Position numbers and translations under genes: made by a program | Shown: positions 1-64,000 of the stretch, piece after piece | Position numbering within the stretch: the stretch's first letter is position 1 | Layout: each line of letters opens with the position of its first letter | Notes under the pieces: model-generated | Databases searched by the model: none | What the model was told of the DNA's origin: nothing | Seen by the model: only the letters and a program-made list of their open reading frames with translations | From: a virus | IMG/VR virus record: IMGVR_UViG_3300045988_034541 | Span: 32,511 to 96,510 of that record | DNA length: 64,000 nt | Strand: one strand, 5' to 3'

Positions 1-9
1 ATTTAGCTG

Positions 10-501
10 GTGGAGGTACAAATACTCCAACCAAGTGTGCCACTAGAGATAGAGTTCTTCGGACTTGAAACTAACGATAATTACGCTAATAATCAGTTAG
101 TTAAGGAAGAGGATATACAGTTGTCAACATTCCAGTATGACTTCAATATACATGTTTCAATAACTAACTCTGGGCTTACGTCTAAATCCTATGACTTTGT
201 AGCAGATGTTTACATAGATGGAGTTCCAGATGGGTTTATAACAATTCCTAGGTCTGGAACTCTAGACTATCAAGGGGTAACTTTCTTTGACAGAAACTTC
301 CACTTTAATTTACCAACTGATTTAACTAATGTCTCTAAATTATTGTTCACTGGATATTTCAGTACATACAGGGTGACTGTAGATGCAGATAGTGTAACAA
401 ATAACGCAATATGCCAATCTGGGGTAACTACTGAAATACCAATAAATCAGGCATATATAGGAGGTGACACAGCTAATATTTCTATAAATGTAATTATATA
501 A
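10..501 (+). CDS. receptor-binding/tail-fibre-like protein, paralog 1 (contains NNQLVKEEDI motif)
   Basis: ORF track. The N-terminal motif NQLVKEEDI recurs in two other RBP-like ORFs (5355-6392 and 9394-10014, minus strand). Confidence 0.45.
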   Translation: MEVQILQPSVPLEIEFFGLETNDNYANNQLVKEEDIQLSTFQYDFNIHVSITNSGLTSKSYDFVADVYIDGVPDGFITIPRSGTLDYQGVTFFDRNFHFNLPTDLTNVSKLLFTGYFSTYRVTVDADSVTNNAICQSGVTTEIPINQAYIGGDTANISINVII

Positions 502-743
502 TGAAGTTTGTAACATTCTTAAAGCAAGTATTCACATCCCACTCTGGCATATCATCTAAGAGACTCTGCGGAGTAGTAGGGTGGTTTGTCTGCTTGGGAG
601 TGTTAATATACTGTGCAATAAACGTGATTCAAGCCCCATTAATGATAGACACAGTCCTGTTGTGTTGTATGGGATTGCTTGGCATAGATTCAGTAACAGG
701 AATATGGAAGAGATTCACCAATAACGATAAATCGAATAAATAA
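501..743 (+). CDS. small membrane protein, two predicted TM helices (holin-like?)
   Basis: 80 aa with hydrophobic segments; lies between tail genes. Confidence 0.3.
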   Translation: MKFVTFLKQVFTSHSGISSKRLCGVVGWFVCLGVLIYCAINVIQAPLMIDTVLLCCMGLLGIDSVTGIWKRFTNNDKSNK

Positions 744-3700
744 TGAAAGTAATACCTAAACTACAACAAGGAAACACCATAGAGTCCGATAATACTAAAG
801 TAGTTAGGCCAGAAATTCATGAACCTATTAAAGCTAAACCTAAACAGTATTCCATTGTAGATTTAGGTGGAGAACCTTCTAATGATACCAGGTCAGCTGC
901 TGAAAGAAATAGAGACTATTGGCATCCTATTAAAGGAGCTAAAGCCAGATTCAGGGCTTCTATGTCCAATGAGACTAATCCTTTAGTTGGAATAGAAAGA
1001 ACTATACTTCCTTCAGCAGCTGGTGCTGCATTAGTAACAACTCCAGCCGCTGTTGTAGGAGGAGCTTTAGGTAATATGACTGTGGATAAGCTTACCGGGG
1101 GCTGGGGTAATTGGTTAGAAGATAAGACTGGCATTCCGTCTGAAATTGGAATTTATACTAATCCAGGAGCTTGGTATGGTGGTGCTAAAGGATATAAGAT
1201 TGGAAAGAACAAGTTAATAACTAAATCAATTAAAAGTGACGCTGACCTAGCTTGGAATCCTATTAACAAGAATCATTGGATATTTAATAAGGAAGCAAGG
1301 ACTCCTTCTAATATAGCAATGGCAACAGCTAACAGAATTACTCCATTTCTATCTAAGGTAGAGAAATTACCATTAAAAGTGGCTGCTTATAAAGCTGCCA
1401 AGAGAACTAACGGTAATGCATCAGTAAGTTTGCAAGATATAAAAACAATGCCAGCCGACTACACAGGTTCTTCAATACTAGGTGGAGGAAATTTAGAAGG
1501 TAGGAATCTATTAGCTAAATATATATTTGATGAGAATCCAGTAGTTAAAAGAATGTTCTTTAATAAAGCTACTAGTAATATCAAACCTATTAGCCGTAAT
1601 GAAGCAAGGAGAGGATTTAGTCATGGGGATAGATATGAGCAGCTTTATCCTGGAGTTCATAACAGAAGATACGAAATGAGTGCAGTAGTACCCTCTGGTA
1701 GACCTCTTAAGTTTGAGAATGTTACAAAGTTTACTGATTATGCTGGAAAGAATCCAATCGGCAAGGTTGTTGGTAAGGAGACTGAACCAGTAATGCGTAT
1801 GGGAGATAAAGAGTTTATGACCTTTAGGCAGCCAGGAACCGATTATATAGGTCCTATTGATGACGTTGCTGGACACTTGGTTAAGTTTCAAATGAATAAG
1901 GGTAAGCTTAGACAGACTTCTCAAGATATGTGGAAATTTAATCCTGCTGACTATGCTAAGAGGTGGAATGATTCTCCTAATACTGCTAACCAAGTTAGGC
2001 TTACTAAACAAGCTGCATTAATGGATAAAGTAGGTCGTCCGTTTATACTACAGCAATCTAATCCTATATGGATTGAAGGTAAGTCTGTTAGAAATCCAGA
2101 ATTGGTAACTATGGCACATGGTGGAAGATTTGATTTTAAGAAGTCCCCTCTGTTAAAGAAACAAGAAGAGATTAACGGTAAAAGGGATATGCGCAAGAAG
2201 TTCATCAAATCAAGTCGCCCAACCTATAAGAAGCGAATTAAGAAAGCTCAACAAGGAATGAAGTTCGTAAGTTATAATCCAGTAAGTAATCCTACAATAG
2301 ATTACACTGATATTACTAATCCTATTAATCCATTTAGTGAGTATAATTATAATACAACTTACGATAAACCAGAGGCTTTAGTAGTACCAGTAAGAGATAC
2401 TGATGAAACTGATGTAGTAGCTAATAATCCTACAGTAGAGCCAGTAATTAATAAACCAGTAGCTAGTAAAGTTACATATACTCCTAAATCCTATAAAGGA
2501 TTAGCTGCATTTAATAAGGCTTATGATGAAGTAGAAGCTAGTAATCCAGAAGCTAAGAAGTATAGGCAATTCCTTACTAAAATGGCAGAGCAGGAATCTG
2601 GATTTAACAGTGCAATTCAGAATAGAGCAGGAGCACCTGCCTATGGCTATTTCCAATTCATGCAGGATGATAAGAAGTATAACAACATTAGACAGTATGC
2701 AGATACGGATATAGAGACATTTAGAAACAATCCTAAGTTACAAATAGAAGCTGCAATTAAACTTGCCAAATCATTTGAGAAGGGATTCAGTAAAGAGGAT
2801 TTGGAACTTGCTAATAAGAATGGATATTCTACTTGGGGATTATTAGGTGGGGCTTGGTTAGCAGGTAATGGTGGTGTACGTAAGTTCTTAAGAGGACAAG
2901 GTAATCCTTCTGATAGACATTGGAGTAAAGAAGGTAAAGGTACTGATGTAGCTACTAGGATTAAGGCATTTAATTTTAAGGAAGGTGGTATTATTAAGTA
3001 TCAAGAACCTGCTCAACCTATTAAATATATGGGAGGTTATGATAAGAGAGGTAACATGGTATTGCCAGTTACTAATGAGAATGGTATGAATAATGTAACT
3101 TTACCAGAAGTAACAGTTACTCCTAGAAATATTAATCTAGCAGGAGCTGTAGATAGAGGAAGGAGAGAAGCCGCACCTTATGTTAGTACATTATTAACAG
3201 GTGCAATATTTGGACCATTATCAGTAGCAGGTGGATATGCAGGTAATGAAGCAGTTAATAAGATTACCAATGTAGCTAGTAATGACAAATATAAAGACTG
3301 GGCTGATATGCTTTCTAAGACTACAGGAATGAATCCGGTAGTTGCAGATTTCTTTAACATAGGTAATTTGGCAGGTGGATTTGGAATGCGTAACTTTGGA
3401 CCTAAGTTAAAGCCAGTAAAAGATATGGCTGTTGGTGGTAATAAATGGGCTAGAGCTAGAGTAATTAGTAAGACTATAAACAAAGGAACTCCTTCAGTTG
3501 AACCATTACCTAATAATGTAGGTTGGGGACCTAGACAATCCATACATGTAGTACATGACAAGAACAGTGCTAGACTCCCGAAATTATACTTTCCAGAAAG
3601 GTGGGATGCTATTCATGAAGGCGCTCCTGAAGCTGGTATATGGTATCAAGGTAAATTTGGCAATCCAAGAACAGCAGCTAATCACTCTATACCAGGTAAG

Positions 3701-3757
3701 GCAGAGAAAGCAGCTAAGGCTAGAGAGAGAGATTTGCCAAGAGACCTTACAGAGTAG
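743..3757 (+). CDS. large virion/tail protein with lytic transglycosylase-like domain
   Basis: 1004-aa ORF. The motif AEQES...GYFQFMQ resembles the family-1 lytic transglycosylase E-S/GLMQ signature found in phage internal/tail proteins. Confidence 0.6.
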   Translation: MKVIPKLQQGNTIESDNTKVVRPEIHEPIKAKPKQYSIVDLGGEPSNDTRSAAERNRDYWHPIKGAKARFRASMSNETNPLVGIERTILPSAAGAALVTTPAAVVGGALGNMTVDKLTGGWGNWLEDKTGIPSEIGIYTNPGAWYGGAKGYKIGKNKLITKSIKSDADLAWNPINKNHWIFNKEARTPSNIAMATANRITPFLSKVEKLPLKVAAYKAAKRTNGNASVSLQDIKTMPADYTGSSILGGGNLEGRNLLAKYIFDENPVVKRMFFNKATSNIKPISRNEARRGFSHGDRYEQLYPGVHNRRYEMSAVVPSGRPLKFENVTKFTDYAGKNPIGKVVGKETEPVMRMGDKEFMTFRQPGTDYIGPIDDVAGHLVKFQMNKGKLRQTSQDMWKFNPADYAKRWNDSPNTANQVRLTKQAALMDKVGRPFILQQSNPIWIEGKSVRNPELVTMAHGGRFDFKKSPLLKKQEEINGKRDMRKKFIKSSRPTYKKRIKKAQQGMKFVSYNPVSNPTIDYTDITNPINPFSEYNYNTTYDKPEALVVPVRDTDETDVVANNPTVEPVINKPVASKVTYTPKSYKGLAAFNKAYDEVEASNPEAKKYRQFLTKMAEQESGFNSAIQNRAGAPAYGYFQFMQDDKKYNNIRQYADTDIETFRNNPKLQIEAAIKLAKSFEKGFSKEDLELANKNGYSTWGLLGGAWLAGNGGVRKFLRGQGNPSDRHWSKEGKGTDVATRIKAFNFKEGGIIKYQEPAQPIKYMGGYDKRGNMVLPVTNENGMNNVTLPEVTVTPRNINLAGAVDRGRREAAPYVSTLLTGAIFGPLSVAGGYAGNEAVNKITNVASNDKYKDWADMLSKTTGMNPVVADFFNIGNLAGGFGMRNFGPKLKPVKDMAVGGNKWARARVISKTINKGTPSVEPLPNNVGWGPRQSIHVVHDKNSARLPKLYFPERWDAIHEGAPEAGIWYQGKFGNPRTAANHSIPGKAEKAAKARERDLPRDLTE

Positions 3758-3840
3758 AAGGTGATTTAGAGTTAGAGAGACCAATAGTTACTGTAGGTGA
3801 CGTACCTAACAGAGCAGCATTAGAACGAGCAGCTGATAAG

Positions 3841-4809
3841 ATGAGTGCTGACGGGGTAATCTTTAATAATGTATATGATAATGGATATTCTAATAACCAA
3901 GTAATCTTTAGTCTTAGAGATGATTTGAAGAATGGTAGAGTGTTTAAGAAAGGAGCTAAGCCATTAGAGAAGAGCCAGTTCATTGATACAGGAACTTCTA
4001 TGAATGGTGATTTAGACATTAATAAGAACATACAGAATTTCGTAGAGTATCTACTAAATCCTGAAACGCAACAGAGAATCGCTAGTATAGATGCAGAACT
4101 AGGGACTAAGTATGGCGAAGCAGCTAAGAGATTTGTCGATAGATATAACAATGGAAACTTAACTGTACTTCCCAGAAATAAGAGAGATGTAGGTTTGGAT
4201 AATGATATAATAAAGTTCTCTAGGTCTGTCCCTAGTGAGGAAATACTAACTACTAAAGACTTCGATAGAATTGCCTTTGAGATACTTAGGGACGATTTTG
4301 CTCATGTACCGGGTCATGAAGCTAAGCATGGAATAGAAACTGTGCAAGCAGCATTATTAAAAGATATGACTCCAACTGAGTATCATCAGTACGCTAAGAC
4401 TGGAGGACCTAGGCTACAAGCTCTAATGAAGGACAATATAGTATCAGAAGATGAGTTTGTTAAACGGATAATGAAAGAACATCCAGAGTATAACGAAGTA
4501 AGTGTTAGAAATAAATATAAATATCTAACTATCCCTTCAGAGTTTAACTCCCAACTACATCCCTTAATAGAGTTTGAACAAAGAGCAGGTAAGTCTGGAG
4601 TTCCCAACTTCAAGAGTGTTGATGAGATTGATAGACTTATTAATAATAATCCTTATGTGGGGACTAGTGAGAATAATGGACTTAGAAATCTTAGACTTCT
4701 ATTTAATTATATAATTAAGGATAAGAATGAATTTATGAGAAGATTTAATAAGTATGGATTTGGGGTAGTTCCTGCAACTACTGTTATTAACAATTATGAT
4801 AATGAGTAA
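3841..4809 (+). CDS. hypothetical protein
   Basis: 322-aa ORF with good coding continuity. Confidence 0.45.
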   Translation: MSADGVIFNNVYDNGYSNNQVIFSLRDDLKNGRVFKKGAKPLEKSQFIDTGTSMNGDLDINKNIQNFVEYLLNPETQQRIASIDAELGTKYGEAAKRFVDRYNNGNLTVLPRNKRDVGLDNDIIKFSRSVPSEEILTTKDFDRIAFEILRDDFAHVPGHEAKHGIETVQAALLKDMTPTEYHQYAKTGGPRLQALMKDNIVSEDEFVKRIMKEHPEYNEVSVRNKYKYLTIPSEFNSQLHPLIEFEQRAGKSGVPNFKSVDEIDRLINNNPYVGTSENNGLRNLRLLFNYIIKDKNEFMRRFNKYGFGVVPATTVINNYDNE

Positions 4810-5023
4810 CACATTTGTACCATGGTGGGGTGATAAAGAGGTAGTTACTGAATATGTAGCTCCTGGAATTAGATATATAAGAGATGCCAAGACAGGTGAG
4901 CTTTTGGCATTTATAGAGGGAGAGGAAGATGATGATATGCTAGATGAGCAACCTAGTAACAATACTTAACATATTGCCATTTGTTTAATCAACTGATATT
5001 GAGTAATTTTACATCATAAAACA

Positions 5024-5053
5024 AAGCCAGACTGCTGTACACAATCTGGCTTT
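5024..5053 (+). terminator. putative rho-independent terminator
   Basis: Hairpin aagccaga...tctggctt followed by ttt, downstream of 3841-4809. Confidence 0.4.
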
Positions 5054-5307
5054 GAACTTATCTACGTGGACGTCTTCTGTAATGCTTACAAACGTGTTCC
5101 AGTTTGCGATACCTTACACGAATGTACGAATGTACGAAGACAGTTTTTGCTTGTAAGCCATTTCTGCTCATAATACTCTGAATTAAATTAATAACTAACT
5201 AATCTTTGTAGATAGTAAGCATCTCTTTAGCTAGGGTGTATGACATAATAGTTTACGATGCAAATATAAAGATATTTATTGAATTATCAATAGCAAATTA
5301 ATATATA

Positions 5308-6392
5308 ATGAGTAAAATAGTAACACAAGACAAACTGAATGAATTAACAGGTAAGAATATAGATTATGGGAAGGGGGGGGGTATTGTCCTCACTACCAAA
5401 CCATAGTTAGTCTCTGGGGTAGCGTAGTTGCGTCTAGTAACTACCAGCCAAATCAATTAGTTAAAGAAGAAGATATAGTTGTAGACAAAGACCTATTCCT
5501 TATTAATGCGGAGACAGGTAGTTTATACTTTGCTGGCGGTGGTACCTATGCTCAAATTCCAGCTATAGACGGCCATGAGGATTTTATATACATAGCTGGA
5601 GGAGGTGAAGCAATTGGAGCATTGTCTATGCTTGGAGGATTGTATGTAGTTAATCAGTCTACCAAACAGTGGGAATTAAAATACAAAGATACTGTAAGAG
5701 CTTATGGTTATGCTCACTTGGCTAGGTTCTCTACTGGCTGGGTATTTTATAAGGGAGCAGGAGGAGACGGTAAGAACTATGTTATTATAGTGTATGATGA
5801 CGGTACAGTAAAGGAGCGTAGTGTTGTAGGCCCAGTCAGTAGCATATCAACTGGGCCTTATGATTACTGCTGTGTTGGGGCATCATATCAGGGAGGAGCT
5901 AGAATATATACCTTCTTGGCTACATCTGTACCAGATTCTCTTACTTATTATACTCCAGGAATGTTTACACCAAGTGCAGTAATACAAGGGTTTCATTCTT
6001 CGCCAAGAAGTGTAGTATATAGCACTACTAGTAATTATACATACGTTAGTGTTAACCCAACTGGAACTCAATGGACTGCTGCAACCACTAGACCACAACT
6101 AACAGGTTTGACTAAAGGATTGTATGTAAATGAAGCTGGGACTAATACATTTATGCTTATAGGAAATAATATGAAGAGTGTGTCTACAGATAGGGTTAAT
6201 AATTGGACTACATCTACACTAGGTAAATATACTCTTACTGATTTAATATATGTAGATTCAAATTGGTATGCAATTGGTTCGAATGGAACTAAAAGACTCC
6301 TATTGCAGAATACAGCTTCTACATTTGACCAAAGTAATAAAATACTTGACTTGCCTGACTATTCTAGACAAGTAATTAAAATTAATACATAA
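5308..6392 (+). CDS. receptor-binding/tail-fibre-like protein, paralog 2, interrupted by a G9 tract (frameshift)
   Basis: ATG at 5308 encodes MSKIVTQDKLNELTGKNIDYGKGGG, then hits the G9 run (5373-5381) and terminates. The adjacent frame is open from 5355 to 6392 (track ORF 5622-6392 begins at TTG) and contains NQLVKEEDIVV. G10 or G7 would fuse the two frames. Confidence 0.45.
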
Positions 6393-6407
6393 CAGGTTGA
6401 TATAATA

Positions 6408-6450
6408 AAGCCCGAGCCTAGTAATTAAACTAAGTTCGGGCTTTGTTGTT
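6408..6450. terminator. putative bidirectional terminator between convergent genes
   Basis: Stem aagcccga/tcgggctt followed by a T-rich run. Confidence 0.4.
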
Positions 6451-6574
6451 TATAATAAGATTCCGTCTCGGTAAGTGAGAATACGTCAGAGCACACTGTC
6501 GTAGACCACCAAGACGAAGATGTAAAAACTATCTTAGGCTTTGTGCCTAGCATCTACTGGCTGGTATCAATTTA

Positions 6575-7429
6575 TTATATAGCTGTAGTGTCTATAGAGA
6601 ATGTCACGTACCACCAATATAAATCATCTGCATTATCTATCCCAACTTCCAGTAGCTGTGACCAAGTTACTCCTTTGCATTTCCGTAAGTCCTTAAGTAC
6701 ATTCAGCACATCTTCCATGGGATTAATGATACATCCTTCAGCTCCATTTGTTCCATTGCTTATTGTCATATAAACTTGTAATTTAGATTCACCTCTAGGA
6801 ATAACAGCAAATGTTTCATAATGGTCTTTTATATTCAAAATAATATCTTCTATATGTTCTAGAACATTGGCTTGTAAGGGTTCGCCAGTCAGGTTACACA
6901 TTCTTAAGCCTTTGGGGGTTCTTTCATAATATAAATGCTTTAAGGACCCAAGTGTATCATACCAAGTTCCAGAGTTAAACAGTTTAACTACTTGTTTACG
7001 TTCCTCCTCATTATAAGGACTCCACCTATTCCCAAATCCTCTACTGGTTCTATCATTGTATGTTTCTGTTCCTGATTGTACTATATAGTCAATAATAGTG
7101 TCCAAATTAGATTCTACTATTTCGTTAGCGTAGTCTAAGGGATACTTTCCGTCAACTACTTTAGTAGTATCAGCCTCAAGAATGAGATATTCTTCATGCG
7201 AGAACAATAGCTCTCTGGTTTCGGAAGTAGAGAATATGCAGGCATTTGTGTCAAATAGAAAGCTGTCAGCCTGATGTTTTACTCCTGTTAGACAGTCAAT
7301 ACAGAATTGTTTTATCTTATCTCTTTGTGCCTTTAATGATGATGCTATATCATTACAATTGAACTGTAAATTTATAGATTGCATATCAAAGTAAAGGATT
7401 AGCCATTTATTATACTCCTCATTTGTCAT
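6575..7429 (-). CDS. hypothetical protein
   Basis: 284-aa ORF. Confidence 0.5.
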   Translation of the reverse strand: MTNEEYNKWLILYFDMQSINLQFNCNDIASSLKAQRDKIKQFCIDCLTGVKHQADSFLFDTNACIFSTSETRELLFSHEEYLILEADTTKVVDGKYPLDYANEIVESNLDTIIDYIVQSGTETYNDRTSRGFGNRWSPYNEEERKQVVKLFNSGTWYDTLGSLKHLYYERTPKGLRMCNLTGEPLQANVLEHIEDIILNIKDHYETFAVIPRGESKLQVYMTISNGTNGAEGCIINPMEDVLNVLKDLRKCKGVTWSQLLEVGIDNADDLYWWYVTFSIDTTAI

Positions 7430-7432
7430 AGT

Positions 7433-7717
7433 TCATTGATTGAAACTTCCATAGCTAGCTACTAAGCTCATTGGTATGTGTATTGTATCTTTTACTCTAC
7501 GAGTACCGTCCTCATTACAATGATTCTCAATACCTCTTCCCAATATTATTGATTTATCATCCATATACGCCAAGTAGCCCACTGTAGTTATCAAATTCTC
7601 ATCCGGACATTCTCCTAGTATATGTCCTCCACGCCATACGTATCTATCGTCCCAATGAACCCACATAGGTTCTCCTACTTCATATCCTAGTTTCTGTACA
7701 TTTAATTTATTCTCCAT
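7433..7717 (-). CDS. hypothetical protein
   Basis: 94-aa ORF, closely packed with its neighbours. Confidence 0.4.
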   Translation of the reverse strand: MENKLNVQKLGYEVGEPMWVHWDDRYVWRGGHILGECPDENLITTVGYLAYMDDKSIILGRGIENHCNEDGTRRVKDTIHIPMSLVASYGSFNQ

Positions 7718-7718
7718 A

Positions 7719-8399
7719 TTAACTACCTACAAGTATTTTAACATTACCAGTCTCTATATCGAGAGTAGCTTTCTCAAGCCATAAATCTTCTATACGATGT
7801 CCCCATATTCCATACTTACCTGGATTCTCCTTCTCTTCTTCGTAAATCCTTCTATATGCAAGGGTTATTTCATTTATTAAATCATTCAAATTGCGGCATT
7901 TAGCAGTGAATGTATACGGATTCTTTAATGGATAACTAATAGTTATATTTACTGTATGGTCTTTAAAGTAGTCAGCAGCGTTGCTAAATAGACTTACTGC
8001 ACAGTTAATAGAGTATTTATGAATCTTTATATTTACTCCTTTAGGAAGCAACTCTTGTTCTTTCTCTATTGTGAATTTAGATGGAAGTCTGTTTATCACT
8101 TCCTGTACATCGAAGTCCTTGTCCCTATACACACTTATCCCAGATTCTTTATGCTCCACATATATACAATACACTAGTCTATACTGACTATCTCCCACGC
8201 AAACATTCAGCTTATGCATACTAATATCATAATCTGGATTTAATTCCCTAATTTCATTTAGCCTATCGTTATCATTAAAGATTGCACAGATGATTTGGTC
8301 CGCTTGTTCCTCCGTTATCAAATTGTTCTCTAGTAATTTGCCTACTAGGACAGGTACTATCTCCTCCACTTCATCAACATTAATTAATCGCTTTCCCAT
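7719..8399 (-). CDS. hypothetical protein
   Basis: 226-aa ORF. Confidence 0.5.
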   Translation of the reverse strand: MGKRLINVDEVEEIVPVLVGKLLENNLITEEQADQIICAIFNDNDRLNEIRELNPDYDISMHKLNVCVGDSQYRLVYCIYVEHKESGISVYRDKDFDVQEVINRLPSKFTIEKEQELLPKGVNIKIHKYSINCAVSLFSNAADYFKDHTVNITISYPLKNPYTFTAKCRNLNDLINEITLAYRRIYEEEKENPGKYGIWGHRIEDLWLEKATLDIETGNVKILVGS

Positions 8400-8593
8400 T
8401 CTTCTTCTAATGTATTATATAATTTAATAAAATCTTCTCCTTTATATTCACATACACATTCATTATCCTTATTAAAGATAGTAAGCATGTGCATATCCTT
8501 AGATTGTCCATTGTCTACATAAGAATACATCCCGTGTACCAATACGTATTCGGGATGTTTCTCATTCCAGTTATTTACAAGTTCCTTCATCAC
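8384..8593 (-). CDS. hypothetical small protein
   Basis: 69-aa ORF in an operon-like array. Confidence 0.35.
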   Translation of the reverse strand: MMKELVNNWNEKHPEYVLVHGMYSYVDNGQSKDMHMLTIFNKDNECVCEYKGEDFIKLYNTLEEEWESD

Positions 8594-8831
8594 TAAGTGT
8601 TATTCCATTACTAGCATAAGATATAAATGTACCTGTGTCATATGGTCTCCAGCCACTATTATCTCTACGTATAGTAGTTGTCTGTCCTACGTTAAATTGT
8701 GGAATCTCTACTATGTTATCAAGAACTCTAAATAAGTCCTCTATTGATAAGTTTGGAAGTATCTGATGTAAATTCTCTAATGTCTTTCTAACGTCAATCA
8801 TAATAGTATATTTTAGCAAATTGTACATCAC
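8571..8831 (-). CDS. hypothetical small protein
   Basis: 86-aa ORF. Confidence 0.35.
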   Translation of the reverse strand: MMYNLLKYTIMIDVRKTLENLHQILPNLSIEDLFRVLDNIVEIPQFNVGQTTTIRRDNSGWRPYDTGTFISYASNGITLSDEGTCK

Positions 8832-9033
8832 CTATACTAATATTAGGCAGTAATACTTTATATAGTTCTGTAGATTCAAATGTATCTTTATATTCCCTAG
8901 GAACTAACAGAGTATCAACATGATGTCCTCTAGATATTCTAGCTAGATAGGAAATTTTACTGTCATCAAAGTCTGTAAGTTCCAACATAATGGCATTATG
9001 ATGCCTAGGACAATTTCCACTAAGTATTATCAT
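8794..9033 (-). CDS. hypothetical small protein
   Basis: 79-aa ORF. Confidence 0.35.
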   Translation of the reverse strand: MIILSGNCPRHHNAIMLELTDFDDSKISYLARISRGHHVDTLLVPREYKDTFESTELYKVLLPNISIGDVQFAKIYYYD

Positions 9034-9199
9034 AATTACTTCTCCTGTAGTAAGATTCTCATCTCTTCCTTCCAGTTCTTATACCACTGTTCATTAATAA
9101 GGTCTTCTGATTCAATTAATTCAATCAAATCCTTAGTGCCATTATGAATTTGGCTACATAAATACTGTGCTAATTGGTTCTTTAATTCATCCATAATTA

Positions 9200-9397
9200 T
9201 TAGTCTTTAGTTTTAACATAAAGTTGGCAATGGCAAGTCCCTTCTTCCATTTCCCTAAACTCTTTACACATACATACTGTATCTTCATCTCTTACTAAAG
9301 AGCATGGACAATACTTCTTACCATACTTCTCTTTATTCCTTTTAAGTCCTGCTAGGACTGTTTCCTTTACTTCTTTATTATCAGTTACTTTAATCAT
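9200..9397 (-). CDS. small Cys-rich protein with CPC...CMC...CHC motif (ferredoxin-thioredoxin-reductase catalytic-subunit-like)
   Basis: 65 aa. The spacing CPCx9CMCx10CHC resembles the FTR catalytic chain CPC/CPC/CHC signature. Confidence 0.4.
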   Translation of the reverse strand: MIKVTDNKEVKETVLAGLKRNKEKYGKKYCPCSLVRDEDTVCMCKEFREMEEGTCHCQLYVKTKD

Positions 9398-10039
9398 TGC
9401 GCTGACGCTGTATACAGTTCTATGTTTAGGTCTATTTCCCCACCAGTAAATCTAAATACTCTACCAGAATTATTCATTTTGACCCACCTTCCAGATGAAG
9501 GGAATGTTACTCCTTCTGCCCAATTCTCAGATTGAGAATCTACTGCTAATGTAATTTGAGACACTTGCCTAAGCATCACGTATCCCTCAAAACGTATCCA
9601 AACAGGTGTATTATATGGGTCTTGGTTAGGAAGTGCTAATTTCTCTAAGTAATATTTAAGAGGATTTGCTAAAGTCTTAGTGTACGTTCGTTCTCCTTGC
9701 TCTAATCTTGGAGTAATTGTAAAGTACATAGTATTGTCAGAATACGTAAACGGCTCTCCATTCACTGAACTCTCATTAACAAATGAGAAACGTACTCTAA
9801 ATTGCTGTATATTATTAATTGGCATATCCTGCCAACCATAATGAAGGATTACATTTGGAGCAGTTATAGCTGCCTCTATACCTTCTAACTCCACTAACTG
9901 ATTATCAGTATAACTAAATCCACTTTTAATCTGACATCCTAATTCAAGTGCTCTAGCTTTAGTACAGCACTTATTATCAATTACCGAGAGAGTCCCCCCC
10001 CATAGTCTTAGCTTCTAATTCTGTTGCTATTTTACTCAT
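9394..10039 (-). CDS. receptor-binding-like protein, paralog 3, interrupted at a C8 (coding G8) tract
   Basis: Minus-strand ATG at 10039 encodes MSKIATELEAKTMGG, then the poly-G run (plus-strand C8, 9994-10001) shifts it out of frame. The adjacent frame is open from 10014 through the GTG-start track ORF 9394-9894 and contains DNQLVELEGIE (the NQLV.E..I motif). Confidence 0.4.
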
Positions 10040-10301
10040 GGTTCTTGTATCGTTCTGTAATATTAATTAAATCCTTGTTGTCATGCAGTAACTCTAAGAA
10101 AGCCTTGTCTACTGCTATATCAAATGCAGTATTAGTAATGATTGGTTCTTTATGCACTCTCTCAATCTCTTCTCTAATCATTTGTTCAGATAATTGAGTG
10201 TATAATCGTCTGGTATAATCATTATACCAAGGCTCTTTAAATGTTACTATAATTTCTTCTCCTGTCATAAATATATTGTCTTTAGTAATCCAGGTAGGCA
10301 A
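10032..10301 (-). CDS. hypothetical protein
   Basis: 89-aa ORF. Confidence 0.4.
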   Translation of the reverse strand: MPTWITKDNIFMTGEEIIVTFKEPWYNDYTRRLYTQLSEQMIREEIERVHKEPIITNTAFDIAVDKAFLELLHDNKDLINITERYKNHE

Positions 10302-10371
10302 TACTTCCAGCCTGGATATATGTACGCATTCCTATATAATGCTTCTTCTACTAATTCTACTTCTTGTGTTA

Positions 10372-10683
10372 TCATTGATTAGCCTTTGCTCTTGCTAAAT
10401 AGTCTCTAGTTTGCCATCTGCCATCATATTCCATATCCCATGGAGCTACCTTATTTAGTATTTGTAGTAGCTCCTCACCACTTATAGAGTCTCTATGTTT
10501 GAGTGTATGAAGTATTTCATCCTTAAGGTTTCTAATATAGAAGTCTCTCATATGTATGTTAGCATATAATTCCTTTATATAATCCCTCATATACTCTGCT
10601 AATTCATAGTCATTAGTCTTTAATAATTCTAGAGCTCTCTGGTCTACATTATCATAATCACCTGGTATCTGTTCTAGTTTCAT
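10372..10683 (-). CDS. hypothetical protein
   Basis: 103-aa ORF. Confidence 0.45.
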   Translation of the reverse strand: MKLEQIPGDYDNVDQRALELLKTNDYELAEYMRDYIKELYANIHMRDFYIRNLKDEILHTLKHRDSISGEELLQILNKVAPWDMEYDGRWQTRDYLARAKANQ

Positions 10684-11054
10684 TGAAGTTTCTCTAAGTT
10701 CTTTACTATCGTGAATAGCTCATCTGGTTCGAATGATGTGATATCATTAATAACATCAACCATATACTCTTTAACTTCATCTAGAGTCATTATTTTAAAT
10801 TCATCCTTAGATAGACCTTTAGTTTTGATAAATTTACTAAATATGTCTATAATCTGGACTAAGTTGTGCTTATCTTGTAAATAGAACTCACCCTTCTCTG
10901 GATGAGATGCTAATTTAAATATATCTGCATTATCTGTAATTACTTGTTCATATTCCTCATCACTAAGAAGATTCATTAACGCTACAGCTTTATCATATAG
11001 CAATTTAACTTCCTTCTCTTCATACTGCTTATTAATTCTATCAATATGTCTCAT
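10680..11054 (-). CDS. hypothetical protein
   Basis: 124-aa ORF; 4-bp overlap with the downstream gene. Confidence 0.45.
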   Translation of the reverse strand: MRHIDRINKQYEEKEVKLLYDKAVALMNLLSDEEYEQVITDNADIFKLASHPEKGEFYLQDKHNLVQIIDIFSKFIKTKGLSKDEFKIMTLDEVKEYMVDVINDITSFEPDELFTIVKNLEKLQ

Positions 11055-11056
11055 TA

Positions 11057-11311
11057 TTAGCGAATGTTATTATAAATGCAAGATAGTTGCATTAAATATT
11101 CAATACCAGCTCCATTAGCTAGTCCGTCTTGCAATTTATTTAATAATTCTAATTTTACATCTGTTGTTTTATTGTCTAACTTCACCCAGTTAGTTGCCTT
11201 TGATTCATTACATCCTAAATCAGTATTTACTGGACATTCTGACAAACTAGTCTTTAATATTTTTACTTCATCTACTTCTTTACTTGTTAAGTCTTTAACT
11301 TCTTTAGCCAT
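11057..11311 (-). CDS. hypothetical protein
   Basis: 84-aa ORF, first gene of the minus-strand block. Confidence 0.4.
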   Translation of the reverse strand: MAKEVKDLTSKEVDEVKILKTSLSECPVNTDLGCNESKATNWVKLDNKTTDVKLELLNKLQDGLANGAGIEYLMQLSCIYNNIR

Positions 11312-11441
11312 TGGTATAAATTTTAGTTATTGTTAATAATTCTGATTTAAGTTCGCAAATATATTATTATTTAATTTGACAATACAAAATTAGTTATATA
11401 TTTCAATATTACCAAATGGTAATATAATTATTAATATATAT

Positions 11442-11658
11442 TATATATTGCCAACTCAAATTCACAGTTAATATTAAGTATATTGCCAACTCGGAACTCT
11501 ATGACGCGCTGTGGCAATCTGCGCCCCTTCGGGGCTTGCTTGCAATTAGTAAGATGAATAGAAATTAATATATATTGCCAACTCACAAGTACGGGTGCTC
11601 AAAATCACACCCCCCTCCCACTCCCGGGGTGGGTTATCATATTATATATTGCCAACTC
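11442..11658. promoter_or_regulatory. divergent regulatory region with 4 direct copies of TATATTGCCAACTC plus GC-rich hairpins
   Basis: Copies at about 11444, 11479, 11571 and 11645. GC hairpins gcccc-ttcg-ggggc (about 11523) and cccac..gtggg (about 11610). The region lies between the divergent gene blocks. Confidence 0.5.
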
Positions 11659-11966
11659 GGATGCTGGGTGAATATTGCAAGATTTGTGTATATTGCGGAT
11701 ACGACAGTCGTGTTACCCTTCACACCCCTCACCCATGTTTGGAGAAAATCAAAAGATTTATATCATTTGGTTTTGCTTTATAATATTCATTTTAAAATTA
11801 TTAGCTTATGTACACTATTTTATCAAACGGTTTAGTTCGTGTTAATTTTACAGGTTGTTATATCACAATGTCAGAATATAAAGAACTAATTGCAGGCGTA
11901 TAAAATTAAATCAAGAACGAGCAAATAAGCTCGTTCTATATTGTTTCACTAATAAATTATTAAACT

Positions 11967-12449
11967 ATGAATTTAGCAGAATTACAAGAAGTTAACAAGA
12001 AGTTACCGAAAGCAAGCAAGAACGAAATTGCAGCGGCTCTAAACCGTTTGGGTGTAAATCCTGATTCTATCAAGGTAGGCGACAAATTGAAGTTTCCCGC
12101 TGAAATTAACGAATTTAACGGAACAATCACAAAGGGAGTTGTAAACGGTAATACATTCTTTCAAGTTGCCGTAGAGGTTAACGGAACGGCAAGAAACGTG
12201 TCTATCAATTCTTTGTTCCGGTCTTTTAACGACCGTGAAAACAACAAGCGTATTACACCGGTTGACATTCTTCCAGAGGCGGACAAAGATAAATGTATTT
12301 TCACTATGTTTGAAAATAAGACAATAGCGGAATGTCTTACAGATTTACAAGGTACGGAAGTAACCGCAAAGGCGATAGAAACGTTTGAAAGCGTCGCAAG
12401 GGACGGCAGCCAAATGAACGTAAATGTTATTGCATATTGTAAGGAATAA
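11967..12449 (+). CDS. hypothetical protein
   Basis: 160-aa ORF, first gene after the regulatory region. Confidence 0.5.
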   Translation: MNLAELQEVNKKLPKASKNEIAAALNRLGVNPDSIKVGDKLKFPAEINEFNGTITKGVVNGNTFFQVAVEVNGTARNVSINSLFRSFNDRENNKRITPVDILPEADKDKCIFTMFENKTIAECLTDLQGTEVTAKAIETFESVARDGSQMNVNVIAYCKE

Positions 12450-12846
12450 CAAAGTACTTCTTATTGAAAGGCACATTTAGAAAGTCTATTTGTGTCTTTC
12501 TTTTTATCATGCTTATTCAGATATATTTGTTAGTATGTAGTTAGCTGAATAGTGAAATGAAAGCGAAGAAATCAAAATTAAGAACTGTATTTGGACGTAA
12601 TCGGAACGATGCAATTCATGCAAATAATGGTATAATGTATAAACTGACAAATCCTCTGTTTGAGGAAGCAGTAGGCTATTATTTGCTTGAACAAATCTCC
12701 ACTTGGAGTGGGACAAGATATAAAGTACTAAAGTACGTAGTTCAGACCGTTTGAATGTGTAAAATGAATATTATTAAGAGTATGTAGGTCTGTGATAGAT
12801 ATACATGCTCACCTTTTATTCGAGTTGACAATAATACTATATATTT

Positions 12847-13101
12847 ATGGACTACATCGAAGACGATTTCACAGATGCTCTAATTGATGCAATTTGTGAG
12901 AAATCACCAAGCACTTGGTATACCTTAATAGGAGAGAACTTTGACCCAGACGAAGAGACAATAGTCAAGGAAGCTGACAATAAGAAGGACATTGAAGATG
13001 CATTTAATGAAAGCAAAGACGACTTTGATTTATTATATGTAGTACTTAATGATGAATCTTATGCGGCATGTTCCAAAGGCTCTAAACTTATTTGGAAGTA
13101 A
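12847..13101 (+). CDS. small acidic protein
   Basis: 84 aa, rich in D/E. Confidence 0.4.
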   Translation: MDYIEDDFTDALIDAICEKSPSTWYTLIGENFDPDEETIVKEADNKKDIEDAFNESKDDFDLLYVVLNDESYAACSKGSKLIWK

Positions 13102-13118
13102 ATAACGATTAAAACCTC

Positions 13119-13436
13119 ATGGTGTATAGGTTAACCATGCGCACATTTATGGTATTCGAATACGTTCATTCAAGCGGAATTAAACTACGTCCGGCTAGAC
13201 CTTTAACTAACAGCATATTATACATTTACAATCCAATTGGCAACGAATGGATGCATTTGTGTAAAGAGGACATACATGGACACCTAGAGCTATTGACATG
13301 CTTTAGTAATGGTGCTACTATGTATCAAGTAATTGAAGGTCTTAAGAAGGTAGTAGAGTACTGGGGAGATGACTATCTCGTAGGTCGCAGAGACTTTTAC
13401 AAAGAGATTATAGACATCTATTCCTCACACCGATAA
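13119..13436 (+). CDS. hypothetical protein
   Basis: 105-aa ORF. Confidence 0.4.
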   Translation: MVYRLTMRTFMVFEYVHSSGIKLRPARPLTNSILYIYNPIGNEWMHLCKEDIHGHLELLTCFSNGATMYQVIEGLKKVVEYWGDDYLVGRRDFYKEIIDIYSSHR

Positions 13437-14038
13437 CATCACAGGGTTTAGCTCTTCTAAGTAGTTGCAAATGCTTGGAATCCTTTACGTGCAAAATGGA
13501 CATAATGCATGTATTGCCCAAATTAAGACGTTCCTGCTTCACGCGTTAAAGCAGGAGTCCACTTATGTTCAATTTTAAGGGTTCTTCTTGTTAAGAACTT
13601 GAAGAACTCACTTTAACTTATGTTTTTATATTTTTAAGAATTATGGGTGAGTTACTTTGGTCGGTACTTACCCTAAAAATTGAAGTTAAATTCTCTCCCT
13701 GTCCGAAAGGACCATTTTAAGGCTAAGTAAATTTAGACCAATACAAGTGTGTTTTGTATAAGTTTATGATGCCTTGGGAGAGCAGTTGGATAGGTCTGTA
13801 AAACTATCACTCATGGCTCTGATATAGTAACCCTGAGCAAGTAAATTATCAATAACACACATTGATTAATTCGCTATACAACCTGAAAAGACAGGCATTT
13901 AAAAAACTCAATAACTTCCCAAGACATTGAGGGCACCAGTTTCTTGTAGGTTACGCATGTGAGGACAAATATACTCCTTGCGATATAAGTTTTAGGTGTA
14001 AAATGCAACCACTAGAAACCTCACACTGAATAGGTAAA

Positions 14039-14338
14039 GTGTACATAGTTATGAGTAAATACGATGATTGTCACAGAGTTGACAATAGATATACCACAGC
14101 TATAGGAATGAGCGTGTGGAGATTCTTTAACATTGGCAAATATAAGAATCAGAAAGTGAAAGACGTCTGTTACTTTAATCCATTCTATGTAGCATGGTGT
14201 CTGGAGAGCTGGCAGGGATTTAGTCTTACTAGCTACGAACGTTCCAATTACATGAAAGGATTAGAACGTCAGTTAGAGAAAGACCCTGAAGACCAAGAAC
14301 TCATCTTAAAGGTGAGTAAATGTAAAACCATTGTATGA
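14039..14338 (+). CDS. hypothetical protein
   Basis: 99-aa ORF flanked by long non-coding stretches. Confidence 0.35.
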   Translation: MYIVMSKYDDCHRVDNRYTTAIGMSVWRFFNIGKYKNQKVKDVCYFNPFYVAWCLESWQGFSLTSYERSNYMKGLERQLEKDPEDQELILKVSKCKTIV

Positions 14339-14677
14339 TTACTTTCGTAGGAATAATATAATCTACCACCATAATGGGTACGCCCGGAGACTAATGCAGA
14401 GCATCTCTTATACCAAACAGTATCTTCCTTTAATACTGGAGAGATGTCTTATCGTGAGATAAGGCAAAGGAGTGTGGCACAGGAAGGTGGATTCCTTTAC
14501 TTGTAATAATATTTTTGTTCGTTTTATTACAGCATATCCTCCCGTGACGGGAGTGGCATCATGACTAAGCCTTTACGTGGCGATGCTATAAGTAAGTCAA
14601 TAGACTGAAACTAATTAGTTCTTTATTAACGTTTCACTAAAACCTCGTGAGTGTATAGGTAACTCATTAGATTAATT

Positions 14678-15484
14678 ATGAAGACATTAAAACCATCTCT
14701 CAAGTTCAGTGTAGTAGAAATCACACCGAAAGATGCAGAAGTACTATTGTCAAAGTATTTGCACAATCGGCCTATTTCTAGAGACAATATCAACAAGTAT
14801 GCTATTCAAATGTCTGAAGGTAAATGGCATTTGAACGGTGAGGCAATCATTATAAATGATAAAGGTCTTACTGATAACGGCTATCATCGTCTAGCAGCGT
14901 GCATACAGGCAGGTGTTCCATTTCAAACTGTGCTCATAGAAGGTGTTAAACACGAAACTTGGACTACCATAGATACTGGTAAAACAAGAAGTGCAGGTGA
15001 TGTGTTTGGAATCATGGGCATTACTAATCCTACCCAGAAAGCTTCCATTGTGGCTAAATATTACGCTTTGACCAAGGGCTTGAAAGGTTTGGCTGATGCT
15101 GGCGCTCTTCACAGACTTAGAGGGACTGGTCTGACTCGTCAAGATTTGTTGAACATGTACAGAAAGTATGAAACTACCTTTGATGAGGTTACAGGACTTG
15201 CACTCAAGTACAAGAAGTACACTAAAGGATTACTCCATGCATCTATGATTGGTGGTGTAACAGCTTATCTTGTTCTTGATAAGAAGCATAAATTAGATAC
15301 TCTTGACGACTTCTGGAACAAAGTATCTACAAGCACACTTCCGTTGTATACGAGTGGTCGTAATCGTTTGCTGTCTGTGCGTGGTCAGGACAAACAAAAG
15401 GTTGTGACTGACCTGTGGAATAAATATATCTCTTCTAAAGAGAACATCCGCGTTAATATCACGTCTGCAATAATCTTTAAGTAA
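14678..15484 (+). CDS. ParB-like nuclease domain protein
   Basis: The motif KGLTDNGYHRLAACIQAGVPF matches the ParB/sulfiredoxin N-terminal (D)GHHR motif region. Confidence 0.6.
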   Translation: MKTLKPSLKFSVVEITPKDAEVLLSKYLHNRPISRDNINKYAIQMSEGKWHLNGEAIIINDKGLTDNGYHRLAACIQAGVPFQTVLIEGVKHETWTTIDTGKTRSAGDVFGIMGITNPTQKASIVAKYYALTKGLKGLADAGALHRLRGTGLTRQDLLNMYRKYETTFDEVTGLALKYKKYTKGLLHASMIGGVTAYLVLDKKHKLDTLDDFWNKVSTSTLPLYTSGRNRLLSVRGQDKQKVVTDLWNKYISSKENIRVNITSAIIFK

Positions 15485-15523
15485 CCAAAGGAGTGTGAGA
15501 TTTCCATATTTTAAAACCTGGCA

Positions 15524-16063
15524 GTGAGTAGGTTAACTGCCAACTTATCTATGACTAATGAATTAGCAGAGGAATACAGAGAGCTTAAACGTAACTTAAT
15601 ACCCATATTGTTACAGACATGTGGTAAAGAGCGTTTATGTGATGCTGTAGACAAATGGTTATTAGTAAAATCCGGTATCAAAGTAATATCTAAATCATGG
15701 TATGAAGGTGGATTGCCTGGTAAAGAGTATGTGGTAATTAAGGATACTTCAGTACTTGCTAGCTATCCCTCTAAAGGTGCTAATTATGAACATCGTCTTG
15801 CGAGGTATAGAGCCTACACTAAGGCATTTAACCATGTAAGAGAAGAAGGAATACCTTTGGCTCCTATACAGGTTGATAAATTTACCAAAGTACTTGTCAA
15901 TGGAGTAACACTATGCCTTATCGGAACTTTTGAAGGTAAATCAGAGAATGACTTTATCAAAGAGATATCTGGTAAGGTTTACGTAAAGGCAGGTACTGAT
16001 TCGGTAGATGTTATTAATCTACAAACTAGAAGAACTAAAAGATATAAAGTTCAGTACACATGA
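15524..16063 (+). CDS. hypothetical protein
   Basis: 179-aa ORF. Confidence 0.5.
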   Translation: MSRLTANLSMTNELAEEYRELKRNLIPILLQTCGKERLCDAVDKWLLVKSGIKVISKSWYEGGLPGKEYVVIKDTSVLASYPSKGANYEHRLARYRAYTKAFNHVREEGIPLAPIQVDKFTKVLVNGVTLCLIGTFEGKSENDFIKEISGKVYVKAGTDSVDVINLQTRRTKRYKVQYT

Positions 16064-16404
16064 AACTATACTTTAACTATACACAGAACTTCATCCTTGC
16101 AGATTGTGAGGGTGAGATTATTGATATGAGAACTGGCCAGCCTACTGATGCCAAACTACAATCTCGACTTAATAGCTACAAAGATGAAACTACATCTAAG
16201 TGGATTCCTATTAAGGACTTGGGAGATTTGTATGATATGTCAGATAGTGATGTGACAGTTTCTGGCAGCTTAATCACGATGTCCATTGACGGACACAAGG
16301 TTACAGCTAGACATAAGGTGTCAGCAGGAGTTAATTATGTACAACTGACTGGACACTTCCCTCGCTACTTCTGGAAAGGATTTGCTAACTTATTAACTAA
16401 GTAA
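16060..16404 (+). CDS. hypothetical protein
   Basis: 114-aa ORF; overlaps the upstream stop by 4 bp. Confidence 0.45.
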   Translation: MKLYFNYTQNFILADCEGEIIDMRTGQPTDAKLQSRLNSYKDETTSKWIPIKDLGDLYDMSDSDVTVSGSLITMSIDGHKVTARHKVSAGVNYVQLTGHFPRYFWKGFANLLTK

Positions 16405-16650
16405 CAATGTTATCGCAGATACAATTTAGGAAACAGAGAATACCATGTACTCTCAATCATCAATCTATTACTTCTCGTGAAGGTAAGTTGCTTCTTGGGT
16501 TTGGAACTAACCAGCCCATGATGCAACAAGCCGAAAGACAAATTGCCAAATATCAAGTTCCTTATGAGACATCTGATTTAAATGGCATGCTTTCAATCAT
16601 TATTGATTATTCTATTATCAGCAGTGTAACAACAATCTAGCCTTTAAACA

Positions 16651-16893
16651 ATGGATATAAAGAACAGCCCTATAGTTAAACATGCAATTAACAATGACAA
16701 ATCTCTTCTTCCCGGAATCATCGCTTACAGCTGCAAAGAAGCTATGGTAATGGCTAAGAGAGAATGCGGTGATTTTATAGACTTCGCCAAGGAGTGGATA
16801 CAGTCCTCCAAACAGCTTTGCGAAGAAGAGAACATTCCATGGGAACAGATTAGGACAGCAACTGGAGATTCTATTGATAATTATATATCATAA
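16651..16893 (+). CDS. hypothetical protein
   Basis: 80-aa ORF. Confidence 0.4.
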   Translation: MDIKNSPIVKHAINNDKSLLPGIIAYSCKEAMVMAKRECGDFIDFAKEWIQSSKQLCEEENIPWEQIRTATGDSIDNYIS

Positions 16894-17205
16894 TCTCCTT
16901 TCCGTCTAAAAGAGAGTCTGATGAGTCGTTGAAAATTACGACGAAACTTCACTGTGATTTGGCACGTCACGGTGGAGTCACTCTTAACCAATATTAGTAA
17001 TTATGAAACTCACTAAGAATAAGAAAGACAATATAATAATTAGTTCTGCTATTGGAGCATTAGTAATTATTAATATCATGTTGCCTACAGCTGGCGATTT
17101 TACATATGTAGTCGGAGCTATAGGTATTGTTGCGGCCATAGGAGTCTGGTTCTTACCAGACTAATCAAATAATTAATAAATCAAACTCTTTAAATTTAGA
17201 AGGAA

Positions 17206-17829
17206 ATGAAGAAATTACAAGAACGCCTGAAAGCTGGTATTGATTTCAATCCAAAGAAAGACCCATGCTATGATTCTATCGTAGAAGAAGCTGAAACTAT
17301 TCTTGGGCATGTGCTCGATGCCGCTGAAGGCAAAGAAGTTCCTTACAAGAACTTCACTGTTGGTGGCGGTTATGACGAAAGGAAAGACCGTGAAATCGTC
17401 ATTGTTCGTGGTGACGGTGAAGACTTGCTCGTTATGGAAGTTAAAGACGAATCTATTCGTGTTCAACCTCATGAACGTCATGCTGTCACTCTGAATGAGG
17501 ATGACGAAGCTTCTGCCCGTGAAATCTTTGACATTCTTATGAAAATGAGAGACCAAAAACAAGGCTCAACATTTAAAGTCGAAGAAGGCAAGAAAGCTCT
17601 GTTTGAGTTTCTGAAGGATATATCTAAGGCTATCGGTGCTGATGTTGAAGGTGTTGAAACGCCAGAAGAGCTATTAAAAGCTCTCAAGGCTAGAGAAGAA
17701 GGCAATGAAGGAGCCATAGAAGATTTGATGCGTGAACAACGCATTCATCTTACTATGCACATGCTTGACTGTTCCCGTGAGAAGGCAGAGAAGATTGTAA
17801 AGAACTTTGAAGAAGCTGTGAAGCGTTAA
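17206..17829 (+). CDS. hypothetical acidic protein
   Basis: 207-aa ORF. Confidence 0.5.
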   Translation: MKKLQERLKAGIDFNPKKDPCYDSIVEEAETILGHVLDAAEGKEVPYKNFTVGGGYDERKDREIVIVRGDGEDLLVMEVKDESIRVQPHERHAVTLNEDDEASAREIFDILMKMRDQKQGSTFKVEEGKKALFEFLKDISKAIGADVEGVETPEELLKALKAREEGNEGAIEDLMREQRIHLTMHMLDCSREKAEKIVKNFEEAVKR

Positions 17830-17839
17830 TAATGCCAAG

Positions 17840-17908
17840 AGAGGATTAGTTTAATGGTAGAAGGCTAGTTGCGAACTGGCGGAGGGAGTTCGAATCTCCC
17901 ATCCTCTC
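17840..17908 (+). tRNA. tRNA, anticodon probably GCG (Arg); D-arm atypical
   Basis: Acceptor agaggat/atcctct, T-arm gggag-ttcgaat-ctccc, anticodon stem gctag/ctggc with loop ttgcgaa. Confidence 0.55.
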
Positions 17909-17990
17909 CCAATCATTTTAAAGTTTTGTATAGTTTAGGCTTGCCCCAGTCATGTTGTGAAACACACTTGGGCTTTTAATTAATAAGTGT

Positions 17991-18344
17991 ATGAATCAGA
18001 ATGCAGTTAATTCTTTAAGGAATGCCAAGAGGCATATTCTTATTAGCGATGTTGATAAGTTCAATAGCCATTTATTGTATTACATATTAAATGTTATATA
18101 TGGAACACATGACCATATTAAATTAAATACGATACGTGAAAGACTTGAACGTGAGCTTAAATGGTCATTGGATGAGCATATTCCTGATAAGGATGTAATT
18201 AGAGAATGGCTTGACAATGATTACCCTCTTATATGCATAACAGAGTTATCGTTTGACAGTTGTATTAAACTTGCCAACGATTTCCCAGATTATGAAATTG
18301 TAGTTTATAGTTGGATGAAACATGAAGGGAACTTACCATTTTAA
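17991..18344 (+). CDS. hypothetical protein
   Basis: 117-aa ORF. Confidence 0.45.
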   Translation: MNQNAVNSLRNAKRHILISDVDKFNSHLLYYILNVIYGTHDHIKLNTIRERLERELKWSLDEHIPDKDVIREWLDNDYPLICITELSFDSCIKLANDFPDYEIVVYSWMKHEGNLPF

Positions 18345-18480
18345 ATGGAATAAAAATAACTCCTAGGCTATTAAGTCTGTAATGGGTACGCTACTCAATG
18401 TAGCACAGGAAGATACTGATAGCTTTTTTGTTCAGGTTTGAGAGACCTCCTGGCATGAGAGGATAATCATGCCGTTCTAT

Positions 18481-19030
18481 GGGCCTAGATTTGGTTTTGA
18501 CAGGCGATTACAAGTTAGTAAGACGTGTAGAGTTCGTACCAACTCTTTAATAATGATACAGCAATTTAAGTGGAAACACTGAAGTAAGAATGGCAGCCTA
18601 AGCTGCTGGCTTATCTATTAATTTAGCTCTAAGTCGGGTTAATTGGAGAGACCTAGAAACAGAAGAGGTGTGGGAAGAAGCGTATAGAGCAGCCCACTTA
18701 ACTTGAAAGCCAAAGGTTAGTAAAGCTGAAATCTCCACTACCTATCTATGGGTTACAAATAGAAACGTTCTCCAACGTAAATGGAGTGGTGGAGCGACCG
18801 TTCGGTCAAGCCCAGGTTTGGAAGCGTCAGCTTCTGAACCTTTAAGTTTGGTAGTTTGTGAACAACTAAGTCGTAGCCCTACGAGGGAGACGTAATTGGT
18901 GAATTAACACTCGGCTTCTTAGTAAAACTACCTACATGCTGAACTCAACAGCTGATGTAATAAAATAGAGACACACGTAATCTTATTAATGAGGGTTGTT
19001 TGGACGGCGGTTCGACTCCGCCTAGGTCCA
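18481..19030 (+). ncRNA. ssrA: tmRNA (SsrA-like)
   Basis: 5' end GGGCCUAGAUUUGGUUUUGACAGG matches the tmRNA 5' consensus (GGGGCUGAUUCUGGAUUCGACGGG). 3' end GGACGGCGGUUCGACUCCGCCUAGGUCCAC matches the tRNA-like 3' domain. The acceptor pairs 18481-18487 with 19023-19029. Candidate tag frame ...NTEVRMAA ends in TAA (18603-18605), inside the hairpin GCAGCcuaaGCUGC. No ORFs in this 550-nt span. Confidence 0.75.
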
Positions 19031-19058
19031 CTATTATTAACGTTTAAATATCAATTTT

Positions 19059-19412
19059 ATGGGATTATTTATTATTGCAGTGATTGTTTTACTTATTTGT
19101 GTATGTCTTTCGCGAGTAGGGTCTAAAGACCTAAGAGAAGTTGCAGTGGCAGTTGAGATTGTATTCTCAATAGCAACAGTTGGGGCAGCGATTTCATTAC
19201 CATTCGCTATTACAAGGAATATTCAAATTATTGGCAAGCACGCAGTGCTCAAAGAAACATTGGAGGCTACTGATAGGAAGAATTACTATCTTATATCTAG
19301 TGATGTCTTAAGGCTTAATTATACCATCATGAATCATAGGAACTTTGTAGACAACTTCTGGATTGGGATATGGTATGATAAGGACGTAGCTAAATTGGAA
19401 CTATTAAAATGA
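19059..19412 (+). CDS. membrane protein
   Basis: 117 aa with a hydrophobic N-terminal half. Confidence 0.45.
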   Translation: MGLFIIAVIVLLICVCLSRVGSKDLREVAVAVEIVFSIATVGAAISLPFAITRNIQIIGKHAVLKETLEATDRKNYYLISSDVLRLNYTIMNHRNFVDNFWIGIWYDKDVAKLELLK

Positions 19413-19690
19413 AAGCAAGGTTATTAAAGAAACTTCGCAAGGAGTCAAAGAAGCTGAAATTAATAAGAGGTGAGGATTATCAATACATAGTTACTGATAG
19501 TCCTCATGACATATTAAGACCAAAGCTTGATACTTACTACAGTGGCACATACTACTGTGGTCAAGAATTATTATTTGACGAAGATGTAATTGCATGGTTA
19601 CATCAATGCAGACGTAATTGGATTCTGTCCGAGGTTAAACGAATGCGTGTACATCTGCGTAAATCTCGAATTAGAATATATAAAGAGTAA
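19409..19690 (+). CDS. hypothetical basic protein
   Basis: 93-aa ORF. Confidence 0.45.
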   Translation: MKARLLKKLRKESKKLKLIRGEDYQYIVTDSPHDILRPKLDTYYSGTYYCGQELLFDEDVIAWLHQCRRNWILSEVKRMRVHLRKSRIRIYKE

Positions 19691-19716
19691 TTGTTTCACT
19701 AAAAGTTATTGAAATT

Positions 19717-20214
19717 ATGGGAAAGAGGTCAATATCCGATGATGACATCGTTCGGATTTTTAACACGGTAAAGGCAATGAATCCTGGGCCTTTTAAGATT
19801 ACAGATGTAGTCAGGGATTTAAAGAAGAATGGCTTCCCAAGGCCAGAGAACTTCATGGCTGTTTTGCGTAAGCAGGGAGTGATTGAACCTGACGGTGCTA
19901 TCTATACTAAAGGATTTATGTGGAAAGAACATGGCCCTTTGTATAAGACTAGAGTCATTGAATTGATAACTATCAGCAGGAAAGAAATGGCTAAGATACA
20001 GAGAGATGCATATGCTAAGAGAATGGCTATTAAAGCTGGCACTTACGTAGCACCTCCTAAACCTAAGCCACAAGCTGAAATGGAAGCTGTTACAGAAGCG
20101 GAAGAAGACAAACATCTGATTCCTATTACACAGGCTGAAATGGAAGCAATCAAATTCCTGAAATCGAGAGGTTATAGAATCACTAAATTAATAACAGTTG
20201 AACAGATAGTATGA
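19717..20214 (+). CDS. hypothetical protein
   Basis: 165-aa ORF. Confidence 0.5.
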   Translation: MGKRSISDDDIVRIFNTVKAMNPGPFKITDVVRDLKKNGFPRPENFMAVLRKQGVIEPDGAIYTKGFMWKEHGPLYKTRVIELITISRKEMAKIQRDAYAKRMAIKAGTYVAPPKPKPQAEMEAVTEAEEDKHLIPITQAEMEAIKFLKSRGYRITKLITVEQIV

Positions 20215-20906
20215 AGTTTACAGTACAAGGGAACACGCCATTCAGTGCACACATTTGCCAATATCTATATGATTTGGAAAGCAACTTTGCTAAGGAGAAA
20301 TTATCATTGCCACTTAGTCAGATTATAGCTCATATCTTATATGGGACTAAGAGAATCAGACTTGGTAATGAAGCTATTCCGTCCGAAGCAATCACTATTT
20401 TGGAAGAATGTATTGAAGCCAATCAGCCAATACCAGTCAATTGTATCTTCGGCAGTTCTGAATCGGAGAAAGACTATGTTGACATTGCTGAATTTCAATC
20501 TCTTCAAACGTTGAAGGATATAAGCAGGAGAGTTGCTAAATTCTACTATCCAGGCTTGAACGTAAGACTAGATGTAGTAGGCGATTCAAAATATGTTAGT
20601 AAGGTGATGAGACTAGCAACAGTCCTGGGTGGTTTTACCATAGGCACACACCAATCAGCTATTAACGTATCATTCGCTCACTACCGGCCAGCACACTATT
20701 ATTATAAGTCTATTCCGTCTCGAAACATTCTACGAGGTGGATATGTTCCAGCTTGGGACGGTAGAGGTTATTTATACTTAGAATCCCCACATGATATTGT
20801 GAGTATGATAACTACAGCTGACAATCCTGACATTCTTTCGACGACTGTGGTGTTAGAAGCAAACGAAGAGACGGTAGACCTTCGTGTAGACTATCTAATA
20901 CCGTAA
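20211..20906 (+). CDS. hypothetical protein
   Basis: 231-aa ORF. Confidence 0.5.
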   Translation: MKFTVQGNTPFSAHICQYLYDLESNFAKEKLSLPLSQIIAHILYGTKRIRLGNEAIPSEAITILEECIEANQPIPVNCIFGSSESEKDYVDIAEFQSLQTLKDISRRVAKFYYPGLNVRLDVVGDSKYVSKVMRLATVLGGFTIGTHQSAINVSFAHYRPAHYYYKSIPSRNILRGGYVPAWDGRGYLYLESPHDIVSMITTADNPDILSTTVVLEANEETVDLRVDYLIP

Positions 20907-21286
20907 ATCCACTATTGACGAATGGTGGTAGCAAAACTTGGTCTGAAGAACCAGTAGACATATTCCGGAGTATGTCTATGACTTAAAGGCTATATCAAAG
21001 AGTTGAAACCTGTATCTATTCGAACAGTAGGAGTTCACCTGATTAAGCATCAGAAAACAGTAGTGCAAATCTACTATAGATATTGTGTAAGAGAGAATCT
21101 ACACGGTCTGCATTATATAATCAGCATGCAGATAGGTCACCAAGCAAACCTCTTTCCTGCCTGGTCAAGTGTGCATTACGGTCTGTAAGTGGCGAGCGGG
21201 TTAACGTATGTCCGATTGCCGTAATGCCGCTTGTTTATTGTTTAGAATAAAGAAAGACTCTCATAACAATAAATTTAAACAAAGAG

Positions 21287-22981
21287 ATGGAAATGAAAGG
21301 AGCACAAAGGCCAAGGAGGCCTTACCCTAATGCCGCACGTCAAAGGCGGGATGAGAATAAACCTAAGTTTGTGGATAATAATCAGTTATTCATAGACCAG
21401 TTTGTTAATCTTAAGAAATGTCTTCAGCCACGTACCTACGTGCAAGTGGCTAAAGATATGTATCCTTTATGGAAAGCTAATCCATTACTATGTACTAAGT
21501 TTACTGCATATACGAGAATGATAACTCGTAAATGTAGAATAATTACCCCGGAAGGAGTTATACAACTTGATACACAGCAAGGAGAAGGTTTGAAGAATGA
21601 AGGTATAATGAGAATGTTGTGGTTGGCAATCTATCACAAACCCACATTCCATGCCAACATTGCTTATTTTGCAGCAGCTGGATGCTGGAAAGATTTCATT
21701 ACTATGATGGCTTTAGATGTTCAACTCCATGGCTTTAAGCACAGATTGGATTGGGACTTCTTCAAGAAAGTCATATTCGCAGGTCTTGCCAACGGTCAGA
21801 CATGTGATTTAGTAAAGAAGTATCTTCCTCGTGTTCGTTCCAGTGTTGCATGTAAGACAGATGAGGCAAAAGCACGTAACACAGTAGCCAAATTCTTGGC
21901 GGAAGGCCTTTATGGTAAACCTAAGGATGAAGGAGACTATTCAACCTATCGTAAATATAGGAAGATGAAGAATAGTGGGAAAGCAGCCCAATGGCAGCAG
22001 TTAATCAGTCAAAAGAAATTCTTGGAAATCGATTTTGACACTGTTACTGGAAAGGCGCTGGCACAGCTAGTAGGCTCTAAATTCCTCAAACATCAAGGTC
22101 TTAAAGAGAAGTATCAGAACTGGTTGAAGAACCGTAAGAAGCCCTCTAATAGCGGATTTCTACATACTCTGTTCAAACCATACGGATTGGATAAAATTGC
22201 CGAAGAGATTCCAGAATTTATGGAAACTTCTATTAATGCAAGTTTCAATGTATTTGTTGATAATGCTAAACGCAATAGAGTAGCTCCGTTGTTGGTAGTA
22301 AGAGATATAAGTCATTCTGCTAATGGTGAGATAGAGAATAGCGAAACATCTGCTTACAGTTTGGGTAAAGCATATGCTTTATATCATTCTGAATTACTTC
22401 CTACAATATTCAAGAACTCCTATGCCGTGTTAGAGGATAACATGGTTCTACGTAAGTTCAAAGGTCAGAATGTCATTGAGAAATGGAAATCTGACAAAGA
22501 AGAAGCATTATGCCAGAATCCTTCTATTATTAATATAGCAGAAATGCTGTGTAAAATGAAAGAAGATTATGGTGTGGATGAAGGAGAGTTCCCTAGAGGC
22601 TGTGTGGTAATTACTAACCATACATATTTTACCAAGTTGAACAACCAAGCATTCGTGGAATTTAAGCAAAGACTGCTTAAAGCAAATTTCAGTAAGGAAT
22701 TTGTAAGAGCATTCAAAGTTATCATTTGGAGAGTTCCTTTAGCATATAAGGGAAGACCTAATGTGGCTTTGGTTCCAGGAGTGTCAAATTGCTTCTTAGT
22801 AAATGGACTTAATAATTCAACATCCTCATTTATTACTGGAGAGAAGAGGTTCCAGGTGCCTAAAACCACTAGAGACATCTTTAAGCATGCTATGAATCAA
22901 GAGTTGCTTAATATGATGATTCTAGAGAAGGATGTTGTCAAGAAGAATGCAAGCGTGCAGAAGAAGCCTGTGAAGGTCTAA
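21287..22981 (+). CDS. hypothetical protein (564 aa)
   Basis: Long ORF; no motif recognised. Confidence 0.55.
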   Translation: MEMKGAQRPRRPYPNAARQRRDENKPKFVDNNQLFIDQFVNLKKCLQPRTYVQVAKDMYPLWKANPLLCTKFTAYTRMITRKCRIITPEGVIQLDTQQGEGLKNEGIMRMLWLAIYHKPTFHANIAYFAAAGCWKDFITMMALDVQLHGFKHRLDWDFFKKVIFAGLANGQTCDLVKKYLPRVRSSVACKTDEAKARNTVAKFLAEGLYGKPKDEGDYSTYRKYRKMKNSGKAAQWQQLISQKKFLEIDFDTVTGKALAQLVGSKFLKHQGLKEKYQNWLKNRKKPSNSGFLHTLFKPYGLDKIAEEIPEFMETSINASFNVFVDNAKRNRVAPLLVVRDISHSANGEIENSETSAYSLGKAYALYHSELLPTIFKNSYAVLEDNMVLRKFKGQNVIEKWKSDKEEALCQNPSIINIAEMLCKMKEDYGVDEGEFPRGCVVITNHTYFTKLNNQAFVEFKQRLLKANFSKEFVRAFKVIIWRVPLAYKGRPNVALVPGVSNCFLVNGLNNSTSSFITGEKRFQVPKTTRDIFKHAMNQELLNMMILEKDVVKKNASVQKKPVKV

Positions 22982-23144
22982 GTATTTCGCGCACCGTTTA
23001 TTTAATAGTTGAATTAATGTTCTGATTGGATAGAAGATAGATTTCATTATGCATGGAGAAGAGCGCATATTTGGTATAGTAATCTTTGTGCATATCTAGT
23101 AACACTAGGTGGGAATTTATTGGATGATTCCATAGGGACTGGAT

Positions 23145-23218
23145 AGAGATATAGTTCAGTGGTAGAACAGCTAAAGTCAATCTTTAGAAGAACATCAGTT
23201 CGAATCTGGTTATCTCTA
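23145..23218 (+). tRNA. tRNA, isotype undetermined (irregular anticodon arm; candidate anticodon CAA)
   Basis: Acceptor agagata/tatctct, D-stem gttc/gaac, T-arm atcag-ttcgaat-ctggt. There is an extra nucleotide between the D and anticodon stems. Confidence 0.5.
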
Positions 23219-23468
23219 CACCATTTTATTAATATGATTCTTTCAACATATGCAGTGTCATTTCTATCTCGACTCATAGTCATTATTACGAGTTAAAGTA
23301 TCTGCAATTGTTGAATAACTACTAAGCTCATCGGTTCGAGAGAATATGTGAGCTTAGTTTAATACCGAGCAAACTTCTATCGTATTTAATACATATTAAC
23401 TTTTACATGTGGGGAAGATTCATTACCTTTGCACTCACAATTCACAGTTAATATGGATTGTGTGATTC

Positions 23469-23552
23469 GGGCACGTAACCGGTAATTGGTAGCCGCGTAG
23501 ACTGTAAATCTACTCCTTAATTGGACTGGAGGTTCGAGTCCTCCCGGGCCCA
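23469..23552 (+). tRNA. tRNA-Tyr(GTA), type II
   Basis: Anticodon arm gtaga-ctgtaaa-tctac, 14-nt variable arm, T-arm ggagg-ttcgagt-cctcc, acceptor gggcacg/cgggccc with one A.G mismatch. Confidence 0.7.
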
Positions 23553-23653
23553 CTCACACTGCGATAATTAAATACAATATCTGTTGAGGTCAAACTCGAC
23601 AAACCCTTCTATGGTTCGAGAGAATAGTAGAAGTAAACTGCGGGATTCGTATA

Positions 23654-23992
23654 ATGGTTATTATAACAGCCTTCCAAGCTGAAGATGACAGTTCAATTCT
23701 GTTATCCCGCTCATTATTAATAATAGATGAGATTATGAAAGAGACATCATTTAAGGCAGGTGTTATTGGTGGATTATGTGGAGTATTTACCTTCTTGGCA
23801 TTATTTGCAACCACAAGTAAAGCATCAATTAATGAGTCTGCTGCTACTAATGGAGATTATAAAATCAACAGAGTGCAGTATGAATTTATTAACGAACTAA
23901 CCATTTATAAGGTATCAGGTCCTGGTATTCCAGGTATTAAGTATGTGCTTAGAGATTCCGAGAAAGGTGGTTTATGTGTATTAAATCCATGA
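23654..23992 (+). CDS. membrane protein
   Basis: 112 aa with a TM segment. Confidence 0.4.
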   Translation: MVIITAFQAEDDSSILLSRSLLIIDEIMKETSFKAGVIGGLCGVFTFLALFATTSKASINESAATNGDYKINRVQYEFINELTIYKVSGPGIPGIKYVLRDSEKGGLCVLNP

Positions 23993-24270
23993 GTGAACAC
24001 TGTCTTATTAAGAAGAATACTCCAGAACTTCGTAAGAAACTAGAGGATGCTGGGTTAAGTGTGTGTATATGTACTACATTTGAGGATGCTGATTGGCTTA
24101 GTTGCTGGGGTTCTCATATGTCATATGATGTACATGGTGTGTATCCGGATGACGTGGACGATTTGTCTAAAGAAGCCTATCTGGAGATGTATCTCAAGGA
24201 AACGAATCCGATTATATGTGAATCGGATGATGAGTTTATTAACATGTGTAAACAAATTAAAGGGAAATGA
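23974..24270 (+). CDS. hypothetical protein
   Basis: 98-aa ORF. Confidence 0.4.
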   Translation: MCIKSMSEHCLIKKNTPELRKKLEDAGLSVCICTTFEDADWLSCWGSHMSYDVHGVYPDDVDDLSKEAYLEMYLKETNPIICESDDEFINMCKQIKGK

Positions 24271-24359
24271 TTATGCGGTAGATTACTTACAAGCCACCAT
24301 AAGATAGTTGATTATTAATTAAGGCAATTTATTTATTAACTTATTAACAATTAACTATC

Positions 24360-24698
24360 ATGGCAACAATTAAACAATTTAAACAAGAAATCGCGAATTT
24401 AGTAAAAGCACAGAAAGCAGCTAAGAATATTAATGACTGCTCATCAGTTTATTACAACAGAGGAAGATTACATGCAATGTATGTAGCTTATTACATATTA
24501 AAGCATAAACTAATCGGAGAAGCTATGAATGAGTATCTAGCTAAAGTTATCAAAGAATGGAAATCACTTGAAACTCAAGGTTGGTGTGGTTATTCTAAGA
24601 TGTATAGTGGAGAGAAGTATTTCCGAGAAAGAGTTGATTCACTGATTGATACATATTCTGATGAAGAGATTGTATGTGCTGATAGACCAGAAGCTTGA
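24360..24698 (+). CDS. hypothetical protein
   Basis: 112-aa ORF. Confidence 0.45.
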   Translation: MATIKQFKQEIANLVKAQKAAKNINDCSSVYYNRGRLHAMYVAYYILKHKLIGEAMNEYLAKVIKEWKSLETQGWCGYSKMYSGEKYFRERVDSLIDTYSDEEIVCADRPEA

Positions 24699-24948
24699 TG
24701 CAGTTTATGGTTGTGTACAAGGAGGTCATGCAGTAGCGCAGTGGTTATTAGAACATCCTAAGCAGGATTGGAATAATAACTATTTAATCTACTTATATGC
24801 AGACTTAGACAAATGGAAAGTAAGATTAGACTTAGTAAATAAGGACTATTCTTCATTCTATGAACCAGACCTTGGTAATCAATTAACAGCAATCGCATTA
24901 CAAGATGACGGTCGCATGTTCAAGAAACTTAAATTAGTAAGAGAATGA
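24646..24948 (+). CDS. hypothetical protein
   Basis: 100-aa ORF overlapping the upstream gene end. Confidence 0.4.
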   Translation: MIHILMKRLYVLIDQKLDAVYGCVQGGHAVAQWLLEHPKQDWNNNYLIYLYADLDKWKVRLDLVNKDYSSFYEPDLGNQLTAIALQDDGRMFKKLKLVRE

Positions 24949-25262
24949 TATACAAACGAGATTATTATGTTAGTGTAGGAGATGACCATGTAGTTATCAC
25001 TAAGAACCCTAATCCTCATTTAACCACATTAGAGGATTTAAAAGACCTCAACAAGAGGTATCTTTACAGAGAAGGGCAGAAGATTCTAACTCCTTTTGGC
25101 ATCGAAACCATTAAGGAGATTATTAGAACTCATAGCAAGCAACGTGGCTACGAATGGTTAATCCTTGTAGAAGAGAATGGAAACCAATATACTCCATTTG
25201 AACTAAATGGCATAGTAGTCAAGGAACTTACACTTGAACAGTGGAATCAAATTATCGAATAG
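24945..25262 (+). CDS. hypothetical protein
   Basis: 105-aa ORF. Confidence 0.45.
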   Translation: MIYKRDYYVSVGDDHVVITKNPNPHLTTLEDLKDLNKRYLYREGQKILTPFGIETIKEIIRTHSKQRGYEWLILVEENGNQYTPFELNGIVVKELTLEQWNQIIE

Positions 25263-25299
25263 TTGATGAGTTGTGGGTAATCTCGTAAAACCCTCATTC

Positions 25300-25371
25300 G
25301 CCCCATTACTTCAGTGGTAGAAGAGCAAATTCTAAACTTGTATGGCGTTGGTTCGAGTCCAACATGGGGCA
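25300..25371 (+). tRNA. suppressor tRNA, anticodon CTA (reads UAG)
   Basis: Canonical cloverleaf: acceptor gccccat/atggggc, D-stem cttc/gaag, anticodon arm gcaaa-ttCTAaa-cttgt, T-arm gttgg-ttcgagt-ccaac. Confidence 0.75.
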
Positions 25372-25373
25372 CT

Positions 25374-25452
25374 TGCGGAGGAATGAAACGGATATATAAA
25401 TCATACTAGTCTCATAAGCTAGTTATATTGGGTTCGACTCCCATCTCCGCAA
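25374..25452 (+). tRNA. tRNA-like, anticodon CAT, with an oversized D-loop (possible pseudogene)
   Basis: Acceptor tgcggag/ctccgca, anticodon arm ctagt-ctCATaa-gctag, weak T-stem; the D-loop is 14 nt and contains tatata. Confidence 0.35.
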
Positions 25453-25552
25453 CTACAATCATTGTACATTTGCATTTTCAAAATGTTAAGAAGACAAACA
25501 GCAATTTCCTGTATGTTGGCATAAGTAAATGAATCTATTGTCTTCTGATGAT

Positions 25553-25626
25553 GGGTGTGTAGCTCAGTCGGTTAGAGCACATCTCTGATAAGGATGAGGT
25601 CCCTGGTTCAATTCCAGGCACACCCA
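25553..25626 (+). tRNA. tRNA-Ile(GAT)
   Basis: gggtgtg ta gctc agtcggttagagc a catct-ctGATaa-ggatg aggtc cctgg-ttcaatt-ccagg cacaccc a. Confidence 0.85.
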
Positions 25627-25728
25627 CAATACAACAATTTTCAATAGCTTTGAATAAGAAGTCTTACAGCACGAAAGAAAGTGTTTCATATTTTATGATT
25701 TTAATTAAACTAAGAGACTTCTGTAGTT

Positions 25729-26589
25729 ATGGGTGTAATTCAGTAGGTAGAATGCTAGGTTTGGGAACTAAACTTTAGAGTATAACATATGGATTATACA
25801 AAATCTAAAGGTAACATTACAGAACTAACCTGCCTTATGGGATTCATGTCAATGGGATTTGATTGCTCAATTCCTTATGGTGATTGTGCCAGATATGACA
25901 TGATAGTAGATACTGGCGATGAACTTCTTAGAGTTCAATGCAAGTCTTCAAGTAATCCTATTAAGAATGGAATTAGAGATTTAGATGCATTTCATTTTAG
26001 TACAGTCACACAGACTACCAACACCAAAGAGACAATTCGTAGGAGATACGATGATGAGCAGATAGATTACTTTGCAACCTGTTACGATAACAAGGTTTAC
26101 CTTGTTCCAGTAAGTGAGTGTTCAACTGACAAGACATTAAGACTCAAACCACCTGCTAACAACAGTGGTGCTTATAACAAAGCAGAGGATTACCTGTTAG
26201 AGAACATGCTAGGACATAAAGTATCTAATTCTTTTGTTAGGAGTTCAGAGGAATCTGAGCCTTTACCTAAAGTTTATATCTGTTCTCAGTGTAACACTAA
26301 CAAAGTCTCTAAGGCTAATGGTATATGTGTAGAGTGTGCTACTAAGAATGCACAGAAGGTCGAGAGACCCACAAGAGAGCAACTAAAAGAATTAATTAGA
26401 TTTAAACCATTTACTCAAATTGGAAAGGACTTTGGAGTCTCAGATAACGCTGTTAGAAAGTGGTGTAAGAGCTACAACCTTCCAACCAAAACGTCAGATA
26501 TTAAATCTATTAACTCTAATGATTGGATAAATCTCTAAAGCATTAGTTCCTAGACCTAGTTGTCGCCAGTTCGAGTCTGGCTACCCATA
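25729..26589 (+). tRNA. split tRNA-Pro(TGG): 5' part 25729-25766, 3' part 26555-26589, separated by a 788-bp insertion in the anticodon loop
   Basis: 5' half: atgggtg ta attc-agtaggta-gaat g ctagg tttggga. 3' half: cctag ttgtc gccag-ttcgagt-ctggc tacccat a. Joined they form a perfect cloverleaf with the insertion at position 37/38. Confidence 0.6.
25789..26538 (+). CDS. endonuclease-like protein (PD-(D/E)XK-like N-terminal domain, C-terminal Cys4 zinc finger plus HTH) inside the split tRNA-Pro
   Basis: The N-terminal region contains YDMIVDTGDELLRVQCK (a D...E.K-like motif). The C-terminal part has CSQC...CVEC and an HTH (GVSDNAVRKWCKSYNL) typical of homing-endonuclease DNA-binding modules. 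Confidence 0.55.
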   Translation: MDYTKSKGNITELTCLMGFMSMGFDCSIPYGDCARYDMIVDTGDELLRVQCKSSSNPIKNGIRDLDAFHFSTVTQTTNTKETIRRRYDDEQIDYFATCYDNKVYLVPVSECSTDKTLRLKPPANNSGAYNKAEDYLLENMLGHKVSNSFVRSSEESEPLPKVYICSQCNTNKVSKANGICVECATKNAQKVERPTREQLKELIRFKPFTQIGKDFGVSDNAVRKWCKSYNLPTKTSDIKSINSNDWINL

Positions 26590-26814
26590 CTCCCCGTGGC
26601 ATCCAAGAGAGGATGCTGATAATCCCATAATAGCAAATATGGACAACTACTCAGTTCGTGAGAATAGAGTAGTTTTAATAAGAACCATAATTAACACAAT
26701 AATATATAGTTTCACTAAACAATCATCAAATCAACTCAACAATCAACCCAACAACTTTTAATTTATGATTTGATTAACCTGTTTCATAGTTAAGCCCATA
26801 AGTCGTATTGATAT

Positions 26815-26886
26815 GTGGGCTTGCCCGAGAGGTTTAGGGGCTGGTCCGCAAAACCAGTTAGGACGGTTCGATTCCGTCAGCCCACT
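26815..26886 (+). tRNA. tRNA-Cys(GCA), with C at position 33
   Basis: Acceptor gtgggct/agcccac, anticodon arm ctggt-ccGCAaa-accag, T-arm gacgg-ttcgatt-ccgtc. Confidence 0.65.
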
Positions 26887-26969
26887 CTCGATTTAGTGAA
26901 ACATAAGAAGGCGTACAGCACTAATCATTGTACAGTTTACATGTTTTTGATAACGCGCCTTCTGCGGAT

Positions 26970-27043
26970 GATTCCGTAGCTCAGCTGGTTAGAGCACGAT
27001 ACTTTTAATATCGGGGTCCTGCGTTCGAATCGCAGCGGAGTCA
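26970..27043 (+). tRNA. tRNA-Lys(TTT)
   Basis: gattccg ta gctc agctggtta gagc a cgata-ctTTTaa-tatcg gggtc ctgcg-ttcgaat-cgcag cggagtc a. Confidence 0.85.
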
Positions 27044-27297
27044 CATATGTACTAAGATTGTACATGATGTCAAAGAACGAGTTTAACCACTCAGTCTGTG
27101 AAGATAGAGTGGTTTATTTAGATTACTTATTTATTGACTAAAACTGATGTATTATGAGACTATTTAAGTTAATTAAGAAAGCAGTTCGTTGGTATTTTAG
27201 AATAGCTGCAAATAGCTATGCTTGGACACCAACAGGAGTAGTTCCTTACCATAGGGATTAACTCCGATGCAATCGGGATAGGTCAATTAAACATTAT

Positions 27298-27369
27298 GGC
27301 AAGTTAGCTCAGTGGTAGAGCAGTTGGCTGTTAACCAATTGGTCGCAGGTTCGAGTCCTGCACTTGCCG
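27298..27369 (+). tRNA. tRNA-Asn(GTT)
   Basis: Acceptor ggcaagt/acttgcc, anticodon arm gttgg-ctGTTaa-ccaat, T-arm gcagg-ttcgagt-cctgc. Confidence 0.85.
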
Positions 27370-27483
27370 CATTATTAACATTAAATTATAAGATTATGCA
27401 TAGTTTTGGTGCTTACATTGTGGGAGCTATAGTGCTAGTAGTACTGTATTATATCTTTAAAGATTCCACAATCTAAAATTGAT

Positions 27484-27558
27484 GCGTCCTTAGCTCAATC
27501 GGTAGAGCCCCTGTCTCCAAAACTGGGTGTGTTGCATGTTCGAGTCGTGCAGGGCGTG
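27484..27558 (+). tRNA. tRNA-Trp(CCA)
   Basis: Acceptor gcgtcct/agggcgt (two G.U pairs), anticodon arm cctgt-ctCCAaa-actgg (one mismatch), T-arm gcatg-ttcgagt-cgtgc. Confidence 0.7.
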
Positions 27559-27568
27559 CTTATTAATT

Positions 27569-27654
27569 GGAAGTATGGCAGAGTTGGTCGATTGCACTGG
27601 TCTTGAAAACCAGAGGTCCTTCGGGGTCCGGGGGTTCGAATCCCTCTGCTTCCT
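27569..27654 (+). tRNA. tRNA-Ser(TGA), type II
   Basis: Anticodon arm ctggt-ctTGAaa-accag, 17-nt variable arm, T-arm ggggg-ttcgaat-ccctc. Confidence 0.8.
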
Positions 27655-27673
27655 CAACTAATTTGAATGTACT

Positions 27674-27997
27674 ATGAAGTTTAAAGTGAAATTAAGGAGA
27701 GTGTCTACGTTAAGTAGAAACCAAATTTGTAGAGTGTACGAATCTGGAATGCGAGTAATGGTGAAACGTCCCACATTAGTTAGAGTCCTTCTTAAGGATT
27801 ACAAAACTAAAGAAGATGTTAATGCTTTACTTGAGCAATTAAGCGAAGCAAGTAGAGCCGCTGAACAGGATTTATATGCAGAGTACCCAAAGTTGCCCAG
27901 AAAGGCTAAGAAGGAACTCAAGAAAAGGTTGAATGCAGTCAATAATGCCTATTGTGTTGGTATTACTTTATTGCTGGCTGAATCAGATGGCTTATAA
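27674..27997 (+). CDS. hypothetical protein
   Basis: 107-aa ORF. Confidence 0.45.
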   Translation: MKFKVKLRRVSTLSRNQICRVYESGMRVMVKRPTLVRVLLKDYKTKEDVNALLEQLSEASRAAEQDLYAEYPKLPRKAKKELKKRLNAVNNAYCVGITLLLAESDGL

Positions 27998-28280
27998 ATT
28001 CATACCTACTCGATATGTAGACAATAACTCCAAGTTGTTGGCAAGAATTTACTTAAATAGGCAAAATTCTCGCCGAGTGGTATTACGAGGATACTATGAT
28101 TTTGATAAAGAGAAGTTTTACATTTCATCTATATCAAAGAAGGCTAATACAAGGTCTGTGATGAAGTTCTTACTAAAGACTATAGAATGTAGTAGATTTC
28201 ATTGGGAGTATTCAGGGAACTATGATGATAAGCTCTATCAAGAGTGGTTAAAGGAACATGCAGTATTTAATAGATTGTAA
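27987..28280 (+). CDS. hypothetical protein (track ORF 27933-28280, trimmed to the internal Met)
   Basis: A start at the MAYKF Met avoids a 65-nt overlap with the upstream gene. Confidence 0.4.
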   Translation: MAYKFIPTRYVDNNSKLLARIYLNRQNSRRVVLRGYYDFDKEKFYISSISKKANTRSVMKFLLKTIECSRFHWEYSGNYDDKLYQEWLKEHAVFNRL

Positions 28281-28329
28281 AATTATCGTATGAAAGGAAT
28301 TAATTTAACAGGATTGGACATGAAGAAGT

Positions 28330-28680
28330 TTGTTGGAACCGGCTACAACCCGTCTCAAGACATTATTAACACTAATGGTAGAGACGATGGAAGAACTAAG
28401 AACGGAGAAACTGAAGGATTCACTAATCCAAAGAAACAAAAGGTGGAGGAACCTAAAGAAAGACCAGAAGTATATTACTAGGATTAAACTCCACGCTGCC
28501 TACTGGTATAATCCAGATAAAACGGCAAGAGGTAGACATTGGACAGAATTATATAATTCTAAATATACGTTTGCCTATAAAACAACCAGTACTCCTTGTA
28601 GTTGTCCTATATGTAAAGGAGAACGCTATAATAGGAGACAGTTTAAGAAAGAGACAAGAGAATTACTTAATCTAGAATAA
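28330..28680 (+). CDS. hypothetical basic protein with C-terminal CxC..CPIC motif
   Basis: 116-aa ORF. Confidence 0.45.
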   Translation: MLEPATTRLKTLLTLMVETMEELRTEKLKDSLIQRNKRWRNLKKDQKYITRIKLHAAYWYNPDKTARGRHWTELYNSKYTFAYKTTSTPCSCPICKGERYNRRQFKKETRELLNLE

Positions 28681-28750
28681 CTGAATGGGTAATATAAGAA
28701 GGCATCAGCACTTTTACTGTGTCATGTAGTTCAATTTGCCTTCTGATGAT

Positions 28751-28823
<73 letters not shown>

Positions 28824-28829
28824 CTAATA

Positions 28830-29141
28830 GTGGTTAACATGATTGGGTTCGTAGAGTATTTAATTAGTAAAGGGTATAAACCTTATCGCAAGGTAATGTC
28901 TAAGAAGGGTTCTACATATGTAGAGGATTCTAATATAGGATTTTATTCTTCTATGTCAGAGCATATTGACCTTCGTCTTATTAAAGGTAAGAAGGAAGTA
29001 GTGTATGGATTACATGAGAGAGGACATTCTCCTACTCTTATATATCCTAGACCTAAATGGGTTAAATCTGATGCAGATATGGATAGACTATTTCTGAATT
29101 ATTCATTTGAAGAAATTGCTGAAATGATAGGTTTAAAATAG
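28830..29141 (+). CDS. hypothetical protein
   Basis: 103-aa ORF. Confidence 0.45.
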   Translation: MVNMIGFVEYLISKGYKPYRKVMSKKGSTYVEDSNIGFYSSMSEHIDLRLIKGKKEVVYGLHERGHSPTLIYPRPKWVKSDADMDRLFLNYSFEEIAEMIGLK

Positions 29142-29328
29142 TGCACAATGAGGAGGGTATGCATGTAGAGTTCTATAACATGCTATGGGTTGGAGTCGGA
29201 GACTGACAAGAACAGTTGGGGCATGACTAAGTAATTGTGCATTTTATAGGTTATCAGACCGGTAGGTAACCTTCCGTAATCAGTCGGACGTTGGGAGCTG
29301 ATAGCCCTACGATAGTGTGGCTAAATAT

Positions 29329-29403
29329 GGGCCTGTAGCTCAGATTGGCTAGAGCATCTGCCTTGCACGCAGAGGGTCGTGAGTTCGAGTCTCATCAGGT
29401 CCA
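29329..29403 (+). tRNA. tRNA-Ala(TGC)
   Basis: gggcctg ta gctc agattggctagagc a tctgc-ctTGCac-gcaga gggtc gtgag-ttcgagt-ctcat caggtcc a. Confidence 0.85.
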
Positions 29404-29431
29404 CAGATTGTTGAACTTAAATTGAAAGGTA

Positions 29432-30010
29432 ATGAATCGAGAAGAATTAGAAGATTTGAAAATAACCAAGATTAGTGAAGAGGAATATGAACGCCTTAAA
29501 GATTCAGACGAAGGAGAAGCTATGGAAGTGTCAATTGACTCATTAAAAGCTGAACAAGAGAAGCTAAAAGAGTCAGCATCATTACTTGATGAAGCAAAGA
29601 AGGCATTTTCAGCTTATTGGTTCTTACTGTCCCTCTTTATAGGACAGAATCTATGTTTGGGTGTTGTATTGTGTCAAATCTATTCAGCATGGTCTAAAGG
29701 AGAACCCCTCGGATTTATGGTACTATGTGCCATATCAATAATAGTGGCTGCTTCATATTCATGGAATGCAATAAGACCATATCGAGAACGATATAAGAAC
29801 TATAAACAAGTTCGCACTGCTTATAGTCGTCTGGTTGAAGCTAATAGAGCTGTGTTGGAATTACTAGAATATGTAGAATCCAAGCCCAAAGAAGAAAGAG
29901 CTGAAGAAGCCGAAGAGTTAGCAGAGCCAGTAGTTATGGCTGTAGCTGAACTATTCTTTGCTAGAATGGCATATACTAGGGCACTAAAAGAAGGATTAGA
30001 GTTGCAATAA
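29432..30010 (+). CDS. coiled-coil protein with a central TM segment
   Basis: 192 aa with acidic, coiled-coil-like ends and a hydrophobic core. Confidence 0.5.
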   Translation: MNREELEDLKITKISEEEYERLKDSDEGEAMEVSIDSLKAEQEKLKESASLLDEAKKAFSAYWFLLSLFIGQNLCLGVVLCQIYSAWSKGEPLGFMVLCAISIIVAASYSWNAIRPYRERYKNYKQVRTAYSRLVEANRAVLELLEYVESKPKEERAEEAEELAEPVVMAVAELFFARMAYTRALKEGLELQ

Positions 30011-30018
30011 CTCAATAT

Positions 30019-30092
30019 GGTGGCATTAGCTCAATTGGCAGAGCATTAGGTTGTGGTTCTAAGGGTTACGAGTTCAAGTCTCGTATGTCACC
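30019..30092 (+). tRNA. tRNA-His(GTG) with encoded G-1
   Basis: G-1 pairs with C73; anticodon arm ttagg-ttGTGgt-tctaa; T-arm acgag-ttcaagt-ctcgt. Confidence 0.8.
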
Positions 30093-30391
30093 CAATTCTG
30101 CTGTTTAGGTATAAACGTATCATAAATCTTCCTGTTTGGTTTGACTTATTCAGCAGAGTTATATTTTATCTTGAAACGGAATGCCGAGGATGTGGTTAGG
30201 TGAAAATCCTAAAGTGGAATGTAGGGTACGTTGCGTGACGAAGTAATGGGAGTAGGTGCGATGGCAGCTTAATTAATGTTGAGGCCTCGTTAATATATGT
30301 ATAGCTGTACAGCACCGAAGGATTTAGACTGTCCAAAGCAACTGGCGTAATAAAGCATAAAATCCAGTGAAGACGTATGTGTAGGCAGTAT

Positions 30392-30466
30392 GGGGCGGTA
30401 GCGCAGGTGGTCAGTTCGCGCTGGACTGAAAATCCAGAGATAATGGTTCGACTCCATTTCGTCCCA
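30392..30466 (+). tRNA. tRNA-Phe(GAA), enlarged D-loop
   Basis: Acceptor ggggcgg/tcgtccc (two G.U pairs), anticodon arm ctgga-ctGAAaa-tccag, T-arm aatgg-ttcgact-ccatt. Confidence 0.7.
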
Positions 30467-30495
30467 CTTTAATAGATTAAATAATTATTAGTAAG

Positions 30496-31017
30496 ATGGA
30501 CAATAACTTGTATTATATCTTAGGAGGCATCGCCTATGGTATATTTATCCTACAATTCATAATATCATGGGTTGCTGGGGAGTTCGATGTCGACGTAGAC
30601 TTTGATGGTGATGCTGATTTTGATGTCAGTGATGTTGTATCCTTTAAAGGATTTATCCATTTCTTCATGGGATTCGGAGGATGGACATCTATTAAGCAAT
30701 TATTAGGTTATGAAGTAACCTGGATTGATTGGTTAATAGGATTCTTTATAGGTCTTGTGTTTGTATTTATGCTGTATCATTTATATAAGTTCTGTATGAA
30801 ATTGCAGAACCTTCCTAAAGACGAACCGAAGACTAACTTAGTTGGCAGAACTGCTACTATCTATGTACATTTAGGTGAAGGGCGCCATTTGGCATCCGTG
30901 AACATAAGTGGAGCATTGAGAGAAGTAGAAGTTGTATCTCTTAATAAGAAGATATATCCTGTCAATGAGCCAGTAACGATTCGTAAATACGAAGACAATA
31001 AATTATACATAGATTAA
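30496..31017 (+). CDS. NfeD-like membrane protein (partner of SPFH/flotillin)
   Basis: TM N-terminus, acidic DVDVDFDGDADFDVSD segment and a C-terminal beta-rich domain; sits immediately upstream of the flotillin homolog, as in the yuaF-floT arrangement. Confidence 0.55.
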   Translation: MDNNLYYILGGIAYGIFILQFIISWVAGEFDVDVDFDGDADFDVSDVVSFKGFIHFFMGFGGWTSIKQLLGYEVTWIDWLIGFFIGLVFVFMLYHLYKFCMKLQNLPKDEPKTNLVGRTATIYVHLGEGRHLASVNISGALREVEVVSLNKKIYPVNEPVTIRKYEDNKLYID

Positions 31018-31030
31018 TACCAATTTCAAG

Positions 31031-32992
31031 ATGGAAATGACATCATTAATTATCGTTGGTGTAGTTGTACTAGTTGCAATCATCACTATCATTGGGATTC
31101 TATCCCGCTACCGTAAATGTAAATCTGACGAATTGTTGGTAGTTTATGGTAAAACAGGCTCTCACAAAGAGAAAGTTAGCGAACGCGACGCTAAAGGTAA
31201 TCTGGTTGACAGAGAAGTTGAAATTAAAACTGCCAAAGTTTATCATGGTGGTGCAGCTTTTGTATGGCCGATTATACAGGGTTATGAAGTAATGTCAATG
31301 CAGCCGATTCAATTGAATCTTGTATTGAAGAATGCTTTGTCAGCTCAAAATATTCGTGTAACTATCCCTACCACTGTAACTGTTGCTATTAGCCAAGAAC
31401 CGCTGATTATGCAGAATGCTGCTAATCGCTTACTAGGTGCTGATGATGACGTTAAAGAAAGTTTGATTTCAGATATTGTTTATGGTCAGATGAGGCTTGT
31501 TATTGCTTCGATGACTATTGAAGAGCTTAACTCTGACAGAGACAAGTTCCTAGCTCAAGCTAGAGACAATATCAATACAGAATTGAACAAACTTGGTCTT
31601 TATCTGATGAATATCAATATCAGTGACATTCAAGATGCTGCTCAATATATTGATAATCTTGGTAAGAAAGAAGAGACTAAAGCAAGAGCGCAATCACAAG
31701 CTGATATCGCAGAAGAAGAGAAGAAAGGAGCAATCCAGATAGCTCAAACTACGAGAGAGAAGGAGATTGCAATTGCAGCAGCTACTAAGGAGCAAGAAAC
31801 TATAGTGGCTGAAACTAACAGGGAGAAAGAAGTTGCTATTGCTAAGACCACTAAAGAGAAAGAAACTCAATTGGCCGAGCAGCATAAGGAGCAGCAAATT
31901 GCTGTTGCAGAGCAAAGAAAGGAACGTGAAATTGGTGTGGCTACAGCCCAAACTGAAGAAGCATCCAAAGTTGCCGAGCAAGAAGCATTAAGAGCTGCTA
32001 AGATTGCAGAGCAGCAAGCTTATGCAACTGCTAAAGAAGCAGAATTTACTGCCAAAGCTGAAGCCGCTAAGGCAGAAGCAGAAGCAGAGAAGGAAGTTCG
32101 TATGGCAGTAGCAGCACAAAACCAAGAAGCTGAAACTGTTAAAGCACAACAGGAAAAGGAAGCTAAAACTGCACAGTATGAATCAGAAGCCCGTCAAAAG
32201 GCAGCTGAAGCAGAGAAAGCAGCAGGAGTAGCTGAACAGAAAGCTACTATTGAAGTTTCCAAAGCTAAGGGAGAAGCAGAGAAAGCTAAAGCTGAAGCAG
32301 AAAGAGTAGCTGGTACTTCTAAAGTTGAAGCTCAAATGGCAGTTGCTAAAACAGAGCAAGAACGTCAGGTGGAAGTTAACGAAGCTAAAGCTAAAGCTGA
32401 AGAAGCTAAGCTTAAAGCTGAAGTAATTATACCTGCCGAGAAAGCCAAAGAGAAAGCTAAAATTGAAGCAGAAGCTGTTAAGAGTGTAGCCATTCTTGAA
32501 GCAGAAGCGGAAGCAGCTAAAATCTTGAAAGCAGCAGAAGCTAAAGCAAATGCTACTAAGATGCAACTGGAAGCAGAAGCTGAAGGTACCAAGAAGAAAC
32601 TTCTTGCTGAAGCTGAAGGTAAGAAAGCATCTTTAATGGCAGAAGCTGAACAGAAACAGGCAATGGAAATGGCTCCGGCTCTTGCAGTTGAACATATGAT
32701 TAAATCAGGTATGCATCCTGAAGCAATCGTTCAATATGCAATGACCGACAGGTGGAAAGAAGTTGCTGAAGCCAACGCTAAGGTGTTTGAACATATCCAG
32801 CTTGGTAATGTTACTGTGTATGGTGACTCCAATACTGCTGGGCAGTTCATGGCTAATATGGCTAAGAATCTTGCTCCTAGCTTGGAAATTGCTCGCAATT
32901 TGCCCATTGCAGATTCGCTTAAGCAAATAATCACTGGCAAGAAGCCGGAAGAATCACCAGCTAAAGGTGATGAATTTCCTCCTGTAAAGTAA
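31031..32992 (+). CDS. flotillin-like SPFH (band-7) domain protein
   Basis: N-terminal TM helix, then a band-7/SPFH core, then a roughly 300-aa Ala/Glu/Lys-rich EA-repeat coiled coil, then a conserved C-terminus; this is the flotillin (FloT/YuaG-like) architecture. Confidence 0.75.
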   Translation: MEMTSLIIVGVVVLVAIITIIGILSRYRKCKSDELLVVYGKTGSHKEKVSERDAKGNLVDREVEIKTAKVYHGGAAFVWPIIQGYEVMSMQPIQLNLVLKNALSAQNIRVTIPTTVTVAISQEPLIMQNAANRLLGADDDVKESLISDIVYGQMRLVIASMTIEELNSDRDKFLAQARDNINTELNKLGLYLMNINISDIQDAAQYIDNLGKKEETKARAQSQADIAEEEKKGAIQIAQTTREKEIAIAAATKEQETIVAETNREKEVAIAKTTKEKETQLAEQHKEQQIAVAEQRKEREIGVATAQTEEASKVAEQEALRAAKIAEQQAYATAKEAEFTAKAEAAKAEAEAEKEVRMAVAAQNQEAETVKAQQEKEAKTAQYESEARQKAAEAEKAAGVAEQKATIEVSKAKGEAEKAKAEAERVAGTSKVEAQMAVAKTEQERQVEVNEAKAKAEEAKLKAEVIIPAEKAKEKAKIEAEAVKSVAILEAEAEAAKILKAAEAKANATKMQLEAEAEGTKKKLLAEAEGKKASLMAEAEQKQAMEMAPALAVEHMIKSGMHPEAIVQYAMTDRWKEVAEANAKVFEHIQLGNVTVYGDSNTAGQFMANMAKNLAPSLEIARNLPIADSLKQIITGKKPEESPAKGDEFPPVK

Positions 32993-33079
32993 TCCTTTTA
33001 CAGTGAATTTCTAAGAAGACTTACAGCACTAAGGTAATCATAAGCGATTGATATAGCATAAATAAGTCTTCTGTGGATT

Positions 33080-33167
33080 GGAGAGTTGGGTGAGTGGCTT
33101 AAACCAGTCCCCTGCTAAGGGACCGAACCTCAAAAGGGTTCCGCTGGTTCGAATCCAGCACTCTCCG
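33080..33167 (+). tRNA. tRNA-Ser(GCT), type II
   Basis: Acceptor ggagagt/actctcc, anticodon arm gtccc-ctGCTaa-gggac, long variable arm, T-arm gctgg-ttcgaat-ccagc. Confidence 0.85.
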
Positions 33168-33219
33168 CGCTGGCTAATAAGAGTTTGCGAAAATCATTAT
33201 TAACCTAATTATTAGAATT

Positions 33220-33507
33220 ATGGTGAAGGTATTAAATTCAAGAGAATTGAGGAGTATAGATTTAAAATCTATTCCTGATGCAGTTATCTTAGCTTTTAAT
33301 ACTTTAATAGTTAAGAACTGGAGTGGTAAAGCTTCTGAATTTAAGCAATCAGATGTAATAGCCTATGTAGCATCTGAAGGTTTAACCGAAGAAGAGGTAA
33401 TTAAGAACCATTGGTTAGATGTAGAACCTCTATATCGAGAGAATGGTTTTGATGTGAAGTATGTAAGATGTCCAGAAGGTAACAAGTTTGTATTCTGGAA
33501 GGCTTAA
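33220..33507 (+). CDS. hypothetical protein
   Basis: 95-aa ORF. Confidence 0.45.
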   Translation: MVKVLNSRELRSIDLKSIPDAVILAFNTLIVKNWSGKASEFKQSDVIAYVASEGLTEEEVIKNHWLDVEPLYRENGFDVKYVRCPEGNKFVFWKA

Positions 33508-33515
33508 TAAGGTAT

Positions 33516-33588
33516 ACTGGATTCGACTAGTGGTTTAGGTCGACGCACTTTCGATGCGTAAACAGGGGTTCGAATCCCCTATCCAGTG
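33516..33588 (+). tRNA. tRNA-Glu(TTC)
   Basis: Acceptor actggat/atccagt, anticodon arm acgca-ctTTCga-tgcgt, T-arm agggg-ttcgaat-cccct. Confidence 0.85.
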
Positions 33589-33617
33589 CATTAGTAATGA
33601 ATTAATAATTACAGCTT

Positions 33618-34511
33618 ATGAAAGAATGTAACAAAGTATTCTTTGGCGAGAAGGGATTAACCCAAACTTCTGCCAATCACCTGGCTAATATAGCTAAGGA
33701 GACAGTGGAATCTAATAGACAAGCTTTAGATTCTGTAGGGTTTGTGAATGTCAATATTAGCTTGTTAAGTGGAGGTAACTCCAGGACTGTAAAGACAGGT
33801 AGAAATGAGGCATATCTTGATAATGTACCTACATTACTTCAAGAAGTTGCTAATATGAATGCCTTCTGCGCATGGATTCGTGAAGCTATTAAGGCTAGAG
33901 AAGAAGAACTTGAAATTATTAACAGGTACACTTGGGATGTATATGCTACAGATGTAGCTGGATTCAAGTTGGACACCCCGATTAAGGGTCATATCCTTAC
34001 CGAAGAGGAAGCAATTGCTTCATTGAGCATTGCAGAACGTATGGAATATTACAGACTAGAAGCAGAAGCATCTGCTATTGGTAAGTATATTCATCCAATG
34101 CGTCCGTTTGCAAACGCCCGTAGAGCTTTAATGGATGCCTATACTAATCCTACTAAGGTTGAAGGTTCTGGCACTGACACAATCGTGTACTCGTATGACC
34201 CGTCTGTTAGTAGTGATAAGGTAGAGAATACATTCTTTGCATTACAGCAGAAACACAGAGACATATCAGCTAGACTTAATAAGATTAAGTTCAAGATTGA
34301 TAAAATGGTAAAGGATTCTGAATATGAAGTCAATCAGGCTTATAAACAAGCTGTTGATAGATTCAATTTGGATGCCAAAACCCTGTCTCAACAATGTGAA
34401 ACTTGGAAAGTTGAAGAACGTAAGAAACTATTGGAACTTAAGATAGTAATTCCTAATGAGTTACAAGCAACTTATGAGTTACTAACTAAGATTTCCAATC
34501 CAGATAAATAG
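33618..34511 (+). CDS. hypothetical protein
   Basis: 297-aa ORF. Confidence 0.5.
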   Translation: MKECNKVFFGEKGLTQTSANHLANIAKETVESNRQALDSVGFVNVNISLLSGGNSRTVKTGRNEAYLDNVPTLLQEVANMNAFCAWIREAIKAREEELEIINRYTWDVYATDVAGFKLDTPIKGHILTEEEAIASLSIAERMEYYRLEAEASAIGKYIHPMRPFANARRALMDAYTNPTKVEGSGTDTIVYSYDPSVSSDKVENTFFALQQKHRDISARLNKIKFKIDKMVKDSEYEVNQAYKQAVDRFNLDAKTLSQQCETWKVEERKKLLELKIVIPNELQATYELLTKISNPDK

Positions 34512-34794
34512 GTGCTATAGTCTTGAATCTCATTGGATTCTAACATAGCTTTGCGTGAGTAGTATGAATTGCATCAAAGACTCTAGTCGATGCATTGTCG
34601 ACAAATTAATCGTGTTCTGTATTCCATACAGGGACGATTTCCAGCATAATTAAGTATTATTAATTCAAACCCTGTCAGTCTATTGCGAAGTTACAAAATT
34701 CCTTTGACTTTGCCCTAGATAGCAATAGGCTGGTCTTTGGCTTTAATCTTAATTTTGTCATAGTTGCAATTAACTACTCACGACTATTTAACAC

Positions 34795-34867
34795 GCAGCT
34801 ATCTACTAACTGGTTAGGTAATATGCCTCTCAAGCATAAAATACGGGTTCGAGTCCCGTTAGCTGTA
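34795..34867 (+). tRNA. tRNA-Glu(CTC)
   Basis: Acceptor gcagcta/tagctgt (G.U at the first pair), anticodon arm tatgc-ctCTCaa-gcata, T-arm acggg-ttcgagt-cccgt. Confidence 0.7.
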
Positions 34868-35171
34868 CCTCGTACATAATCCTTCCAATCAGGTAACTGG
34901 TTAGGCAATAATAATCATGTACACTCTAAGGCGACGTAAGGGATAGGAGCTTAGACGGTAGCTAGCACTGTAGTACGCAATGGTGGGATAGAAACGGCTA
35001 GCACCCACTTTTATGAATTGCCATGTCCCATTTGGCACATCTGGATAGTAATTGTGGGTTGGACACACGATTACAGTAAGAGAATGACTCAGCTAGCGGG
35101 AAGGGACAATATCTGAATAACTGATTGCCAGTCCAAGCATAGGTTTTGAGGGTAGGTTAAGCAAGCTTCAT

Positions 35172-35245
35172 GGTGCATTCGTTCAGTGGTCTAGGACGCC
35201 ACCCTGTCACGGTGGATATCACGAGTTCGAATCTCGTATGCACCG
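35172..35245 (+). tRNA. tRNA-Asp(GTC)
   Basis: ggtgcat tc gttc-agtggtcta-ggac g ccacc-ctGTCac-ggtgg atatc acgag-ttcgaat-ctcgt atgcacc g. Confidence 0.85.
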
Positions 35246-35303
35246 CTTTCTTTGATTTACGAAGGAGATGTCAGCACACTTGGTAACATCGTCTCCTGTT
35301 TAT

Positions 35304-35386
35304 GCCGACTTCGCATAGTGGTTGATTGCACGTGACTTGTAATCACGAGAGGAAACTCCACGTCAGTTCGAATCTGACAGTCGGCT
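35304..35386 (+). tRNA. tRNA with anticodon TGT (Thr) but a 14-nt variable arm (atypical)
   Basis: Acceptor gccgact/agtcggc, anticodon arm cgtga-ctTGTaa-tcacg, variable arm agaggaaactccac, T-arm gtcag-ttcgaat-ctgac. Confidence 0.55.
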
Positions 35387-35473
35387 CGATTGTAATCCTA
35401 GATGATTACAGTTAGATTATAAATTACCACACAGAGATGCTTATTGAATTTAACATGTTAAATGTAAGTGTAA

Positions 35474-35854
35474 ATGAGCAGTTTTAAAGAGAAATTAAGT
35501 AAGAGTGGACAAAGTGTACTTGATGCAAGAGCGCAGAATCTGTATGAATTGGCTAAAATCGAGGAAGACAGATTTGTTCAGGATTGTAAATTGAAAGTAC
35601 TCCGCATTCAGGGAGAAATCAACAAACACAATGACCTGGCTGTTAAATCAAGAGACTCTTTGAATCCGGGAGAAGGACTGAATCCGGCTGAATGGGTAAG
35701 AACAAGACATGAATTGGCACGTAAACTACGTGTTGCAAAGATTGAACTTGCTCTGGCTATGCAAGTCGATGCAGAAGAATTTCCCGCTGATGCATCAGAA
35801 TCCATTAATTTGGATGACGTGAAAGATGACGCTGCTGCAACTGTAAATGAATAA
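35474..35854 (+). CDS. hypothetical coiled-coil protein
   Basis: 126-aa ORF. Confidence 0.5.
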   Translation: MSSFKEKLSKSGQSVLDARAQNLYELAKIEEDRFVQDCKLKVLRIQGEINKHNDLAVKSRDSLNPGEGLNPAEWVRTRHELARKLRVAKIELALAMQVDAEEFPADASESINLDDVKDDAAATVNE

Positions 35855-35857
35855 TTT

Positions 35858-36790
35858 ATGGGAGCAGGTAGTTATTCTAGAATTGCTTATGATGTAGAGG
35901 CCGGCAGTAGGGGTTTATATACCTCCACTAGGGATGAACTCTTTAAGAGCCATGCCATTAATGCATGTAATACTGCTGCATCGCTTAACAACAATGTTAG
36001 GCAGTATAACACGCAGATAAGGCAAGAAATGGTTAACGTGGGTGTTCGTGAATCTCGTGATTCTAAAGAACATCCTTTCTCTACTCCGATAATCATTGCG
36101 CTAGACGTTACTGGTTCAATGATGGACACACCTTATGAAATGATTAGAGACCAATTCCCTAAGATTATGGACTCTCTCATTCAACTAGGTGTGCGTGACC
36201 CACAAATCATGTTTATGGCAGTTGGGGACCACGTTTATGACCGATATCCAATTCAAATTGGTCAGTTTGAGTCTGATACAGCTAAAATCCTTGACACTTT
36301 ACAGTCATTCGTGATTGAAGGTGGAGGAGGAGGTAATAGAGGTGAAAGCTATCTACTATCTCACATCGTAGCGGGTTATCATACTGAAACTGATTCCTGG
36401 TTTGAAAGACACACTAAGGGATTCTTATTTACTATTGGAGATGAACCAAATCTCGATAAGGTAGAGGGATGTTACTTGGAACGTGTTCTAGGGTATCAAA
36501 AAGGTGCTAAAACCATTACTTGTCAAGAAGCTCTTGACAAAGCAAAGGAACAGTACCATGTATTCCACATTCACATTACTAATGCCAGTCATGGCTCAAG
36601 GGTTGCTGAATCTTGGAAGACTTTACTTGGACAGAATGTATTGACATGTACATCTGGAGAAGTAGACAAGGTGATTGTCACCGCAATTAAAGAGAACTAT
36701 GAGGAGCCTGTTGAAGGCTTAGCTCCTAGTGCTTCTGTTAGTCAGGAATGGCAAGATGTGCCGTCTGATAGTAATGACAAATTTTATTAA
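35858..36790 (+). CDS. von Willebrand factor A (vWA) domain protein
   Basis: The MIDAS-like DxSxS motif IIALDVTGSMMD sits in an alpha/beta context. Confidence 0.6.
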   Translation: MGAGSYSRIAYDVEAGSRGLYTSTRDELFKSHAINACNTAASLNNNVRQYNTQIRQEMVNVGVRESRDSKEHPFSTPIIIALDVTGSMMDTPYEMIRDQFPKIMDSLIQLGVRDPQIMFMAVGDHVYDRYPIQIGQFESDTAKILDTLQSFVIEGGGGGNRGESYLLSHIVAGYHTETDSWFERHTKGFLFTIGDEPNLDKVEGCYLERVLGYQKGAKTITCQEALDKAKEQYHVFHIHITNASHGSRVAESWKTLLGQNVLTCTSGEVDKVIVTAIKENYEEPVEGLAPSASVSQEWQDVPSDSNDKFY

Positions 36791-36824
36791 ACTGAAATGA
36801 TTAGTATTGTATTAGGAACAGTAC

Positions 36825-37574
36825 ATGGGTAAGAAATTGACCGAGGAGGAAGTAATATCTAGGTTTAGAGATGTTCATGGAGACAAATACGACTATAGTA
36901 AAGTCGTCTATGTAGATATGAACTCTAAAGTAACCATTATATGTCCGGAGCATGGAGAGTTTGAACAAACTCCCGCCAAACATATTAATAGGAAGCATGG
37001 ATGCCCTAAATGCAAGGGTACTAAACTAAGAAACCACTTCTCTTCTACTACCGAAGAATTTGTAAGGAAGGCTGTTAGCAAACATGGCGACAGATATAAC
37101 TACTCTAAAGTAGAGTATGTTAATTCTAGAACTAAGGTTTGTATCATGTGCAAAAAGCACGGGGAATTTTACGTAACTCCAGATAACCATCTGAAAGGAC
37201 GTGGATGTCCTAGATGCAAACAGTCTCGTGGAGAGAACATGATTGAAGCATGGTTACAACGAAGTAATATTCGTTATGAACGACAATTCGTATTGATTAA
37301 CCAGGAGATAGACAGGCCCTCACATAGATTAGTTATTAATTTCTTTGTAAAGCATAAAGGACGTCAGTATTTCATAGAGTACGATGGGGAACAGCACTTC
37401 AGCCCAACCTATAGATTCTATGATAGCATGGCTGATTTCCAAATGCAACAACACAGGGACCAGCTACTTAATGATTTCTGTGATAGACATAAGGATGCAG
37501 TTACCTTGATAAGGGTGAATTGTAGACAATGTGAAGCAGAGATAACTCATACATTAAGTAGCACAATAGCATAA
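36825..37574 (+). CDS. putative homing-endonuclease-like protein (tandem zinc ribbons plus C-terminal endonuclease-like domain)
   Basis: Two repeats of KYDYSKV.YV...CP.HGEF...GCP.CK, and a C-terminal FIEYDGEQH motif. Confidence 0.4.
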   Translation: MGKKLTEEEVISRFRDVHGDKYDYSKVVYVDMNSKVTIICPEHGEFEQTPAKHINRKHGCPKCKGTKLRNHFSSTTEEFVRKAVSKHGDRYNYSKVEYVNSRTKVCIMCKKHGEFYVTPDNHLKGRGCPRCKQSRGENMIEAWLQRSNIRYERQFVLINQEIDRPSHRLVINFFVKHKGRQYFIEYDGEQHFSPTYRFYDSMADFQMQQHRDQLLNDFCDRHKDAVTLIRVNCRQCEAEITHTLSSTIA

Positions 37575-37578
37575 TTTT

Positions 37579-38646
37579 ATGATAAATATAGTTTTAGGTA
37601 GTTTCTTCGGCGATTGCGGTAAGGGACAGACAGTTCACAACTTATGTAACAAGTACATAGGTAAGCGAGAGTCTGTGTTAGTAGTCAGGTTTAGTGGTGG
37701 ACATCAAGTAGGACATACTGTAAAGCATGGAGACATGATGCACACCTTTAGTAACTTTGGCAGCGGAACCTTACTTGGAGTGCCGACGTACTGGTCCGAA
37801 TACTGTACTGTAGACCCAATTACCTCTATGTTGGAGGGTGCAGACTTAGCTAAAATGGGAGTTCATCCCATTGTTCAGTATCACCCTCACTGCCAAGTTG
37901 TAATTCCCTTCGATGTCTATTCCCAAGTTAATAACGAAGAGAACTTACGACATGGTACTGTAGGTACAGGGTTTAAAGCTTGTTTGGACCGAGTTAAGGC
38001 AGGATACAGCTTAACAGTTGTAGATTGTATGAATCCTTACATACTGCGTGAGAAACTAAATGCCATAGTGGATAACTATTACAACATGTCTAGTAAATAT
38101 CCTTCGATAGACCTAGACAACTGGTGTAGGTTAGCACATGCTTATTTCTTACATACAGGTACGGTTAATGAAGATTGCTTGTTGAATTATGATAACCTAG
38201 TGTTTGAAGGTTCACAGGGAATATTGCTTGACCAAAGATTCGGCATAATGCCTTATTGTACTCCGTCTAATACAACTTCACAAAACGCTTACGAGCTGTT
38301 GCGGAAAGTAGGTATACGTAAAGAAATCCAAACTTGTTATGTAACTCGTCCTTATATAACAAGGCATGGTAACGGCCCGTTTCCTTCTGGAATGTCTGTT
38401 AGGGATGTCGATGACCCTAATAATAAGTTCAACGATTTCCAGAAGACGCTTAGGGCTATTGATTTCGACAAAGACCTATTCGCACACAGTGTACGCATTA
38501 ACCGTTCATTTAAGGTTCCTTATAGGAATGAACGAACGGAGAAATTGTACGTATCACATTGGGATGAAGCATCTGACGCAGAGCGAGAAATGCTAGCAAA
38601 TTTATGGATGTCGATACAGCCCATGATATTCGATAAGTTAGTTTAG
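37579..38646 (+). CDS. adenylosuccinate synthetase family protein, short form (PurZ-like candidate)
   Basis: Motifs GDCGKGQ (compare PurA GDEGKGK), GGHQVGHTV (GGHNAGHT), GTVGTGF (IGTTGRGIGP), FEGSQGILLD...TPSNTT (FEGAQGTLLD...TSSNTT) and GNGPFP. At 355 aa it is shorter than the cellular PurA (about 430 aa). Confidence 0.7.
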   Translation: MINIVLGSFFGDCGKGQTVHNLCNKYIGKRESVLVVRFSGGHQVGHTVKHGDMMHTFSNFGSGTLLGVPTYWSEYCTVDPITSMLEGADLAKMGVHPIVQYHPHCQVVIPFDVYSQVNNEENLRHGTVGTGFKACLDRVKAGYSLTVVDCMNPYILREKLNAIVDNYYNMSSKYPSIDLDNWCRLAHAYFLHTGTVNEDCLLNYDNLVFEGSQGILLDQRFGIMPYCTPSNTTSQNAYELLRKVGIRKEIQTCYVTRPYITRHGNGPFPSGMSVRDVDDPNNKFNDFQKTLRAIDFDKDLFAHSVRINRSFKVPYRNERTEKLYVSHWDEASDAEREMLANLWMSIQPMIFDKLV

Positions 38647-38667
38647 GAGTCTTCGGACTCCTTTTAC

Positions 38668-38738
38668 TGGGCTATGGTGTAGTGGTAGTCACACAAGGTT
38701 TTGGCTCTTGTAGCCCAGGTTCGAATCCTGGTAGCCCA
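38668..38738 (+). tRNA. tRNA-Gln(TTG)
   Basis: Acceptor tgggcta/tagccca, anticodon arm caagg-ttTTGgc-tcttg, T-arm ccagg-ttcgaat-cctgg. Confidence 0.8.
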
Positions 38739-38836
38739 ACTACTAATTATTTCAGTTTAAAATAGAATTTATCATGAAGTCACTAACAACACTTACTCTT
38801 TGAGAACTGTTAATTGTGAGTAAACATGGGCGTTCG

Positions 38837-38910
38837 GGGCCCGTATCTCAATCGGTTAGAGAAACTGACTCATAATCAGGAGGTTGTCGGTTCAAGTCCG
38901 GCCGGGCCCA
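38837..38910 (+). tRNA. tRNA(CAT), elongator Met or Ile-lysidine type
   Basis: Acceptor gggcccg/cgggccc, D-stem tctc/gaga, anticodon loop ctCATaa, T-arm gtcgg-ttcaagt-ccggc. Confidence 0.8.
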
Positions 38911-38922
38911 CACAGTTAATAG

Positions 38923-39195
38923 TTGAATCGAATGAGTAAGGTAGTAGGTAGCATTGACGGCTACGATGTCATTTATGTGGAAGGCAAGAATATGATATTC
39001 TGTAAGAATACTATATTACCCTTTCCACTCATTAAAAGAATTATCAGAGGAGGTTTGTGTAGGGAAACAATCGAAGAGAAGAACCTGACTATCACTCAAG
39101 ACGGTTCTATTATTCAACTTGGTTGTTTAACTACAACAAGAGAGAATTGTGAGGCAATCATTAAAGAAGTAAATAAGATTAATAAACCTAATTAA
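38923..39195 (+). CDS. hypothetical protein
   Basis: 90-aa ORF. Confidence 0.4.
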   Translation: MNRMSKVVGSIDGYDVIYVEGKNMIFCKNTILPFPLIKRIIRGGLCRETIEEKNLTITQDGSIIQLGCLTTTRENCEAIIKEVNKINKPN

Positions 39196-39198
39196 GTA

Positions 39199-40656
39199 AT
39201 GGCAAAGAACATTATTCCGCAAGGAACTACAGCTGCTATTAAGCAGAGAGTTAACAAGTACGAGGAAACTCAGAAACAGAGAATGATTGAAGTGCTCCAA
39301 AGCAATGTGAAGTATGCTGATGCTCTGGGATTCATCGAAGGTGAAATCAAACAGTCCAAGAAAATGGCAAGTTTCAAATACTCGCTGCTTTGTTGGAAAC
39401 CAGACGGTGTATATCAGTTGAACAGAGCAATCAATGAAATCTTCGGTTCTGCCGTTAGTAAGGAGGATAACAGTCCTTCTGGAAACAGCAACATTGATAC
39501 CGTAGACGTTGTTCTGGCAGACGGTTCTCGTACCAAAGTTCCGTTTGGTAAAATTAGCCTTGAAGAATTGGGAGAAGATTCTGAAATCAACATCAACTAT
39601 GACAATGACCGTCATTTGCTCCTTATTAAAGGACAATGCCAGTTCAAATATCAGTCATTGATTGATGATATTGTTGACAGAACTAAAGAGCTGTTGGCGT
39701 CAGAATCTATCTATAAGAATCAGGCACTGGAAATCAGCAATCTGTCTGAACCTACTATCATGACACTTGCCGGCATTGAGAAACAATTCATGGTTCTTTC
39801 TAAGAAGACTGAATTTGAATTGCAACCGCTACGCTCAAGAATCTTGTATCCAGAGAAATGTCTGGCTAAAGGTATTCCATTGAAGTATGGTTGTTTGCTG
39901 GAAGGTAAATATGGTACAGGTAAGACCTTGCTGGCATTTAAGCTGGCTAAAGATGCTGTAACAAACGGTTGGTCGTTCGTGTATTTGAAGAATCCTTCTC
40001 TTCTTGCAGAAACTCTGCGCATGTGTAAAGTTGTTGACCGTTCGGGCCATGGTGTTGTCGTATTTGTTGAAGATATTGACCAAGTAACTAGAGGTAACAG
40101 AGATGCTGCTATGCAAGACATCCTGAATACTCTGGACGGTGGTGATACCAAAGACATGAACGTAATCACCTTGTTCACTACTAATCACATTGAATTGATT
40201 GAACCTACCTTCTTAAGAGGTAAGAGAATCGGCTCTGTGATTACCATGGACTGTCTGGACGCTGAAACTGCGGAGAAATTCATCCGTTCTACCTTCACCG
40301 CTGAAGAAGGATATACAATCGACGATGATTTGAGTGAAGTATGTAACTACATTCAAGAAGCTGAAATTGCTCCGGCATTTATGGCTGAAATCGTTGAATC
40401 AACCAAATCCAAACTTATCTTTACAGAAGAAACCCATGTAACATCGTTCCATATCAAAGCTAGCGTTGAATCTTATCAACGTCAACTTGGACTTGCATCC
40501 AAGAAAGCTGTTGTGGAAACTCCGGCTGAAAGATTGGTAAATGCTCTCAAACTCGTTCTGGGTACAGAGAAGCTTGAAGCAATCACTCAGATGTGTGAGT
40601 ATCAGTGGGAACTCGACCGTAAGGACTATTCTACGGAGAAGAAAGACAACAAATAA
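39199..40656 (+). CDS. AAA+ ATPase
   Basis: Walker A GKYGTGKT, Walker B VVFVEDID, sensor-1 TTN and arginine-finger region; the N-terminal roughly 200 aa are unknown. Confidence 0.7.
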   Translation: MAKNIIPQGTTAAIKQRVNKYEETQKQRMIEVLQSNVKYADALGFIEGEIKQSKKMASFKYSLLCWKPDGVYQLNRAINEIFGSAVSKEDNSPSGNSNIDTVDVVLADGSRTKVPFGKISLEELGEDSEININYDNDRHLLLIKGQCQFKYQSLIDDIVDRTKELLASESIYKNQALEISNLSEPTIMTLAGIEKQFMVLSKKTEFELQPLRSRILYPEKCLAKGIPLKYGCLLEGKYGTGKTLLAFKLAKDAVTNGWSFVYLKNPSLLAETLRMCKVVDRSGHGVVVFVEDIDQVTRGNRDAAMQDILNTLDGGDTKDMNVITLFTTNHIELIEPTFLRGKRIGSVITMDCLDAETAEKFIRSTFTAEEGYTIDDDLSEVCNYIQEAEIAPAFMAEIVESTKSKLIFTEETHVTSFHIKASVESYQRQLGLASKKAVVETPAERLVNALKLVLGTEKLEAITQMCEYQWELDRKDYSTEKKDNK

Positions 40657-40661
40657 ACCTT

Positions 40662-40692
40662 GGAGGGCGAGAGCAATCTCGCTCTCCTTTTA
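40662..40692 (+). terminator. rho-independent terminator
   Basis: 11-bp GC-rich stem ggagggcgaga-gcaa-tctcgctctcc followed by ttttatt, right after the AAA+ stop. Confidence 0.65.
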
Positions 40693-40703
40693 TTAACAAC
40701 TAA

Positions 40704-40922
40704 ATGAAACATTTATTGATATTCCTATTAGTCTTATTAATGTCTGCAACTAAGGTGGATAACACACCTAGAGACTTTCATGTAAGTATAGTAGGAGAAG
40801 AGAAAGTAGAACAATTTGAATCCAAATTCCCTCAAATAGTTAAGGACGAAGCCGTGTATATTGCATATCTTCAGCGATACTATAGAGGACATGAAGATGA
40901 ATTTATCAATTTGATGAAGTAA
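40704..40922 (+). CDS. small secreted/membrane-anchored protein
   Basis: 72 aa with an N-terminal signal-like segment. Confidence 0.35.
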   Translation: MKHLLIFLLVLLMSATKVDNTPRDFHVSIVGEEKVEQFESKFPQIVKDEAVYIAYLQRYYRGHEDEFINLMK

Positions 40923-40926
40923 CAAT

Positions 40927-41008
40927 GGGGTAGTGGCGTAACGGTAGCCGCGTTGGTCTTAGGAACCAATGAGCTAAGCTCGTGTGAGTTCGAGTCTCAC
41001 CTACCCTA
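40927..41008 (+). tRNA. tRNA-Leu(TAG), type II
   Basis: Anticodon arm ttggt-ctTAGga-accaa, variable arm gagc-taa-gctc, T-arm gtgag-ttcgagt-ctcac. Confidence 0.85.
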
Positions 41009-41187
41009 CTAGATTATTAACTATTAAATGTATTTAATTATGGTAGAAACTTTAAGTGAGCTGCTTGAAAATGCAGCTAACGTAGCAGAGGACAACGGTG
41101 GTAAGCTTTCAATAGCAAGCGCAGCAGTATTAATTGCTGAAGCTTACGAGTTAGGAATGGATAAAGCAACTAAATTACTGACAGAGG

Positions 41188-41646
41188 ATGCCAACAATTG
41201 TTGATATGAGACCGTCAACTAACACTTTCAGACATGCAACTTTGATAGTAATATGGCTGGTGGTGTGCTTAGTAGGACTAGGAGGATGTAAATCTAACTT
41301 AGTTAAAGAAACCTGTACTGATAGACCCGTGTGGACTACAGTAGTTGCTAAGGACTGTTATACAGAAACAATTAATCAGCAGACGCATACTGTATATGAG
41401 CTTACACTAATAGCCGACGGTAGGGACAATCAGTTCAAACTACGTGTAGACAAACCAACCTATGATAGAGCTTTTATTAATAACAAGCCTAATAGGCTTA
41501 GCTTTAATCTTAATAGAAGTGATTATGGGACTGGTTGGGAGCCATTAATTGTTGCATTGTATTTCCTTATGCTTGTTGGTGGGCTAGCATGTGTGATAAT
41601 TGAAGGTATAAAATACATGATTGATATTAAAGAACATTTATCATAG
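41188..41646 (+). CDS. putative lipoprotein with C-terminal TM
   Basis: Signal peptide with lipobox-like LGGC; hydrophobic C-terminus. Confidence 0.45.
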   Translation: MPTIVDMRPSTNTFRHATLIVIWLVVCLVGLGGCKSNLVKETCTDRPVWTTVVAKDCYTETINQQTHTVYELTLIADGRDNQFKLRVDKPTYDRAFINNKPNRLSFNLNRSDYGTGWEPLIVALYFLMLVGGLACVIIEGIKYMIDIKEHLS

Positions 41647-42472
41647 TATGGAGAAATTGAGTGCAGATGCGTTACGTTTAGCCTTAGTAACAGCATCTAT
41701 GGAGTACTATAAGAAGTACGTAGAAGGCAATCAAGACTTTGATAATTCCGAGCAAATCAAAGAGGAGCTTGGTAAGTTAGAAGCAGCAGGTTTAGGTAGA
41801 ACTAAGAATGCAGAAACTCTTAGGACTATTCTCGAGTCTAAGAAGTATAAGTCAGCTTTAGGTCCAGAGAAATTAGACCTGAAGAAGGTTAACGAAATAA
41901 CATCCTGGATTAAAGAATCGTATCCTGATGCACTGGTTGTAACTTACGAGGATTTCTTTGCAATCCTGAAGAAGTACAATTTGTATTGTGGTCCAATATC
42001 GACCTTCAGCGGATTCATTCCAAGTGAGAATGTGTCACAAATAGCAAAAGCTTCTAACGCTTTGAACTCTTTAAATCTTAACTACGTCAGTTGGGTTGAA
42101 GCTGCGAGAATAGATTCAAGAATGTCTAAGGACATGACCAAACGGCTTGTTGAGTATTTCTCTAGATTCCCATTTGTATTCAAAGGTATTGACCGTGGTT
42201 ATCAGTACATGAGGTCTATAGGTGGAAGTTACAAGGAGGAAGATTACCTACATCTTGGCACCTCATATCTAGACCATAGTGCTTGGCTAATTGCAGCACC
42301 CTATGACACTATGGAGAATAATATTCGCATAGAAATCTTCTCTAAAGCTGAAGAAGACCGTAAAAGAAGGTTAGAAGACCCAATAGTATTTAGGGCTACC
42401 AAAGTAGGTATTGTTATCGTGTCTATGTGGGGAGAAGAAGCATCAGACAGCATGTTCGATAAATACCGATAA
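41621..42472 (+). CDS. paralog family protein A (C-terminal ...VSMWGEEASD.MFDKY)
   Basis: Shares conserved blocks with 47100-47966 and 49983-50921. Confidence 0.5.
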   Translation: MILKNIYHSMEKLSADALRLALVTASMEYYKKYVEGNQDFDNSEQIKEELGKLEAAGLGRTKNAETLRTILESKKYKSALGPEKLDLKKVNEITSWIKESYPDALVVTYEDFFAILKKYNLYCGPISTFSGFIPSENVSQIAKASNALNSLNLNYVSWVEAARIDSRMSKDMTKRLVEYFSRFPFVFKGIDRGYQYMRSIGGSYKEEDYLHLGTSYLDHSAWLIAAPYDTMENNIRIEIFSKAEEDRKRRLEDPIVFRATKVGIVIVSMWGEEASDSMFDKYR

Positions 42473-42614
42473 ACATGTAATCCACCACTTAAATGTGAGC
42501 AGGTGTAGAAATGACTATAGGGCTATTTCAGTTTAGCAGACGTGCTATTCCATAGATTAGCTGACGTCAATAATTGGTAAGGCAGCTCGCAGCCCTACCA
42601 GGCGGATTATTAAT

Positions 42615-42688
42615 GGCGAGATAGCTCAACTGGTCAGAGCGTGATACTCATAATATCAAGGTTGGGTGTTCGAGTCACCTTCTCGCCA
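42615..42688 (+). tRNA. tRNA-Met(CAT)
   Basis: ggcgaga ta gctc-aactggtca-gagc g tgata-ctCATaa-tatca aggtt gggtg-ttcgagt-cacct tctcgcc a. Confidence 0.85.
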
Positions 42689-42713
42689 CATTATTAGTTA
42701 ATACTTAAAGATT

Positions 42714-43109
42714 ATGTTTGTAAAATTTGTAAAAGATGATAAGACAATAGAGGAAGTATCAATCTCATCAGAGATGATTCCATTTCCTACTGATATAGTA
42801 GTGTTAGAAGCTGGTAAATTCACCGTAGAATCTAGAGAGTATGATATACTTGATGGAACTTGTACAGTTATATTAGACCAACAAATTACCTGGGCAGAAC
42901 ATCCTCAAGAGTATAGTGATGCAATGCTTGCATGCAGGAAGCGTTGGAATAATACAATTGATTTGTCATGTGAAGACTTCTTTAAGATGAAACAGTTTGT
43001 ATCGACTGGTTCCAAACTGCAAGCAATTAAGCATGTAAAAGAATCTGCTAAATGTGGTTTAAAAGAAGCTAAGGATTTTGTTGACACTTATTGCGATTAC
43101 GTATTATGA
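42714..43109 (+). CDS. hypothetical protein
   Basis: 131-aa ORF. Confidence 0.45.
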   Translation: MFVKFVKDDKTIEEVSISSEMIPFPTDIVVLEAGKFTVESREYDILDGTCTVILDQQITWAEHPQEYSDAMLACRKRWNNTIDLSCEDFFKMKQFVSTGSKLQAIKHVKESAKCGLKEAKDFVDTYCDYVL

Positions 43110-43343
43110 GGTGGTTGTATCATATCCTAATTAATTGGATAGACTTAGTAAGAGATTGATATGGAAACAGCATTAATGATTACTGTAGTCATTGCATTTG
43201 TGGCTGCATTAATAGCTATGTTACTAACTATATGGGATTGTGACTTTAAATGGGTTAAGATATTCTTAAGTGTAGCTGCTATAAGTACTATAGGAATGAT
43301 AATTGTAGTTACAATCAAGGTCATGATGTCAGTATAAGGGTAT

Positions 43344-43429
43344 GGCTTGATGGCGAAATTGGTAGACGCCCCAGATTTAAGCTCTGGTGTCCAGAAATGG
43401 ACGTGTGGGTTCGAATCCCACTCAAGCTA
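43344..43429 (+). tRNA. tRNA-Leu(TAA), type II
   Basis: Anticodon arm ccaga-ttTAAgc-tctgg, long variable arm, T-arm gtggg-ttcgaat-cccac. Confidence 0.85.
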
Positions 43430-43454
43430 CTAATAATTAAAGGAAGGAGGATTT

Positions 43455-43631
43455 ATGAAAGAACTATTAGAAGAATTAAAGAAACAGTATGAGGGCAATA
43501 GCATCATGGAAGCTGTTGCTGTATCTATAGAGAAGGCATATAAAATCGGGTATTCTGAAGGTTTTGCTGCTGGTGAAGAAGCAATGAAGAATCTAATTGA
43601 CAAGTTAACATCACCTACAATATCTAATTAA
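43455..43631 (+). CDS. small protein (58 aa) missing from the ORF track
   Basis: A strong RBS (aggaaggagg) 8 nt upstream of the ATG; ORF MKELLEELKKQYEGNSIMEAV...; it fills the gap before 43633. Confidence 0.35.
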   Translation: MKELLEELKKQYEGNSIMEAVAVSIEKAYKIGYSEGFAAGEEAMKNLIDKLTSPTISN

Positions 43632-43632
43632 T

Positions 43633-44124
43633 ATGACTATAGAAGAGTTCCTGCGTAAAATAGTTGAGATTGATTTAACTCAAGCTCAACACGTGTTCCA
43701 TGATTGGGATGCTGCTCTGGAGAATTATGCTATTAGGTATAAGAAACACGGTTCACCCAATGTAGTCAGGTTATTAAAGATTGCCAACTCATTGGGTGAA
43801 CTTGTTGATTTATATAGGGGAGTAGTGCTAAGAAGATATCCAATGACTATAGCTTCGTTGAATAGTAAAACTGTCAGATATAATGAGTTGATATCTTACT
43901 ATAACTACAAGAATGGGCAAGAGTTAACCTTGTTTGAAAGGATAAGTAATGGCTCTACCATGGAAGAGAGATTAAACTTTGTATATTTAATGTCTAAAGC
44001 CGATGCATTACAAGGAGAGACTATTGACCGAAGGAAAATCCTTCAGAACCTCAGAGAAGGGAAACTCTATGACTCCTCTAATCAAATCTGGCCAAGAGCA
44101 TGTCTTGAGTCCTATAAATCTTAG
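43633..44124 (+). CDS. hypothetical protein
   Basis: 163-aa ORF. Confidence 0.45.
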   Translation: MTIEEFLRKIVEIDLTQAQHVFHDWDAALENYAIRYKKHGSPNVVRLLKIANSLGELVDLYRGVVLRRYPMTIASLNSKTVRYNELISYYNYKNGQELTLFERISNGSTMEERLNFVYLMSKADALQGETIDRRKILQNLREGKLYDSSNQIWPRACLESYKS

Positions 44125-44288
44125 CGATGTAGAGGTAGGTGATATAGTATTCTGCAAAGTTAAAGGTAGATACTATACTCACTTAGTCAAAGCTAAGGGA
44201 GACAGAGGAGTTCTTATAGGCAACAATCATGGTAAGATTAATGGGTGGACCAAATCCGTATTTGGTAAAGTAACTAAAATACTATAAC

Positions 44289-45482
44289 ATGAGTGAACGA
44301 AGACTTAAACTTGGTCATAGGAAAGAGTATAAACGTAAAAGCAAGCATACTCGTAATCCAAGCTACTATCCTAGACACCTTACTAAAGTGACGCTAGCTG
44401 ATTTTGATGCTGATTTCAATTTGAGAGTATCTAAAGAAGTGGCAGCGCAGAGAGGATATGGTAGAAAGGTATTAGACAAAAGTTGTCATATAGCTTGGGA
44501 CCACGGTTATGGATACGTTAAAGAATCTAGGATTGTGAAATTCATAGCCAAGTATGTAGGTAAGCCTTATAAAGAGCTAGCCAAAGCCTGGAATGAGTGG
44601 ATTAAGCCAATTAAGAATACTGACAAAACTGAATACCTAGACGACTACTTCACTGATTATAGGTGGAGACAGGCGTTCTTTAGAGTTGATGATAATGGAT
44701 TAGTACAATCTGTTGAGCAGACTCCTAGAGGTCGTCGATACAACATTAGTACTAAGCAATGGAAGGAGAACAGGAATCATGCTTTGCCCAAGTTTGGTAA
44801 GATTGCTAAACCTCATAAAGCAGCAGACTATTATGATTACTGTTATGGATTTGCCAATTCTAATCCTGACTCCAATGGAACAGACTCTGACTTTTATAGA
44901 CCGAGGTTGCTAGGTCATTATTGGTGTATGGTTAATGGTACTCCAGTTGAGTTGCCAGTATATCATGTGCGTGATGCTCGTGACTATATAAGGTGGTGGT
45001 TAGACGGCAAGCAAGGCAGACTTCCTGGGACTAGAGAAGTAGTTAAAGTTGATACGTACCAGCAACTCTTTAGACCTGGAACTCATGCTTATGAACAAGC
45101 TGTTAAGTTTGATAACAACTGGGTTTATCTTCCGATTCCATGTAGCAAAGGAGGTTATATAGGTGAAACATCTAAGCATTTTATGCATTTAGAGACGGAG
45201 CAGATTCCTAATCCTAGATATGCAGAAATTCAAAGTAGCTTAGATGCTCTTACTAAGAGTGTAGAAGATATAGAAGCGGGCATAACTGTTACATTTAGTG
45301 ACGGAGTAACTCCTGTAACTATGGAGTATCTTACTAACGAAATTAACAATGCTCACTATCGTCTGTCTATAACATCTAGGTGTATAACAGTTAATCACGG
45401 CTATGGGCAACTATATCCATTAGTAAAACGAATTGATTATGAAAGAACTATTCAAGAAATGGCTAGAGAAACTAGCATGTAG
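44289..45482 (+). CDS. hypothetical protein (397 aa)
   Basis: Long ORF with no recognised motif. Confidence 0.5.
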   Translation: MSERRLKLGHRKEYKRKSKHTRNPSYYPRHLTKVTLADFDADFNLRVSKEVAAQRGYGRKVLDKSCHIAWDHGYGYVKESRIVKFIAKYVGKPYKELAKAWNEWIKPIKNTDKTEYLDDYFTDYRWRQAFFRVDDNGLVQSVEQTPRGRRYNISTKQWKENRNHALPKFGKIAKPHKAADYYDYCYGFANSNPDSNGTDSDFYRPRLLGHYWCMVNGTPVELPVYHVRDARDYIRWWLDGKQGRLPGTREVVKVDTYQQLFRPGTHAYEQAVKFDNNWVYLPIPCSKGGYIGETSKHFMHLETEQIPNPRYAEIQSSLDALTKSVEDIEAGITVTFSDGVTPVTMEYLTNEINNAHYRLSITSRCITVNHGYGQLYPLVKRIDYERTIQEMARETSM

Positions 45483-45749
45483 GCATGAATGGACTATAAT
45501 AGCAAAAACTAGCTATACTGATTGTAACAGATACTTACTAGTATGTTCCAAGTGTGGTAAGCTTAAAAGGAAACGAGTATAGACCAGGCTGGAATCTGGG
45601 TTAAATAAAGTCCAGCGATGACAACTAAAGCAGAGTTGAGCGTATGTAATAAGACGTGCAGTTTAGCGCTGACTGTGGGGTGGTTGCAGAACACCTCTTT
45701 AGGAATGACTATCAGTGTTTGACTATTAGTATTCTAACCACTGCTCCAT

Positions 45750-45832
45750 GCGGTTGTAGTGTAAAGGAGGGCACATCACTAATTTTAGTATGCGCACAAG
45801 TGATAGATTGGGTTCGATTCCCGACAGCCGCT
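45750..45832 (+). tRNA. tRNA-like gene with an 18-nt anticodon loop (isotype undetermined)
   Basis: Good acceptor (gcggttg/cagccgc), D-arm, T-arm (ttggg-ttcgatt-cccga) and anticodon stem tcact/agtga, but the loop is aattttagtatgcgcaca. Confidence 0.4.
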
Positions 45833-45864
45833 CACCCTGAACCCTGTAATTCTAATCCTATAAG

Positions 45865-46116
45865 ATGTTTGGAAAGAAACAATCAGCCGAACCGGCTAAA
45901 GTAACAAGTACCTCACTAGCCGAGGAATCAGCTAAGATTATTGATGTATTTGAGAAAGCTGTTACCAATCTTAAAGAGGTAGCATCTAGAGCTCAAGCAG
46001 AGAAAGAGGTTAGAGAACAAGAGATTATCGAATTACAAACTGAAGCTGCAAACCTTGAAGCAGTTTCTAACAAAGCAACAGCCATGGCCGAGAAGATTGG
46101 TGGGTTGCTATCATAA
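45865..46116 (+). CDS. hypothetical coiled-coil protein
   Basis: 83-aa ORF. Confidence 0.4.
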   Translation: MFGKKQSAEPAKVTSTSLAEESAKIIDVFEKAVTNLKEVASRAQAEKEVREQEIIELQTEAANLEAVSNKATAMAEKIGGLLS

Positions 46117-46120
46117 CATT

Positions 46121-46585
46121 ATGGATAAAATCAGAGACGTATCAGAAATTGATTTCAAAGTGGAGGAAGTAATGAAAGCTAAATCTTTCAATGACTTCGT
46201 AAACGGAGATGTAGAGAAGGCTTTCTATTTGGGCTTCTTTAGAAATGAATTGCAACAACCTCTATCTGTTGCTATGCAAATTAGAGGTGATGAAGGCATA
46301 GCCTTAGTAAAGAGTTTTGACGAAGCGATGCAGAAGGCTAGACCTTATGTAGAAGAAATGTCTGCTATAGCTGACGATGCTATGGCTAAAGAGGAGTTCA
46401 CAATGTTAGATGTAGTTAATGAAGTCTCTGACAAGGTTAACTACAAACAGGAGGAAGACAAATTCTATGTCATCTTTATCTTAGGTATGTGGGTTAAGCA
46501 TCTTATTGATGAGGATGTCATATCCGAAACCGAAGAAGATGAGGATGATGAGGATTTTGTTGAGAATCCTAATGCCGACGCATAA
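46121..46585 (+). CDS. hypothetical protein with a highly acidic C-terminus (track ORF 46055-46585, trimmed to the internal Met)
   Basis: The C-terminus ETEEDEDDEDF is strongly acidic. Confidence 0.45.
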   Translation: MDKIRDVSEIDFKVEEVMKAKSFNDFVNGDVEKAFYLGFFRNELQQPLSVAMQIRGDEGIALVKSFDEAMQKARPYVEEMSAIADDAMAKEEFTMLDVVNEVSDKVNYKQEEDKFYVIFILGMWVKHLIDEDVISETEEDEDDEDFVENPNADA

Positions 46586-46979
46586 GTACAGAATATACTG
46601 TGATGGTGCCTATTCTCCTGCGAGAAATCAAGGGGGAATAGGCTTTGTCATTTTAGAGGATGACAAGAAGATATTCCAATACAGTAAGATGTATAAGAAC
46701 AGCACCAATCAGCGGATGGAGCAAATGGCTGTCATAGTTGCCCTGGAATCCATAAAGGAACCTTCTGAAATTACAATAGTAACAGATTCTATGTATATTG
46801 TAGGAACTCTTACTAAAGGGTGGAAGAGGAAAGCCAATACTGATTTGTGGGAACGTCTTGATAAGGCTGTGAACAGGCATAAAGTAGTGTCTGTTGAGTG
46901 GTGTAAAGGTCACGCAAGTGATGAACATAATAAGGAAGCCGACAAGCTTGCTTATAATGCTAGTAACGAAATAGGATAA
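46572..46979 (+). CDS. rnhA: ribonuclease HI
   Basis: YCDGA...GGIGFVI...TNQRMEQMAVIVALES...TDSMYI...WCKGHASDEHNKEADKLA matches the RNase H fold and catalytic D-E-D-D positions. The start is taken at MPTHKY to avoid the overlap. Confidence 0.8.
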   Translation: MPTHKYRIYCDGAYSPARNQGGIGFVILEDDKKIFQYSKMYKNSTNQRMEQMAVIVALESIKEPSEITIVTDSMYIVGTLTKGWKRKANTDLWERLDKAVNRHKVVSVEWCKGHASDEHNKEADKLAYNASNEIG

Positions 46980-47099
46980 ACCTATGAAATACAAGAAGAA
47001 AGTACAACGTCTTAAAGACCGACAGGCTTGGTGGGATAAGCAATCTGATTCATTTAAGAGAGCTACTACCAGACCAGGTTCAGTTAAACAAAAGTAATT

Positions 47100-47966
47100 A
47101 TGAACAATTTTAGTCCTTCTACAGATACGTCTGTAGGCACAAAGAGATTCACAGCCCAAGAAGTGCAATTAGCTTATACTCTAATGGCTGTAGAGTACAT
47201 GAAGACTATTAAGGGTCTGAATCCGAATCATCAACTAGTTGATAAGGCTGTCAAACTGAAAGCTTTAGGATTTACTAATTCTAAAGAAGTAGGTGATGCT
47301 ATCACTTCGGAAGAGGACCTTAAAGTCTTAAAATGTTATAGCTTTTTGCAAAGACATTTCCCTGGCTCATTGATACTTAAGGAGGAGGATTTCATTAATC
47401 TGAATGTTAAGTATGGATTAGTTGTTGGAAGACTATCAGCTTATAAAGGTTCTGTGCCTGACGAGAACATTGATGAAATCTCTAAGGTAATGGCCACTGC
47501 TCAAGCACTTGAAGCAAATGAGTATGTTAACTATAGCGGAAACGGTTCACCTTTACGGTATGTTACTGGTATGCAAGTTGCTACTCACCCTATGCCTATT
47601 GATAGCAGGTCCTATCCGGTTGGAAGGTACTTCATTAGGCAGGAACCTTCCCATATTGGACTTATGTATTTGAGTAGAAATAAGGCTAGAGTGAATGCAT
47701 ATCCATTCTTTCATATCCTTAATAAAGCCAAGGCACATGATGTGAACATTGCTGATTCGAAAGAATGTAGCAGCGCTGACTTATTCATTGCCGCTCCTAT
47801 TGAAGAAATGAATGAAACTATGCGGTTTACAGTTCCAGAAAGGAAGATTATTCCTATCAATAATGACCCATTTGTGTTTCAAGTAACTCCAATAGGGGTA
47901 ATGATTCACTCTAAATGGGGAGTAGAAGCCGAAGACAATATATTCGACAATATTAAACCTTTATAA
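47100..47966 (+). CDS. paralog family protein B (C-terminal ...IHSKWGVEAEDNIFDN)
   Basis: Shares blocks with 41621-42472 and 49983-50921. Confidence 0.5.
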   Translation: MNNFSPSTDTSVGTKRFTAQEVQLAYTLMAVEYMKTIKGLNPNHQLVDKAVKLKALGFTNSKEVGDAITSEEDLKVLKCYSFLQRHFPGSLILKEEDFINLNVKYGLVVGRLSAYKGSVPDENIDEISKVMATAQALEANEYVNYSGNGSPLRYVTGMQVATHPMPIDSRSYPVGRYFIRQEPSHIGLMYLSRNKARVNAYPFFHILNKAKAHDVNIADSKECSSADLFIAAPIEEMNETMRFTVPERKIIPINNDPFVFQVTPIGVMIHSKWGVEAEDNIFDNIKPL

Positions 47967-47970
47967 GATT

Positions 47971-49983
47971 ATGGAATTTGTCAAGTTTAAAAGAGCAGTC
48001 CATGCGCAGTTTAATCAACTAGCTGCTGGTGCAGACATGCTCTTTCTGACTAATGTAGACAAGGACGCATTATGGGATTGTTACCTTAATTCCTTTCCGG
48101 AGGAAGAGAGACAATCTCATAATTGCAACAATTGTAAACATTATATCAGACATTATGGTAGAGTTGTCGCCATTAAAGACAATAAAGTAGTAACCATGTG
48201 GGAGAACCTACAGTTGGATGAACCTTATGCTACTGTAGCTAGAAATCTCGATGCATTAGTGAAATCAAAACCAGTTGTAGATGTTTTTATCACTCGTGAT
48301 TATGAACTAGGAATTGATAGAAACAATGCCTATATTGACAGTTTGCAAGGTCCTAAAGTAATTACCTGGAATCATCTTTACTATCATATGCCAAATCAAT
48401 TGGTGTATACAGGAACTGAATCCGTATCTGCTGTAATGGGGACTTTACGCACAACTAAGGAAGTGTTCAAACGTGCACTGGAGGAATTAACTATCGATTC
48501 TATAGAAACAGTTCTGGACTTAATAGGTCAGAATGCTTTATATAGAGGAGAACAGTTTAAAAATGACTTAAGTGTATTCCTGGGTCATAAAAGATACTAT
48601 GATTCATTACCTGATGAAGAGAAAGACAACTGGTGTTGGGCAAACTTCAATCGTGTAGGATGTGCACGCATTCGTAATACGGCAATTGGTACATTGTTGG
48701 TAAATATATCATCAGGACTTGAATTGGACGATTGTGTGACTGCATACGAACGTATAATGGCTCCAGAGAACTATCAAAGACCTAAGTCAATTGTTACTAA
48801 AAGAATGATTGAGGAAGCACAGAAGAAAGTGCAGGAACTAGGTCTTATGGATTCTCTACCTCGTAGACATGCTGCCTTAGAGGATATAACAGTCAACAAT
48901 GTTATATTCGCTAACCGTGATGCCAAGAAGGTAATGGCTGGAAACATATTCGAAGAACTGGCCGCAGACACTAAAGTTAATCCTAAGAAGTTTGACAAGT
49001 TAACTGAAATTAGCATTGATGATTTCATTGCTAATGTGGTACCCACTGCCACTAACATAGAAGTGTTAATGGAGAGTAGGCTGTCTAATAACTTAGTAAC
49101 TCTTACAGCTCCTGTTAATAAGGATGCTAAGAATCTATTTAAATGGCCAAACAACTTTGCTTGGACATATAATGGAGGAGTAGCTGATTCTATTAAAGAG
49201 AAAGTAAGAGCTGCTGGTGGTCAGACTGAAGGCTTCTTAAGATGTTCATTAGCGTGGTCTAACTATGATGACTTGGATTTGCATGTCGTTGAACCTAATA
49301 ATCTTGAAATTTATTACTCCAACAGAATCGGCAGAAGTGGTGGTAAGCTAGACGTGGATGAAAATGCCGGATATGGCAAAACTCGCAAACCCGTTGAGAA
49401 CATTATATGGGTTAACGAACGCAAGATGCTTGAAGGTAAGTATGTTGTGTATGTTAATAACTTTCATTGTAGAGAATCTGTTGATACAGGATTTACATTG
49501 GAAATAGAACACAATGGAGAAGTCCGACAATTTGTCTATGACAAACCCGTTAAACATAAAGAGAATGTCATGGTTGCCGAGATTACTTACAGTAAATCTA
49601 AAGGTATCCAAATAAGAGAGCTAATACCCAGTACTAGCCATTCGTCAGTAAGCCTATGGAATATTGATACTAACAAGTTCCATAAGGTGAACGTGATGAT
49701 GCTGTCCCCCAATTATTGGGATGAGCAGGGTATTGGCAATAAACATTACTTCTTTATGTTGGATGATTGCAAGAATCCGGAGCCTGTTCGTGGATTCTTT
49801 AACGAATATCTTAACAGTGAGCTAACTCCTCACCGTAAGGTATTTGAGGTTCTAGCTGATAAGATGAAGACTCCTTACCAAGAACATCAATTGAGTGGAT
49901 TAGGGTTCTCATCTACTATGCGTAATTCCGTTATTGTTAAAGTGGACGGAACATTTAGTAGAACTTTAAAAGTCAATTTCTGA
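47971..49983 (+). CDS. large hypothetical protein (670 aa)
   Basis: Long ORF flanked by paralogs B and C; no motif recognised. Confidence 0.55.
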   Translation: MEFVKFKRAVHAQFNQLAAGADMLFLTNVDKDALWDCYLNSFPEEERQSHNCNNCKHYIRHYGRVVAIKDNKVVTMWENLQLDEPYATVARNLDALVKSKPVVDVFITRDYELGIDRNNAYIDSLQGPKVITWNHLYYHMPNQLVYTGTESVSAVMGTLRTTKEVFKRALEELTIDSIETVLDLIGQNALYRGEQFKNDLSVFLGHKRYYDSLPDEEKDNWCWANFNRVGCARIRNTAIGTLLVNISSGLELDDCVTAYERIMAPENYQRPKSIVTKRMIEEAQKKVQELGLMDSLPRRHAALEDITVNNVIFANRDAKKVMAGNIFEELAADTKVNPKKFDKLTEISIDDFIANVVPTATNIEVLMESRLSNNLVTLTAPVNKDAKNLFKWPNNFAWTYNGGVADSIKEKVRAAGGQTEGFLRCSLAWSNYDDLDLHVVEPNNLEIYYSNRIGRSGGKLDVDENAGYGKTRKPVENIIWVNERKMLEGKYVVYVNNFHCRESVDTGFTLEIEHNGEVRQFVYDKPVKHKENVMVAEITYSKSKGIQIRELIPSTSHSSVSLWNIDTNKFHKVNVMMLSPNYWDEQGIGNKHYFFMLDDCKNPEPVRGFFNEYLNSELTPHRKVFEVLADKMKTPYQEHQLSGLGFSSTMRNSVIVKVDGTFSRTLKVNF

Positions 49984-50921
49984 TGTTTAGATTTCTAAAA
50001 CGCAATGATTCTGAAGTTATAACTCCAGAAGTGGTTGACGTGCCGGTGATGACTATTCAGTCCAACATAGCTATGGCTCTTGCTTTATGTATGGAGGAAT
50101 ATCTACGTTCTGTTTCCAAGACATCAGTTGATATTCCTAATAGAGATACATTAGTAAGAGAATACAACACGTTGGTTGATGCTGGACTGGGTAGCTCAAA
50201 GAATGCTAGGTTATTGCAAGCTAAAATATCGGAATATAATCAGATAGCTCTGGATGCCATGCGCGCTAAGAACTTGTTTAGTTTCGTAAAGCGTGCAAGA
50301 GAGGTATTCGGAGAGAGTACTCTTCTAGTTGGTTCTAAACAATTTGATGATGTTTGTAAGAAGTATAAACTTGTCAAAGGTCTACTAAAACAGTACACTG
50401 GAGTGATTCCTGACCGTAATATTAGAGAAATCTTAGAAGTTAAGCGTAAACTTAATGGTGAAGGACCAATGTTCTCTGATTTAGGGTTGGAGTATGCTAA
50501 TGGGGCGTATTATTATGTTACAGGTATTAACTACGGATACAGTGACAGTGAAACTATGTTGAACAATCTGAAGAAATACATAGAATCACACAATCACATA
50601 GTTATTGGCCCTGATACAGAAGGCACACTCAGGCTGTCTAGTATAATTAACAAGAATCCCGGCCTTCCTGCTGATGTAAAGGCTTTTAGCTACCCTAACA
50701 TAGTTTCCTTTGATGCTGTTAAGATAGGTAGAAATGAGCTATTTGTAGCTTGCCCTCCTAGTCAATTAAACAATCCAGAGGTTACAATCACTAAGAAGGC
50801 AGTAGACCCTATTGTGTACCAGCCTTGTGCTTATGGTATTCTCATTCACAGTATGTGGGGAGAAGAATCAGAGGACAAAGTGTTTGAAGAATATAAACGT
50901 ATTAACAATTTAATGCTATAA
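49983..50921 (+). CDS. paralog family protein C (C-terminal ...IHSMWGEESEDKVFEEY)
   Basis: Shares blocks with 41621-42472 and 47100-47966. Confidence 0.5.
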   Translation: MFRFLKRNDSEVITPEVVDVPVMTIQSNIAMALALCMEEYLRSVSKTSVDIPNRDTLVREYNTLVDAGLGSSKNARLLQAKISEYNQIALDAMRAKNLFSFVKRAREVFGESTLLVGSKQFDDVCKKYKLVKGLLKQYTGVIPDRNIREILEVKRKLNGEGPMFSDLGLEYANGAYYYVTGINYGYSDSETMLNNLKKYIESHNHIVIGPDTEGTLRLSSIINKNPGLPADVKAFSYPNIVSFDAVKIGRNELFVACPPSQLNNPEVTITKKAVDPIVYQPCAYGILIHSMWGEESEDKVFEEYKRINNLML

Positions 50922-50923
50922 TT

Positions 50924-51298
50924 ATGTTTGAGAAAGCATCTAGAATGAAATTGCGTTTTAACACGCAACGTGGAGTTCTTTCTGTTGAAGACTTGTGGGA
51001 TTTACCCTTAATTCAACTTGACAATATTGCAATTGCTCTTAACAAGAAATTGCAAGAGTCTAAAACTGAAAGCTTCATCAAAACCCGGACTAAAGACACT
51101 ACCGAACTTGAACTGAAATTCAATATTGCAAAACACATTATTGATGTTAAGTTGCAAGAACAGGAAGACCGTCTACTTGAAAGTGAGAAGAAAGCTAAGC
51201 GTCAGAAGATTCTTGACCTTATGGCTAAGAAACAAGACGCTGAACTCGAAGGCAAATCTCTGGAAGAATTAGCTAAAGAACTTGAAGCACTTAATTGA
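50924..51298 (+). CDS. hypothetical coiled-coil protein
   Basis: 124-aa ORF. Confidence 0.45.
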   Translation: MFEKASRMKLRFNTQRGVLSVEDLWDLPLIQLDNIAIALNKKLQESKTESFIKTRTKDTTELELKFNIAKHIIDVKLQEQEDRLLESEKKAKRQKILDLMAKKQDAELEGKSLEELAKELEALN

Positions 51299-51561
51299 TT
51301 ATGAACTTTGAGAAAGAAATAAAGAAATGGCAGAAGGTGAACAGCTCTGAAACTAAAGCCCAGCTCTTTGAAGCAGTAGATTACATCTGCGCTGATGAGC
51401 CTAATGGATTAGTAGGAGTGACTGGTTTGCTATTTGATGCCGATAAACTCAAGAGGAGTATCAATGCTGCGCTTTCCATGAGAGCGGAAGCTAACGTGGT
51501 TACACGTAGATATGGTTTGCGTCAGCAGGTGCTATACTTGATGTACTATGGCGAAGAGTGA
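51295..51561 (+). CDS. hypothetical protein
   Basis: 88-aa ORF; 4-bp overlap with the upstream gene. Confidence 0.4.
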   Translation: MIMNFEKEIKKWQKVNSSETKAQLFEAVDYICADEPNGLVGVTGLLFDADKLKRSINAALSMRAEANVVTRRYGLRQQVLYLMYYGEE

Positions 51562-51708
51562 CTATAAGTGCTCTTGCGCTGGAAGAGGCTAAACTTTAAA
51601 GGAAGCATGTAAGTAATACTGTGAGTTATGCTGACAGACCGTCCACGTGAAAAGCCCAGTACGTGATACTGGCAAGGGCGGCCGTTAAATCGGAATTGCT
51701 TCCTGTAT

Positions 51709-51780
51709 GGTCCCATAGTTCAATGGATAGAACGCTGGTCTACGGAACCTGAAATGGCAGTTCGACTCTGCCTGGGACTA
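51709..51780 (+). tRNA. tRNA-Arg(ACG)
   Basis: Acceptor ggtccca/tgggact, D-stem gttc/gaac, anticodon loop ctACGga, T-arm ggcag-ttcgact-ctgcc. Confidence 0.8.
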
Positions 51781-51800
51781 CTAACTTAATAAGGAAAGAG

Positions 51801-52403
51801 ATGACTAACTTAGAAATTATTAAAAGATTAAAGACTGCTAAAGACTTGTACGATAAAGATACAAAGCCAGGTAGTGATAAGAATGGTGGTATGTGCCACT
51901 ATATGAAGCAAGCATTCAACGGAGTGTTTAAAGAAGGAATACCTCCCTCTTATAATGAATTAGTGGCATTAATTCCGGAGTTTAACCCAGAGTTTCTAGG
52001 AGGTAATGTCAAACAAGAAGAAGTAGCTAGGCTGGTCTTTTGGTGGCCCGTAGATGAGAAGAAACACAGGCTTATAGCCTTCGATAAACTCATCCATTGG
52101 TACACAGAAAGAATCAATAAGCACACTATCTTACTAAAAGCTAAGAAGCTGTTTGAAGACCATTCAGAATACTGGGGAATGTGTTTCTGCATTGAACATG
52201 CTATGGCTGGCACAGAAAGAGGAATCAACATCTACGATGAACGTGATGTAGTTGCTATGTTTCCAGAGTTCAATAGAGAGTTCTTAGGCGCACCTAAAGA
52301 CAGGTATGGTAAGGCATTTTGGTGGACTCCCGATGACGAGAAGGGTCACAATGCTAGGATTGAAGCATTTGATAAACTGATTAAGTATTACGAAGGAAGA
52401 TGA
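51801..52403 (+). CDS. hypothetical protein with an internal tandem duplication
   Basis: Two repeats: ...PEFNPEFLGG...FWWPVDEKKHRLIAFDKLIHWY and PEFNREFLGAP...FWWTPDDEKGHNARIEAFDKLIKYY. Confidence 0.5.
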   Translation: MTNLEIIKRLKTAKDLYDKDTKPGSDKNGGMCHYMKQAFNGVFKEGIPPSYNELVALIPEFNPEFLGGNVKQEEVARLVFWWPVDEKKHRLIAFDKLIHWYTERINKHTILLKAKKLFEDHSEYWGMCFCIEHAMAGTERGINIYDERDVVAMFPEFNREFLGAPKDRYGKAFWWTPDDEKGHNARIEAFDKLIKYYEGR

Positions 52404-52765
52404 ACTGGATAAAAAGAATCATGAATAAGTTATTTATTGATAATGAGTCCTATGACATTGAAGAGGACAATATCACTATCTCACAAATCAAGCGTAAAAT
52501 TTACGTAAATGGTAAATTAATATCTGAAACGAATAAGGATAGTGTACATATCAGTTTTACTGGTAACGTAAAAGAGCTTAACTGCAACACATGTGATATT
52601 GACGGAGACGCATTTACTGTACATGGTAATAGTGTTAAAGTTAAAGGCAATGTGGGAGGTTCTATAGAAGCTAACAGTATTGAGGTTGGTGGTAATGTAC
52701 AAGGAGACATTGATGCTAACTCTGTTAAAGTAAAAGGCAGACACACTGGGAGTATTAACGTATAG
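52400..52765 (+). CDS. bactofilin-like (beta-helical repeat) protein
   Basis: Repeats G-N-V-x-G-x-I-x-A-N-S (VKGNVGGSIEANSIEVGGNVQGDIDANSVKVKG), as in the bactofilin/CcmA DUF583 domain. Confidence 0.5.
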   Translation: MNWIKRIMNKLFIDNESYDIEEDNITISQIKRKIYVNGKLISETNKDSVHISFTGNVKELNCNTCDIDGDAFTVHGNSVKVKGNVGGSIEANSIEVGGNVQGDIDANSVKVKGRHTGSINV

Positions 52766-52772
52766 CTTTCAA

Positions 52773-52846
52773 GGCTCAGTAGCTCAATAGTATAGAGCAT
52801 CTCCGTCCTAAGGAGAGGGTTGTGGGTTAGAGCCCCACCTGAGTCA
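52773..52846 (+). tRNA. tRNA-Arg(CCT)
   Basis: Acceptor ggctcag/ctgagtc, anticodon arm tctcc-gtCCTaa-ggaga, T-arm gtggg-ttagagc-cccac. Confidence 0.75.
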
Positions 52847-52866
52847 CAAACCAATTATTAGTTATT

Positions 52867-53190
52867 ATGAAGAATATCTTTAATTTTGGTAAATTGTTGG
52901 AAGGTGAATCTATGAATGCGGACGAGGCATATTCAGTTGCCACTTACAATGAAGTGGTGACACAAGAAACTCTAATTAAGAGGTTTCTAGATACTACTGA
53001 CCAACTTATTAAGGCTAAGAGTGAGAACAATTACTTTAGTCTTGTTATGGATTTGAATGATGATGTAGCTAAAGCCAAGGATGAAATCCTTAAATACTAC
53101 GAAGATAAACGATTCTTCGTTAAGGTTATTGATAAAGAAGGATATCCTGGCTTAGTTGGAGAATATCTATTCATATCCTGGAAGAAGTGA
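52867..53190 (+). CDS. hypothetical protein
   Basis: 107-aa ORF. Confidence 0.45.
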   Translation: MKNIFNFGKLLEGESMNADEAYSVATYNEVVTQETLIKRFLDTTDQLIKAKSENNYFSLVMDLNDDVAKAKDEILKYYEDKRFFVKVIDKEGYPGLVGEYLFISWKK

Positions 53191-53343
53191 ATTTCTTTAT
53201 TCTAACATAACCACAGGCATAATTGAGAGTGAAATGCCTGTTTAAGCAGTCCCCACTGCTGTAATGGTGATTTGATTACCATACATTATCTTAAGCCCTT
53301 GAGGGTTGGTGTGAATAGACTATTCACATGTTCTTAACATTAA

Positions 53344-53712
53344 TTGTTAACAACAATGACATTCGATGAACAAGACTCTCTTATAGAGTCATTGAACGCG
53401 GCTTATGATAAAGCCGGAACTATTACAGATGAAGACATCAAAGAACTGTTTGCCAAGAAGAATGCAATCGCTGATGAAGACGAGCAAACTTCTTATGAGT
53501 TCGATGAATTCTTTGCAGAAGTAGTGAGTAAATGGGCGCAAGACGGGCTGACTGATGAGAAAGCTCAATTACTGCTCAATCTTATTGATAGCGCTGACGG
53601 TAGTGTGGACGATTCTGAAGACGCAATGTTGGAAGAATTATCTATGGCTGAACTGACTGGCGTGGACATATCTGAAATATTAAAAGATAAGTTCCCAGAC
53701 TACTTTGAATAG
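53344..53712 (+). CDS. highly acidic protein (DNA-mimic/anti-restriction candidate)
   Basis: 122 aa, strongly D/E-rich throughout. Confidence 0.45.
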   Translation: MLTTMTFDEQDSLIESLNAAYDKAGTITDEDIKELFAKKNAIADEDEQTSYEFDEFFAEVVSKWAQDGLTDEKAQLLLNLIDSADGSVDDSEDAMLEELSMAELTGVDISEILKDKFPDYFE

Positions 53713-53986
53713 TTCTTATGTATGGTGATAGGTTATGGAATAGACATTCCAGCCAAAATATCACTAGGGGGGGGGGTGTAGGCTCCTCTTCGTTGCTTTT
53801 AGCAACACACCTAATGCCAGGCATTGGCATTATTGTTATCAGTTTATGGTAACGGACTTTAGGCTACGTTATATTTAATGTAGTGCTAATCGCGCAGAAC
53901 GATATTCGTACTGCCGTTTAGGGTCAAATTCAGATTAGTTATTAGATTATTCTTTACTTCTAATGAAGTAAGGTCTATTCTAGTGA

Positions 53987-54292
53987 TTGTCTGGGTTTGG
54001 CCCTTCTTTTTTAACTTTAGATATGCAGAAATTTAAGTACGAAGACAATGAATTAATACCCATTTTACAGGTAGGAGACCTTATCACTGTAAACGGCAGT
54101 CCGGTAGAAATCGTTGACAGTGGTTGCGCGTGCTTTGGCTGTTACTTTAAAGCCAGTGACTGTACTATGGAGTGTAGATGTCCACTTGACGAAGACTTGA
54201 TATTTCGAAAGGTGGAAAAGAAGATTAAACAAGATGAGAGGGTTGAGCAAACTAAAAGCATGGCTGAAGAGGAAGGGATTTACTTCTACTAA
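53987..54292 (+). CDS. hypothetical Cys-containing protein
   Basis: 101-aa ORF. Confidence 0.4.
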   Translation: MSGFGPSFLTLDMQKFKYEDNELIPILQVGDLITVNGSPVEIVDSGCACFGCYFKASDCTMECRCPLDEDLIFRKVEKKIKQDERVEQTKSMAEEEGIYFY

Positions 54293-54710
54293 TTATAAGG
54301 GAGATTCGGAGTACTACACATTGAACGGATTCTCTGCTACTGTGAGGTTAGCAGACCATGTAGGAAGAGAAGGAACTGAAACTGATAAATATATAAATAT
54401 CATTCCAGACGGAGTTGATAGATATGTATTTATTTATGACAGAATATCTACTTCTATGAGCCATAAGGAACTTATTAAGGCATTAGATGCTTTAATATAT
54501 CTGCATGGTAAAATTCCCAAGTATTTCGAGAATAGAGACCTTATTAAGAAGAGATACGAAGATGCTGTTTCCAGCGTCCAATCTCATTTAGCTAGAAGGA
54601 CGGTAGACCAACGAGCAGTGTTGGTTAAGGGTGTTAGTACCTTAGAACCCGTCATACTCGAGTTGCAGAAACTATGTTGTCAATTTAGAGTAGAGAAAGA
54701 GAAATTGTGA
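54234..54710 (+). CDS. hypothetical protein
   Basis: 158-aa ORF; the true start may be internal. Confidence 0.45.
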   Translation: MRGLSKLKAWLKRKGFTSTNYKGDSEYYTLNGFSATVRLADHVGREGTETDKYINIIPDGVDRYVFIYDRISTSMSHKELIKALDALIYLHGKIPKYFENRDLIKKRYEDAVSSVQSHLARRTVDQRAVLVKGVSTLEPVILELQKLCCQFRVEKEKL

Positions 54711-54919
54711 TTGTAATATTAATAGTGCTCGCACTGTATGGTGTGTCTTACTTACTAAACATTGTACTGAACTACATGCTTGCATACTACGACTTGGATG
54801 AAGAATACTTCTGGGAAGTCGTAGAGGAGGATGTAGGTTGGTGGATGACATGTCCAGTCATATCACCATTCTTATACTTATGGCTAATAGGTAAGGTATT
54901 AGAAGAACAATCAGATTAA
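54707..54919 (+). CDS. small membrane protein
   Basis: 70 aa with two hydrophobic segments. Confidence 0.35.
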   Translation: MIVILIVLALYGVSYLLNIVLNYMLAYYDLDEEYFWEVVEEDVGWWMTCPVISPFLYLWLIGKVLEEQSD

Positions 54920-54948
54920 ACTAATACTAACTTTACGGATAATCAAGT

Positions 54949-55221
54949 ATGATTATTGAAGAAGCTGACTTTAGAATGGAATCTGTAGGTGACAATTTAC
55001 ACTTCTGGGACCTATCTATACTAAAGACTATTAAATCTAAGGACGGAGAACGTCAGGAGTTTAAAGTAATTGGTTATGGACTTCCCATATCTGCATGTCT
55101 TCAAAGAATAGCGGATTATAGAATAGAGTGTAAGCACCCAGATGCCATGTCTCTGAAAGAATATATTCAAGATTACAAACAAGAAGTAACTAGATTAGAA
55201 GAGTTAACTAAAGGAATTTAA
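54949..55221 (+). CDS. hypothetical protein
   Basis: 90-aa ORF. Confidence 0.4.
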   Translation: MIIEEADFRMESVGDNLHFWDLSILKTIKSKDGERQEFKVIGYGLPISACLQRIADYRIECKHPDAMSLKEYIQDYKQEVTRLEELTKGI

Positions 55222-55224
55222 GCT

Positions 55225-55401
55225 ATGGCTTCACGTAAGAAAGGTACGGCACCTCATAAGCCGAAGAAGGTGTATGAATCTGTTAAGTTAATGAATTGTG
55301 CAAGGTGTGGTAGAGATACTACTCACACGCTGTTCGATTATGACAACAGGCTTTATAAATGTAATGTCTGTGGGGCAGTTTATACCAAACGTGGTAAATA
55401 A
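55225..55401 (+). CDS. small zinc-ribbon protein (58 aa, missing from the ORF track)
   Basis: MASRKKGTAPHKPKK...CARCG...CNVCG; CxxC...CxxC; it fills an otherwise empty gap. Confidence 0.4.
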   Translation: MASRKKGTAPHKPKKVYESVKLMNCARCGRDTTHTLFDYDNRLYKCNVCGAVYTKRGK

Positions 55402-55431
55402 CTAATATTTAACTCATTAAACTTATCAGTA

Positions 55432-55890
55432 ATGAAGAAGGAAACTATCAAAGAGACTCCAGAGGAGAGATTCAAAAGACTAAGAATCAAGGATTTGACC
55501 GATGATGCTTTCATGGTGGCAGAGCATTTAAGACAGCCGTCTGTAACACCACGTGACCCAAGTGTGTGGAGTAAAACTCCTAAAGAACGTAAGTTGTGGA
55601 AACGCTATAGACGATTCCCCGCTCCAAGTTATCAATGGCCGGCTCCTGCCAAATCTATTCCTATTCCTGGAACTCTGGTCGTGTATGTAAAGGGTGGTAA
55701 CTTTACTACTGGTAAAATGAATCCAAAGACCAACAAACCTATACCAAAGAACACATTTAGCCATAAATGTATTCAATCTGACATCCCTTTCTTATTAAGT
55801 AAATATAAGACAGAGAAGTCCCAGGTTACTAAATATTCTTGGAATGGCAAAACCTACGCCCCCGACTGTCTACCATTCTGGGGACGTTAA
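55432..55890 (+). CDS. hypothetical basic protein
   Basis: 152-aa ORF. Confidence 0.45.
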   Translation: MKKETIKETPEERFKRLRIKDLTDDAFMVAEHLRQPSVTPRDPSVWSKTPKERKLWKRYRRFPAPSYQWPAPAKSIPIPGTLVVYVKGGNFTTGKMNPKTNKPIPKNTFSHKCIQSDIPFLLSKYKTEKSQVTKYSWNGKTYAPDCLPFWGR

Positions 55891-56188
55891 ACTAACAGTA
55901 TATCCTTCCTTTCTATATGAAGTACAACTATACCTCATTAGGAAGGATAGGGTAGAATGTGTAGGTTCTAAGTTCTATACTACTGATAAGCCTATTAAGG
56001 TAAGGGAATCGCAGTTTATTAAAGTCGACGATGAGATTACATGTGCTAAGTATATTACTTGGCTAGCAGCTCCCCTAGATTATTTAATGAACAACAATTT
56101 TAAAGTGTTAGAACGTGAGAATGCTAGACAAAGACGGAAATCCAATACAGGAGAAGACAAGCGAAGGAGTTCAAACCGTAGGCGCTGA
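55844..56188 (+). CDS. hypothetical protein
   Basis: 114-aa ORF overlapping both neighbours; the start is uncertain. Confidence 0.35.
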   Translation: MAKPTPPTVYHSGDVKLTVYPSFLYEVQLYLIRKDRVECVGSKFYTTDKPIKVRESQFIKVDDEITCAKYITWLAAPLDYLMNNNFKVLERENARQRRKSNTGEDKRRSSNRRR

Positions 56189-56195
56189 ACCTACT

Positions 56196-56756
56196 ATGAA
56201 GTATACAGAGCAGGTGATTGATAAGTCTAGACGTGTTTGCCCACTATCAACTGTAATGGTTGAGATGTTGGTAAAACAGATGTCAGCCGAACTTGCCAAC
56301 CATGCTCTGTATATGACCTTTGCCAATTACTTTGAAGTAGAGGGTTTACCAAAGCTAGGTATTTACTGGAGAGGTCGTGCTAAGGAAGAATATTTGCATC
56401 ATTCTTGGATATTTGAATATCTAACCACTAACGATGCTCTGTTCCAATATCCGCCTGTTCCAGCCATTAATGTTGAAATCACTGATAGAGTCATGCCCTT
56501 TGCTGCCACAGTAGATAGGGAGATTGAGACTACTCGTGGTATTAATAAGATTGTAGACCAAGCTCAAAAAGAGAGTGATTGGGCTACATTCCAATGGTTG
56601 AATGGAGAGGATGAGGATGAAGGTATGTTAGTTAAAGAGCAAGTAGAAGAAGAATCTATTAGTCGTACTATTCTTGATATGGCTAAAGAACAGGCTACTT
56701 GGCTTCGTAAAGAGAATGCAATACTTGATTTCTATAATGGTCTAGGTCGCAAGTAA
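56196..56756 (+). CDS. hypothetical protein (track ORF 56115-56756, trimmed to the internal Met MKYTEQ)
   Basis: Avoids the overlap with the upstream gene. Confidence 0.45.
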   Translation: MKYTEQVIDKSRRVCPLSTVMVEMLVKQMSAELANHALYMTFANYFEVEGLPKLGIYWRGRAKEEYLHHSWIFEYLTTNDALFQYPPVPAINVEITDRVMPFAATVDREIETTRGINKIVDQAQKESDWATFQWLNGEDEDEGMLVKEQVEEESISRTILDMAKEQATWLRKENAILDFYNGLGRK

Positions 56757-56820
56757 TTGCCTATAATCAGATTAACTTATCTAAAGAGATTACATTTGGA
56801 AACATTTAATCTACAAGTTT

Positions 56821-57348
56821 ATGAAAGAAAGAGTTGAGTATAGAGTTGACAGTTTTGTTGATTTTACTGGCATGGAACGTAAGTTCGTAATGGTTGCATT
56901 GTCACAAGAAGTATGTGCTGAAATTGACCCAGATACAGAGAACTGGGATGAAGATGCACTCTTAAGTGATAAATGTCTGTCTATTGGCGTATCTGTATGT
57001 CAACCAGAAGATGAGTTTGATGAGAATATGGGAGTTCAAATAGCTCTTGGTAAAGCTCGTAAACTACATAATCATGCTCTGTACAGTACTGACCCCGGAT
57101 TGATTAACCGTGGTGTAGTTAATGCTCTTCTTGACCAGGAAGTAGCATTCTTCAAACAATGCCCTGGCAAGTATCTGAAAGGATATGATACAGCTAAGGC
57201 TATCTATGAAGAAGGACGTAAAATGGTTGAACTAGAAGCATCACTATCTGATGAAGAACGTACATGCTTGGATACCTTATTAACTTCTAAGAATGATAGA
57301 GTGGATGTTATCTATGATATCTATAACTACTATCAGTCTCAGAAATGA
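56821..57348 (+). CDS. hypothetical protein
   Basis: 175-aa ORF. Confidence 0.5.
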   Translation: MKERVEYRVDSFVDFTGMERKFVMVALSQEVCAEIDPDTENWDEDALLSDKCLSIGVSVCQPEDEFDENMGVQIALGKARKLHNHALYSTDPGLINRGVVNALLDQEVAFFKQCPGKYLKGYDTAKAIYEEGRKMVELEASLSDEERTCLDTLLTSKNDRVDVIYDIYNYYQSQK

Positions 57349-57662
57349 AATTTAAGGATGCTTTCGTTGGAGGTGTGATTGCTGCTGCTATATGCCTTGG
57401 TATAGCATGGGCTTGCAAGGATAGAAACACAGTAGTTATTCCTGACAACACTAAATATGAGCAAGCTATAGACTCGCTCAATAAGGAAGTAAGGAAGTTA
57501 GAAATTACTAACGACAGTCTAATTAGTGTCATTACCAATTCTAAAGGTAAGATAGACACTATTAATAATTGGTATGAAAAGGAGCTTATTGATATTACTA
57601 ATCAGTCTATTGCCGCTGATGCATCTTTCTTCGCAGAATATGTATCCCAAGCTGGTAGATGA
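57345..57662 (+). CDS. membrane-anchored protein
   Basis: 105 aa with an N-terminal TM segment. Confidence 0.4.
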   Translation: MKFKDAFVGGVIAAAICLGIAWACKDRNTVVIPDNTKYEQAIDSLNKEVRKLEITNDSLISVITNSKGKIDTINNWYEKELIDITNQSIAADASFFAEYVSQAGR

Positions 57663-57987
57663 CTCTTTAGTTGTGATTACTCCACAGCAATTAAAGGCTA
57701 GTAACCTTATATTTCTGGAGCATAAGAAGCTTAAGCTAGAGAGGTTTGAACTCAATAAACAGCTTACATCTTATGAATTACTAACTGCTAACTATGCTAA
57801 AACTGATAGTATAAGACTTCAACAACTAGCACGAGCAGAATTGCAAATGCAGATGTATGATGAAGCTATTAGTAAGCAACGGGAGCAGATAGCTAAGATG
57901 AACAAAAAGAACAAGAGATTAACTACATTGTCAATAGGAGGATTTGCTATCAGTGTAGGCTTATTATTAGCCTTACTGATTAAATAG
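57574..57987 (+). CDS. signal-peptide protein with coiled coil and C-terminal TM
   Basis: 137 aa; overlaps the previous ORF by 89 nt in another frame, so the true start is probably internal. Confidence 0.35.
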   Translation: MKRSLLILLISLLPLMHLSSQNMYPKLVDDSLVVITPQQLKASNLIFLEHKKLKLERFELNKQLTSYELLTANYAKTDSIRLQQLARAELQMQMYDEAISKQREQIAKMNKKNKRLTTLSIGGFAISVGLLLALLIK

Positions 57988-58016
57988 CAAATTCTTGGCA
58001 AACTACTATTCGGAAC

Positions 58017-58223
58017 ATGGCGAACAAACTATCTGACAGTTTTGATAAGGACAGAGATGGAGTAAAGTACAAATACCCCGAGAGAACTTGCAAAGACTGT
58101 TCTAGATATCCCTGTTTCAGAGGTATTGAGCGCAGTGTTTGTGATTTCGCCAAGTATGGTTGTGTGCATTATAAAGACGGTGGGGTTAATAAACGACAAA
58201 ATGAGCTGGTGGGCTCGGAATGA
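58017..58223 (+). CDS. small Cys-rich protein
   Basis: 68-aa ORF. Confidence 0.35.
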   Translation: MANKLSDSFDKDRDGVKYKYPERTCKDCSRYPCFRGIERSVCDFAKYGCVHYKDGGVNKRQNELVGSE

Positions 58224-58525
58224 TGATTCAATATACCATACGCGTTGAATTACTAGCTAGTAAGGAAGATGCTGGTGGTTATATAGTCTATGCATTCAAA
58301 GATTTGTCAAACGGCACATATAAAATGTGTACCCGATGTCCTAACTGGGAAGGTCCATTCTTAAGAGTTGGTGACATCGGGTATTTGAAATGTAAGGAAG
58401 TATATGCAGGGGAAGACACATGGTATAATCCCATCACTGACTCCTTTGAGAAGTATAAATATACCGATATATATTTCGAAGACTTTGTTTATGAGAAACC
58501 ACCAGAAGGTGAGATTATACTGTAA
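58220..58525 (+). CDS. hypothetical protein
   Basis: 101-aa ORF. Confidence 0.4.
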   Translation: MMIQYTIRVELLASKEDAGGYIVYAFKDLSNGTYKMCTRCPNWEGPFLRVGDIGYLKCKEVYAGEDTWYNPITDSFEKYKYTDIYFEDFVYEKPPEGEIIL

Positions 58526-58581
58526 AAGATTATCTAAATTAACGAGATTAGACCATTATCTAAAATTAATATGATATATCT

Positions 58582-59424
58582 ATGTTCAGAGAGAAATTGG
58601 CATCAGCTATCGATAGAAAGAATAATGACATCAACTCTTTCATTTGGAAGGGTCGTAAGCAAGAAGTAAATGGAGCTTTAGTACAAGAGGAGAAACGCTT
58701 GGTTGATTGTACTGAAGAAGAACTTCGTAATTTCTATGCACATTGTGATTCTATGCTCTATAATACTAACAAGGACTATCCTGGTCGTTATGTTCTATTG
58801 GACATTATTAAAGACCAGCGTCAGCGTTGTAACGCAGAATTGTTCTTGCGCTGGTTAGAACAGGAGCAGCATATGCCAAGGTTTAAGTTCCTAGAGGCGT
58901 TAGTCTCTTTCTTGGATATTAATAAGGACGGTATAGACCCGAAAGAGTATCCAATTGAAGGAACTATGTGCGGCTGTCCTAAAGAGTTTGGAGACATTCC
59001 AACAGAGACAGTACGCGAAGGTTGTTTGGACAGACTGGGAAAGTTCAACAAACAACACATTACTCTTACATTTATTCTCAAGCAAGGTCTATGGTTCACT
59101 GCTCAAGAGAGCAAGGACTTAGTGGAGAAAGACCCTAAGACAGGTCAGATAAGAGATAAGATTGAAGTGGCGAAGGAAAGACTAGGTCTGAAGCCCACAA
59201 TGCCTCTTTATGTTACTCCTAAAGGACTTAGCTATTCACAGCTTCGTTCTATGGTTAATTTGAAGAGTAAGAAGTATACAGAACTAACTACTGACCAATT
59301 AAAGGTTCTTAGAAATAGAATCTTGTATTCTTTGGAAGATGAAGTGAAGTTCCATATATCTCAGTGGGAAACTCGCAAGAACCAAATTAAATTAGTATGT
59401 GATGCTAAAGGCTATACTTTATAA
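58582..59424 (+). CDS. hypothetical protein
   Basis: 280-aa ORF. Confidence 0.5.
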   Translation: MFREKLASAIDRKNNDINSFIWKGRKQEVNGALVQEEKRLVDCTEEELRNFYAHCDSMLYNTNKDYPGRYVLLDIIKDQRQRCNAELFLRWLEQEQHMPRFKFLEALVSFLDINKDGIDPKEYPIEGTMCGCPKEFGDIPTETVREGCLDRLGKFNKQHITLTFILKQGLWFTAQESKDLVEKDPKTGQIRDKIEVAKERLGLKPTMPLYVTPKGLSYSQLRSMVNLKSKKYTELTTDQLKVLRNRILYSLEDEVKFHISQWETRKNQIKLVCDAKGYTL

Positions 59425-59577
59425 TGTACTCTGGATGCTGACCACAGTTAATCCAGATTACTATGTAGTAGGTATAAGCTGCTTAACGTAACTTGTGAGA
59501 ATTTACTAATATTAAATAACAGGGTTCAAGGTAATAGATTCAAATGAGTTATTAATTAAGGGCTTAGCCTATAACAA

Positions 59578-60852
59578 GTGGCAGACTTATTCGGAAACGT
59601 AAGCAGAGATGAACGCCAAGCAATTGGTGTTCAACGTTGGGTAGATAATAAGTTGCGTGGTTCTTTAGTCTATTGTACCGGTTTCGGTAAGACTAGAACT
59701 GCCATTATGTGTATGAAAAGATTCTTGGCTAAGAATCCTGGTAGAAGAATTATAATAGTAGTACCTACTGATGCACTACAGAGACAATGGCTTAGTGATT
59801 TAACAGAGCAGCAAGTCCCAATGGTGTACGAGGTACTAATAATAAACTCTGTTGTGAAACATGAGTGGACATGTGATTTGCTAGTACTTGATGAATGTCA
59901 TAAATATGCTTCCGACCTGTTTGGAAAGGTATTTGAAGTAGTCAAGTATAAAATAATTCTAGGTTTAACTGCAACTATGGAACGACTAGACGGTAAGGAT
60001 AGTTATATCAAGAAGTATTGTCCAGTAGTTGATAGAGTAGATGTTAGTGAAGCTACTGCTAGAGGCTGGCTATCTCCTTACAGAGAATACAAAGTCATGG
60101 TAGAAGTAGACAATCTAGACAAATACTATGAGTTAAATAGAGAGTTTTATGAGCATTTTGCTTTCTTCGGTCATGATTTTACACTTGCTATGGCTTGTGC
60201 TACTAAATGGCAGAAGAGAATTGAGCTAGCTAAAACTATGCTTCCCGACTTTGACAAGAAACCAGATGAATGGAAAGCTCTTAATAAGACCATTCTAATT
60301 CATGCTATGGGTTTCAATAGGACTTTACAGGCAAGGAAGAAGTTCATTTATGAACATCCTAAAAAGATAGAACTTACAAATATGATACTTGAGCATAGGC
60401 AAGACAAGAAATGTATTACTTTTAGTAAGACAATCAAGATTGCCGAACAAATCAAGTATGGTAAGGTACTATCTAGTAAGGAAACTAAGAAGAAGGGAAG
60501 GATGACTTTAGAGGAGTTTAAATCAGCATCTGTGGGAGTACTTAATACTTCTAAGATGTTAGATGAAGGAGCTGACATACCAGGACTGTCAGTAGCCGTT
60601 ATTCTTGGATATGATTCCAGTCCTACGTCTAAGACGCAGAGAATAGGTAGAGTTATTAGAAAGGCAGAGAATAAAGTAGCGGAAGTCTTTACTTTAGTAA
60701 TCAAGGGAACTGTTGAAGAAGAATGGTTTCGCAAGAGTACTGGTAGTAAGGATTATATCACTATAGCCGATTCTGATTTATTAAATCTACTAGAAGGGCG
60801 AGAATTTACTCCTAAGAAGAACAAAGAAACTAAAATGATATTTAGGTTCTAA
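59578..60852 (+). CDS. superfamily-2 DEAD/DEAH-box-type helicase
   Basis: Walker A CTGFGKT, DECH box (LVLDECHKY), TAT motif (LTAT), and C-terminal helicase-domain motifs (QRIGRVIR). Confidence 0.75.
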   Translation: MADLFGNVSRDERQAIGVQRWVDNKLRGSLVYCTGFGKTRTAIMCMKRFLAKNPGRRIIIVVPTDALQRQWLSDLTEQQVPMVYEVLIINSVVKHEWTCDLLVLDECHKYASDLFGKVFEVVKYKIILGLTATMERLDGKDSYIKKYCPVVDRVDVSEATARGWLSPYREYKVMVEVDNLDKYYELNREFYEHFAFFGHDFTLAMACATKWQKRIELAKTMLPDFDKKPDEWKALNKTILIHAMGFNRTLQARKKFIYEHPKKIELTNMILEHRQDKKCITFSKTIKIAEQIKYGKVLSSKETKKKGRMTLEEFKSASVGVLNTSKMLDEGADIPGLSVAVILGYDSSPTSKTQRIGRVIRKAENKVAEVFTLVIKGTVEEEWFRKSTGSKDYITIADSDLLNLLEGREFTPKKNKETKMIFRF

Positions 60853-61052
60853 TGTTTAGAGTGTTATATTGCAACATAGGTGCTGAAGGGCAGCCTGATA
60901 GAACTTCAACAGTATCTACTGATGTTGATGCTGTTAAGCTATTAGAGCTGTTAGAGAAGCATTCAGAGCATCGTATTTGCATGATGTCTGTGCATTTAGA
61001 GCGCAGCCCTCTAGATGTGCAAAGTCTTATTACGAGCCTGAAATTTAAGTAG
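60852..61052 (+). CDS. hypothetical small protein
   Basis: 66-aa ORF. Confidence 0.35.
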   Translation: MFRVLYCNIGAEGQPDRTSTVSTDVDAVKLLELLEKHSEHRICMMSVHLERSPLDVQSLITSLKFK

Positions 61053-61112
61053 ATTCGTTTTGAAATGTAACAAGATTATCGTATCTTTGTAATCCTTAAC
61101 GGTCAAAATTAC

Positions 61113-61337
61113 ATGACAACTGAAAGATTGTTTGAACTTGTAATGCTTACTAACACGTTTGATAGTATCATTCATGCTAGTGGTGTCAACGAAAACGGTG
61201 AAATTGAATTTGAAGGTGGAATCTATGACGTCAAGGCTATGGTAGCAAGGCAGACAGAACTCTTTAAAGAGTTTATAGCTCCTTACGAAGTAGCAGGCGA
61301 AGCTTATGTGATTGAGGACACTGAGAAATCAGAATAA
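61113..61337 (+). CDS. hypothetical small protein
   Basis: 74-aa ORF. Confidence 0.35.
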   Translation: MTTERLFELVMLTNTFDSIIHASGVNENGEIEFEGGIYDVKAMVARQTELFKEFIAPYEVAGEAYVIEDTEKSE

Positions 61338-61390
61338 CAAAGTATCACAGCTGATAGATTAGTAAGTTATTTACTTATTAATCAATACGC

Positions 61391-62014
61391 TTGGAGAAAT
61401 TAAGTTTAACAATAGAGAATCAGTTGTTAATAATGGAGCAGTATAGGCTTACTGCTGAGGAGTTGTTAATGATTGAGTTGCTATTCTTGGCACAACCAGA
61501 AGAGGGACATAAAGACTCCCTCATCCGATATCTGGGAATGCCAATAACTAAAACCCGCCTTAGAGACGTATTATTAAGTCTACAGGTGAAGGGAGTCATT
61601 ACTAAGAAGTATAAAATTCCCGCAGAGGGTCAGACGTTTGACCCTGAATCTGTAATCTTTAATGAAAACTTCATTAAGAATTATAGAAAGTATTCCGGAG
61701 ACCTGGGAGGAGAGTTCTGGGAAGCATACCCAGATATTGTCATTATTAATGGTAGGGAGTATAGTTTAAAGAACTGGTCTAAGAAGTTTAACACTTTGGA
61801 AGACATGTTCTTTAGATATGGCAAGAATATAGGGTGGAAACTTGAGAATCATAAAAGAGTGATAGAGTTAGTCAATTGGGCTAAGCAGAACAAATGTAAT
61901 CTGATAAATGTCAACATTGCTGACTTTATAATGTCTAAGGCTTGGGAAGGCATCGAGAAGTTTAAAGATGGAACATATGAAGAATTAGTGTTTGATACTA
62001 TGACGGAACTATGA
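61391..62014 (+). CDS. hypothetical protein
   Basis: 207-aa ORF. Confidence 0.45.
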   Translation: MEKLSLTIENQLLIMEQYRLTAEELLMIELLFLAQPEEGHKDSLIRYLGMPITKTRLRDVLLSLQVKGVITKKYKIPAEGQTFDPESVIFNENFIKNYRKYSGDLGGEFWEAYPDIVIINGREYSLKNWSKKFNTLEDMFFRYGKNIGWKLENHKRVIELVNWAKQNKCNLINVNIADFIMSKAWEGIEKFKDGTYEELVFDTMTEL

Positions 62015-63102
62015 CATATACTAGCAGACTAATCGAACTTATCAAAAGAGGTAGAGAAGGTGACAATCAAGGGTTATCACTTGGAATGCCTAAGCTGGAG
62101 CATATAATTGACGGATTAACTCAAGAGACCTATTACCTGATTGCCGCAGGAACTGGTAACGGTAAGACTAGTTTCGTGCTTCACTCCTTTATATATAAGG
62201 CTCTACTGGACTCTGATTCTGATAAGGATGTTCAGTTTATTATATTCTCTTTGGAGATGAGTGCTGAGCAGTTACTTGCTAAATTGCTCTCTCTTCATAT
62301 ATATGAGACATATGGTAAACAAATATCTTTTAAAGAGTTATTGTCTAGAGGCAAGGACTCTACACTCTCTAATGAGGATTATGAGTTAGTACAGGAATGT
62401 ATTCCATGGCTAGAATCTATAGAGGACAGACTAATAATACATGACGGCACTCTCAATTCAGAGAAGTATAAGTCTCTAATCATAGAGGATTTAAAGAAAT
62501 TTGGAACCTTTGTTGATGAAGATACTTATGAACTTAATAATCCGAAACAAATTATCGCAGTAATTACTGACCACTTAGGCTTAGTGAGACCACAGTTGGG
62601 TCGTAGCAAGAAAGAGGAGATTGATACAATATCGGCATATGGTGTCTCATTTAGAAATAAATGTAAGATATCTCCAATCAATATTATGCAGTTCAATAGA
62701 AATGCTAATAATGCAGAACGACTAAAACAAGGCTTGCAAGAACCTGATTTGTCAGATTTAAAAGAGAGTGGTTCTCCGAGTGAGGATGCCAATGTAGTAT
62801 TGGTATTATTTAATCCATTTAGAAGCAAATTGTCTACATATAGAGGATATTGCATTAAAGAGCTAAAGGATGGTTTCAGGTCATTATTGGTTCTTAAGAA
62901 TAGATTTGGTGCGTCTGACGTAGCCATTGGTGTAGGATTTTATGGTAGATGTGGTATCTTTAAAGAGCTTCCATCTGCGTCTGAAATCAATGATTATGAC
63001 AAGTATAAGAATCCAGATTGGACTATTATTGATTTCCCAGACAGGGAAGTCGAGATAGAACGAACTAAGAAAGATGATTTACGCGTAACCATAACATTAT
63101 GA
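62011..63102 (+). CDS. DnaB-like replicative helicase (RecA-fold C-terminal domain)
   Basis: Walker A AAGTGNGKTSF and the DnaB H1a-like FSLEMSAEQL motif. Confidence 0.65.
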   Translation: MTYTSRLIELIKRGREGDNQGLSLGMPKLEHIIDGLTQETYYLIAAGTGNGKTSFVLHSFIYKALLDSDSDKDVQFIIFSLEMSAEQLLAKLLSLHIYETYGKQISFKELLSRGKDSTLSNEDYELVQECIPWLESIEDRLIIHDGTLNSEKYKSLIIEDLKKFGTFVDEDTYELNNPKQIIAVITDHLGLVRPQLGRSKKEEIDTISAYGVSFRNKCKISPINIMQFNRNANNAERLKQGLQEPDLSDLKESGSPSEDANVVLVLFNPFRSKLSTYRGYCIKELKDGFRSLLVLKNRFGASDVAIGVGFYGRCGIFKELPSASEINDYDKYKNPDWTIIDFPDREVEIERTKKDDLRVTITL

Positions 63103-63106
63103 TTTA

Positions 63107-63799
63107 ATGAGCCAAATTATAGGACTTGGAGGATTTTCGGGAAGTGGTAAGTCTAGTTCCCTACAGTATTTAAACCCAAAGGAGACATTTATCATTAGCT
63201 GTACTCCTAAACAATTATCAATTCCAGGATTTAGGAAGAATTACAAGAAGCTAACTCAGGACAAAGACAAGAACTATGTTGGAAATTGGTATTTCAGCAA
63301 TGAATTTGCCAAAGTGATGAACATCATGAATGTAGTTAATGTTAAAATGCCAGAGATTAAGGTCTTAGTAATTGACGATAGTAATTATCTTCTTTCACAA
63401 GAGGTGATGTCTAGAAGTGCGGAGAAAGGATATGATAAGCATATTGACTTTGCAAAGCACTATTATGATTTAATAATGAAGGCTATGACTCTTAGAGAGG
63501 ATTTAATTGTAGTGTTCATATCTCATATTGTAAATGACGGTAACGACTATGACCCTAAATATAAGTTATTTACTACTGGAAAGATGTTGGATAGGTCTGT
63601 TAATATAGATGGACTGTTTAATTATTTGCTGTATGCAGAGAAGATTGTAAATGATGAAGAGGTTGACTATAAATTCAGAACAAGGTCACTTGGTCCAGAT
63701 ACTTGTAGAAGTACCGCAGGATGTTTCCCTGATTTATATGTTGAACCTAATATGAAGATGGTGATTGACACAATCAATAAATTTGAATACGGAGAATGA
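63107..63799 (+). CDS. P-loop NTPase (possible replication/recombination ATPase)
   Basis: N-terminal Walker A GGFSGSGKSS, and a Walker-B-like VLVIDDS motif. Confidence 0.55.
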   Translation: MSQIIGLGGFSGSGKSSSLQYLNPKETFIISCTPKQLSIPGFRKNYKKLTQDKDKNYVGNWYFSNEFAKVMNIMNVVNVKMPEIKVLVIDDSNYLLSQEVMSRSAEKGYDKHIDFAKHYYDLIMKAMTLREDLIVVFISHIVNDGNDYDPKYKLFTTGKMLDRSVNIDGLFNYLLYAEKIVNDEEVDYKFRTRSLGPDTCRSTAGCFPDLYVEPNMKMVIDTINKFEYGE

Positions 63800-64000
63800 T
63801 AGTTAAAATGCTGTTAACTTTGGACTTTGACCCAGCTACTGGAGAGTATAAATCTCTAAAGCAGGAAATTGTCAAAGAAGAAGTAAAGACTAGAACAGTC
63901 AAGGAAGAGGTTCCAGAGACATCTGAACCGCAAATTACCCTAGACCCTAACAAGTACATACTTAATAAAGCAGCTGCCCAATTAATGGGAGTTGCTTGGG
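63796..64000 (+). CDS. hypothetical protein, truncated by the window end
   Basis: ATG overlaps the upstream stop (ATGA); the frame stays open to position 64000. Confidence 0.4.
   Translation, partial: MIVKMLLTLDFDPATGEYKSLKQEIVKEEVKTRTVKEEVPETSEPQITLDPNKYILNKAAAQLMGVAW

Follow-up and report, generated by a model that had tools for sequence, protein, structure and literature searches.

A poly-G tract as a probable slipped-strand contingency locus in an accessory gene of an uncultivated human-gut phage

In the stretch of phage DNA analysed here (64,000 nt; the window), gene 1 occupies positions 5308..6392 on the plus strand and carries, close to its 5' end, a run of nine G residues (poly-G tract 1, 5373..5381, plus strand). 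Translation starts at ATG 5308-5310 and follows a leader frame that reads MSKIVTQDKLNELTGKNIDYGKGGGIVLTTKP (also given, from ATG 5308, as MSKIVTQDKLNELTGKNIDYGKGGG), ending at the stop codon TAG 5404-5406, the eighth codon past the tract; the leader ORF of this OFF state (5308..5406, plus strand) encodes a 32-aa peptide. The body frame, which is the frame of position 5310, runs without a stop from 5355 to TAA 6390-6392, and its earliest ATG, GTG or TTG is TTG 5622, with ATG 5628 two codons on. The gain of one G or the loss of two turns leader and body into a single ORF of 361 aa (G10, the ON form) or 360 aa, and the fusion peptide across the tract in the ON protein is ...IDYGKGGGYCPHYQ.... The tract lies within codons 22-25 of the gene, as a homopolymeric G run of at least 7 nt inside coding sequence, and encodes a glycine loop, GKGGG in ON alleles, which we propose as a hypermutable switch. 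The initial annotation had arrived at the same picture from the letters alone: we re-found its ATG at 5308, its G9 run at 5373-5381 with a stop eight codons on, and its open neighbouring frame of 5355-6392 lacking an ATG ahead of TTG 5622, and the computed ORFs agree with its statement that G10 or G7 would join leader to body.

A further ATG, at 5366..5368 on the plus strand, lies in the third frame and comes into the body frame when the tract is G8 or G11. The product would be a leaderless protein of ~338 aa starting MGRGG(G)YCP..., and a few gene calls among the relatives (P0115, P0116, L099) do begin in this way. We considered a conserved leaderless isoform from this codon and rejected it, as TAC replaces TAT in many relatives and the ATG is then gone. 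Such genes are routinely mis-annotated as truncated ORFs of 256, 166 or 32 aa. Gene 1 is a self-contained unit, in which an upstream gap of ~340 nt is followed by the gene and then by a strong hairpin between convergent genes (6402..6449; -27 kcal/mol, z = -6.98), which is likely to be a bidirectional terminator.

Gene 2, a paralogue of gene 1, lies on the minus strand at 9394..10039 and is likewise OFF in the window. From its start codon (ATG 10039) it reads MSKIATELEAKTMGG... and then enters poly-G tract 2 (9994..10001, minus strand; G8 on the coding strand, C8 on the plus strand), with the leader frame stopping 20 codons in. The gene-2 body is open down to 9394, and G7 or G10 would fuse it to the leader, giving an ON form of 214-215 aa. 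That the second gene has the same architecture had been claimed at the outset, and it is borne out by the arrangement of ATG, G8 and open body; tract 2 is, moreover, hypervariable too (see below). Directly downstream of gene 2, in its operon, a 65-aa ORF (9200-9397, minus strand) matches PF02943 at 1.5e-13, the catalytic beta chain of ferredoxin-thioredoxin reductase, an odd neighbour for a putative virion protein and untypical of a tail module.

A third paralogue, gene A, is represented by its 3' part only (1..501, plus strand), being cut by the start of the window. It has the same N-terminal module, and its glycine loop is encoded by GGT GGA GGT, without a homopolymer; we therefore used it as an internal control. 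Gene A is intact in 15/17 relatives. At ~45-60, the window is one copy short of a TAGAG TAGAG direct repeat when compared with 10 relatives; since the missing copy breaks the frame of gene A, all three paralogues appear to be off in the genome to which the window belongs. Poly-G tract 3 (G10; 53767..53776, plus strand) lies in a 310-nt gap that extends from the ORF 53344-53712 to ATG 54023. A 44-aa ORF from ATG 53719 spans this tract, and we rejected it as a conserved coding sequence because it is open in some alleles only; the tract may belong to a promoter, a UTR element or a small ORF. A search of Rfam around tract 3 gave nothing credible.

These three runs stand out from the composition of the window. 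At 37.6% GC and over 64 kb, homopolymers longer than 6 nt number only three and all are of G or C: G9 at 5373, G8 at 9994 and G10 at 53767. Matches to G8 number 6, against 0.14 in shuffled sequences, and 0/100 shuffles reach 6. A runs of at least 7 nt are expected 18.4 +/- 4.5 times and T runs of this length 8.4 +/- 2.9 times, and the window has none of either. Among the glycine codons GGG is the rarest (7% of Gly codons), so three consecutive GGG codons at the same place in two paralogues are no accident of codon usage.

The ON form of the gene-1 protein consists of a ~60-aa N-terminal module followed by a predicted 7-bladed beta-propeller, with seven four-stranded blades around a central axis. 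Residues 1-60 have low confidence in the monomer model; the propeller strands start at residue 63, and position 5622 falls at residue 106. The earlier description of the body as fibre-like did not survive this modelling, and we rejected the gene-1 product as a fibre. In gene 2, the ON form joins the N-terminal module to a beta-sandwich body. The module (M-x-K-I-[AV]-T ... G-G ... C ... NQLV-E) is common to genes 1, 2 and A and to two distant relatives, and it is found with diverse bodies in the database: in P0145, P0148 and P0159 other bodies follow the gene-1 module, in P0282 to P0292 other bodies follow the gene-2 module, and P0291 joins the gene-2 module to the gene-1 propeller. Many database fragments and chimeras related to genes A, 1 and 2 (P0167, P0174, P0177, P0178, P0189) break just past NQLV-E--I, which indicates that assemblies, and possibly genomes, branch at the junction of shared module and variable body.

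Neither Pfam nor PHROGs assigned gene 1, gene 2 or the majority of their neighbours to a family, and family and fold searches gave no match that would place the gene-1 protein in the virion or link it to receptor binding. When 1.84 billion representatives were searched exhaustively with HMMER, the family proved narrow: only two full-length distant relatives appeared (55% and 43% identity), and two longer proteins of unrelated appearance matched weakly (E 5e-7 and 2.5e-5). A profile built on the N-terminal module found only short fragments from the same lineage and no named tail-fibre relatives. The neighbouring protein encoded at 743-3757 has 1004 aa and an SLT domain, and its equivalent in other strains (L099-L109) has ~1220-1258 aa and a glucosaminidase domain instead. 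Peptidoglycan hydrolases of such size are typically found among tail-associated proteins. The design of a module and an exchangeable head plausibly fits an accessory protein for host recognition or adhesion, possibly exposed on the virion surface, and a receptor-binding role is plausible from the modular architecture and the neighbourhood.

The fused gene-1 protein has 339 database relatives, found on human-gut contigs that reach 175-186 kb. The best 120 clusters of these relatives are 84-96% identical to it, nearly all of them full length (355-366 aa) and starting at the leader; 81 of these 120 clusters read ...YGKGGGYCPHYQ... (GKGGG, corresponding to G10), and the others have 1, 2 or 4 glycines (G4, G7, G13) or substitutions within the tract. 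To score the tract at the DNA level, we fetched 77 loci with their flanks, which gave 56 scorable alleles including that of the window. None of the fetched loci is identical to the window, identity over 12 kb being 97.8% at most. Across the 56 alleles the longest G run of tract 1 varies from 4 to 11; 24 alleles are ON and 32 OFF, 21 of the latter in the window's frame and 11 in the other frame. The variation extends to closely related genomes, as 15 pairs of loci that are at least 99% identical over the downstream 1 kb differ in tract 1 (for example G8 versus G10 at 99.7%). Changes beside the tract that restore the frame (A3G9, A6G9, G9T, G8TG) are all found in ON alleles, and among interrupted tracts G6AG3 is ON in at least 4 loci, G7AG and G6TGG being in the OFF frame. 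The exact 32-aa OFF peptide of the window occurs in 110 blocks of the collection and in at least 23 contigs of different samples and assemblers, some of them 180-185 kb long and one with a coverage of 14.6x.

Both parts of the gene are maintained irrespective of its state. The gene-1 body, ~310 codons long, is open in 29/31 OFF alleles and in 21/23 ON alleles, and the gene-2 body is intact in 17/18 OFF alleles. Leader codons 10-15 differ by 51 synonymous and 0 nonsynonymous changes among 23 distinct leader alleles, a pattern by which the leader is under purifying selection. Leader and body are thus both maintained, and their joint expression must be frequent enough to expose them to selection. 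The tract itself holds its position even in relatives with as little as ~77-80% protein identity.

The other two tracts behave similarly. Tract 2 ranges from G6 to G10 among 27 alleles, 9 of which are ON and 18 OFF, and in the gene-2 protein clusters full-length and truncated calls each represent thousands of member sequences. All four ON/OFF combinations of gene 1 and gene 2 are present in relatives; in the joint table, rows L065 and L069, for which the anchor matched the paralogue, are to be disregarded. For tract 3, a scan with exact patterns for its flanks gave no match, and relatives were reached through the protein route instead: 22 alleles have runs of G6, 7, 8, 9, 10 and 12 between flanks that are 95-99% identical, and one contig terminates at the tract. 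The ON fractions of gene 1 (43%) and gene 2 (33%) are near the 1/3 expected without selection on the state; they fit rapid switching under fluctuating selection, and equally weak selection.

On these grounds we consider it probable that the G9 run acts as a contingency locus, switched by slipped-strand mispairing, in a non-essential phage gene. The homopolymer occupies the codons of a glycine loop (residues 23-25), where, according to this model, slippage of the polymerase during replication of the phage DNA would add or remove G residues. Tracts of G4, G7, G10 or G13 put the 22-codon leader in frame with the body and yield the full protein; G9, the state of the window, or G12 stop translation after 32 codons; and G8 or G11 are off too, giving at best the leaderless product from ATG 5366. 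As the loop tolerates 1-4 glycines, in-frame changes would be harmless and out-of-frame changes would switch the gene off reversibly. The paralogue at 10039-9394 (minus strand) carries the same switch and would flip independently, and a phage population should then hold particles that differ in the accessory proteins they make. Phase variation is supported at the level of natural populations, by comparison of their sequences; heterogeneity and reversibility within a single population we infer from differences between samples, with near-identical pairs of unlike tract length and contigs that end at the tract as indirect evidence. The benefit may be one of bet-hedging, and the locus would then offer a testable case of gut phages hedging against variable host surfaces, for which natural ON and OFF alleles are already plentiful in public metagenomes.

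The most obvious objection is that the true genome has G10 and a single ORF, with the variation among contigs being homopolymer noise. Illumina sequencing and assemblers both struggle with poly-G, runs of G8-10 are error-prone, and the G9 of the window is one base off the commonest ON length. Several contigs stop at the tract (L016, L020, L033, L084), one of them with adapter sequence there, and many metagenome contigs are of low coverage (1.5-6x); individual length calls may therefore partly be wrong. However, the lengths span G4-G13 for tract 1 and G6-G12 for tract 3, well beyond an error of +/-1, and neither substitutions within the tract nor compensating changes in its flanks can arise as homopolymer miscalls. 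OFF alleles also occur in contigs at 14.6x and 18.9x coverage (L103, L023), the same OFF peptide recurs in the 23 or more contigs from independent samples and assemblers mentioned above, and no fetched locus exceeds 97.8% identity to the window over 12 kb; we accordingly regard an error as improbable. Programmed recoding would make G9 itself functional, through -1 ribosomal frameshifting on G GGG GGG or through slippage of RNA polymerase. The heptamer formally matches X XXY YYZ, either a -1 shift or an mRNA longer by one G would bring leader and body into one frame, and the intact bodies of OFF alleles would be equally well accounted for. Against this, the out-of-frame state is not conserved, 24/56 alleles being in frame and 11 requiring the opposite shift; gene 2 of the window needs +1 rather than -1; and the region past the tract (5366-5470) has no structure, its minimum free energy of -25.8 kcal/mol being close to the shuffle mean of -25.1 (z = -0.20). 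Known ribosomal slippery sites and sites of transcriptional slippage are mostly A/U-rich, and G GGG GGG is not a type that we know to be efficient. We find programmed recoding quite unlikely; low-level leaky slippage of the ribosome or RNA polymerase on G9 is possible, though it is not needed.

The tract could also mark a decaying pseudogene, a gene in the course of being lost whose frameshift is plain inactivation. More than half of the natural alleles are out of frame, which shows the gene to be dispensable, some interrupted tracts sit in the OFF frame, and the third paralogue of the window is likewise frameshifted through the loss of one TAGAG repeat. Yet decay would hardly leave the body open in OFF alleles (29/31) much as in ON alleles (21/23), the leader under purifying selection, and the tract at one site in relatives as distant as ~77-80% protein identity, and we judge such decay to be very unlikely. 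Finally, the protein might truly start at TTG 5622 or ATG 5628 (256 aa), downstream of a leader that is an unrelated small ORF, and gene callers do report a 256-aa product (P0121). Such a start is extremely unlikely, given that beyond the tract the frame stays open and is conserved, that homologues align from residue 1, and that the shared N-terminal module and the first propeller strands would be cut off. The initial annotation had offered slipped-strand phase variation and programmed frameshifting together as preferable to a random error. The first of these gains from the comparison, with variation across 56 alleles, intact OFF bodies and a leader under selection; the second does not.

Beyond variation in tract length, related contigs differ in the arrangement of the locus. 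The first 21 nt of gene 1 (5308..5328) and of gene 2 (10019..10039) form an inverted repeat whose arms are 90% complementary, and no other inverted repeat within 5200-10150 has an exact seed of 11 nt or more. At least three arrangements occur: at least 19 loci are colinear with the window, at least 22 have the cassette 5300-6443 inverted relative to both flanks, and at least 8 (including L003, L031, L035 and L054) have the whole segment 5305-10040 inverted, with junctions at the ATG. In this last arrangement, the sequence found ahead of gene 2 in the window lies ahead of gene 1 instead. At the nucleotide level, four distinct upstream contexts share the exact junction ATGAGTA[A/G]AATAG, and the hairpin region forms the right-hand edge of the gene-1 cassette in rearranged relatives, where matches to the cassette stop at 6443. 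Arrangement types are mixed among the nearest neighbours of the gene-1 body, although ungapped identity makes this a crude test. Rearranged relatives include L003, L031, L035, L054, L009 and L099-L109; in types II/III, the 322-aa gene at 3841-4809 is unmatched to the window past its first ~100 nt, and matches end at ~3613-3937.

Searches of ~30 ORFs between 1 and 20.9 kb against Pfam and PHROGs found no serine or tyrosine recombinase family. The rearrangements may reflect programmed inversion or occasional homologous exchange, and rare homologous recombination may be sufficient. One may speculate, with considerable doubt, that the first 13-21 nt of the leader (ATGAGTAAAATAG...) serve as a portable recombination junction, by which poly-G-gated cassettes would repeatedly be inverted or moved between expression sites. 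If true, cassette position and reading frame would, in combination with the three independent poly-G switches, provide an abundant gut phage with a two-layer combinatorial system that varies surface proteins within one population.

The phage itself belongs to a lineage for which the phage collection yielded no close relative. A near-identity DNA search (megablast, positions 4800-6900) against 50,697 phage records gave no match, and a scan of 185,579 species-representative genomes found no relative of gene 1, and thus neither a prophage nor a clue to the host. Among the long ORFs of the window, 55/59 have no Shine-Dalgarno-like motif of any kind, a scarcity that would fit a host of the Bacteroidota type. 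Between 17840 and 52847 the window carries 28 tRNA genes, one of which (25300-25372) encodes a suppressor-like tRNA whose anticodon is CTA. Despite this tRNA, we rejected a recoding of TAG that would allow reading past the leader stop, since TAA stops follow in the leader frame; taking TAG as a sense codon also lengthens no ORFs in the window, which speaks against TAG recoding here, so that any such recoding would concern genes outside the window. At 37579-38646 a 355-aa protein is a short homologue of adenylosuccinate synthetase (PF00709, 2e-33) and matches a PHROG annotated as a PurZ-type enzyme (5e-45), and by this sequence similarity the DNA of the phage may contain 2-aminoadenine (Z).

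Contingency loci in phages are only lately being recognised, and to our knowledge Campylobacter phages are so far the only phages with demonstrated poly-G phase switches in genes for host recognition. In Fletchervirus phages of Campylobacter, genes for receptor-binding proteins are reported to contain tracts of G7-G11 (Sorensen 2021, Cell Rep 35:109214, via 10.1101/2025.10.21.683753; also cited in PMC12823448), and these tracts yield subpopulations that infect when the phase-variable receptor of the host is off (10.1101/2025.10.21.683753). The two systems share G tracts in phage coding sequences, a tract length that shifts the frame, and several tracts per genome that create subpopulations. 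Tract polymorphism in and out of frame is common to both as well, being seen here between natural genomes, with OFF alleles that are otherwise intact. Unlike in Fletchervirus, the tract described here lies ~20 codons past the start, in a glycine loop of the N-terminal module common to paralogues, and the locus belongs to an uncultivated human-gut lineage of ~175-186 kb and 37.6% GC whose genes lack Shine-Dalgarno motifs. Given that genes 1 and 2 have no PHROG or Pfam family, we regard the two as sharing the same kind of mechanism and not the same gene family. In the library that we searched, we met with no description of human-gut phages that switch by poly-G, an absence that is no proof, and the same strategy is apparently present in a widespread, uncultivated lineage of human-gut phages of ~180 kb.

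Contingency loci have also been described in T2/T4 and other coliphages (Gomez, Barrick & Waters, bioRxiv 10.1101/2025.10.21.683753), and poly-G tracts have been noted in BPP-1 and PB1-like phages (10.1101/2025.10.21.683753). The T2/T4 loci resemble the present ones in being short homopolymers in phage genes, with reversible frameshifts and bet-hedging, and differ in that they are of at least 6 nt, genome-wide and under-represented in tail-fibre genes (10.1101/2025.10.21.683753), whereas our window is purged of other homopolymers and has three long G runs alone. Similar in design are the poly-G/C loci of bacteria (Campylobacter, Neisseria, Haemophilus), in which a homopolymer near the 5' end of a gene related to the surface or to interaction mediates slipped-strand ON/OFF switching at several independent loci; the present locus differs in being virus-borne.

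The rearrangements have their nearest parallel in the invertible segments of Mu (G/Gin), P1 (C/Cin) and p15B (Min), where an inverted repeat likewise bounds a segment that is found in both orientations in nature. Those segments carry alternative host-recognition genes, with C-terminal parts being swapped onto a constant N-terminus. Here, in contrast, the repeat consists of the first 21 nt of two coding sequences, and no recombinase was found among the ~30 neighbouring ORFs. Because the repeat coincides with the starts of the coding sequences, it is whole genes that change expression site, and these leader-bounded rearrangements offer a new lead beyond the known poly-G switches.

Follow-up and report, generated by a model that had tools for sequence, protein, structure and literature searches.

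Gene B, on the minus strand of a 64-kb stretch of viral DNA (hereafter the window, meaning the whole stretch that was analysed), is quite likely a slipped-strand contingency locus that switches ON and OFF in phage populations, and it belongs to a family with tracts in its individual genes, whose products may be virion proteins for host recognition. The tract, its frame logic, its length polymorphism, ORFs that stay intact and under purifying selection, and the modular build of the family were all observed directly. As for the mechanism, the tract would gain or lose G residues by slipped-strand mispairing during phage DNA replication, and some progeny would then have gene B in frame (ON), others, like the window, out of frame (OFF). 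With a tract of its own in each of the genes A, B, D and E, a phage population would be a mixture of expression combinations, and switching is expected to run at a high rate within one population. Provided that the family products are virion proteins recognizing the host, the switch would serve as bet-hedging on host range. Coordinates are collected in Table 1.

Table 1. Features of gene B, its paralogues and the associated repeats and tracts in the window.
Feature	Position	Strand	Remarks
Gene B, whole phase-variable gene	9394-10039	minus	Out of frame in the window (G8)
Gene B poly-G tract, putative hypermutable switch	9994-10001	minus	G8 on the coding strand, C8 on the plus strand
Gene B OFF-state frame	9977-10039	minus	20 codons, MSKIATELEAKTMGGDSLGN; stop TGA 9979-9977
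Gene B conserved N-terminal module	9865-10039	minus	About 58 aa, MSKIATE..GGG..NKCCTKARALELGC..YTDNQLVELEGIE
Gene B variable C-terminal domain	9394-9864	minus	Beta-sandwich predicted by AlphaFold2
89-aa ORF upstream of gene B	10032-10301	minus	TAA stop overlaps the gene B start (ATGAGTAA)
Gene A, paralogue	5308-6392	plus	G9 tract at 5373-5381; OFF in the window
Gene C, third paralogue	10-501	plus	Cut at the window edge
Inverted repeat, left arm	5308-5328	plus	21 nt; first codons of gene A
Inverted repeat, right arm	10019-10039	minus	21 nt; first seven codons of gene B
Third tract, G10	53767-53776	plus	Inside a doubtful 44-aa ORF (53718-53852), at the 5' edge of five conserved hairpins

Reading frames of gene B

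Gene B starts at the ATG at 10039-10037 and encodes MSKIATELEAKTMGG (13 codons) before it enters the G8 run at 10001-9994. Its beginning reads ATG AGT AAA ATA GCA ACA GAA TTA GAA GCT AAG ACT ATG GGG GGG GAC TCT CTC GGT AAT TGA; past the tract, frame 0 continues as DSLGN and meets the stop at 9979-9977, in accordance with the earlier sequence-only reading, whose claim was that the G8 throws the gene out of frame. The same reading had predicted that G7 or G10 would restore a single ORF, and in-silico editing of the tract gave exactly this: a 214-aa ORF with G7 and a 215-aa ORF with G10, both ending at the stop 9394-9396. Edited to G6, left at G8 or extended to G9, the tract leads into frames of 18-20 codons. 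The restored ORF includes the GTG-start ORF at 9394-9894 together with the motif YTDNQLVELEGIE, and the adjacent open frame carrying this anchor motif had been described correctly. Furthermore, public data hold in-frame, full-length homologues of gene B, such as P0001 (215 aa, 96% identical).

Two points of the earlier description have to be modified. The gene had been considered OFF by one repeat unit; at G8 it is indeed a single deletion away from the rare ON form G7, but two insertions away from the usual ON form (G10 or equivalent). Also, what had been called a leader is no element of its own, since its 15-24 codons are where the conserved N-terminal module begins; in gene B the tract corresponds to codons 14-16 and encodes Gly2-4 of the protein. 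In the AlphaFold2 model (mean pLDDT 79), residues 1-21, including the tract-encoded Gly residues, are of low confidence (pLDDT < 50), and the C-domain blocks (pLDDT 79-94) form a predicted beta-sandwich.

Gene B lies within a minus-strand operon of small genes without assigned function. Since the stop of the 89-aa ORF overlaps the start of gene B, the two are probably coupled in translation. Where related genomes have the inverted arrangement, the same junction with the 89-aa ORF is found in front of gene A.

A modular family of paralogues

Gene B belongs to a family of at least five members (A, B, C, D and E) in a human-gut phage lineage of approximately 180 kb. The paralogy of the ORFs at 10-501, 5308-6392 and 9394-10039, already recognized in the sequence-only reading, is confirmed by a common N-terminal module with C-x-T-K and Y-x-x-N-Q-L-V-x-E-x-I motifs. 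Over A, B and C it reads M-S/T-(N)-K-I-A/V-T-E/Q ... G-G ... C-x-T-K/R ... Y-x-x-N-Q-L-V-x-E-x-I, and its natural in-frame forms have GG, GGG or GGGG. A profile search with the module recovered unnamed proteins of at most 112 aa only. The module is almost identical at the nucleotide level where the C-terminal domain is merely 31-49% identical, and divergent C-terminal cassettes are exemplified by P0068-P0078. Reciprocal chimeras also occur, P0077 joining the N-terminus of B to the body of A and P0042 the N-terminus of A to the body of B.

Gene A (ATG at 5308) is open only at G7 or G10 according to in-silico editing, giving 360 or 361 aa, respectively. Its 28 alleles comprise 10 ON and 18 OFF, with interrupted tracts in six of the 10 ON alleles versus three of the 18 OFF alleles, an enrichment that is expected if some lineages lock the gene ON. 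Gene C is complete in contigs L010 and L017, where it encodes 180 aa, starts with MTNKIATEQYLINLAGGS and has no G tract. Genes D and E are located just to the left of the window in related contigs. Gene D starts with MALIQNEDNKCPTTKQVNDALKSMGG-Gn, its tract ranges from G7 to G11 and it is ON at G8 or G11; gene E starts with MESTNELVTAAEARAEGLSLDGVANNRCITKQQFNDNLPSGGG-Gn, has a tract of G6 to G10 and is ON at G9. In D and E the N-K/R-C-x-T-K motif comes before the tract, in A and B after it. Being at non-homologous positions, the tracts of the two pairs do not go back to a single ancestral site, and selection would seem to have retained them separately.

Putative function of the family

Searches with the family proteins gave no match in Pfam and PHROGs, in PDB sequence profile searches or by tblastn against phages. 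A fold search with the gene B model against PDB and BFVD found no significant neighbour, and the AlphaFold2 model of gene A (pLDDT 46.6) was too poor for such a search. The label RBP-like, given in the sequence-only reading, is based on the modular architecture of the genes. A host-recognition or receptor-binding role is plausible in view of the conserved N-terminus and divergent C-termini, the A/B chimeras, the several paralogues, the beta-sandwich C-domain and the glucosaminidase neighbour, and we would put its chances at about even.

Somewhat less probable, yet a serious contender, is that the switch is real and serves another function: the proteins might decorate the capsid or tail, be injected effectors tied to the polyvalent-type glucosaminidase protein, or act as superinfection or anti-defence factors. 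The searches linked the family to no known RBP or tail-fibre family or fold, the proteins are small (129-361 aa), and they are flanked by genes for an HNH endonuclease, a protease-like protein, a holin-like membrane protein and a glucosaminidase protein. The latter, an SLT/glucosaminidase protein of 1004 aa in the window, has 1247 aa and a weak Kinase-PolyVal match in L010, while in L027 the leader of gene B is joined to the coding sequence of the large glucosaminidase/SLT gene. Recognizable tail genes were not found within 10 kb of the family genes. Against these functions, a conserved N-terminus combined with swappable, hypervariable, beta-rich C-domains is the classic architecture of host-recognition proteins, and gene A has an Asp-box-like S-x-D-x-G-x-x-W motif, spotted by eye. 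Motifs of the Asp-box type are found in carbohydrate-active beta-propellers.

Homopolymer background of the window

The 64-kb window has a G+C content of 37% and contains three long tracts (C8, G9 and G10). G runs of at least eight bases are expected about 0.25 times under a base-composition model, so the three observed are far in excess of chance. The same model predicts about 55 A runs of at least six bases; apart from the long tracts, the homopolymers of this size are four in total (one A6, two T6 and one C6). Runs of at least six bases amount to 0.11 per kb, the long ones being concentrated in one gene family, and no other simple-sequence repeats of note were present in the window. Ordinary ORFs totalling 43 kb were put through 200 rounds of synonymous-codon shuffling, from which the expected number of A runs of at least five bases was 121 ± 7.5, with nine observed; the corresponding values were 57.5 and four for T runs, and 7.2 and one for G runs. 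Overall, homopolymers other than the tracts are depleted more than 10-fold relative to the shuffles. Codon usage reflects this: among 88 Lys-Lys codon pairs, AAGAAG occurs 49 times, AAGAAA 36 times, AAAAAG three times and AAAAAA never, while GGG accounts for 7.5% of Gly codons and five ordinary Gly-Gly-Gly tripeptides are all written with something other than a G run. Since the genome purges homopolymers by synonymous codon choice, the tracts look retained rather than tolerated.

Tract alleles in related phages and the origin of the frame changes

None of 50,697 deposited phage genomes matched the window closely, and its conserved proteins show only about 30-50% identity to those of Bacillus, Salmonella, Pseudomonas and uncultured phages. 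The phage-genome searches yielded no cultured relative, and a scan of genome contigs for host assignment found no relative. The IMG/VR and ENA/JGI metagenome collections, on the other hand, contain many contigs of the same lineage (87-99% protein identity), several of them labelled as human gut metagenome and the genome-sized ones measuring about 175-186 kb. ON and OFF frequencies taken from the sizes of protein clusters at 90% identity were dropped, as the 'full-length' cluster also holds members of 166 and 143 aa; with full-length and truncated forms sharing such clusters, the count was made on DNA alleles. For two large clusters of N-truncated ORFs (166 and 143 aa), the representative has the leader and G9 in each case.

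Gene B alleles were counted as assembled consensus sequences in 64 distinct related contigs, mostly from human-gut metagenomes. The tract, pure or interrupted, has an effective length of 8-11 positions and all three reading frames are represented, with 25 contigs ON and 39 OFF. The ON alleles are G10 (n = 11), G9A (n = 8), ATA-G9 (n = 3) and three interrupted in-frame forms (G6AGGG, GGGAG6 and ATA-G7AG; n = 3 in all), some in-frame tracts being broken by a single base. The OFF alleles are G9 (n = 21), G8 (n = 8), ATA-G8 (n = 4), ATA-G7 (n = 3) and the single alleles G8A, G7A and ATA-G10 (n = 3 in all). About 60% of the gene B contigs are therefore in an OFF state, and gene A has the same modal length, G9, as gene B. 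Poly-G tracts are kept at the same position in related genomes and their length is not fixed. Neither tracts of fixed, intact length nor relatives with continuous proteins and no tracts were encountered; what was seen instead is all three frames, with the ORF intact and under purifying selection, and the sequence-only interpretation of gene B is supported.

Length differences between assemblies could in principle reflect slow divergence. In gene B, dN/dS is 0.24 between ON alleles, 0.25 between OFF alleles and 0.26 when an ON allele is compared with an OFF allele, and this equality implies that OFF alleles are not decaying and that the state must change faster than the sequence diverges.

Alternatively, the DNA tract could be more or less stable at G9 and be recoded, with full-length protein made from the out-of-frame gene through ribosomes that slip into the -1 frame on G GGG GGG or through an RNA polymerase that adds a G, resulting in a fixed ratio of short to long product. 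This is an improbable explanation, though several features agree with it. OFF states are in the majority, G9 is the commonest length in both A and B and the same +1-nt correction would be needed in the two genes, the genome-wide avoidance of runs would equally fit slippage-prone transcription, and a G run, as in slippery sites, permits perfect re-pairing of tRNA-Gly in the -1 frame. However, the frame relation is not conserved, as effective lengths of 8, 9, 10 and 11 are all present; the G8 of the window would need the opposite shift, approximately 40% of the gene B alleles are already in frame, and gene E is in frame at the very same modal G9. Nor did RNA folding after the tracts indicate a stimulatory structure, the z-scores against shuffles being -0.73 for B and -1.37 for A. 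Slippage of RNA polymerase or ribosome on G8-G10 could nevertheless add leakiness on top of DNA-level switching. Separately, recoding of TAG was considered. A tRNA with anticodon CTA (amber-suppressor-like) is present; TAG is the stop codon of 12 out of the 71 ORFs in the window, and reading it as sense rescues neither OFF frame.

A sequencing or assembly artefact, in which the true tract would be in frame everywhere and the lengths would be homopolymer miscalls, is very improbable. Long G runs are error-prone on several platforms and at least one related contig begins inside the tract, but five to seven length values per tract were recovered from dozens of independent short-read assemblies, and alleles interrupted by a point change (G6AGGG, G9A, G5AG4) cannot be length miscalls. 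Moreover, G9 is the commonest length at the A, B, D and E tracts, meaning OFF for A and B but ON for E, and a common mode with different ON lengths rules out a uniform one-base miscount. The tract count of the window itself could be off by one, which would alter its state and not the conclusion. Hardest of all to credit is a decaying pseudogene, a dead paralogue broken by chance at its G run, for although gene B is out of frame in the window and most assemblies and shows no detectable homology to functional families, its downstream ORF is intact in 19 of 19 distinct DNA alleles (196-199 codons), dN/dS is equally low in ON and OFF alleles, many alleles are in frame and the frame is broken at the tract only. 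A set of DNA-level slipped-strand contingency loci is the best reading of A, B, D and E.

Inversion of the A-B segment

The first codons of genes A and B form an inverted repeat, the arms of which are 90% complementary, and it coincides with the breakpoints of a 4.7-kb segment that is inverted in related genomes. Among 55 typed contigs, 38 have the arrangement of the window, gene A being undetectable in 21 of these 38. The whole A-to-B segment is inverted in 10 contigs, which places A after the 89-aa ORF and B after the glucosaminidase gene. In the remaining seven the A cassette alone is inverted, together with its own upstream region and a palindromic terminator. Contigs with the inverted segment are not mutual closest relatives on within-segment sequence, suggesting that the event may recur. 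Pfam and PHROGs searches on nine ORFs between 6575 and 11054 (leaving aside ORFs of 69, 52 and 84 aa) found no recombinase in or beside the segment, the only identification being a FeThRed_B-like protein. The inversion is most simply explained by homologous exchange at the paralogous starts of the two genes.

A third poly-G tract

The third long tract had been placed in the sequence-only reading as a G9 at 53767-53775, after a short ATG ORF. The tract does exist, but it counts ten G residues and lies inside the 44-aa ORF (ATG at 53718) rather than after it. In 22 contigs its length ranges from G6 to G12, with all three downstream frames occurring, and the 44-aa ORF is not kept in frame; it is probably not the same kind of switch as in A and B. 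The tract is followed by approximately 120 nt that form five hairpins (z = -5.3 over the first 94 nt), the stems of which are invariant or show only G-C/G-U and U-G/U-A changes, while the loops vary; no double compensatory changes were found in the stems among the relatives compared. From these folding and conservation data, the region looks like an RNA-level element whose first stem is built with the G run.

Implications for phage diversification

To our knowledge, phase-variable poly-G genes of phages have been demonstrated experimentally only in the Fletchervirus phages of Campylobacter, and for T-even phages contingency loci are a recent proposal (PMC12633550). The present work extends this strategy to a human-gut phage that is abundant and not related to those of Campylobacter, on the evidence of about 60 independent assemblies from natural populations, and suggests that repeat-driven bet-hedging may be a general phage tactic. 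There is also a consequence for annotation: gene callers break these genes up, reporting a short leader and, separately, ORFs of 166 or 143 aa that lack the N-terminus, and the family is systematically mis-annotated as a result. The loci can be tested in existing gut metagenome read sets.

Taking the observations together, one may tentatively imagine a layered system of diversification, which we consider possible but on balance doubtful. It would consist of at least four poly-G-switched genes with exchangeable C-cassettes, inversion or transposition of entire cassettes between two convergent operons with the conserved gene starts as the sites of exchange, a fifth tract (G6-G12) that tunes a structured RNA, and slippage-prone replication. 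If this were true, the four switched genes would allow up to 16 expression combinations, and the cost of slippage would be visible as the more than 10-fold synonymous purge of other homopolymers.

Comparison with known systems

The poly-G and poly-C contingency genes of bacteria (Campylobacter, Neisseria, Haemophilus) resemble the present genes in having a tract at the 5' end of an ORF, slipped-strand mispairing and several loci per genome, with the difference that the locus here is viral. Tract lengths in C. jejuni reportedly tend towards G9, which would match the G9 mode found here. Invertible tail-fibre segments (Mu G, P1 C, Gin/Cin and shufflons) share with the A-B segment the short inverted repeats and the occurrence of both orientations among relatives. 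Unlike in those systems, no recombinase was found among the nine ORFs scanned in and beside the segment, and each repeat consists of the initial 21 nt of a complete gene; given this position at gene starts, inversion exchanges the operon context and not the C-terminal halves. The A-B inversion may be mere homologous recombination between paralogues.

Contingency loci have been described in T2, T4 and other coliphages, where homopolymers of at least six bases are subject to DNA-polymerase slippage and bet-hedging has been proposed (Gomez, Barrick and Waters, 2025; PMC12633550). Homopolymer slippage within phage genes is common to both cases, but the parallel is looser than that with Fletchervirus. 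T4 and T6 have 191 and 188 short tracts, respectively, in all gene classes and with tail fibres under-represented (PMC12633550); as opposed to these more than 100 dispersed tracts, the runs of the window are few and the long ones are concentrated in one family.

The closest known system is that of the poly-G receptor-binding genes of Fletchervirus, to which gene B would correspond in its way of working and not by homology. As far as the cited accounts describe them, these Campylobacter phages carry tracts of 7-11 G in up to four receptor-binding protein genes, and the tracts let a subpopulation infect Campylobacter that lacks the receptor normally used (Sorensen et al., 2021, Cell Rep 35:109214; PMC12633550, PMC8713573). 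Both systems have G tracts inside phage genes (7-11 G there and 6-12 here, the third tract included) and several paralogous tract genes per genome, namely up to four RBPs there and A, B, D and E (6-11 G) here. Frameshifting generates ON and OFF subpopulations in Fletchervirus, while in the present case alleles are compared between assemblies. The proteins and genomes are unrelated, megablast and tblastn searches of 50,697 phage records having given no match, and the RBP function established there is putative here, the source being human-gut metagenomes. What this lineage adds to the Fletchervirus scheme is the inversion and exchange of cassettes at gene starts and a genome-wide purge of homopolymers.

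Further G Tracts and Avoidance of Homopolymers

Genes D and E, read from related phage contigs to the left of the window start, both encode the motif N-K/R-C-x-T-K and are proteins of 129 and 164 aa, respectively. Each carries a G tract of its own, ranging from G7 to G11 in gene D and from G6 to G10 in gene E, which brings the number of hypervariable G tracts in the lineage to at least five.

Synonymous codon choice in the window ORFs shuns homopolymers to an extreme degree. Across the whole window (68 ORFs, 43 kb), only nine A runs of five or more nucleotides were observed against 121 ± 7.5 expected from the synonymous-codon comparison, and four T runs of that length against 57.5, and none of the 88 Lys-Lys pairs is written AAAAAA. 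Avoidance this extreme points to strong selection in the phage against sequences prone to slippage.

The third tract of the window (G10) lies at the 5′ boundary of a set of five conserved hairpins (z = -5.3). Its length in relatives varies from G6 to G12, and differences within the hairpin region are limited to loops and wobble substitutions. The region is probably a structured RNA and not the 44-aa ORF; no Rfam family matched it.

Inversion and Exchange of the Gene A and Gene B Cassettes

A 21-nt inverted repeat bounds a 4.7-kb segment that extends from the start of the paralogue A to that of B. Among the 55 related contigs that could be typed, the whole segment was inverted in 10 and the A cassette had flipped on its own in seven, and gene A was not detectable in 21. 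A recombinase was looked for within the segment and none was found. In three contigs lacking gene A (L001, L004, and L015), ATGAGTAAAATAGTAACACA, the A-type start, runs on into approximately 13 codons similar to those at the 3′ end of the paralogue C, and the same terminator comes next; the fusion is the remnant of a cassette that was deleted or exchanged. In L014, a more divergent relative, an A-type N-terminal segment (RIVTQSKLNELVGG...) with a G9 tract precedes a wholly different C-terminal domain, and the A-type N-terminus with its tract is thus a front end reused for different cassettes.

Concerning the neighboring genes, one encodes a 65-aa product with a match to the ferredoxin-thioredoxin reductase beta-chain family (PF02943, E-value = 1.5e-13); the start of this gene overlaps the gene B stop and it accompanies gene B in all arrangements. 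The SLT/glucosaminidase is divided in the window into a 1004-aa and a separate 322-aa ORF, and is a single protein of 1247 aa with a weak Kinase-PolyVal match in the related contig L010. In L027, another relative, the gene B leader is joined directly to the SLT/glucosaminidase coding sequence at the short homology GCAGAA/ACAGAA.

Positions of the features in the window and in related contigs
Feature	Sequence	Position
SLT/glucosaminidase, two ORFs	window	743-3757 and 3841-4809
A-to-B segment	window	5308-10039
Contigs cited for A/B arrangements	L009/L020, L027, L041, L043, L045, L052, L061, L070 and others	
PF02943 protein	window	9200-9397 (-)
TATATTGCCAACTC(A/G) copies	window	11444-11661
tRNA genes	window	17840-52847
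tmRNA	window	18481-19033
RAGATH-34 RNA	window	20909-21016
CTA tRNA	window	25300-25372
phrog_1735 protein	window	47971-49983
G10 tract and hairpin region	window	53767-53900
Genes D and E, examples	L016	3474 and 4148
Genes D and E, examples	L017	3884 and 4557
Genes D and E, examples	L021	3833 and 4505
A-start/C-end fusion	L001 (also L004, L015)	~12950-13150
A-type N-terminus, G9	L014	11991
SLT/glucosaminidase, single	L010	15808-19551
B leader/SLT junction	L027	~14480-14830

Other Features of the Window

The intergenic region from which the minus-strand and plus-strand gene blocks diverge contains TATATTGCCAACTC(A/G) in four copies, which could be phage promoters or operators. Dispersed among the plus-strand genes are 27-28 tRNA genes, one of them for a suppressor-type tRNA with anticodon CTA; TAG nevertheless serves as the stop in 12 of the 71 window ORFs. 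The window also has a tmRNA and a RAGATH-34 RNA. Finally, a 670-aa protein belongs to phrog_1735 and shares 47-50% identity with proteins of Bacillus TsarBomba-like phages, Salmonella phage SSBI34, Serratia phages and a human-faecal phage contig.

Follow-up and report, generated by a model that had tools for sequence, protein, structure and literature searches.

Positions 18345-19058 of the window (the whole 64,000-nucleotide stretch of viral DNA that was analysed) are free of any ORF longer than 46 amino acids, in line with an earlier sequence-only reading that had placed a phage-encoded tmRNA in an ORF-free segment here. The segment sits in a tRNA gene array (27-28 genes) among genes with PHROG matches, and the sequence strings quoted in the earlier reading were found where it had put them. 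The features located are given below; the copies referred to are the covariation set of 58 distinct full-length copies, including that of the window itself.

18438..18473, plus strand: candidate promoter-like site from a consensus scan, TTGAGA-18 nt-GATAAT (18438-18467), overlapping a hairpin
18481..19030, plus strand: tmRNA (ssrA-like) gene, from G1 to discriminator A19030, located by RF00023 and the 58 distinct full-length copies
18481..18487, plus strand: acceptor stem, 5' strand GGGCCUA, partner 19023-19029; G18483.U19027 is the G3.U70 alanine identity pair
18488..18500, plus strand: D-loop analogue GAUUUGGUUUUGA with a conserved GG..UUUGA motif, aligned to the RF00023 D-loop region
18501..18528, plus strand: helix 2, 5' strand (18501-06, 18515-23, 18524-28), partners 18997-19002, 18981-89 and 18973-77
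18529..18559, plus strand: putative pseudoknot 1 from the family alignment, stem 1 18529-34/18541-46 and stem 2 18536-38 (GUA)/18557-59 (UAC)
18567..18571, plus strand: UAAGU, positions -5 to -1 of the resume codon; UA at -5/-4 in 56 of 58 copies
18572..18601, plus strand: tag frame GGA AAC ACU GAA GUA AGA AUG GCA GCC UAA, encoding GNTEVRMAA and a stop
18591..18608, plus strand: helix 5, a 7-bp stem (18591-18597/18602-18608) with a CUAA loop holding the stop codon; 100% paired
18609..18634, plus strand: extra hairpin immediately 3' of helix 5; base GCUUA/UAAGU conserved and 88.6% paired, tip variable
18636..18654, plus strand: pseudoknot 2, stem 1 GGGUU/GACCU, 100% paired; its loop 18644-49 (UGGAGA) pairs with 18732-37
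18670..18697, plus strand: variable module, hairpin GUGGG...CCCAC; a swapped, poorly aligned module with 70% pairing
18708..18718, plus strand: small hairpin AGCC-AAA-GGUU; 90% paired, one pair changed from C-G to U-A in 16 sequences
18732..18737, plus strand: pseudoknot 2, stem 2, 3' strand UCUCCA; covarying pairs across the family
18745..18763, plus strand: variable module, hairpin UCUAU...AUAGA; a different module stands here in over half of the copies
18765..18786, plus strand: H-type pseudoknot, ACGU 18765-68/ACGU 18775-78 and CUCCA 18770-74/UGGAG 18782-86; 96% and 95.5% paired
18796..18807, plus strand: hairpin GACC-GUUC-GGUC; 88% paired, both-side changes at 3 pairs
18814..18841, plus strand: 12-bp hairpin with GUCA loop, an insertion confined to 9 of 58 copies, with 100% of cells paired in these and one pair compensatory
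18850..18932, plus strand: 8-bp helix GGUAGUUU (18850-57)/AAACUACC (18925-32); 98.3% paired, in the MFE fold
18938..18970, plus strand: last pseudoknot (PK4-like), GCUG 18938-41/CAGC 18949-52 and CUC 18944-46/GAG 18968-70; 100% paired
18973..19002, plus strand: helix 2, 3' strand, from family pairing
19006..19022, plus strand: T arm GGCGG-UUCGACU-CCGCC; 100% paired, compensatory changes at 3 of 5 pairs, in the MFE fold
19023..19029, plus strand: acceptor stem, 3' strand UAGGUCC, from pairing in all copies and the MFE fold

The tmRNA identity was borne out by the Rfam tmRNA model RF00023, which matched 18481-19033 of the plus strand from end to end (83.4 bits, E 7.1e-31, model positions 1-374 of 374; gathering threshold 47 bits). 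At about 550 nt, some 180 nt over the 374 positions of the consensus, the gene is indeed longer than typical tmRNAs, as had been remarked. For the two-piece form (RF04321 and relatives), the tmRNA_permuted model gave 23 and 12.5 bits, under its threshold of 47, and the gene order is standard. The unconstrained minimum free energy (MFE) fold of the 550-nt RNA had a z-score of -2.6, with none of 100 shuffles equally stable, and it included the acceptor, the T arm, helix 2, helix 5 and further helices. The earlier reading had named a failing covariance model or an acceptor unable to form in a predicted structure as grounds against itself; the score was far over the threshold and the acceptor pairing was present in the predicted fold.

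The tRNA-like domain comprises a 7-bp acceptor and a T arm with a GUUCGAnUC-type loop, with no anticodon arm. The acceptor proposed earlier (18481-18487 with 19023-19029, one G.U) forms all 7 base pairs in the unconstrained MFE fold with the G.U as the third pair, and 7 of 7 pairs are kept in 58/58 copies through the compensatory variants GGGCCUA, GGGCCUG, GGGCUUG and GGGCCAU. Both G3.U70 and the discriminator A (A19030) are invariant (58/58). Within the D-loop analogue, G13, G14, T17, T18, G19 and A20 are invariant in the alignment (A3). The three segments of helix 2, 20 bp in total, have 97.6%, 99.8% and 100% of their cells paired, with both-side changes at 10 pairs. A19030 is followed by C-U-A (ACUA), so that just the first C of the CCA end is encoded; the full CCA is encoded in 3 of the 58 copies. 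CCA addition is also needed by many bacterial tmRNA and tRNA genes.

The covariance-model alignment placed the resume codon at GGA 18572, and the tag GNTEVRMAA then runs from 18572 to 18598. The frame ending ...N-T-E-V-R-M-A-A-stop had been read correctly from the letters. Its UAA had been placed at 18603-18605 and actually lies at 18599-18601, the sole error found in the earlier reading. The hairpin GCAGC (18593-18597)-CUAA-GCUGC (18602-18606) described there is present; it lengthens to 7 bp and has the stop codon in its 4-nt loop. Upstream of the resume codon, UA at -5/-4 stands in the same register in Gly-start and Ala-start clades, placed as U-5 and A-4 are in E. coli tmRNA. Thirteen tag variants of 9-10 codons occur in the family, each in frame and all ending in (R/K)M(A/V)A, and no frameshift or internal stop was found among the 58 tag frames; the one indel is of 3 nt. 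Synonymous changes affect the resume codon (GGA/GGC, GCA/GCU) and the last codon (GCC/GCG/GCU), and a compensatory C-G to U-A change in helix 5 turns the tag end into ...RMVA. As the last tag codons lie within helix 5, their conservation could be structural rather than peptide-level. The Arg/Lys codon preceding ...MAA is conserved despite its position outside helix 5.

We next consider the pseudoknots and the body of the RNA, which is about twice the usual size. Stem 1 of pseudoknot 1 (6 bp) is 100% paired and invariant. Stem 2 changes from GUA/UAC to GCA/UGC between lineages, a stem of 2-3 bp with weak statistics (50 of 2000 permutations equal), and this reduced candidate pseudoknot ends 12 nt 5' of the resume codon. 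The second stem of pseudoknot 2 (18644-49/18732-37) is 85% paired with both-side changes at 5 of 6 pairs (0 of 2000 permutations) and occurs as the covarying versions GGAAGG/CCUUCC, GGAGAA/UUCUCC, AGGAGA/UCUCCU and UGGAGA/UCUCCA. A nested helix, 18733-38/18789-94 (69.7% paired), was superseded by this better-supported pairing. The last pseudoknot has both stems 100% paired and both-side changes at 3 pairs, and the pseudoknot at 18765-18786 has a C-G to U-A change in 15 sequences. Thus, at least 3 H-type pseudoknots with covariation support lie 3' of the tag (18636-54 with 18732-37, 18765-86 and 18938-70).

Between and around these pseudoknots, modules are exchanged among lineages. Other self-complementary sequences stand in for the tip of the 18609-18634 hairpin in relatives, and the site of the 18670-18697 hairpin is taken in other lineages by a branched element of about 80 nt. 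The 18814-18841 hairpin is preceded by a partial repeat of AGUUUGG. The 18850-18932 helix, with G-C, G-U and A-U types at one of its pairs, surrounds a 67-nt variable module (18858-18924), and a candidate 4-bp helix, 18657-60/18846-49, is invariant in all copies. By eye, the loop GGGUU (18750-54) of the 18745-18763 hairpin may pair with 18809-13 (GGGUU/AGCCC vs GGGCU/AGCCC), an assignment we regard as tentative. The extra 180 nt or so are lineage-specific structural modules of the pseudoknot/hairpin body, placed between the tag and the last pseudoknot, and not an intron.

Homologues were found on about 98 IMG/VR viral contigs of 90-270 kb from human gut samples. The full-length copies measure 517-604 nt (median 556). 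Across the 58 copies, 89.9% of helix cells are paired, as against 37-46% in slid controls, with a covariation score of 0.205 (about 0.045 in controls) that 0 of 500 shuffles reached. When 12 relatives were searched with RF00023, 11 scored 56-96 bits exactly at the independently found coordinates, and the remaining one, from sub-lineage L003, fell under the threshold. No DNA similarity to any tmRNA was detectable in 50,697 deposited phage records, in which the only close matches were two unannotated gut-virome fragments, and a megablast of 24 kb of the window returned a tRNA match only. A scan of 185,579 bacterial and archaeal genomes (one per species) with a family-specific 23-mer gave a single match, on a 29.8-kb MAG contig labelled Clostridium sp., which is probably a mis-binned phage contig.

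These data support the view that every defining tmRNA feature open to a sequence test is present in the window and conserved, with compensatory changes, in the 57 further distinct full-length copies. We therefore hold with considerable confidence that 18481-19030 is a functional one-piece tmRNA gene and that its carrier is an uncultured human-gut phage, which probably infects Bacteroidales and measures about 180 kb.

The checks suggested for the tmRNA call gave a divided outcome, as the covariance model was positive (83.4 vs 47 bits) and ARAGORN, at default settings, called no tmRNA in the window. With relaxed thresholds ARAGORN reported the correct window tag only at -ps80, and labelled it 'permuted'. 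On the 58 family copies it missed 55 and called 3, each with a wrong tag, and it was consequently dropped as a test. This failure is a limit of the program and not of the RNA. Phage tmRNAs are regarded as rare (2.3% of deposited phage genomes in one survey), and nearly all surveys are ARAGORN-based. Because a family on about 98 viral contigs is nearly invisible to this program, the current tally of phage tmRNAs in gut viromes is too low, and a covariance-model search would be worth adding to annotation pipelines for large Bacteroidales phages.

Three other explanations were weighed against a functional one-piece tmRNA. In one, the gene is split or interrupted, and one or more of the extra segments are an intron or other insert that is excised from the transcript to leave a mature RNA of ordinary size. 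The extra length does come in discrete modules present or absent among close relatives (18814-18841 in 9 of 58 copies; the 80-nt or so element in place of 18670-18697), and known intron-bearing tmRNA genes begin at 545 bp (PMC11915505), so that a family of 517-604 nt sits at or over the size dividing intron-bearing from ordinary tmRNA genes. However, no group I or other intron family, nor any other Rfam match, was found at E values up to 10, and the modules consist of short hairpins, compensatory changes among them, stacked into the body at 5 or more sites, and do not form a single insert. The T loop, UUCGACU, which is to our knowledge the only intron site known in tmRNA, is intact and continuous. 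We thus judge an interrupted gene to be very unlikely.

Extremely unlikely, in our estimation, is a non-tagging decoy whose tRNA-like domain sequesters host SmpB or EF-Tu and so blocks host trans-translation, as proposed for the RNA of mycobacteriophage DS6A. The window has no SmpB gene, and a phage RNA consisting of the tRNA-like domain only and inhibiting tmRNA is on record (PMC4131195; PMC11915505), both of which would suit a decoy. The mRNA-like part, however, is retained in 58/58 copies (resume context, open frame of 9-10 codons, helix 5 stop and in-frame variation only), which argues against a decoy since a decoy would not need such parts. Least probable of all is that the locus is bacterial or prophage-border DNA, or an inert piece of host ssrA left by imprecise excision. 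Prophages commonly integrate at tmRNA genes and can contain ssrA fragments (PMC9004378), and the one family-specific 23-mer match lies in a MAG labelled as bacterial. Against such a remnant, the gene is complete at both ends within a phage tRNA array and structurally constrained across the viral contigs, the species genomes yielded that single MAG contig, and the phage records held no close DNA match apart from the two gut-virome fragments.

The gene was also compared with known systems. Phage tmRNAs are already known; the present one belongs to a large family of unusual length (about 550 nt) overlooked by the standard detection program. The family and the one-piece bacterial tmRNAs (RF00023, Bacteroides SsrA) have the following in common: 1) an acceptor with G3.U70, a T arm, helix 2 and, putatively, pseudoknot 1; 2) UA at -5/-4; and 3) a tag of 9-10 codons with AA at its end, a stop codon in the loop of helix 5 and pseudoknots 3' of the tag. 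The family differs in being phage-encoded, in its length of 517-604 nt against the 374-position consensus, in a modular body that is roughly doubled and in a minimal second stem of pseudoknot 1. The tag of the window phage equals the Bacteroides tag in length and Gly start, whereas the Bacteroides tag ends in ALAA and the phage tag in RMAA. Save for the one MAG contig, the family-specific block is missing from the 185,579 species genomes of bacteria and archaea.

Phage tmRNAs have been described from Bxz1-group mycobacteriophages, Bacillus phage G, huge phages and, in a two-piece form, marine phages such as Melnitz (PMC4131195; PMC7162821; PMC9004378). Like these, the window family has its tmRNA gene complete and in a large phage genome with many tRNA genes, and is presumed to support or redirect ribosome rescue; unlike them, it belongs to human-gut and probably Bacteroidales hosts, is one-piece and is much longer. 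The surveys that described them were ARAGORN-based and are blind to 55 of 58 members of this family. In intron-containing tmRNA genes a group I intron lies in the T loop, whereas the window T loop is uninterrupted and the extra length is in the pseudoknot body. The mini-tmRNA of DS6A is likewise carried by a phage and has the tRNA-like domain of tmRNA, but it has no tag frame (PMC11915505; PMC4131195), and the window RNA keeps a conserved one. The family shows how far a pseudoknot body can grow and exchange its modules.

On established tmRNA biology, host RNase P and 3' processing enzymes would excise the RNA from a phage transcript, and CCA would be added post-transcriptionally because only its first C is encoded. 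Host alanyl-tRNA synthetase would then charge the RNA with alanine via G3.U70. Together with SmpB and EF-Tu, it would enter, at the vacant A site, ribosomes that have stalled on broken mRNAs or on mRNAs with no stop codon. The SmpB partner is most likely that of the host, since the window encodes none: a Pfam scan (PF01668) of the 86 ORFs in its 64 kb and a tblastn search with an approximate E. coli SmpB query both found no SmpB, and none was found in about 1 Mb of relatives' loci (partial genomes). Translation would switch to GGA 18572, and the nascent chain would gain A-GNTEVRMAA, end at UAA and be released; the ribosome would be recycled and the tagged protein passed to host proteases. Non-stop complexes during infection could stem from host mRNA decay, RNase-type defences or the phage amber-suppressor tRNA. 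We conjecture that the likely benefit to the phage is additional ribosome-rescue capacity during infection.

A bolder combination is that the phage carries a private rescue RNA whose function has diverged from that of the host's, with RMAA as a distinct degron, a body that docks factors and a tie to termination or defence escape. Taken jointly, we consider this doubtful. Here, ...R-M-A-A in place of the host ...A-L-A-A would change the fate of tagged proteins, for instance by steering them to certain proteases of the host or phage or by keeping them from these, and factors of phage or host origin would dock on the doubled and recombining pseudoknot body. The RNA might further be linked to the amber-suppressor tRNA, or to evading RNase-based defences that create non-stop ribosomes. 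As a conserved Arg-Met replaces Ala-Leu in a Bacteroides-like tag, phage redirection of protein tagging would be simply testable.

The native Bacteroides tag is GETNYALAA (bioRxiv 10.1101/2025.03.18.644028). Phage tags in the family include GNTTYRMAA and GETEGFRMAA, the former equal to the Bacteroides tag at 5 of 9 positions. Shine-Dalgarno-like motifs precede only 2 of 36 ATG ORFs. The near absence of such sites, together with a tag resembling GETNYALAA, makes a Bacteroidales host likely. From shared traits only, the phage may be a Zeta crAss-like phage, as contigs of 179-192 kb, about 27 tRNAs, a CTA suppressor tRNA, a GC content of 37.6% and tRNA and replication genes lying in a forward block agree with Table 1 of PMC12386605. 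The paper and supplements on the Zeta crAss-like phage Lera (PV725988) make no mention of a tmRNA or SmpB. If the assignment is right, the RNA would be an unreported translational accessory in a phage group that is among the commonest in the human gut. Stop-codon reassignment in the window was also considered and rejected: TAG ends 13 of 77 ORFs, so that this early-gene region gives no sign of recoding, and comparing total ORF length among alternative codes was not informative.

Around the gene itself, a Pfam search of ten ORFs beside the tmRNA gave no matches. An upstream CCTGGC-N8-ATAAT was rejected as a recurring phage promoter (2 matches vs 1.07 expected). The hairpin that overlaps the candidate promoter-like site, GGCAUGA 18452-58/UCAUGCC 18467-73, ends 7 nt 5' of the tmRNA start. 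In relatives, a hairpin of different sequence stands at the same upstream place, and a tRNA gene often lies directly 3' of the tmRNA gene.

The segment at 18481-19033 (+) matched the Rfam tmRNA covariance model RF00023 over its entire length (model positions 1-374) with 83.4 bits (E 7e-31; gathering score 47), in keeping with the phage tmRNA proposed there by the sequence-only reading. A permissive Rfam rescan of 18300-19200 revealed no other credible family, no intron and no permuted tmRNA model above threshold. As that reading had claimed, the segment is free of ORFs, with nothing longer than 46 aa between the ORF ending at 18344 and the one starting at 19059, and the sequence strings it cited were located in the window at its coordinates. 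When the 550-nt RNA was folded without constraints, the minimum-free-energy structure included the acceptor pairing that this reading had put forward, the T arm, the stop-codon hairpin and a long helix 2. The fold was more stable than shuffled sequences (z = -2.6), none of 100 shuffles being equally stable. The stop codon does sit in the CUAA loop of a hairpin, whose stem is 7 bp once extended (18591-97 with 18602-08). Its position is 18599-18601, not 18603-18605, the sole mistake of that reading. ARAGORN, the other check that it named, called no tmRNA in the window. Run locally at default settings, the program detected neither the window copy nor 55 of 58 relatives, and gave a wrong tag for each of the three relatives that it called. 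It reported the window copy only at -ps80, where it labelled the tmRNA 'permuted' and read the tag as GNTEVRMAA. ARAGORN is the tool of published phage-tmRNA surveys (PMC9004378, PMC7162821, PMC12291355), and this standard detection tool overlooks the present tmRNA family.

Scanning IMG/VR with two conserved blocks, derived from a first alignment to a gut-virome fragment, gave 72 and 56 loci on a total of 98 viral contigs (90-270 kb, many of 179-192 kb), mostly from human-gut samples. BLAST and end-finding yielded 58 distinct full-length copies, the window's own included, with lengths of 517-604 nt (median 556). When RF00023 was run on 12 relative loci, 11 passed (56-96 bits) with coordinates identical to those extracted; the divergent L003 was not reported at the gathering threshold. 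This locus was the only scanned member of a sub-lineage formed with L032, L093 and L095, in which the D-loop and helix 2a of the tmRNA 5' region have diverged (GGGCCAUACAUGGAAUUGAUUCAUGAUGAC...). The 3' side carries the matching helix 2a change (GAAGACC...). Outside these changes, the RNA of the L003 sub-lineage shares about 88% identity with the window copy. No close relative of the window was found among 50,697 deposited phage records.

We tested a structure drawn from the window copy and the comparative pattern against A3, an alignment of the 58 sequences. Standard pairs filled 89.9% of 5866 cells, compared with 37-46% when partners were slid by 1-3 columns, and the covariation score was 0.205 against about 0.045 in slid controls. 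There were 32 both-sided pair changes, and the observed values were reached by none of 500 shuffles. Helix 2, with 20 bp in three segments, was 97.6-100% paired, ten of its pairs being altered on both sides. The following elements of A3 were 95-100% paired, with compensatory changes:

T arm
Helix 5
18765-86 (+), H-type pseudoknot
18850-57 with 18925-32 (+), 8-bp helix
18938-41 with 18949-52 and 18944-46 with 18968-70 (+), last pseudoknot

Acceptor pairing, mis-aligned by MAFFT in A3, was counted directly in each copy. All seven pairs were present in 58 of 58, with four compensatory variants and an invariant G3.U70, the alanine identity pair. A long-range pairing joins the loop UGGAGA of the hairpin at 18636-54 to UCUCCA at 18732-37, with the variants GGAAGG/CCUUCC, GGAGAA/UUCUCC and AGGAGA/UCUCCU. 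It was 85% paired, five of its six pairs were altered on both sides, and it outdid all of 2000 loop-versus-target permutations. Pseudoknot 1 is reduced to an invariant stem 1 and a stem 2 of 2-3 bp, whose GUA/UAC to GCA/UGC switch had weak statistics in a permutation test.

The resume codon of the covariance model aligned at GGA 18572, and the frame from there (GGA AAC ACU GAA GUA AGA AUG GCA GCC UAA) encodes GNTEVRMAA. Among the 58 copies we found 13 tag variants of 9 or 10 codons, including AEIAPVRMAA, ATYSEVRMAA, AERSD[V/Y]RMAA, AEIDYNRMAA, GNTTYRMAA, GETEGFRMAA, ANTSVRMAA, GNTEVKMAA and GNTVYRMVA. None of the 13 contains a frameshift or internal stop, and the only indel among them is one deletion of 3 nt. 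Synonymous differences affect the resume codon (GGA/GGC, GCA/GCU) and the last codon (GCC/GCG/GCU); 55 copies end the frame with UAA, the other three with UGA. A U at -5 and an A at -4 from the resume codon are present in 56 of 58 copies, in Gly-start and Ala-start clades alike. U85 and A86 of E. coli tmRNA occupy the same register, where they contribute to setting the frame. In two copies, helix 5 is preserved by a compensatory C-G to U-A change that turns the tag into ...RMVA. The final three tag codons overlap with the 5' strand of this helix, so that the need to pair may be what keeps them constant. The Arg codon (Lys once), however, is conserved though it lies outside the helix 5 stem, which suggests that selection acts on the tag peptide itself.

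In the RF00023 alignment, the window copy carries 33 additional nt behind the tag and has 191 nt in place of 35 consensus positions. The 364 nt between helix 5 and the last pseudoknot (18609-18972) consist of conserved blocks in alternation with variable modules. Each module is a hairpin or a small branched element, and otherwise close relatives can carry a different one or lack it:

18609-34 (+), tip, differing among relatives
18670-97 (+), an element of about 80 nt elsewhere in the family
18745-63 (+), an element of about 60 nt in others
18814-41 (+), 12-bp hairpin in only 9 of 58 copies
18858-18924 (+), differing among relatives

This alternation indicates that an enlarged, mosaic pseudoknot body accounts for the gene length, rather than an interruption. 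For comparison, a cut-off that the tmRNA database curators applied, with 500 bp as one component, excluded every non-intron form, and their smallest intron form measures 545 bp (PMC11915505). That an intron or insert interrupts the present gene is nevertheless unlikely, given the lack of an intron signature, the intact T loop and the distribution of the extra sequence over several covarying hairpins. The conserved tag frame contradicts a tag-less decoy like the RNA of mycobacteriophage DS6A (PMC4131195). Likewise, the gene is complete, has phage surroundings and is nearly absent from bacterial genomes, which contradicts its being a bacterial gene or an attachment-site remnant. Phage-encoded tmRNA as such is already known, from the mycobacteriophage Bxz1 group, Bacillus phage G, huge phages and marine two-piece forms, and is reported in 2.3% of deposited phages (PMC7162821, PMC9004378, PMC4131195). 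Distinctive here are a large tmRNA family in a very common human-gut phage type, and genes among the longest intron-less ones, with a modular body.

A family-specific 23-mer searched against one genome per species had a single match, on a 29.8-kb contig (L101) of a MAG labelled Clostridium sp. GGAG, GAGG or AGGA lay upstream of 2 of 36 ATG ORFs, under the 10.6% background. Bacteroidota and their phages usually have few Shine-Dalgarno sites, unlike Firmicutes. The near absence of these motifs points to a Bacteroidota-type host, not to the Clostridium label, and because such sites are lacking we take L101 to be a mis-binned phage contig. The native SsrA tag of Bacteroides is GETNYALAA (bioRxiv 10.1101/2025.03.18.644028), which the phage tags resemble in length, Gly start and AA end; GNTTYRMAA is identical to it at five of nine positions, and GETEGFRMAA in the first three residues. 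The agreement with Zeta crAss-like phages, as listed in a table of PMC12386605, is one of traits only (genome size, tRNA number, CTA suppressor, GC, gene layout). Neither that paper and its supplements nor the main crAss-like survey mentions a tmRNA.

The window has a GC content of 37.6%, and ARAGORN called 28 tRNA genes in it, two of them overlapping predictions on opposite strands at 33080-33183. Features of the neighbourhood are:

17840-52847 (+), array of 27-28 dispersed tRNA genes, small ORFs interleaved
18371-18420 (+), conserved non-coding stretch in the 136-nt spacer before the tmRNA
18438-67 (+), sigma-70-like site TTGAGA-18-GATAAT just upstream of the tmRNA
18452-18473 (+), hairpin ending 7 nt before G18481, with the -10-like GATAAT in its loop
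20909-21016 (+), RAGATH-34 RNA (119 bits, threshold 60.7), about 1.9 kb downstream of the tmRNA
25300-25372 (+), amber-suppressor tRNA, anticodon CTA (ARAGORN label Pyl)
37579-38646 (+), adenylosuccinate-synthetase homologue (PHROG 1211, PurZ-type, 5e-45; Pfam PF00709, 2e-33)

In many relatives a tRNA gene adjoins the tmRNA 3' side within a few bases. Relatives also have a hairpin of different sequence at the same upstream place, and the small hairpin GCUAC...GUAGC of 18371-18420 becomes GCCAC...GUGGC in them. These upstream elements may act as a promoter, as a terminator for the preceding gene or in RNA processing. The RAGATH-34 RNA lies directly upstream of a 564-aa ORF (21287-22981) matching PHROG 850 'RNA-binding protein', and recurs at L016:3252-3359, L072:10331-10435, L077:6732-6831 and L091:1423-1520. 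Its spacing to the tmRNA in several relatives is 1.5-2 kb, which makes this a syntenic pair of RNAs. Relatives also have ribozymes, a pistol at L011:1907-1980 (54.5 bits) and a RAGATH-1 hammerhead at L021:444-516 (69 bits), each no more than a few kb away from the tmRNA gene. TAG terminates 13 of 77 ORFs in the window, so that recoding, if any, would concern genes outside it.

With this anatomy, what is established for tmRNAs in general suggests how the RNA would act. Its release from the phage transcript would fall to RNase P and 3' processing enzymes, and CCA would be added post-transcriptionally, because it is encoded in only 3 of 58 copies. Host alanyl-tRNA synthetase would load alanine via G3.U70, and the protein partner SmpB would bind. 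No SmpB is encoded among the 86 window ORFs, making host SmpB the default partner. The complex would enter stalled ribosomes, resume translation at GGA 18572, add A-GNTEVRMAA and terminate at UAA, and the tagged products would be degraded. We conjecture that the phage gains extra rescue capacity during host mRNA destruction, or alternatively relief from RNase-type defences. A third conjecture is the clearing of ribosomes that run past UAG stops of host genes after synthesis of the amber-suppressor tRNA.

The window also encodes replication and nucleotide-metabolism genes, including a DnaB-like helicase, other helicases and the PurZ-like adenylosuccinate synthetase, a homologue hinting that the phage DNA may carry 2-aminoadenine for adenine. 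Two further products are an AAA-family ATPase (ORF 39199-40656 (+), Pfam PF00004 1e-13) and, matched at 1e-24, an SPFH/Band 7 protein. In bacteria, relatives of both families work together with membrane proteases; a tie to degradation of tagged proteins would be pure speculation. A small ORF near the tRNA array, 42714-43106 (+), contains a segment like the C-terminal domain of the translation-related ribosomal protein L7/L12 (PF00542, 6e-6), with a weak tblastn match at 43008-43088.

What the first reader, a model, noticed from the sequence alone, without database searches (positions are those of the whole stretch)
25300..25371. Amber-suppressor tRNA (anticodon CUA) although genes in this window show no TAG recoding
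The cloverleaf is clean and the anticodon loop reads ttCTAaa. Long ORFs here (1004 aa, 670 aa, 653 aa) are intact under the standard code and I saw no same-frame ORF pairs split by a single TAG, so the suppressor is not obviously needed for the genes visible here. It may serve recoded late genes elsewhere in the genome, act on host stop codons, or counter a host nonsense-based defence.
Basis: partly seen in the sequence, partly recalled or inferred. Interest (0 to 1): 0.6.

Follow-up and report, generated by a model that had tools for sequence, protein, structure and literature searches.

The report
Conserved amber-suppressor tRNA, standard-code gut phage
A real, evolutionarily conserved tRNA that should read the stop codon UAG sits in the tRNA array of a ~185 kb human-gut phage that itself uses the ordinary genetic code, although more distant relatives read UAG as glutamine; this "suppressor without recoding" state has been reported before in phages, but here it is unusually stable.

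Summary
Window 25300-25371 (+) is a bona fide tRNA (Rfam 62.7 bits; ARAGORN) with anticodon CUA at 25332-25334. Nothing in the window is TAG-recoded.

I rebuilt the rest of the genome from near-identical public contigs (composite 185,442 bp, 91% coding in the standard code). Capsid, portal, terminase and the giant late ORFs are intact. Contigs carrying this exact tRNA have no in-frame TAG in real genes. "Recoded late genes elsewhere" is therefore refuted.

The tRNA is not a decaying gene.
- Four alleles occur in 79 public contigs, all with CUA.
- Eight of 22 pairs show two-sided compensatory changes, including the tertiary 19-56 pair.

Distant relatives (43-54% protein identity) are TAG-to-Gln recoded, but they use different, Gln-like CUA tRNAs. 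This tRNA is not Gln-like (G1-C72, A73). It most resembles the phage's own tRNA-Arg, and pair 31-39 is never formed, leaving a 4-bp stem and 9-nt loop.

Best reading: a maintained, probably weak amber suppressor in a standard-code phage. Its selective benefit is unproven. Verdict: a new member of a known kind, of moderate interest.

The parts
25300..25371 (+). tRNA with anticodon CUA (amber-suppressor type), 72 nt up to discriminator A73. CCA is not encoded.
   Evidence: ARAGORN. Rfam tRNA 62.7 bits. The identical sequence is in 16 IMG/VR and 39 gut-metagenome contigs. 8 of 22 pairs show compensatory changes among alleles.
25332..25334 (+). Anticodon CTA (positions 34-36), in loop T32 T33 CTA A37 A38.
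   Evidence: Sequence and cmscan alignment. It is invariant in all 79 contigs found with the anticodon left free in the search pattern.
25329..25337 (+). Effective 9-nt anticodon loop. Pair 31-39 is A.C here and is never a standard pair in any allele (A.C, C.C, A.C).
   Evidence: cmscan marks the non-pair. Pair count shows 0 of 3 alleles paired at columns 30/38. The MFE fold of the L210 allele gives a 4-bp stem and 9-nt loop.
17840..52847 (+). The dispersed tRNA array to which the suppressor belongs. ARAGORN makes 28 calls in the window, 27 of them on the + strand within this span. The suppressor always lies between tRNA-Gly(tcc) and tRNA-Ile(gat).
   Evidence: Synteny in relatives L210, L211, L214 and L217.
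25374..25455 (+). Neighbouring degenerate tRNA(CAT)-like element directly 3' of the suppressor. This is context, not part of the suppressor.
   Evidence: Rfam tRNA 20.8 bits, below threshold. A canonical tRNA-Met(cat) sits at the same place in relative L004.
25789..26538 (+). PD-(D/E)XK endonuclease gene (homing-endonuclease-like) in the tRNA array. This is context.
   Evidence: Pfam PDDEXK_5, E=5.8e-20. It has a patchy distribution among relatives.

Best explanation
The element is a functional phage tRNA with anticodon CUA. It is co-expressed with the phage's roughly 27 other tRNAs and decodes UAG, so it is an amber suppressor. The phage otherwise uses the standard code.

Shown:
- It is a real tRNA kept under purifying selection for the L-shape and for the CUA anticodon, in at least three diverged standard-code lineages.
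- The genome has no TAG-interrupted genes.
- TAG is still used as a stop by about 11% of genes, all outside the late block.

Inferred:
- A host synthetase charges it. Its features are G1-C72, C2-G71, A73, U35, no long variable arm and no A20. These, together with its resemblance to the phage tRNA-Arg(UCU), argue against Gln-type identity. From E. coli work on Arg-, Thr- and Val-derived CUA tRNAs, Lys (or Gln) is the most likely residue.
- The permanently unpaired 31-39 position (and C33 in one clade) probably makes it a weak suppressor. The cell would then tolerate low-level UAG readthrough, which adds 1-27 residues to TAG-terminated early and middle proteins.
- Late genes, which end in TAA or TGA, would be untouched.

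The benefit is therefore not decoding of recoded genes. The most likely benefit is general: buffering of amber mutations in the very large late ORFs and/or readthrough of host UAG stops. This is the 'suppressor present, code still standard' state from which TAG-to-amino-acid recoding arose in other members of the same phage family.
For: - Real tRNA.
- Conservation: the same tRNA lies between tRNA-Gly and tRNA-Ile in lineages whose SPFH protein is 69-75% and whose SLT protein is 57-82% identical to the window.
- Covariation: 8 of 22 pairs have two-sided changes, including tertiary G19-C56 to A19-U56. None of 500 shuffles reached this.
- Anticodon: a search with the anticodon left free found 79 contigs and four alleles, all CTA.
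- Not bacterial: no match in 185,579 bacterial and archaeal genomes.
- Standard code, window.
- Standard code, composite genome: 185,442 bp, 91% coding.
- Standard code, late genes: intact.
- Standard code, suppressor-bearing contigs: no in-frame TAG.
- Family context: relatives L071, L074 and L311, and L005, L006 and L009, are TAG-recoded. TAG aligns with Gln in 47 of 114 positions. Borges et al. propose suppressor acquisition before recoding (10.1101/2021.08.26.457843).
- Not Gln-type: acceptor and discriminator compared with the phage's own tRNAs. The nearest sense tRNAs are tRNA-Arg(tct/acg), at 0.69-0.74 identity against a mean of 0.57 and sd of 0.05.
Against: - No expression, charging or readthrough data exist.
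- TAG stops are not depleted genome-wide: 25 of 222 ORFs use TAG. Their absence from late genes is not TAG-specific, because TGA is also rare there (TAG vs TGA p=0.29).
- TAG-terminated genes have no nearby back-up stops. The median extension is 9 codons, against 4-5 for TAA and TGA. The genome therefore shows no visible adaptation to its own suppressor.
- Nonsense polymorphisms among relatives are not enriched for TAG: one TAG, but also TAA cases.
- The unpaired 31-39 position and C33 in one clade could mean poor or altered decoding.
Confidence: 0.6

Rival explanations
1. The tRNA serves TAG-recoded (code 15) late, structural or lysis genes located outside the window, as in crAss-like, Lak and other recoded gut phages.
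For: More distant members of the same family are TAG-to-Gln recoded in the terminase, portal, SLT and tail genes, and they carry CUA tRNAs.
Against: - The whole composite genome is 91% coding in the standard code.
- Capsid, portal, TerL and ORFs of up to 2967 aa are uninterrupted.
- Two single contigs carrying the identical tRNA were sampled over about 91 and 116 kb without any in-frame TAG in real genes.
- The only apparent in-frame TAGs lie upstream of the true start of ORF 27933-28280 or in doubtful ORFs.
Confidence: 0.03
2. Programmed readthrough of one specific gene. The tRNA would make a C-terminally extended or fused protein. The candidate is the 164-aa ORF ending in TAG that lies in frame with, and 12 nt upstream of, the ORF at window 10-501.
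For: The ORF1-TAG-ORF2 same-frame arrangement, with no other stop between, is present in nearly all close relatives. It is the only TAG whose readthrough would give a long product.
Against: - ORF2 has its own ATG.
- A shared frame has a one-in-three chance of occurring.
- One close relative (L034) breaks the shared frame.
- The gene pair is absent from the 57-75% clades that still keep the orthologous tRNA.
- No other TAG stop has a conserved extension, and TAG stops turn over between clades.
Confidence: 0.07
3. The tRNA does not act as an amber suppressor in translation. It may be a decoy or substitute in the conflict with tRNA-targeting host nucleases. Alternatively it may decode something other than UAG because of its 9-nt loop or a C34 modification. 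Examples are the UCU/CCU triplet at 33-35 inherited from a tRNA-Arg ancestor, or lysidine-type C34 reading UAA.
For: - It resembles the phage tRNA-Arg(UCU), including the rare A19-U56 pair and the acceptor strand GCTCCA.
- The loop strings are shifted by one base relative to tRNA-Arg (TTCTAA). The clade difference UU to CC changes UCU to CCU, which are both Arg anticodons.
- Pair 31-39 is never formed.
- The genome carries tRNA-repair genes: HAD_SAK_2+YqeY, PNKP-like, a ligase and a CCA-adding enzyme.
Against: - In the canonical 7-nt frame the loop has U33, CUA, A37 and A38, which is the classic efficient amber context.
- CUAAAC is invariant in all alleles.
- A20, the main ArgRS determinant, is missing.
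- There is no direct evidence for any nuclease or modification.
Confidence: 0.12
4. The tRNA is a neutral relic: a former sense tRNA or former recoding tRNA that is drifting, with no present function.
For: No target genes were found. The anticodon stem is weak. U33 is lost in one clade and in two low-coverage contigs.
Against: - There is about 30% sequence divergence between alleles, yet 95% of cells remain paired, 8 pairs are compensated, and the anticodon is unchanged in 79 contigs.
- Each allele is identical across many contigs whose flanking genes differ.
Confidence: 0.06

Closest known systems
Suppressor tRNA(CUA) of TAG-to-Gln recoded (code 15) gut phages such as crAss-like, Lak and others (Borges et al., 10.1101/2021.08.26.457843; Peters et al., PMC9523058)
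   Same: It is a phage-encoded CUA tRNA in a human-gut phage, with a probable Bacteroidota host because there are no SD motifs. It sits among other phage tRNAs in the standard-code early region. Members of the same family are recoded.
   Different: This genome has no in-frame TAG. The tRNA body is not Gln-like (G1-C72, C2-G71, C3-G70, C10-G25), whereas the recoded relatives' CUA tRNAs share U1 and the D-arm with the phage tRNA-Gln. The anticodon stem has an unpaired 31-39 position. No release factor or synthetase was found.
Standard-code phages that carry a suppressor tRNA: the Agate phage with a TGA suppressor (Borges et al.) and Stenotrophomonas phage Summit, 'target genes not identified' (PMC9022506)
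   Same: The genome uses the standard code, carries a suppressor tRNA, has no identifiable target genes, and has recoded relatives.
   Different: The stop codon concerned is TAG, not TGA. The nearest recoded relatives are distant (43-54% protein identity), not >80% ANI. The suppressor is retained across several diverged standard-code lineages, so it does not look like a short-lived intermediate. TAG stops are not depleted overall (11%).
Laboratory amber suppressors of E. coli (supE, supF, and the synthetic CUA series of Normanly, Kleina, Abelson and Miller 1990; cited from my own knowledge)
   Same: It has a CUA anticodon with the U33 / A37 A38 context and relies on host synthetases. In E. coli, Arg-, Thr- and Val-derived CUA tRNAs are charged mainly with Lys, and others with Gln.
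   Different: It is a natural, phage-borne gene. It is not one mutation away from any sense tRNA found: a pattern search with the anticodon free gave only CUA. Its host is a different phylum, so the E. coli identity rules are only a lead.
tRNA-Pyl (ARAGORN's label)
   Same: Only the CUA anticodon.
   Different: It has a canonical G18G19/T-loop, a 5-nt variable loop, a 7-nt D-loop and a 4-5 bp anticodon stem. tRNA-Pyl has a 6-bp anticodon stem, a 3-nt variable loop and a tiny D-loop, and lacks the GG/TΨC motifs.
tRNAs with 4-bp anticodon stems that read stop codons (Blastocrithidia-type tRNA-Trp; PMC13092985)
   Same: The anticodon stem is effectively shortened to 4 bp in a tRNA connected with stop-codon decoding.
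   Different: In those tRNAs the top pair (27-43) is unpinned and the anticodon is near-cognate. Here the bottom pair (31-39) is open and the anticodon is fully cognate to UAG.

Membership tests
Canonical elongator tRNA (Rfam RF00005) | Cloverleaf with a 7-bp acceptor stem, D, anticodon and T arms, scoring above the family threshold | tested here: met
   62.7 bits against a gathering score of 29. ARAGORN also calls it.
Canonical elongator tRNA (Rfam RF00005) | Elbow contacts G18G19 with the T-loop | tested here: met
   The window has GG and TTCGAGT. The other alleles change G19-C56 to A19-U56 together.
Canonical elongator tRNA (Rfam RF00005) | 5-bp anticodon stem closing a 7-nt loop with U33 | tested here: not met
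   Pair 31-39 is A.C, C.C or A.C in the three main alleles. U33 is present in the window allele but is C in the L210 allele and in two metagenome contigs.
Amber suppressor tRNA | Anticodon CUA at positions 34-36 | tested here: met
   It is invariant in 79 contigs.
Amber suppressor tRNA | Inserts an amino acid at UAG in vivo | not testable with these tools
   This needs a reporter assay or proteomics in the unknown host.
Code-15 (TAG-to-Gln) phage recoding system | In-frame TAG codons in phage genes, especially structural and lysis genes | tested here: not met
   Window. Composite genome. Suppressor-bearing contigs. Recoded relatives, as a positive control, show 11-52 in-frame TAGs in the same tests.
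Code-15 (TAG-to-Gln) phage recoding system | Gln-type suppressor tRNA | tested here: not met
   G1-C72/A73 and a C10-G25 D-stem contrast with U1-A72 and the TGGTGTAGTGGTAG D-arm of the phage tRNA-Gln and of the relatives' suppressors. Isotype-model scoring (tRNAscan-SE) was not available.
Code-15 (TAG-to-Gln) phage recoding system | Accessory code-change genes (RF2, aminoacyl-tRNA synthetase), present in some members only | tested here: inconclusive
   No RF or aaRS family appears among the 25 best Pfam families of the 126 early and middle proteins scanned. Only the top 25 of 51 families were shown, and late proteins were not scanned.
Standard-code 'pre-recoding' phage with suppressor tRNA (Borges model) | Standard-code genome with low GC and relatives recoded for the same codon | tested here: met
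   GC is 37.6%. Standard code. TAG-recoded relatives.
Standard-code 'pre-recoding' phage with suppressor tRNA (Borges model) | Depletion of the target stop codon | tested here: inconclusive
   TAG is the rarest stop (25 of 222 ORFs, against TGA 48 and TAA 149) and is absent from 45 late genes. However, the late-gene bias is towards TAA in general (TAG vs TGA p=0.29).
tRNA-Pyl | 6-bp anticodon stem, 3-nt variable loop, short D-loop, no G18G19/TΨC, and pyl genes nearby | tested here: not met
   The structure is canonical type I. No Pyl-related Pfam family was seen.

The most novel reading that the evidence does not exclude
A deliberately weak amber suppressor, with an open 31-39 position, an Arg-like body and non-Gln identity, has been kept by selection for a long time in standard-code phages because UAG readthrough itself is useful. 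Possible uses are crippling or re-timing host (or rival-phage) proteins that end in TAG, or letting these mosaic phages use gene modules exchanged with their TAG-recoded relatives. It would then not be merely a stepping stone to recoding.
Probability: 0.15. Interest if true: 0.7.

Novelty: new member of a known kind. Interest (0 to 1): 0.4.

Why it matters
Phage stop-codon recoding is thought to begin with a suppressor tRNA arising in a standard-code genome, but examples of that state are few, and the cited example involves TGA.

This family offers, within one syntenic ~185 kb genome type, three things side by side:
- standard-code lineages that have stably kept a CUA tRNA;
- lineages fully recoded TAG-to-Gln, using different CUA tRNAs;
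- a possible TGA-recoded relative.

That makes the order of events, and the cost or benefit of a suppressor before recoding, directly testable. The unusual anticodon arm also suggests a natural way of tuning suppressor strength. If none of this holds up experimentally, the finding is one more phage suppressor tRNA without identified targets.

Tried and rejected
- **tRNA-Pyl.** This is ARAGORN's default label and does not fit the structure.
- **Recoded genes elsewhere.** I rebuilt the genome and found none.
- **In-frame TAG in the ORF 27933-28280 orthologues of several relatives.** It lies in the first 15 codons, which overlap the preceding gene, upstream of the likely true start at M19. Similar cases in ORFs 23654 and 45656 are doubtful N-termini or doubtful ORFs.
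- **ORF1-TAG-ORF2 fusion at the window start.** It is not conserved beyond the close clade.
- **Back-up stops after TAG, or long conserved extensions.** Neither was found.
- **TAG-specific avoidance in late genes.** It cannot be separated from the general TAA preference.
- **Excess of amber over ochre or opal nonsense polymorphisms among relatives.** Only isolated cases of each type were seen.
- **Orthology with the suppressors of recoded relatives.** The sequences are unrelated.
- **Sense-anticodon siblings that would reveal the isotype.** None were found in IMG/VR or in gut metagenomes, and nothing matched in bacterial genomes.
- **Phage-encoded synthetase or release factor.** None was seen. 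The YqeY hit is part of a HAD_SAK_2 RNA-repair protein, not a Gln-specific factor.
- **Theta/HDV-like ribozyme next to the tRNA.** There was no Rfam match at E<=1 in 25250-25650.
- **Sigma-70 promoter and terminator scan around the tRNA.** The result was at background level and is uninformative for a probable Bacteroidota host.
- **DatZ/MazZ partners for the PurA/PurZ-like gene.** None was found next to it.

Full report
**1. The observation**

ARAGORN finds 28 tRNA genes in the window. One lies at 25300-25372 (+) with anticodon cta. Rfam's tRNA model matches 25300-25371 at 62.7 bits against a gathering score of 29. The loop reads T32 T33 C34 T35 A36 A37 A38, with the anticodon at 25332-25334. 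The acceptor stem has seven Watson-Crick pairs (G1-C72, C2-G71, C3-G70 and onward), the discriminator is A73, and CCA is not encoded.

The cloverleaf has one blemish. Pair 31-39 is A.C.

- Removing TAG from the stop set lengthens ORFs no more than removing TGA or TAA.
- TAG terminates 16 of 105 candidate ORFs, including the 1004-aa gene.
- No plausible gene is split by a TAG.

**2. What the window is**

The window is the early/middle region of a large phage. It contains:
- a dispersed tRNA array;
- a tmRNA (18481-19033) and a RAGATH-34 RNA;
- an SLT-domain 1004-aa protein, an SPFH protein, an AAA ATPase, helicases and a PurA-like enzyme.

Genes lack Shine-Dalgarno motifs (7.7% against 10% background). 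This is typical of phages of Bacteroidota.

**3. The rest of the genome**

The 1004-aa protein led to GenBank MT835470, a 117 kb human faecal scaffold. Its 3' end overlaps window 1-2470 at 97.6%. Its 5' end is joined to the window's end by an 8.3 kb stretch present in IMG/VR contigs that carry the identical tRNA.

The composite is 185,442 bp. This matches the many 174-190 kb contigs of the family, one of which (185,190 bp) wraps around. It is 91% coding in the standard code.

The 78 kb late block on the minus strand encodes the major head protein, portal, large terminase, tail fibres and ORFs of up to 2967 aa, all uninterrupted.

Contigs with the exact tRNA were checked directly:
- The 2912-aa stretch of the giant ORF used as query is 99-100% identical to MT835470.
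- There is no in-frame TAG in about 9,500 aligned residues per contig around the giant ORF.
- There is none in about 7,000 residues around the capsid and tail genes.
- There is none in the terminase, portal and SLT region.
- There is none in the tRNA region, apart from artefacts upstream of true starts.

Two single suppressor-bearing contigs were sampled over about 91 and 116 kb in this way. The idea that the tRNA serves recoded late genes elsewhere is therefore refuted.

**4. Relatives that are recoded**

The same tests act as positive controls. More distant relatives (43-54% identity) have many in-frame TAGs and essentially no in-frame TGA or TAA:
- L071 has 43 and L074 has 52, in terminase, portal, SLT and other genes.
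- L311 has 11.
- L005, L006 and L009 gain far more ORF coverage from TAG readthrough than from TGA readthrough.

TAG aligns with Gln in 47 of 114 cases, which indicates code 15. These phages carry CUA tRNAs of their own. In L071 and L074, one of the two shares U1 and the D-arm with the phage tRNA-Gln. None of them resembles the window's tRNA.

**5. The tRNA is maintained by selection**

A CUA tRNA sits at the same place, between tRNA-Gly(tcc) and tRNA-Ile(gat), in lineages whose SPFH protein is only 69-75% identical. These lineages are also standard-code in every region sampled.

Three alleles differ at about 30% of positions, yet 95% of pair cells stay paired. Eight of 22 pairs changed on both sides:
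- 3-70;
- 10-25;
- two pairs in the anticodon stem;
- three pairs in the T stem;
- the tertiary G19-C56 to A19-U56 pair.

No shuffle reached these values, and slid registers give none.

A pattern keeping only the invariant positions, with the anticodon left free, found 25 IMG/VR and 54 gut-metagenome contigs. These carry four alleles, every one with CTA. The pattern found nothing in 185,579 bacterial and archaeal genomes.

**6. What kind of tRNA it is**

It is not tRNA-Pyl, because the structure is canonical type I.

It is not Gln-like. The 1-72 pair is a strong G-C, and the D-stem is unlike the phage tRNA-Gln.

Its nearest sense relatives are the phage's own tRNA-Arg(tct/acg), at 0.69-0.74 identity against a mean of 0.57 and sd of 0.05. 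A tRNA-Gln of a distant relative scores 0.75. With tRNA-Arg(tct) it shares the acceptor strand GCTCCA and the rare A19-U56 pair. However, it lacks A20 and C35, the ArgRS determinants.

From E. coli work that I recall, not tested here, CUA derivatives of Arg, Thr and Val tRNAs are charged mainly by LysRS and others by GlnRS. U35 plus A73 fits LysRS. The inserted residue is thus unresolved, and Lys or Gln are the leading guesses.

Pair 31-39 is never formed in any allele (A.C, C.C, A.C). The L210 allele has C32 C33, and two low-coverage metagenome contigs carry U33C on the window allele. The suppressors of L005, L007 and L009 have canonical CU-CUA-AA anticodon loops. I infer that this tRNA is a weaker suppressor.

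**7. Does the genome show adaptation to its suppressor?**

Hardly.
- TAG ends 25 of 222 ORFs, all outside the late block. The late block uses 41 TAA and 4 TGA. The bias is towards TAA in general (TAG vs non-TAG p=0.003; TAG vs TGA p=0.29).
- Readthrough of TAG would add 1-27 residues (median 9). There is no enrichment of back-up stops.
- TAG stops turn over among clades. They are conserved at the PurA-like gene and at ORF 33618-34511, but neither has a meaningful extension.
- The only long readthrough product would fuse a 164-aa ORF just upstream of the window with ORF 10-501. That pair is missing from the other clades that keep the tRNA.
- Nonsense polymorphisms among relatives include one TAG (Tyr to TAG in a 1554-aa late protein) and also TAA cases.
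- No synthetase or release factor was detected. The genome does encode a CCA-adding enzyme and tRNA-repair proteins.

**8. Interpretation**

The best-supported reading is a functional, probably low-efficiency amber suppressor kept in a standard-code phage. The phage belongs to a family in which TAG recoding has arisen with other tRNAs.

This corresponds to the 'suppressor before recoding' state proposed by Borges et al.. It also resembles isolated reports of phage suppressors without targets (PMC9022506). What is less expected is its persistence across diverged standard-code lineages, its non-Gln body and its open 31-39 pair.

The selective benefit is inferred, not shown. Candidates are buffering of amber mutations, readthrough of host stops, and compatibility with recoded relatives. 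Rival readings (specific programmed readthrough, non-translational or altered decoding, neutral relic) are less likely, for the reasons given under each.

**9. Verdict**

Its one testable branch is refuted. This is a new member of a known kind, of moderate interest.

Noticed in passing
window 18481-19033 (+): A phage-encoded tmRNA (Rfam RF00023, 83.4 bits). It spans 553 nt against a 374-position model, and one alignment gap holds 191 nt where the model has 35. ARAGORN did not call it. By eye, the tag frame probably ends ...EVRMAA followed by UAA.
   Followed up: partly
window 20909-21016 (+): A full-length RAGATH-34 RNA (119 bits against a gathering score of 60.7), lying between protein genes upstream of the tRNA array.
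   Followed up: no
window 25374-25455 (+): Directly after the suppressor lies a tRNA(CAT)-like element with a good acceptor, anticodon and T arm but an AT-rich, aberrant D region (Rfam 20.8 bits, not called by ARAGORN). A 98%-related phage (L004 9595-9666) has a canonical tRNA-Met(cat) at the same spot. The two differ at many positions, so this looks like an allelic replacement.
   Followed up: partly
window 37579-38646 (+): A short (355 aa) adenylosuccinate-synthetase homologue. Its size and phage context recall PurZ of 2-aminoadenine (Z-genome) phages. No DatZ- or MazZ-like neighbour was detected by Pfam. Its TAG stop is conserved in all four diverged relatives examined.
   Followed up: partly
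MT835470 29901-30803 (= L001) and elsewhere in the early region of the composite genome: A tRNA/RNA-repair toolkit: a HAD_SAK_2+YqeY fusion protein, a PNKP-type phosphatase, an ATP-dependent ligase domain and a CCA-adding-enzyme head domain. This suggests conflict with host tRNA nucleases.
   Followed up: partly
L071, L074, L311, L158, L005, L006, L009; L156: Distant relatives of the same phage family are TAG-to-Gln recoded (11-52 in-frame TAGs in terminase, portal, SLT and tail genes). L071 and L074 each carry two CUA tRNAs just downstream of the SLT module. One distant locus (L156) instead shows 16 in-frame TGA.
   Followed up: partly
MT835470 112596-113645, running into window 10-501: A 164-aa ORF ends in TAG 12 nt before, and in frame with, the 180-aa ORF that starts the window. 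The arrangement is conserved among close relatives but absent from other clades.
   Followed up: yes
L106, about position 5365 (IMG/VR 3300045988_045053); L046 10670: Isolated nonsense polymorphisms sit inside otherwise 96-100% conserved large genes. One is a Tyr-to-TAG change in the 1554-aa late protein of one contig. Another is a Leu-to-TAA change in the SLT protein of a suppressor-bearing contig.
   Followed up: partly
window 33080-33183 and 35304-35387: ARAGORN calls tRNA-Ser(gct) on the + strand and an overlapping tRNA-Arg(tcg) on the - strand; the latter is probably a mirror artefact. tRNA-Thr(tgt) is 84 nt long, with an insertion in the variable region that is unusual for this isotype.
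   Followed up: no
L291-L310 versus L282-L290: The genomes are strongly mosaic. The 672-aa tail-fibre-like late protein is only 63-67% identical in contigs whose giant ORF is 99-100% identical. The SLT protein ranges from 79 to 99% identity. This implies frequent module exchange within the family.
   Followed up: no
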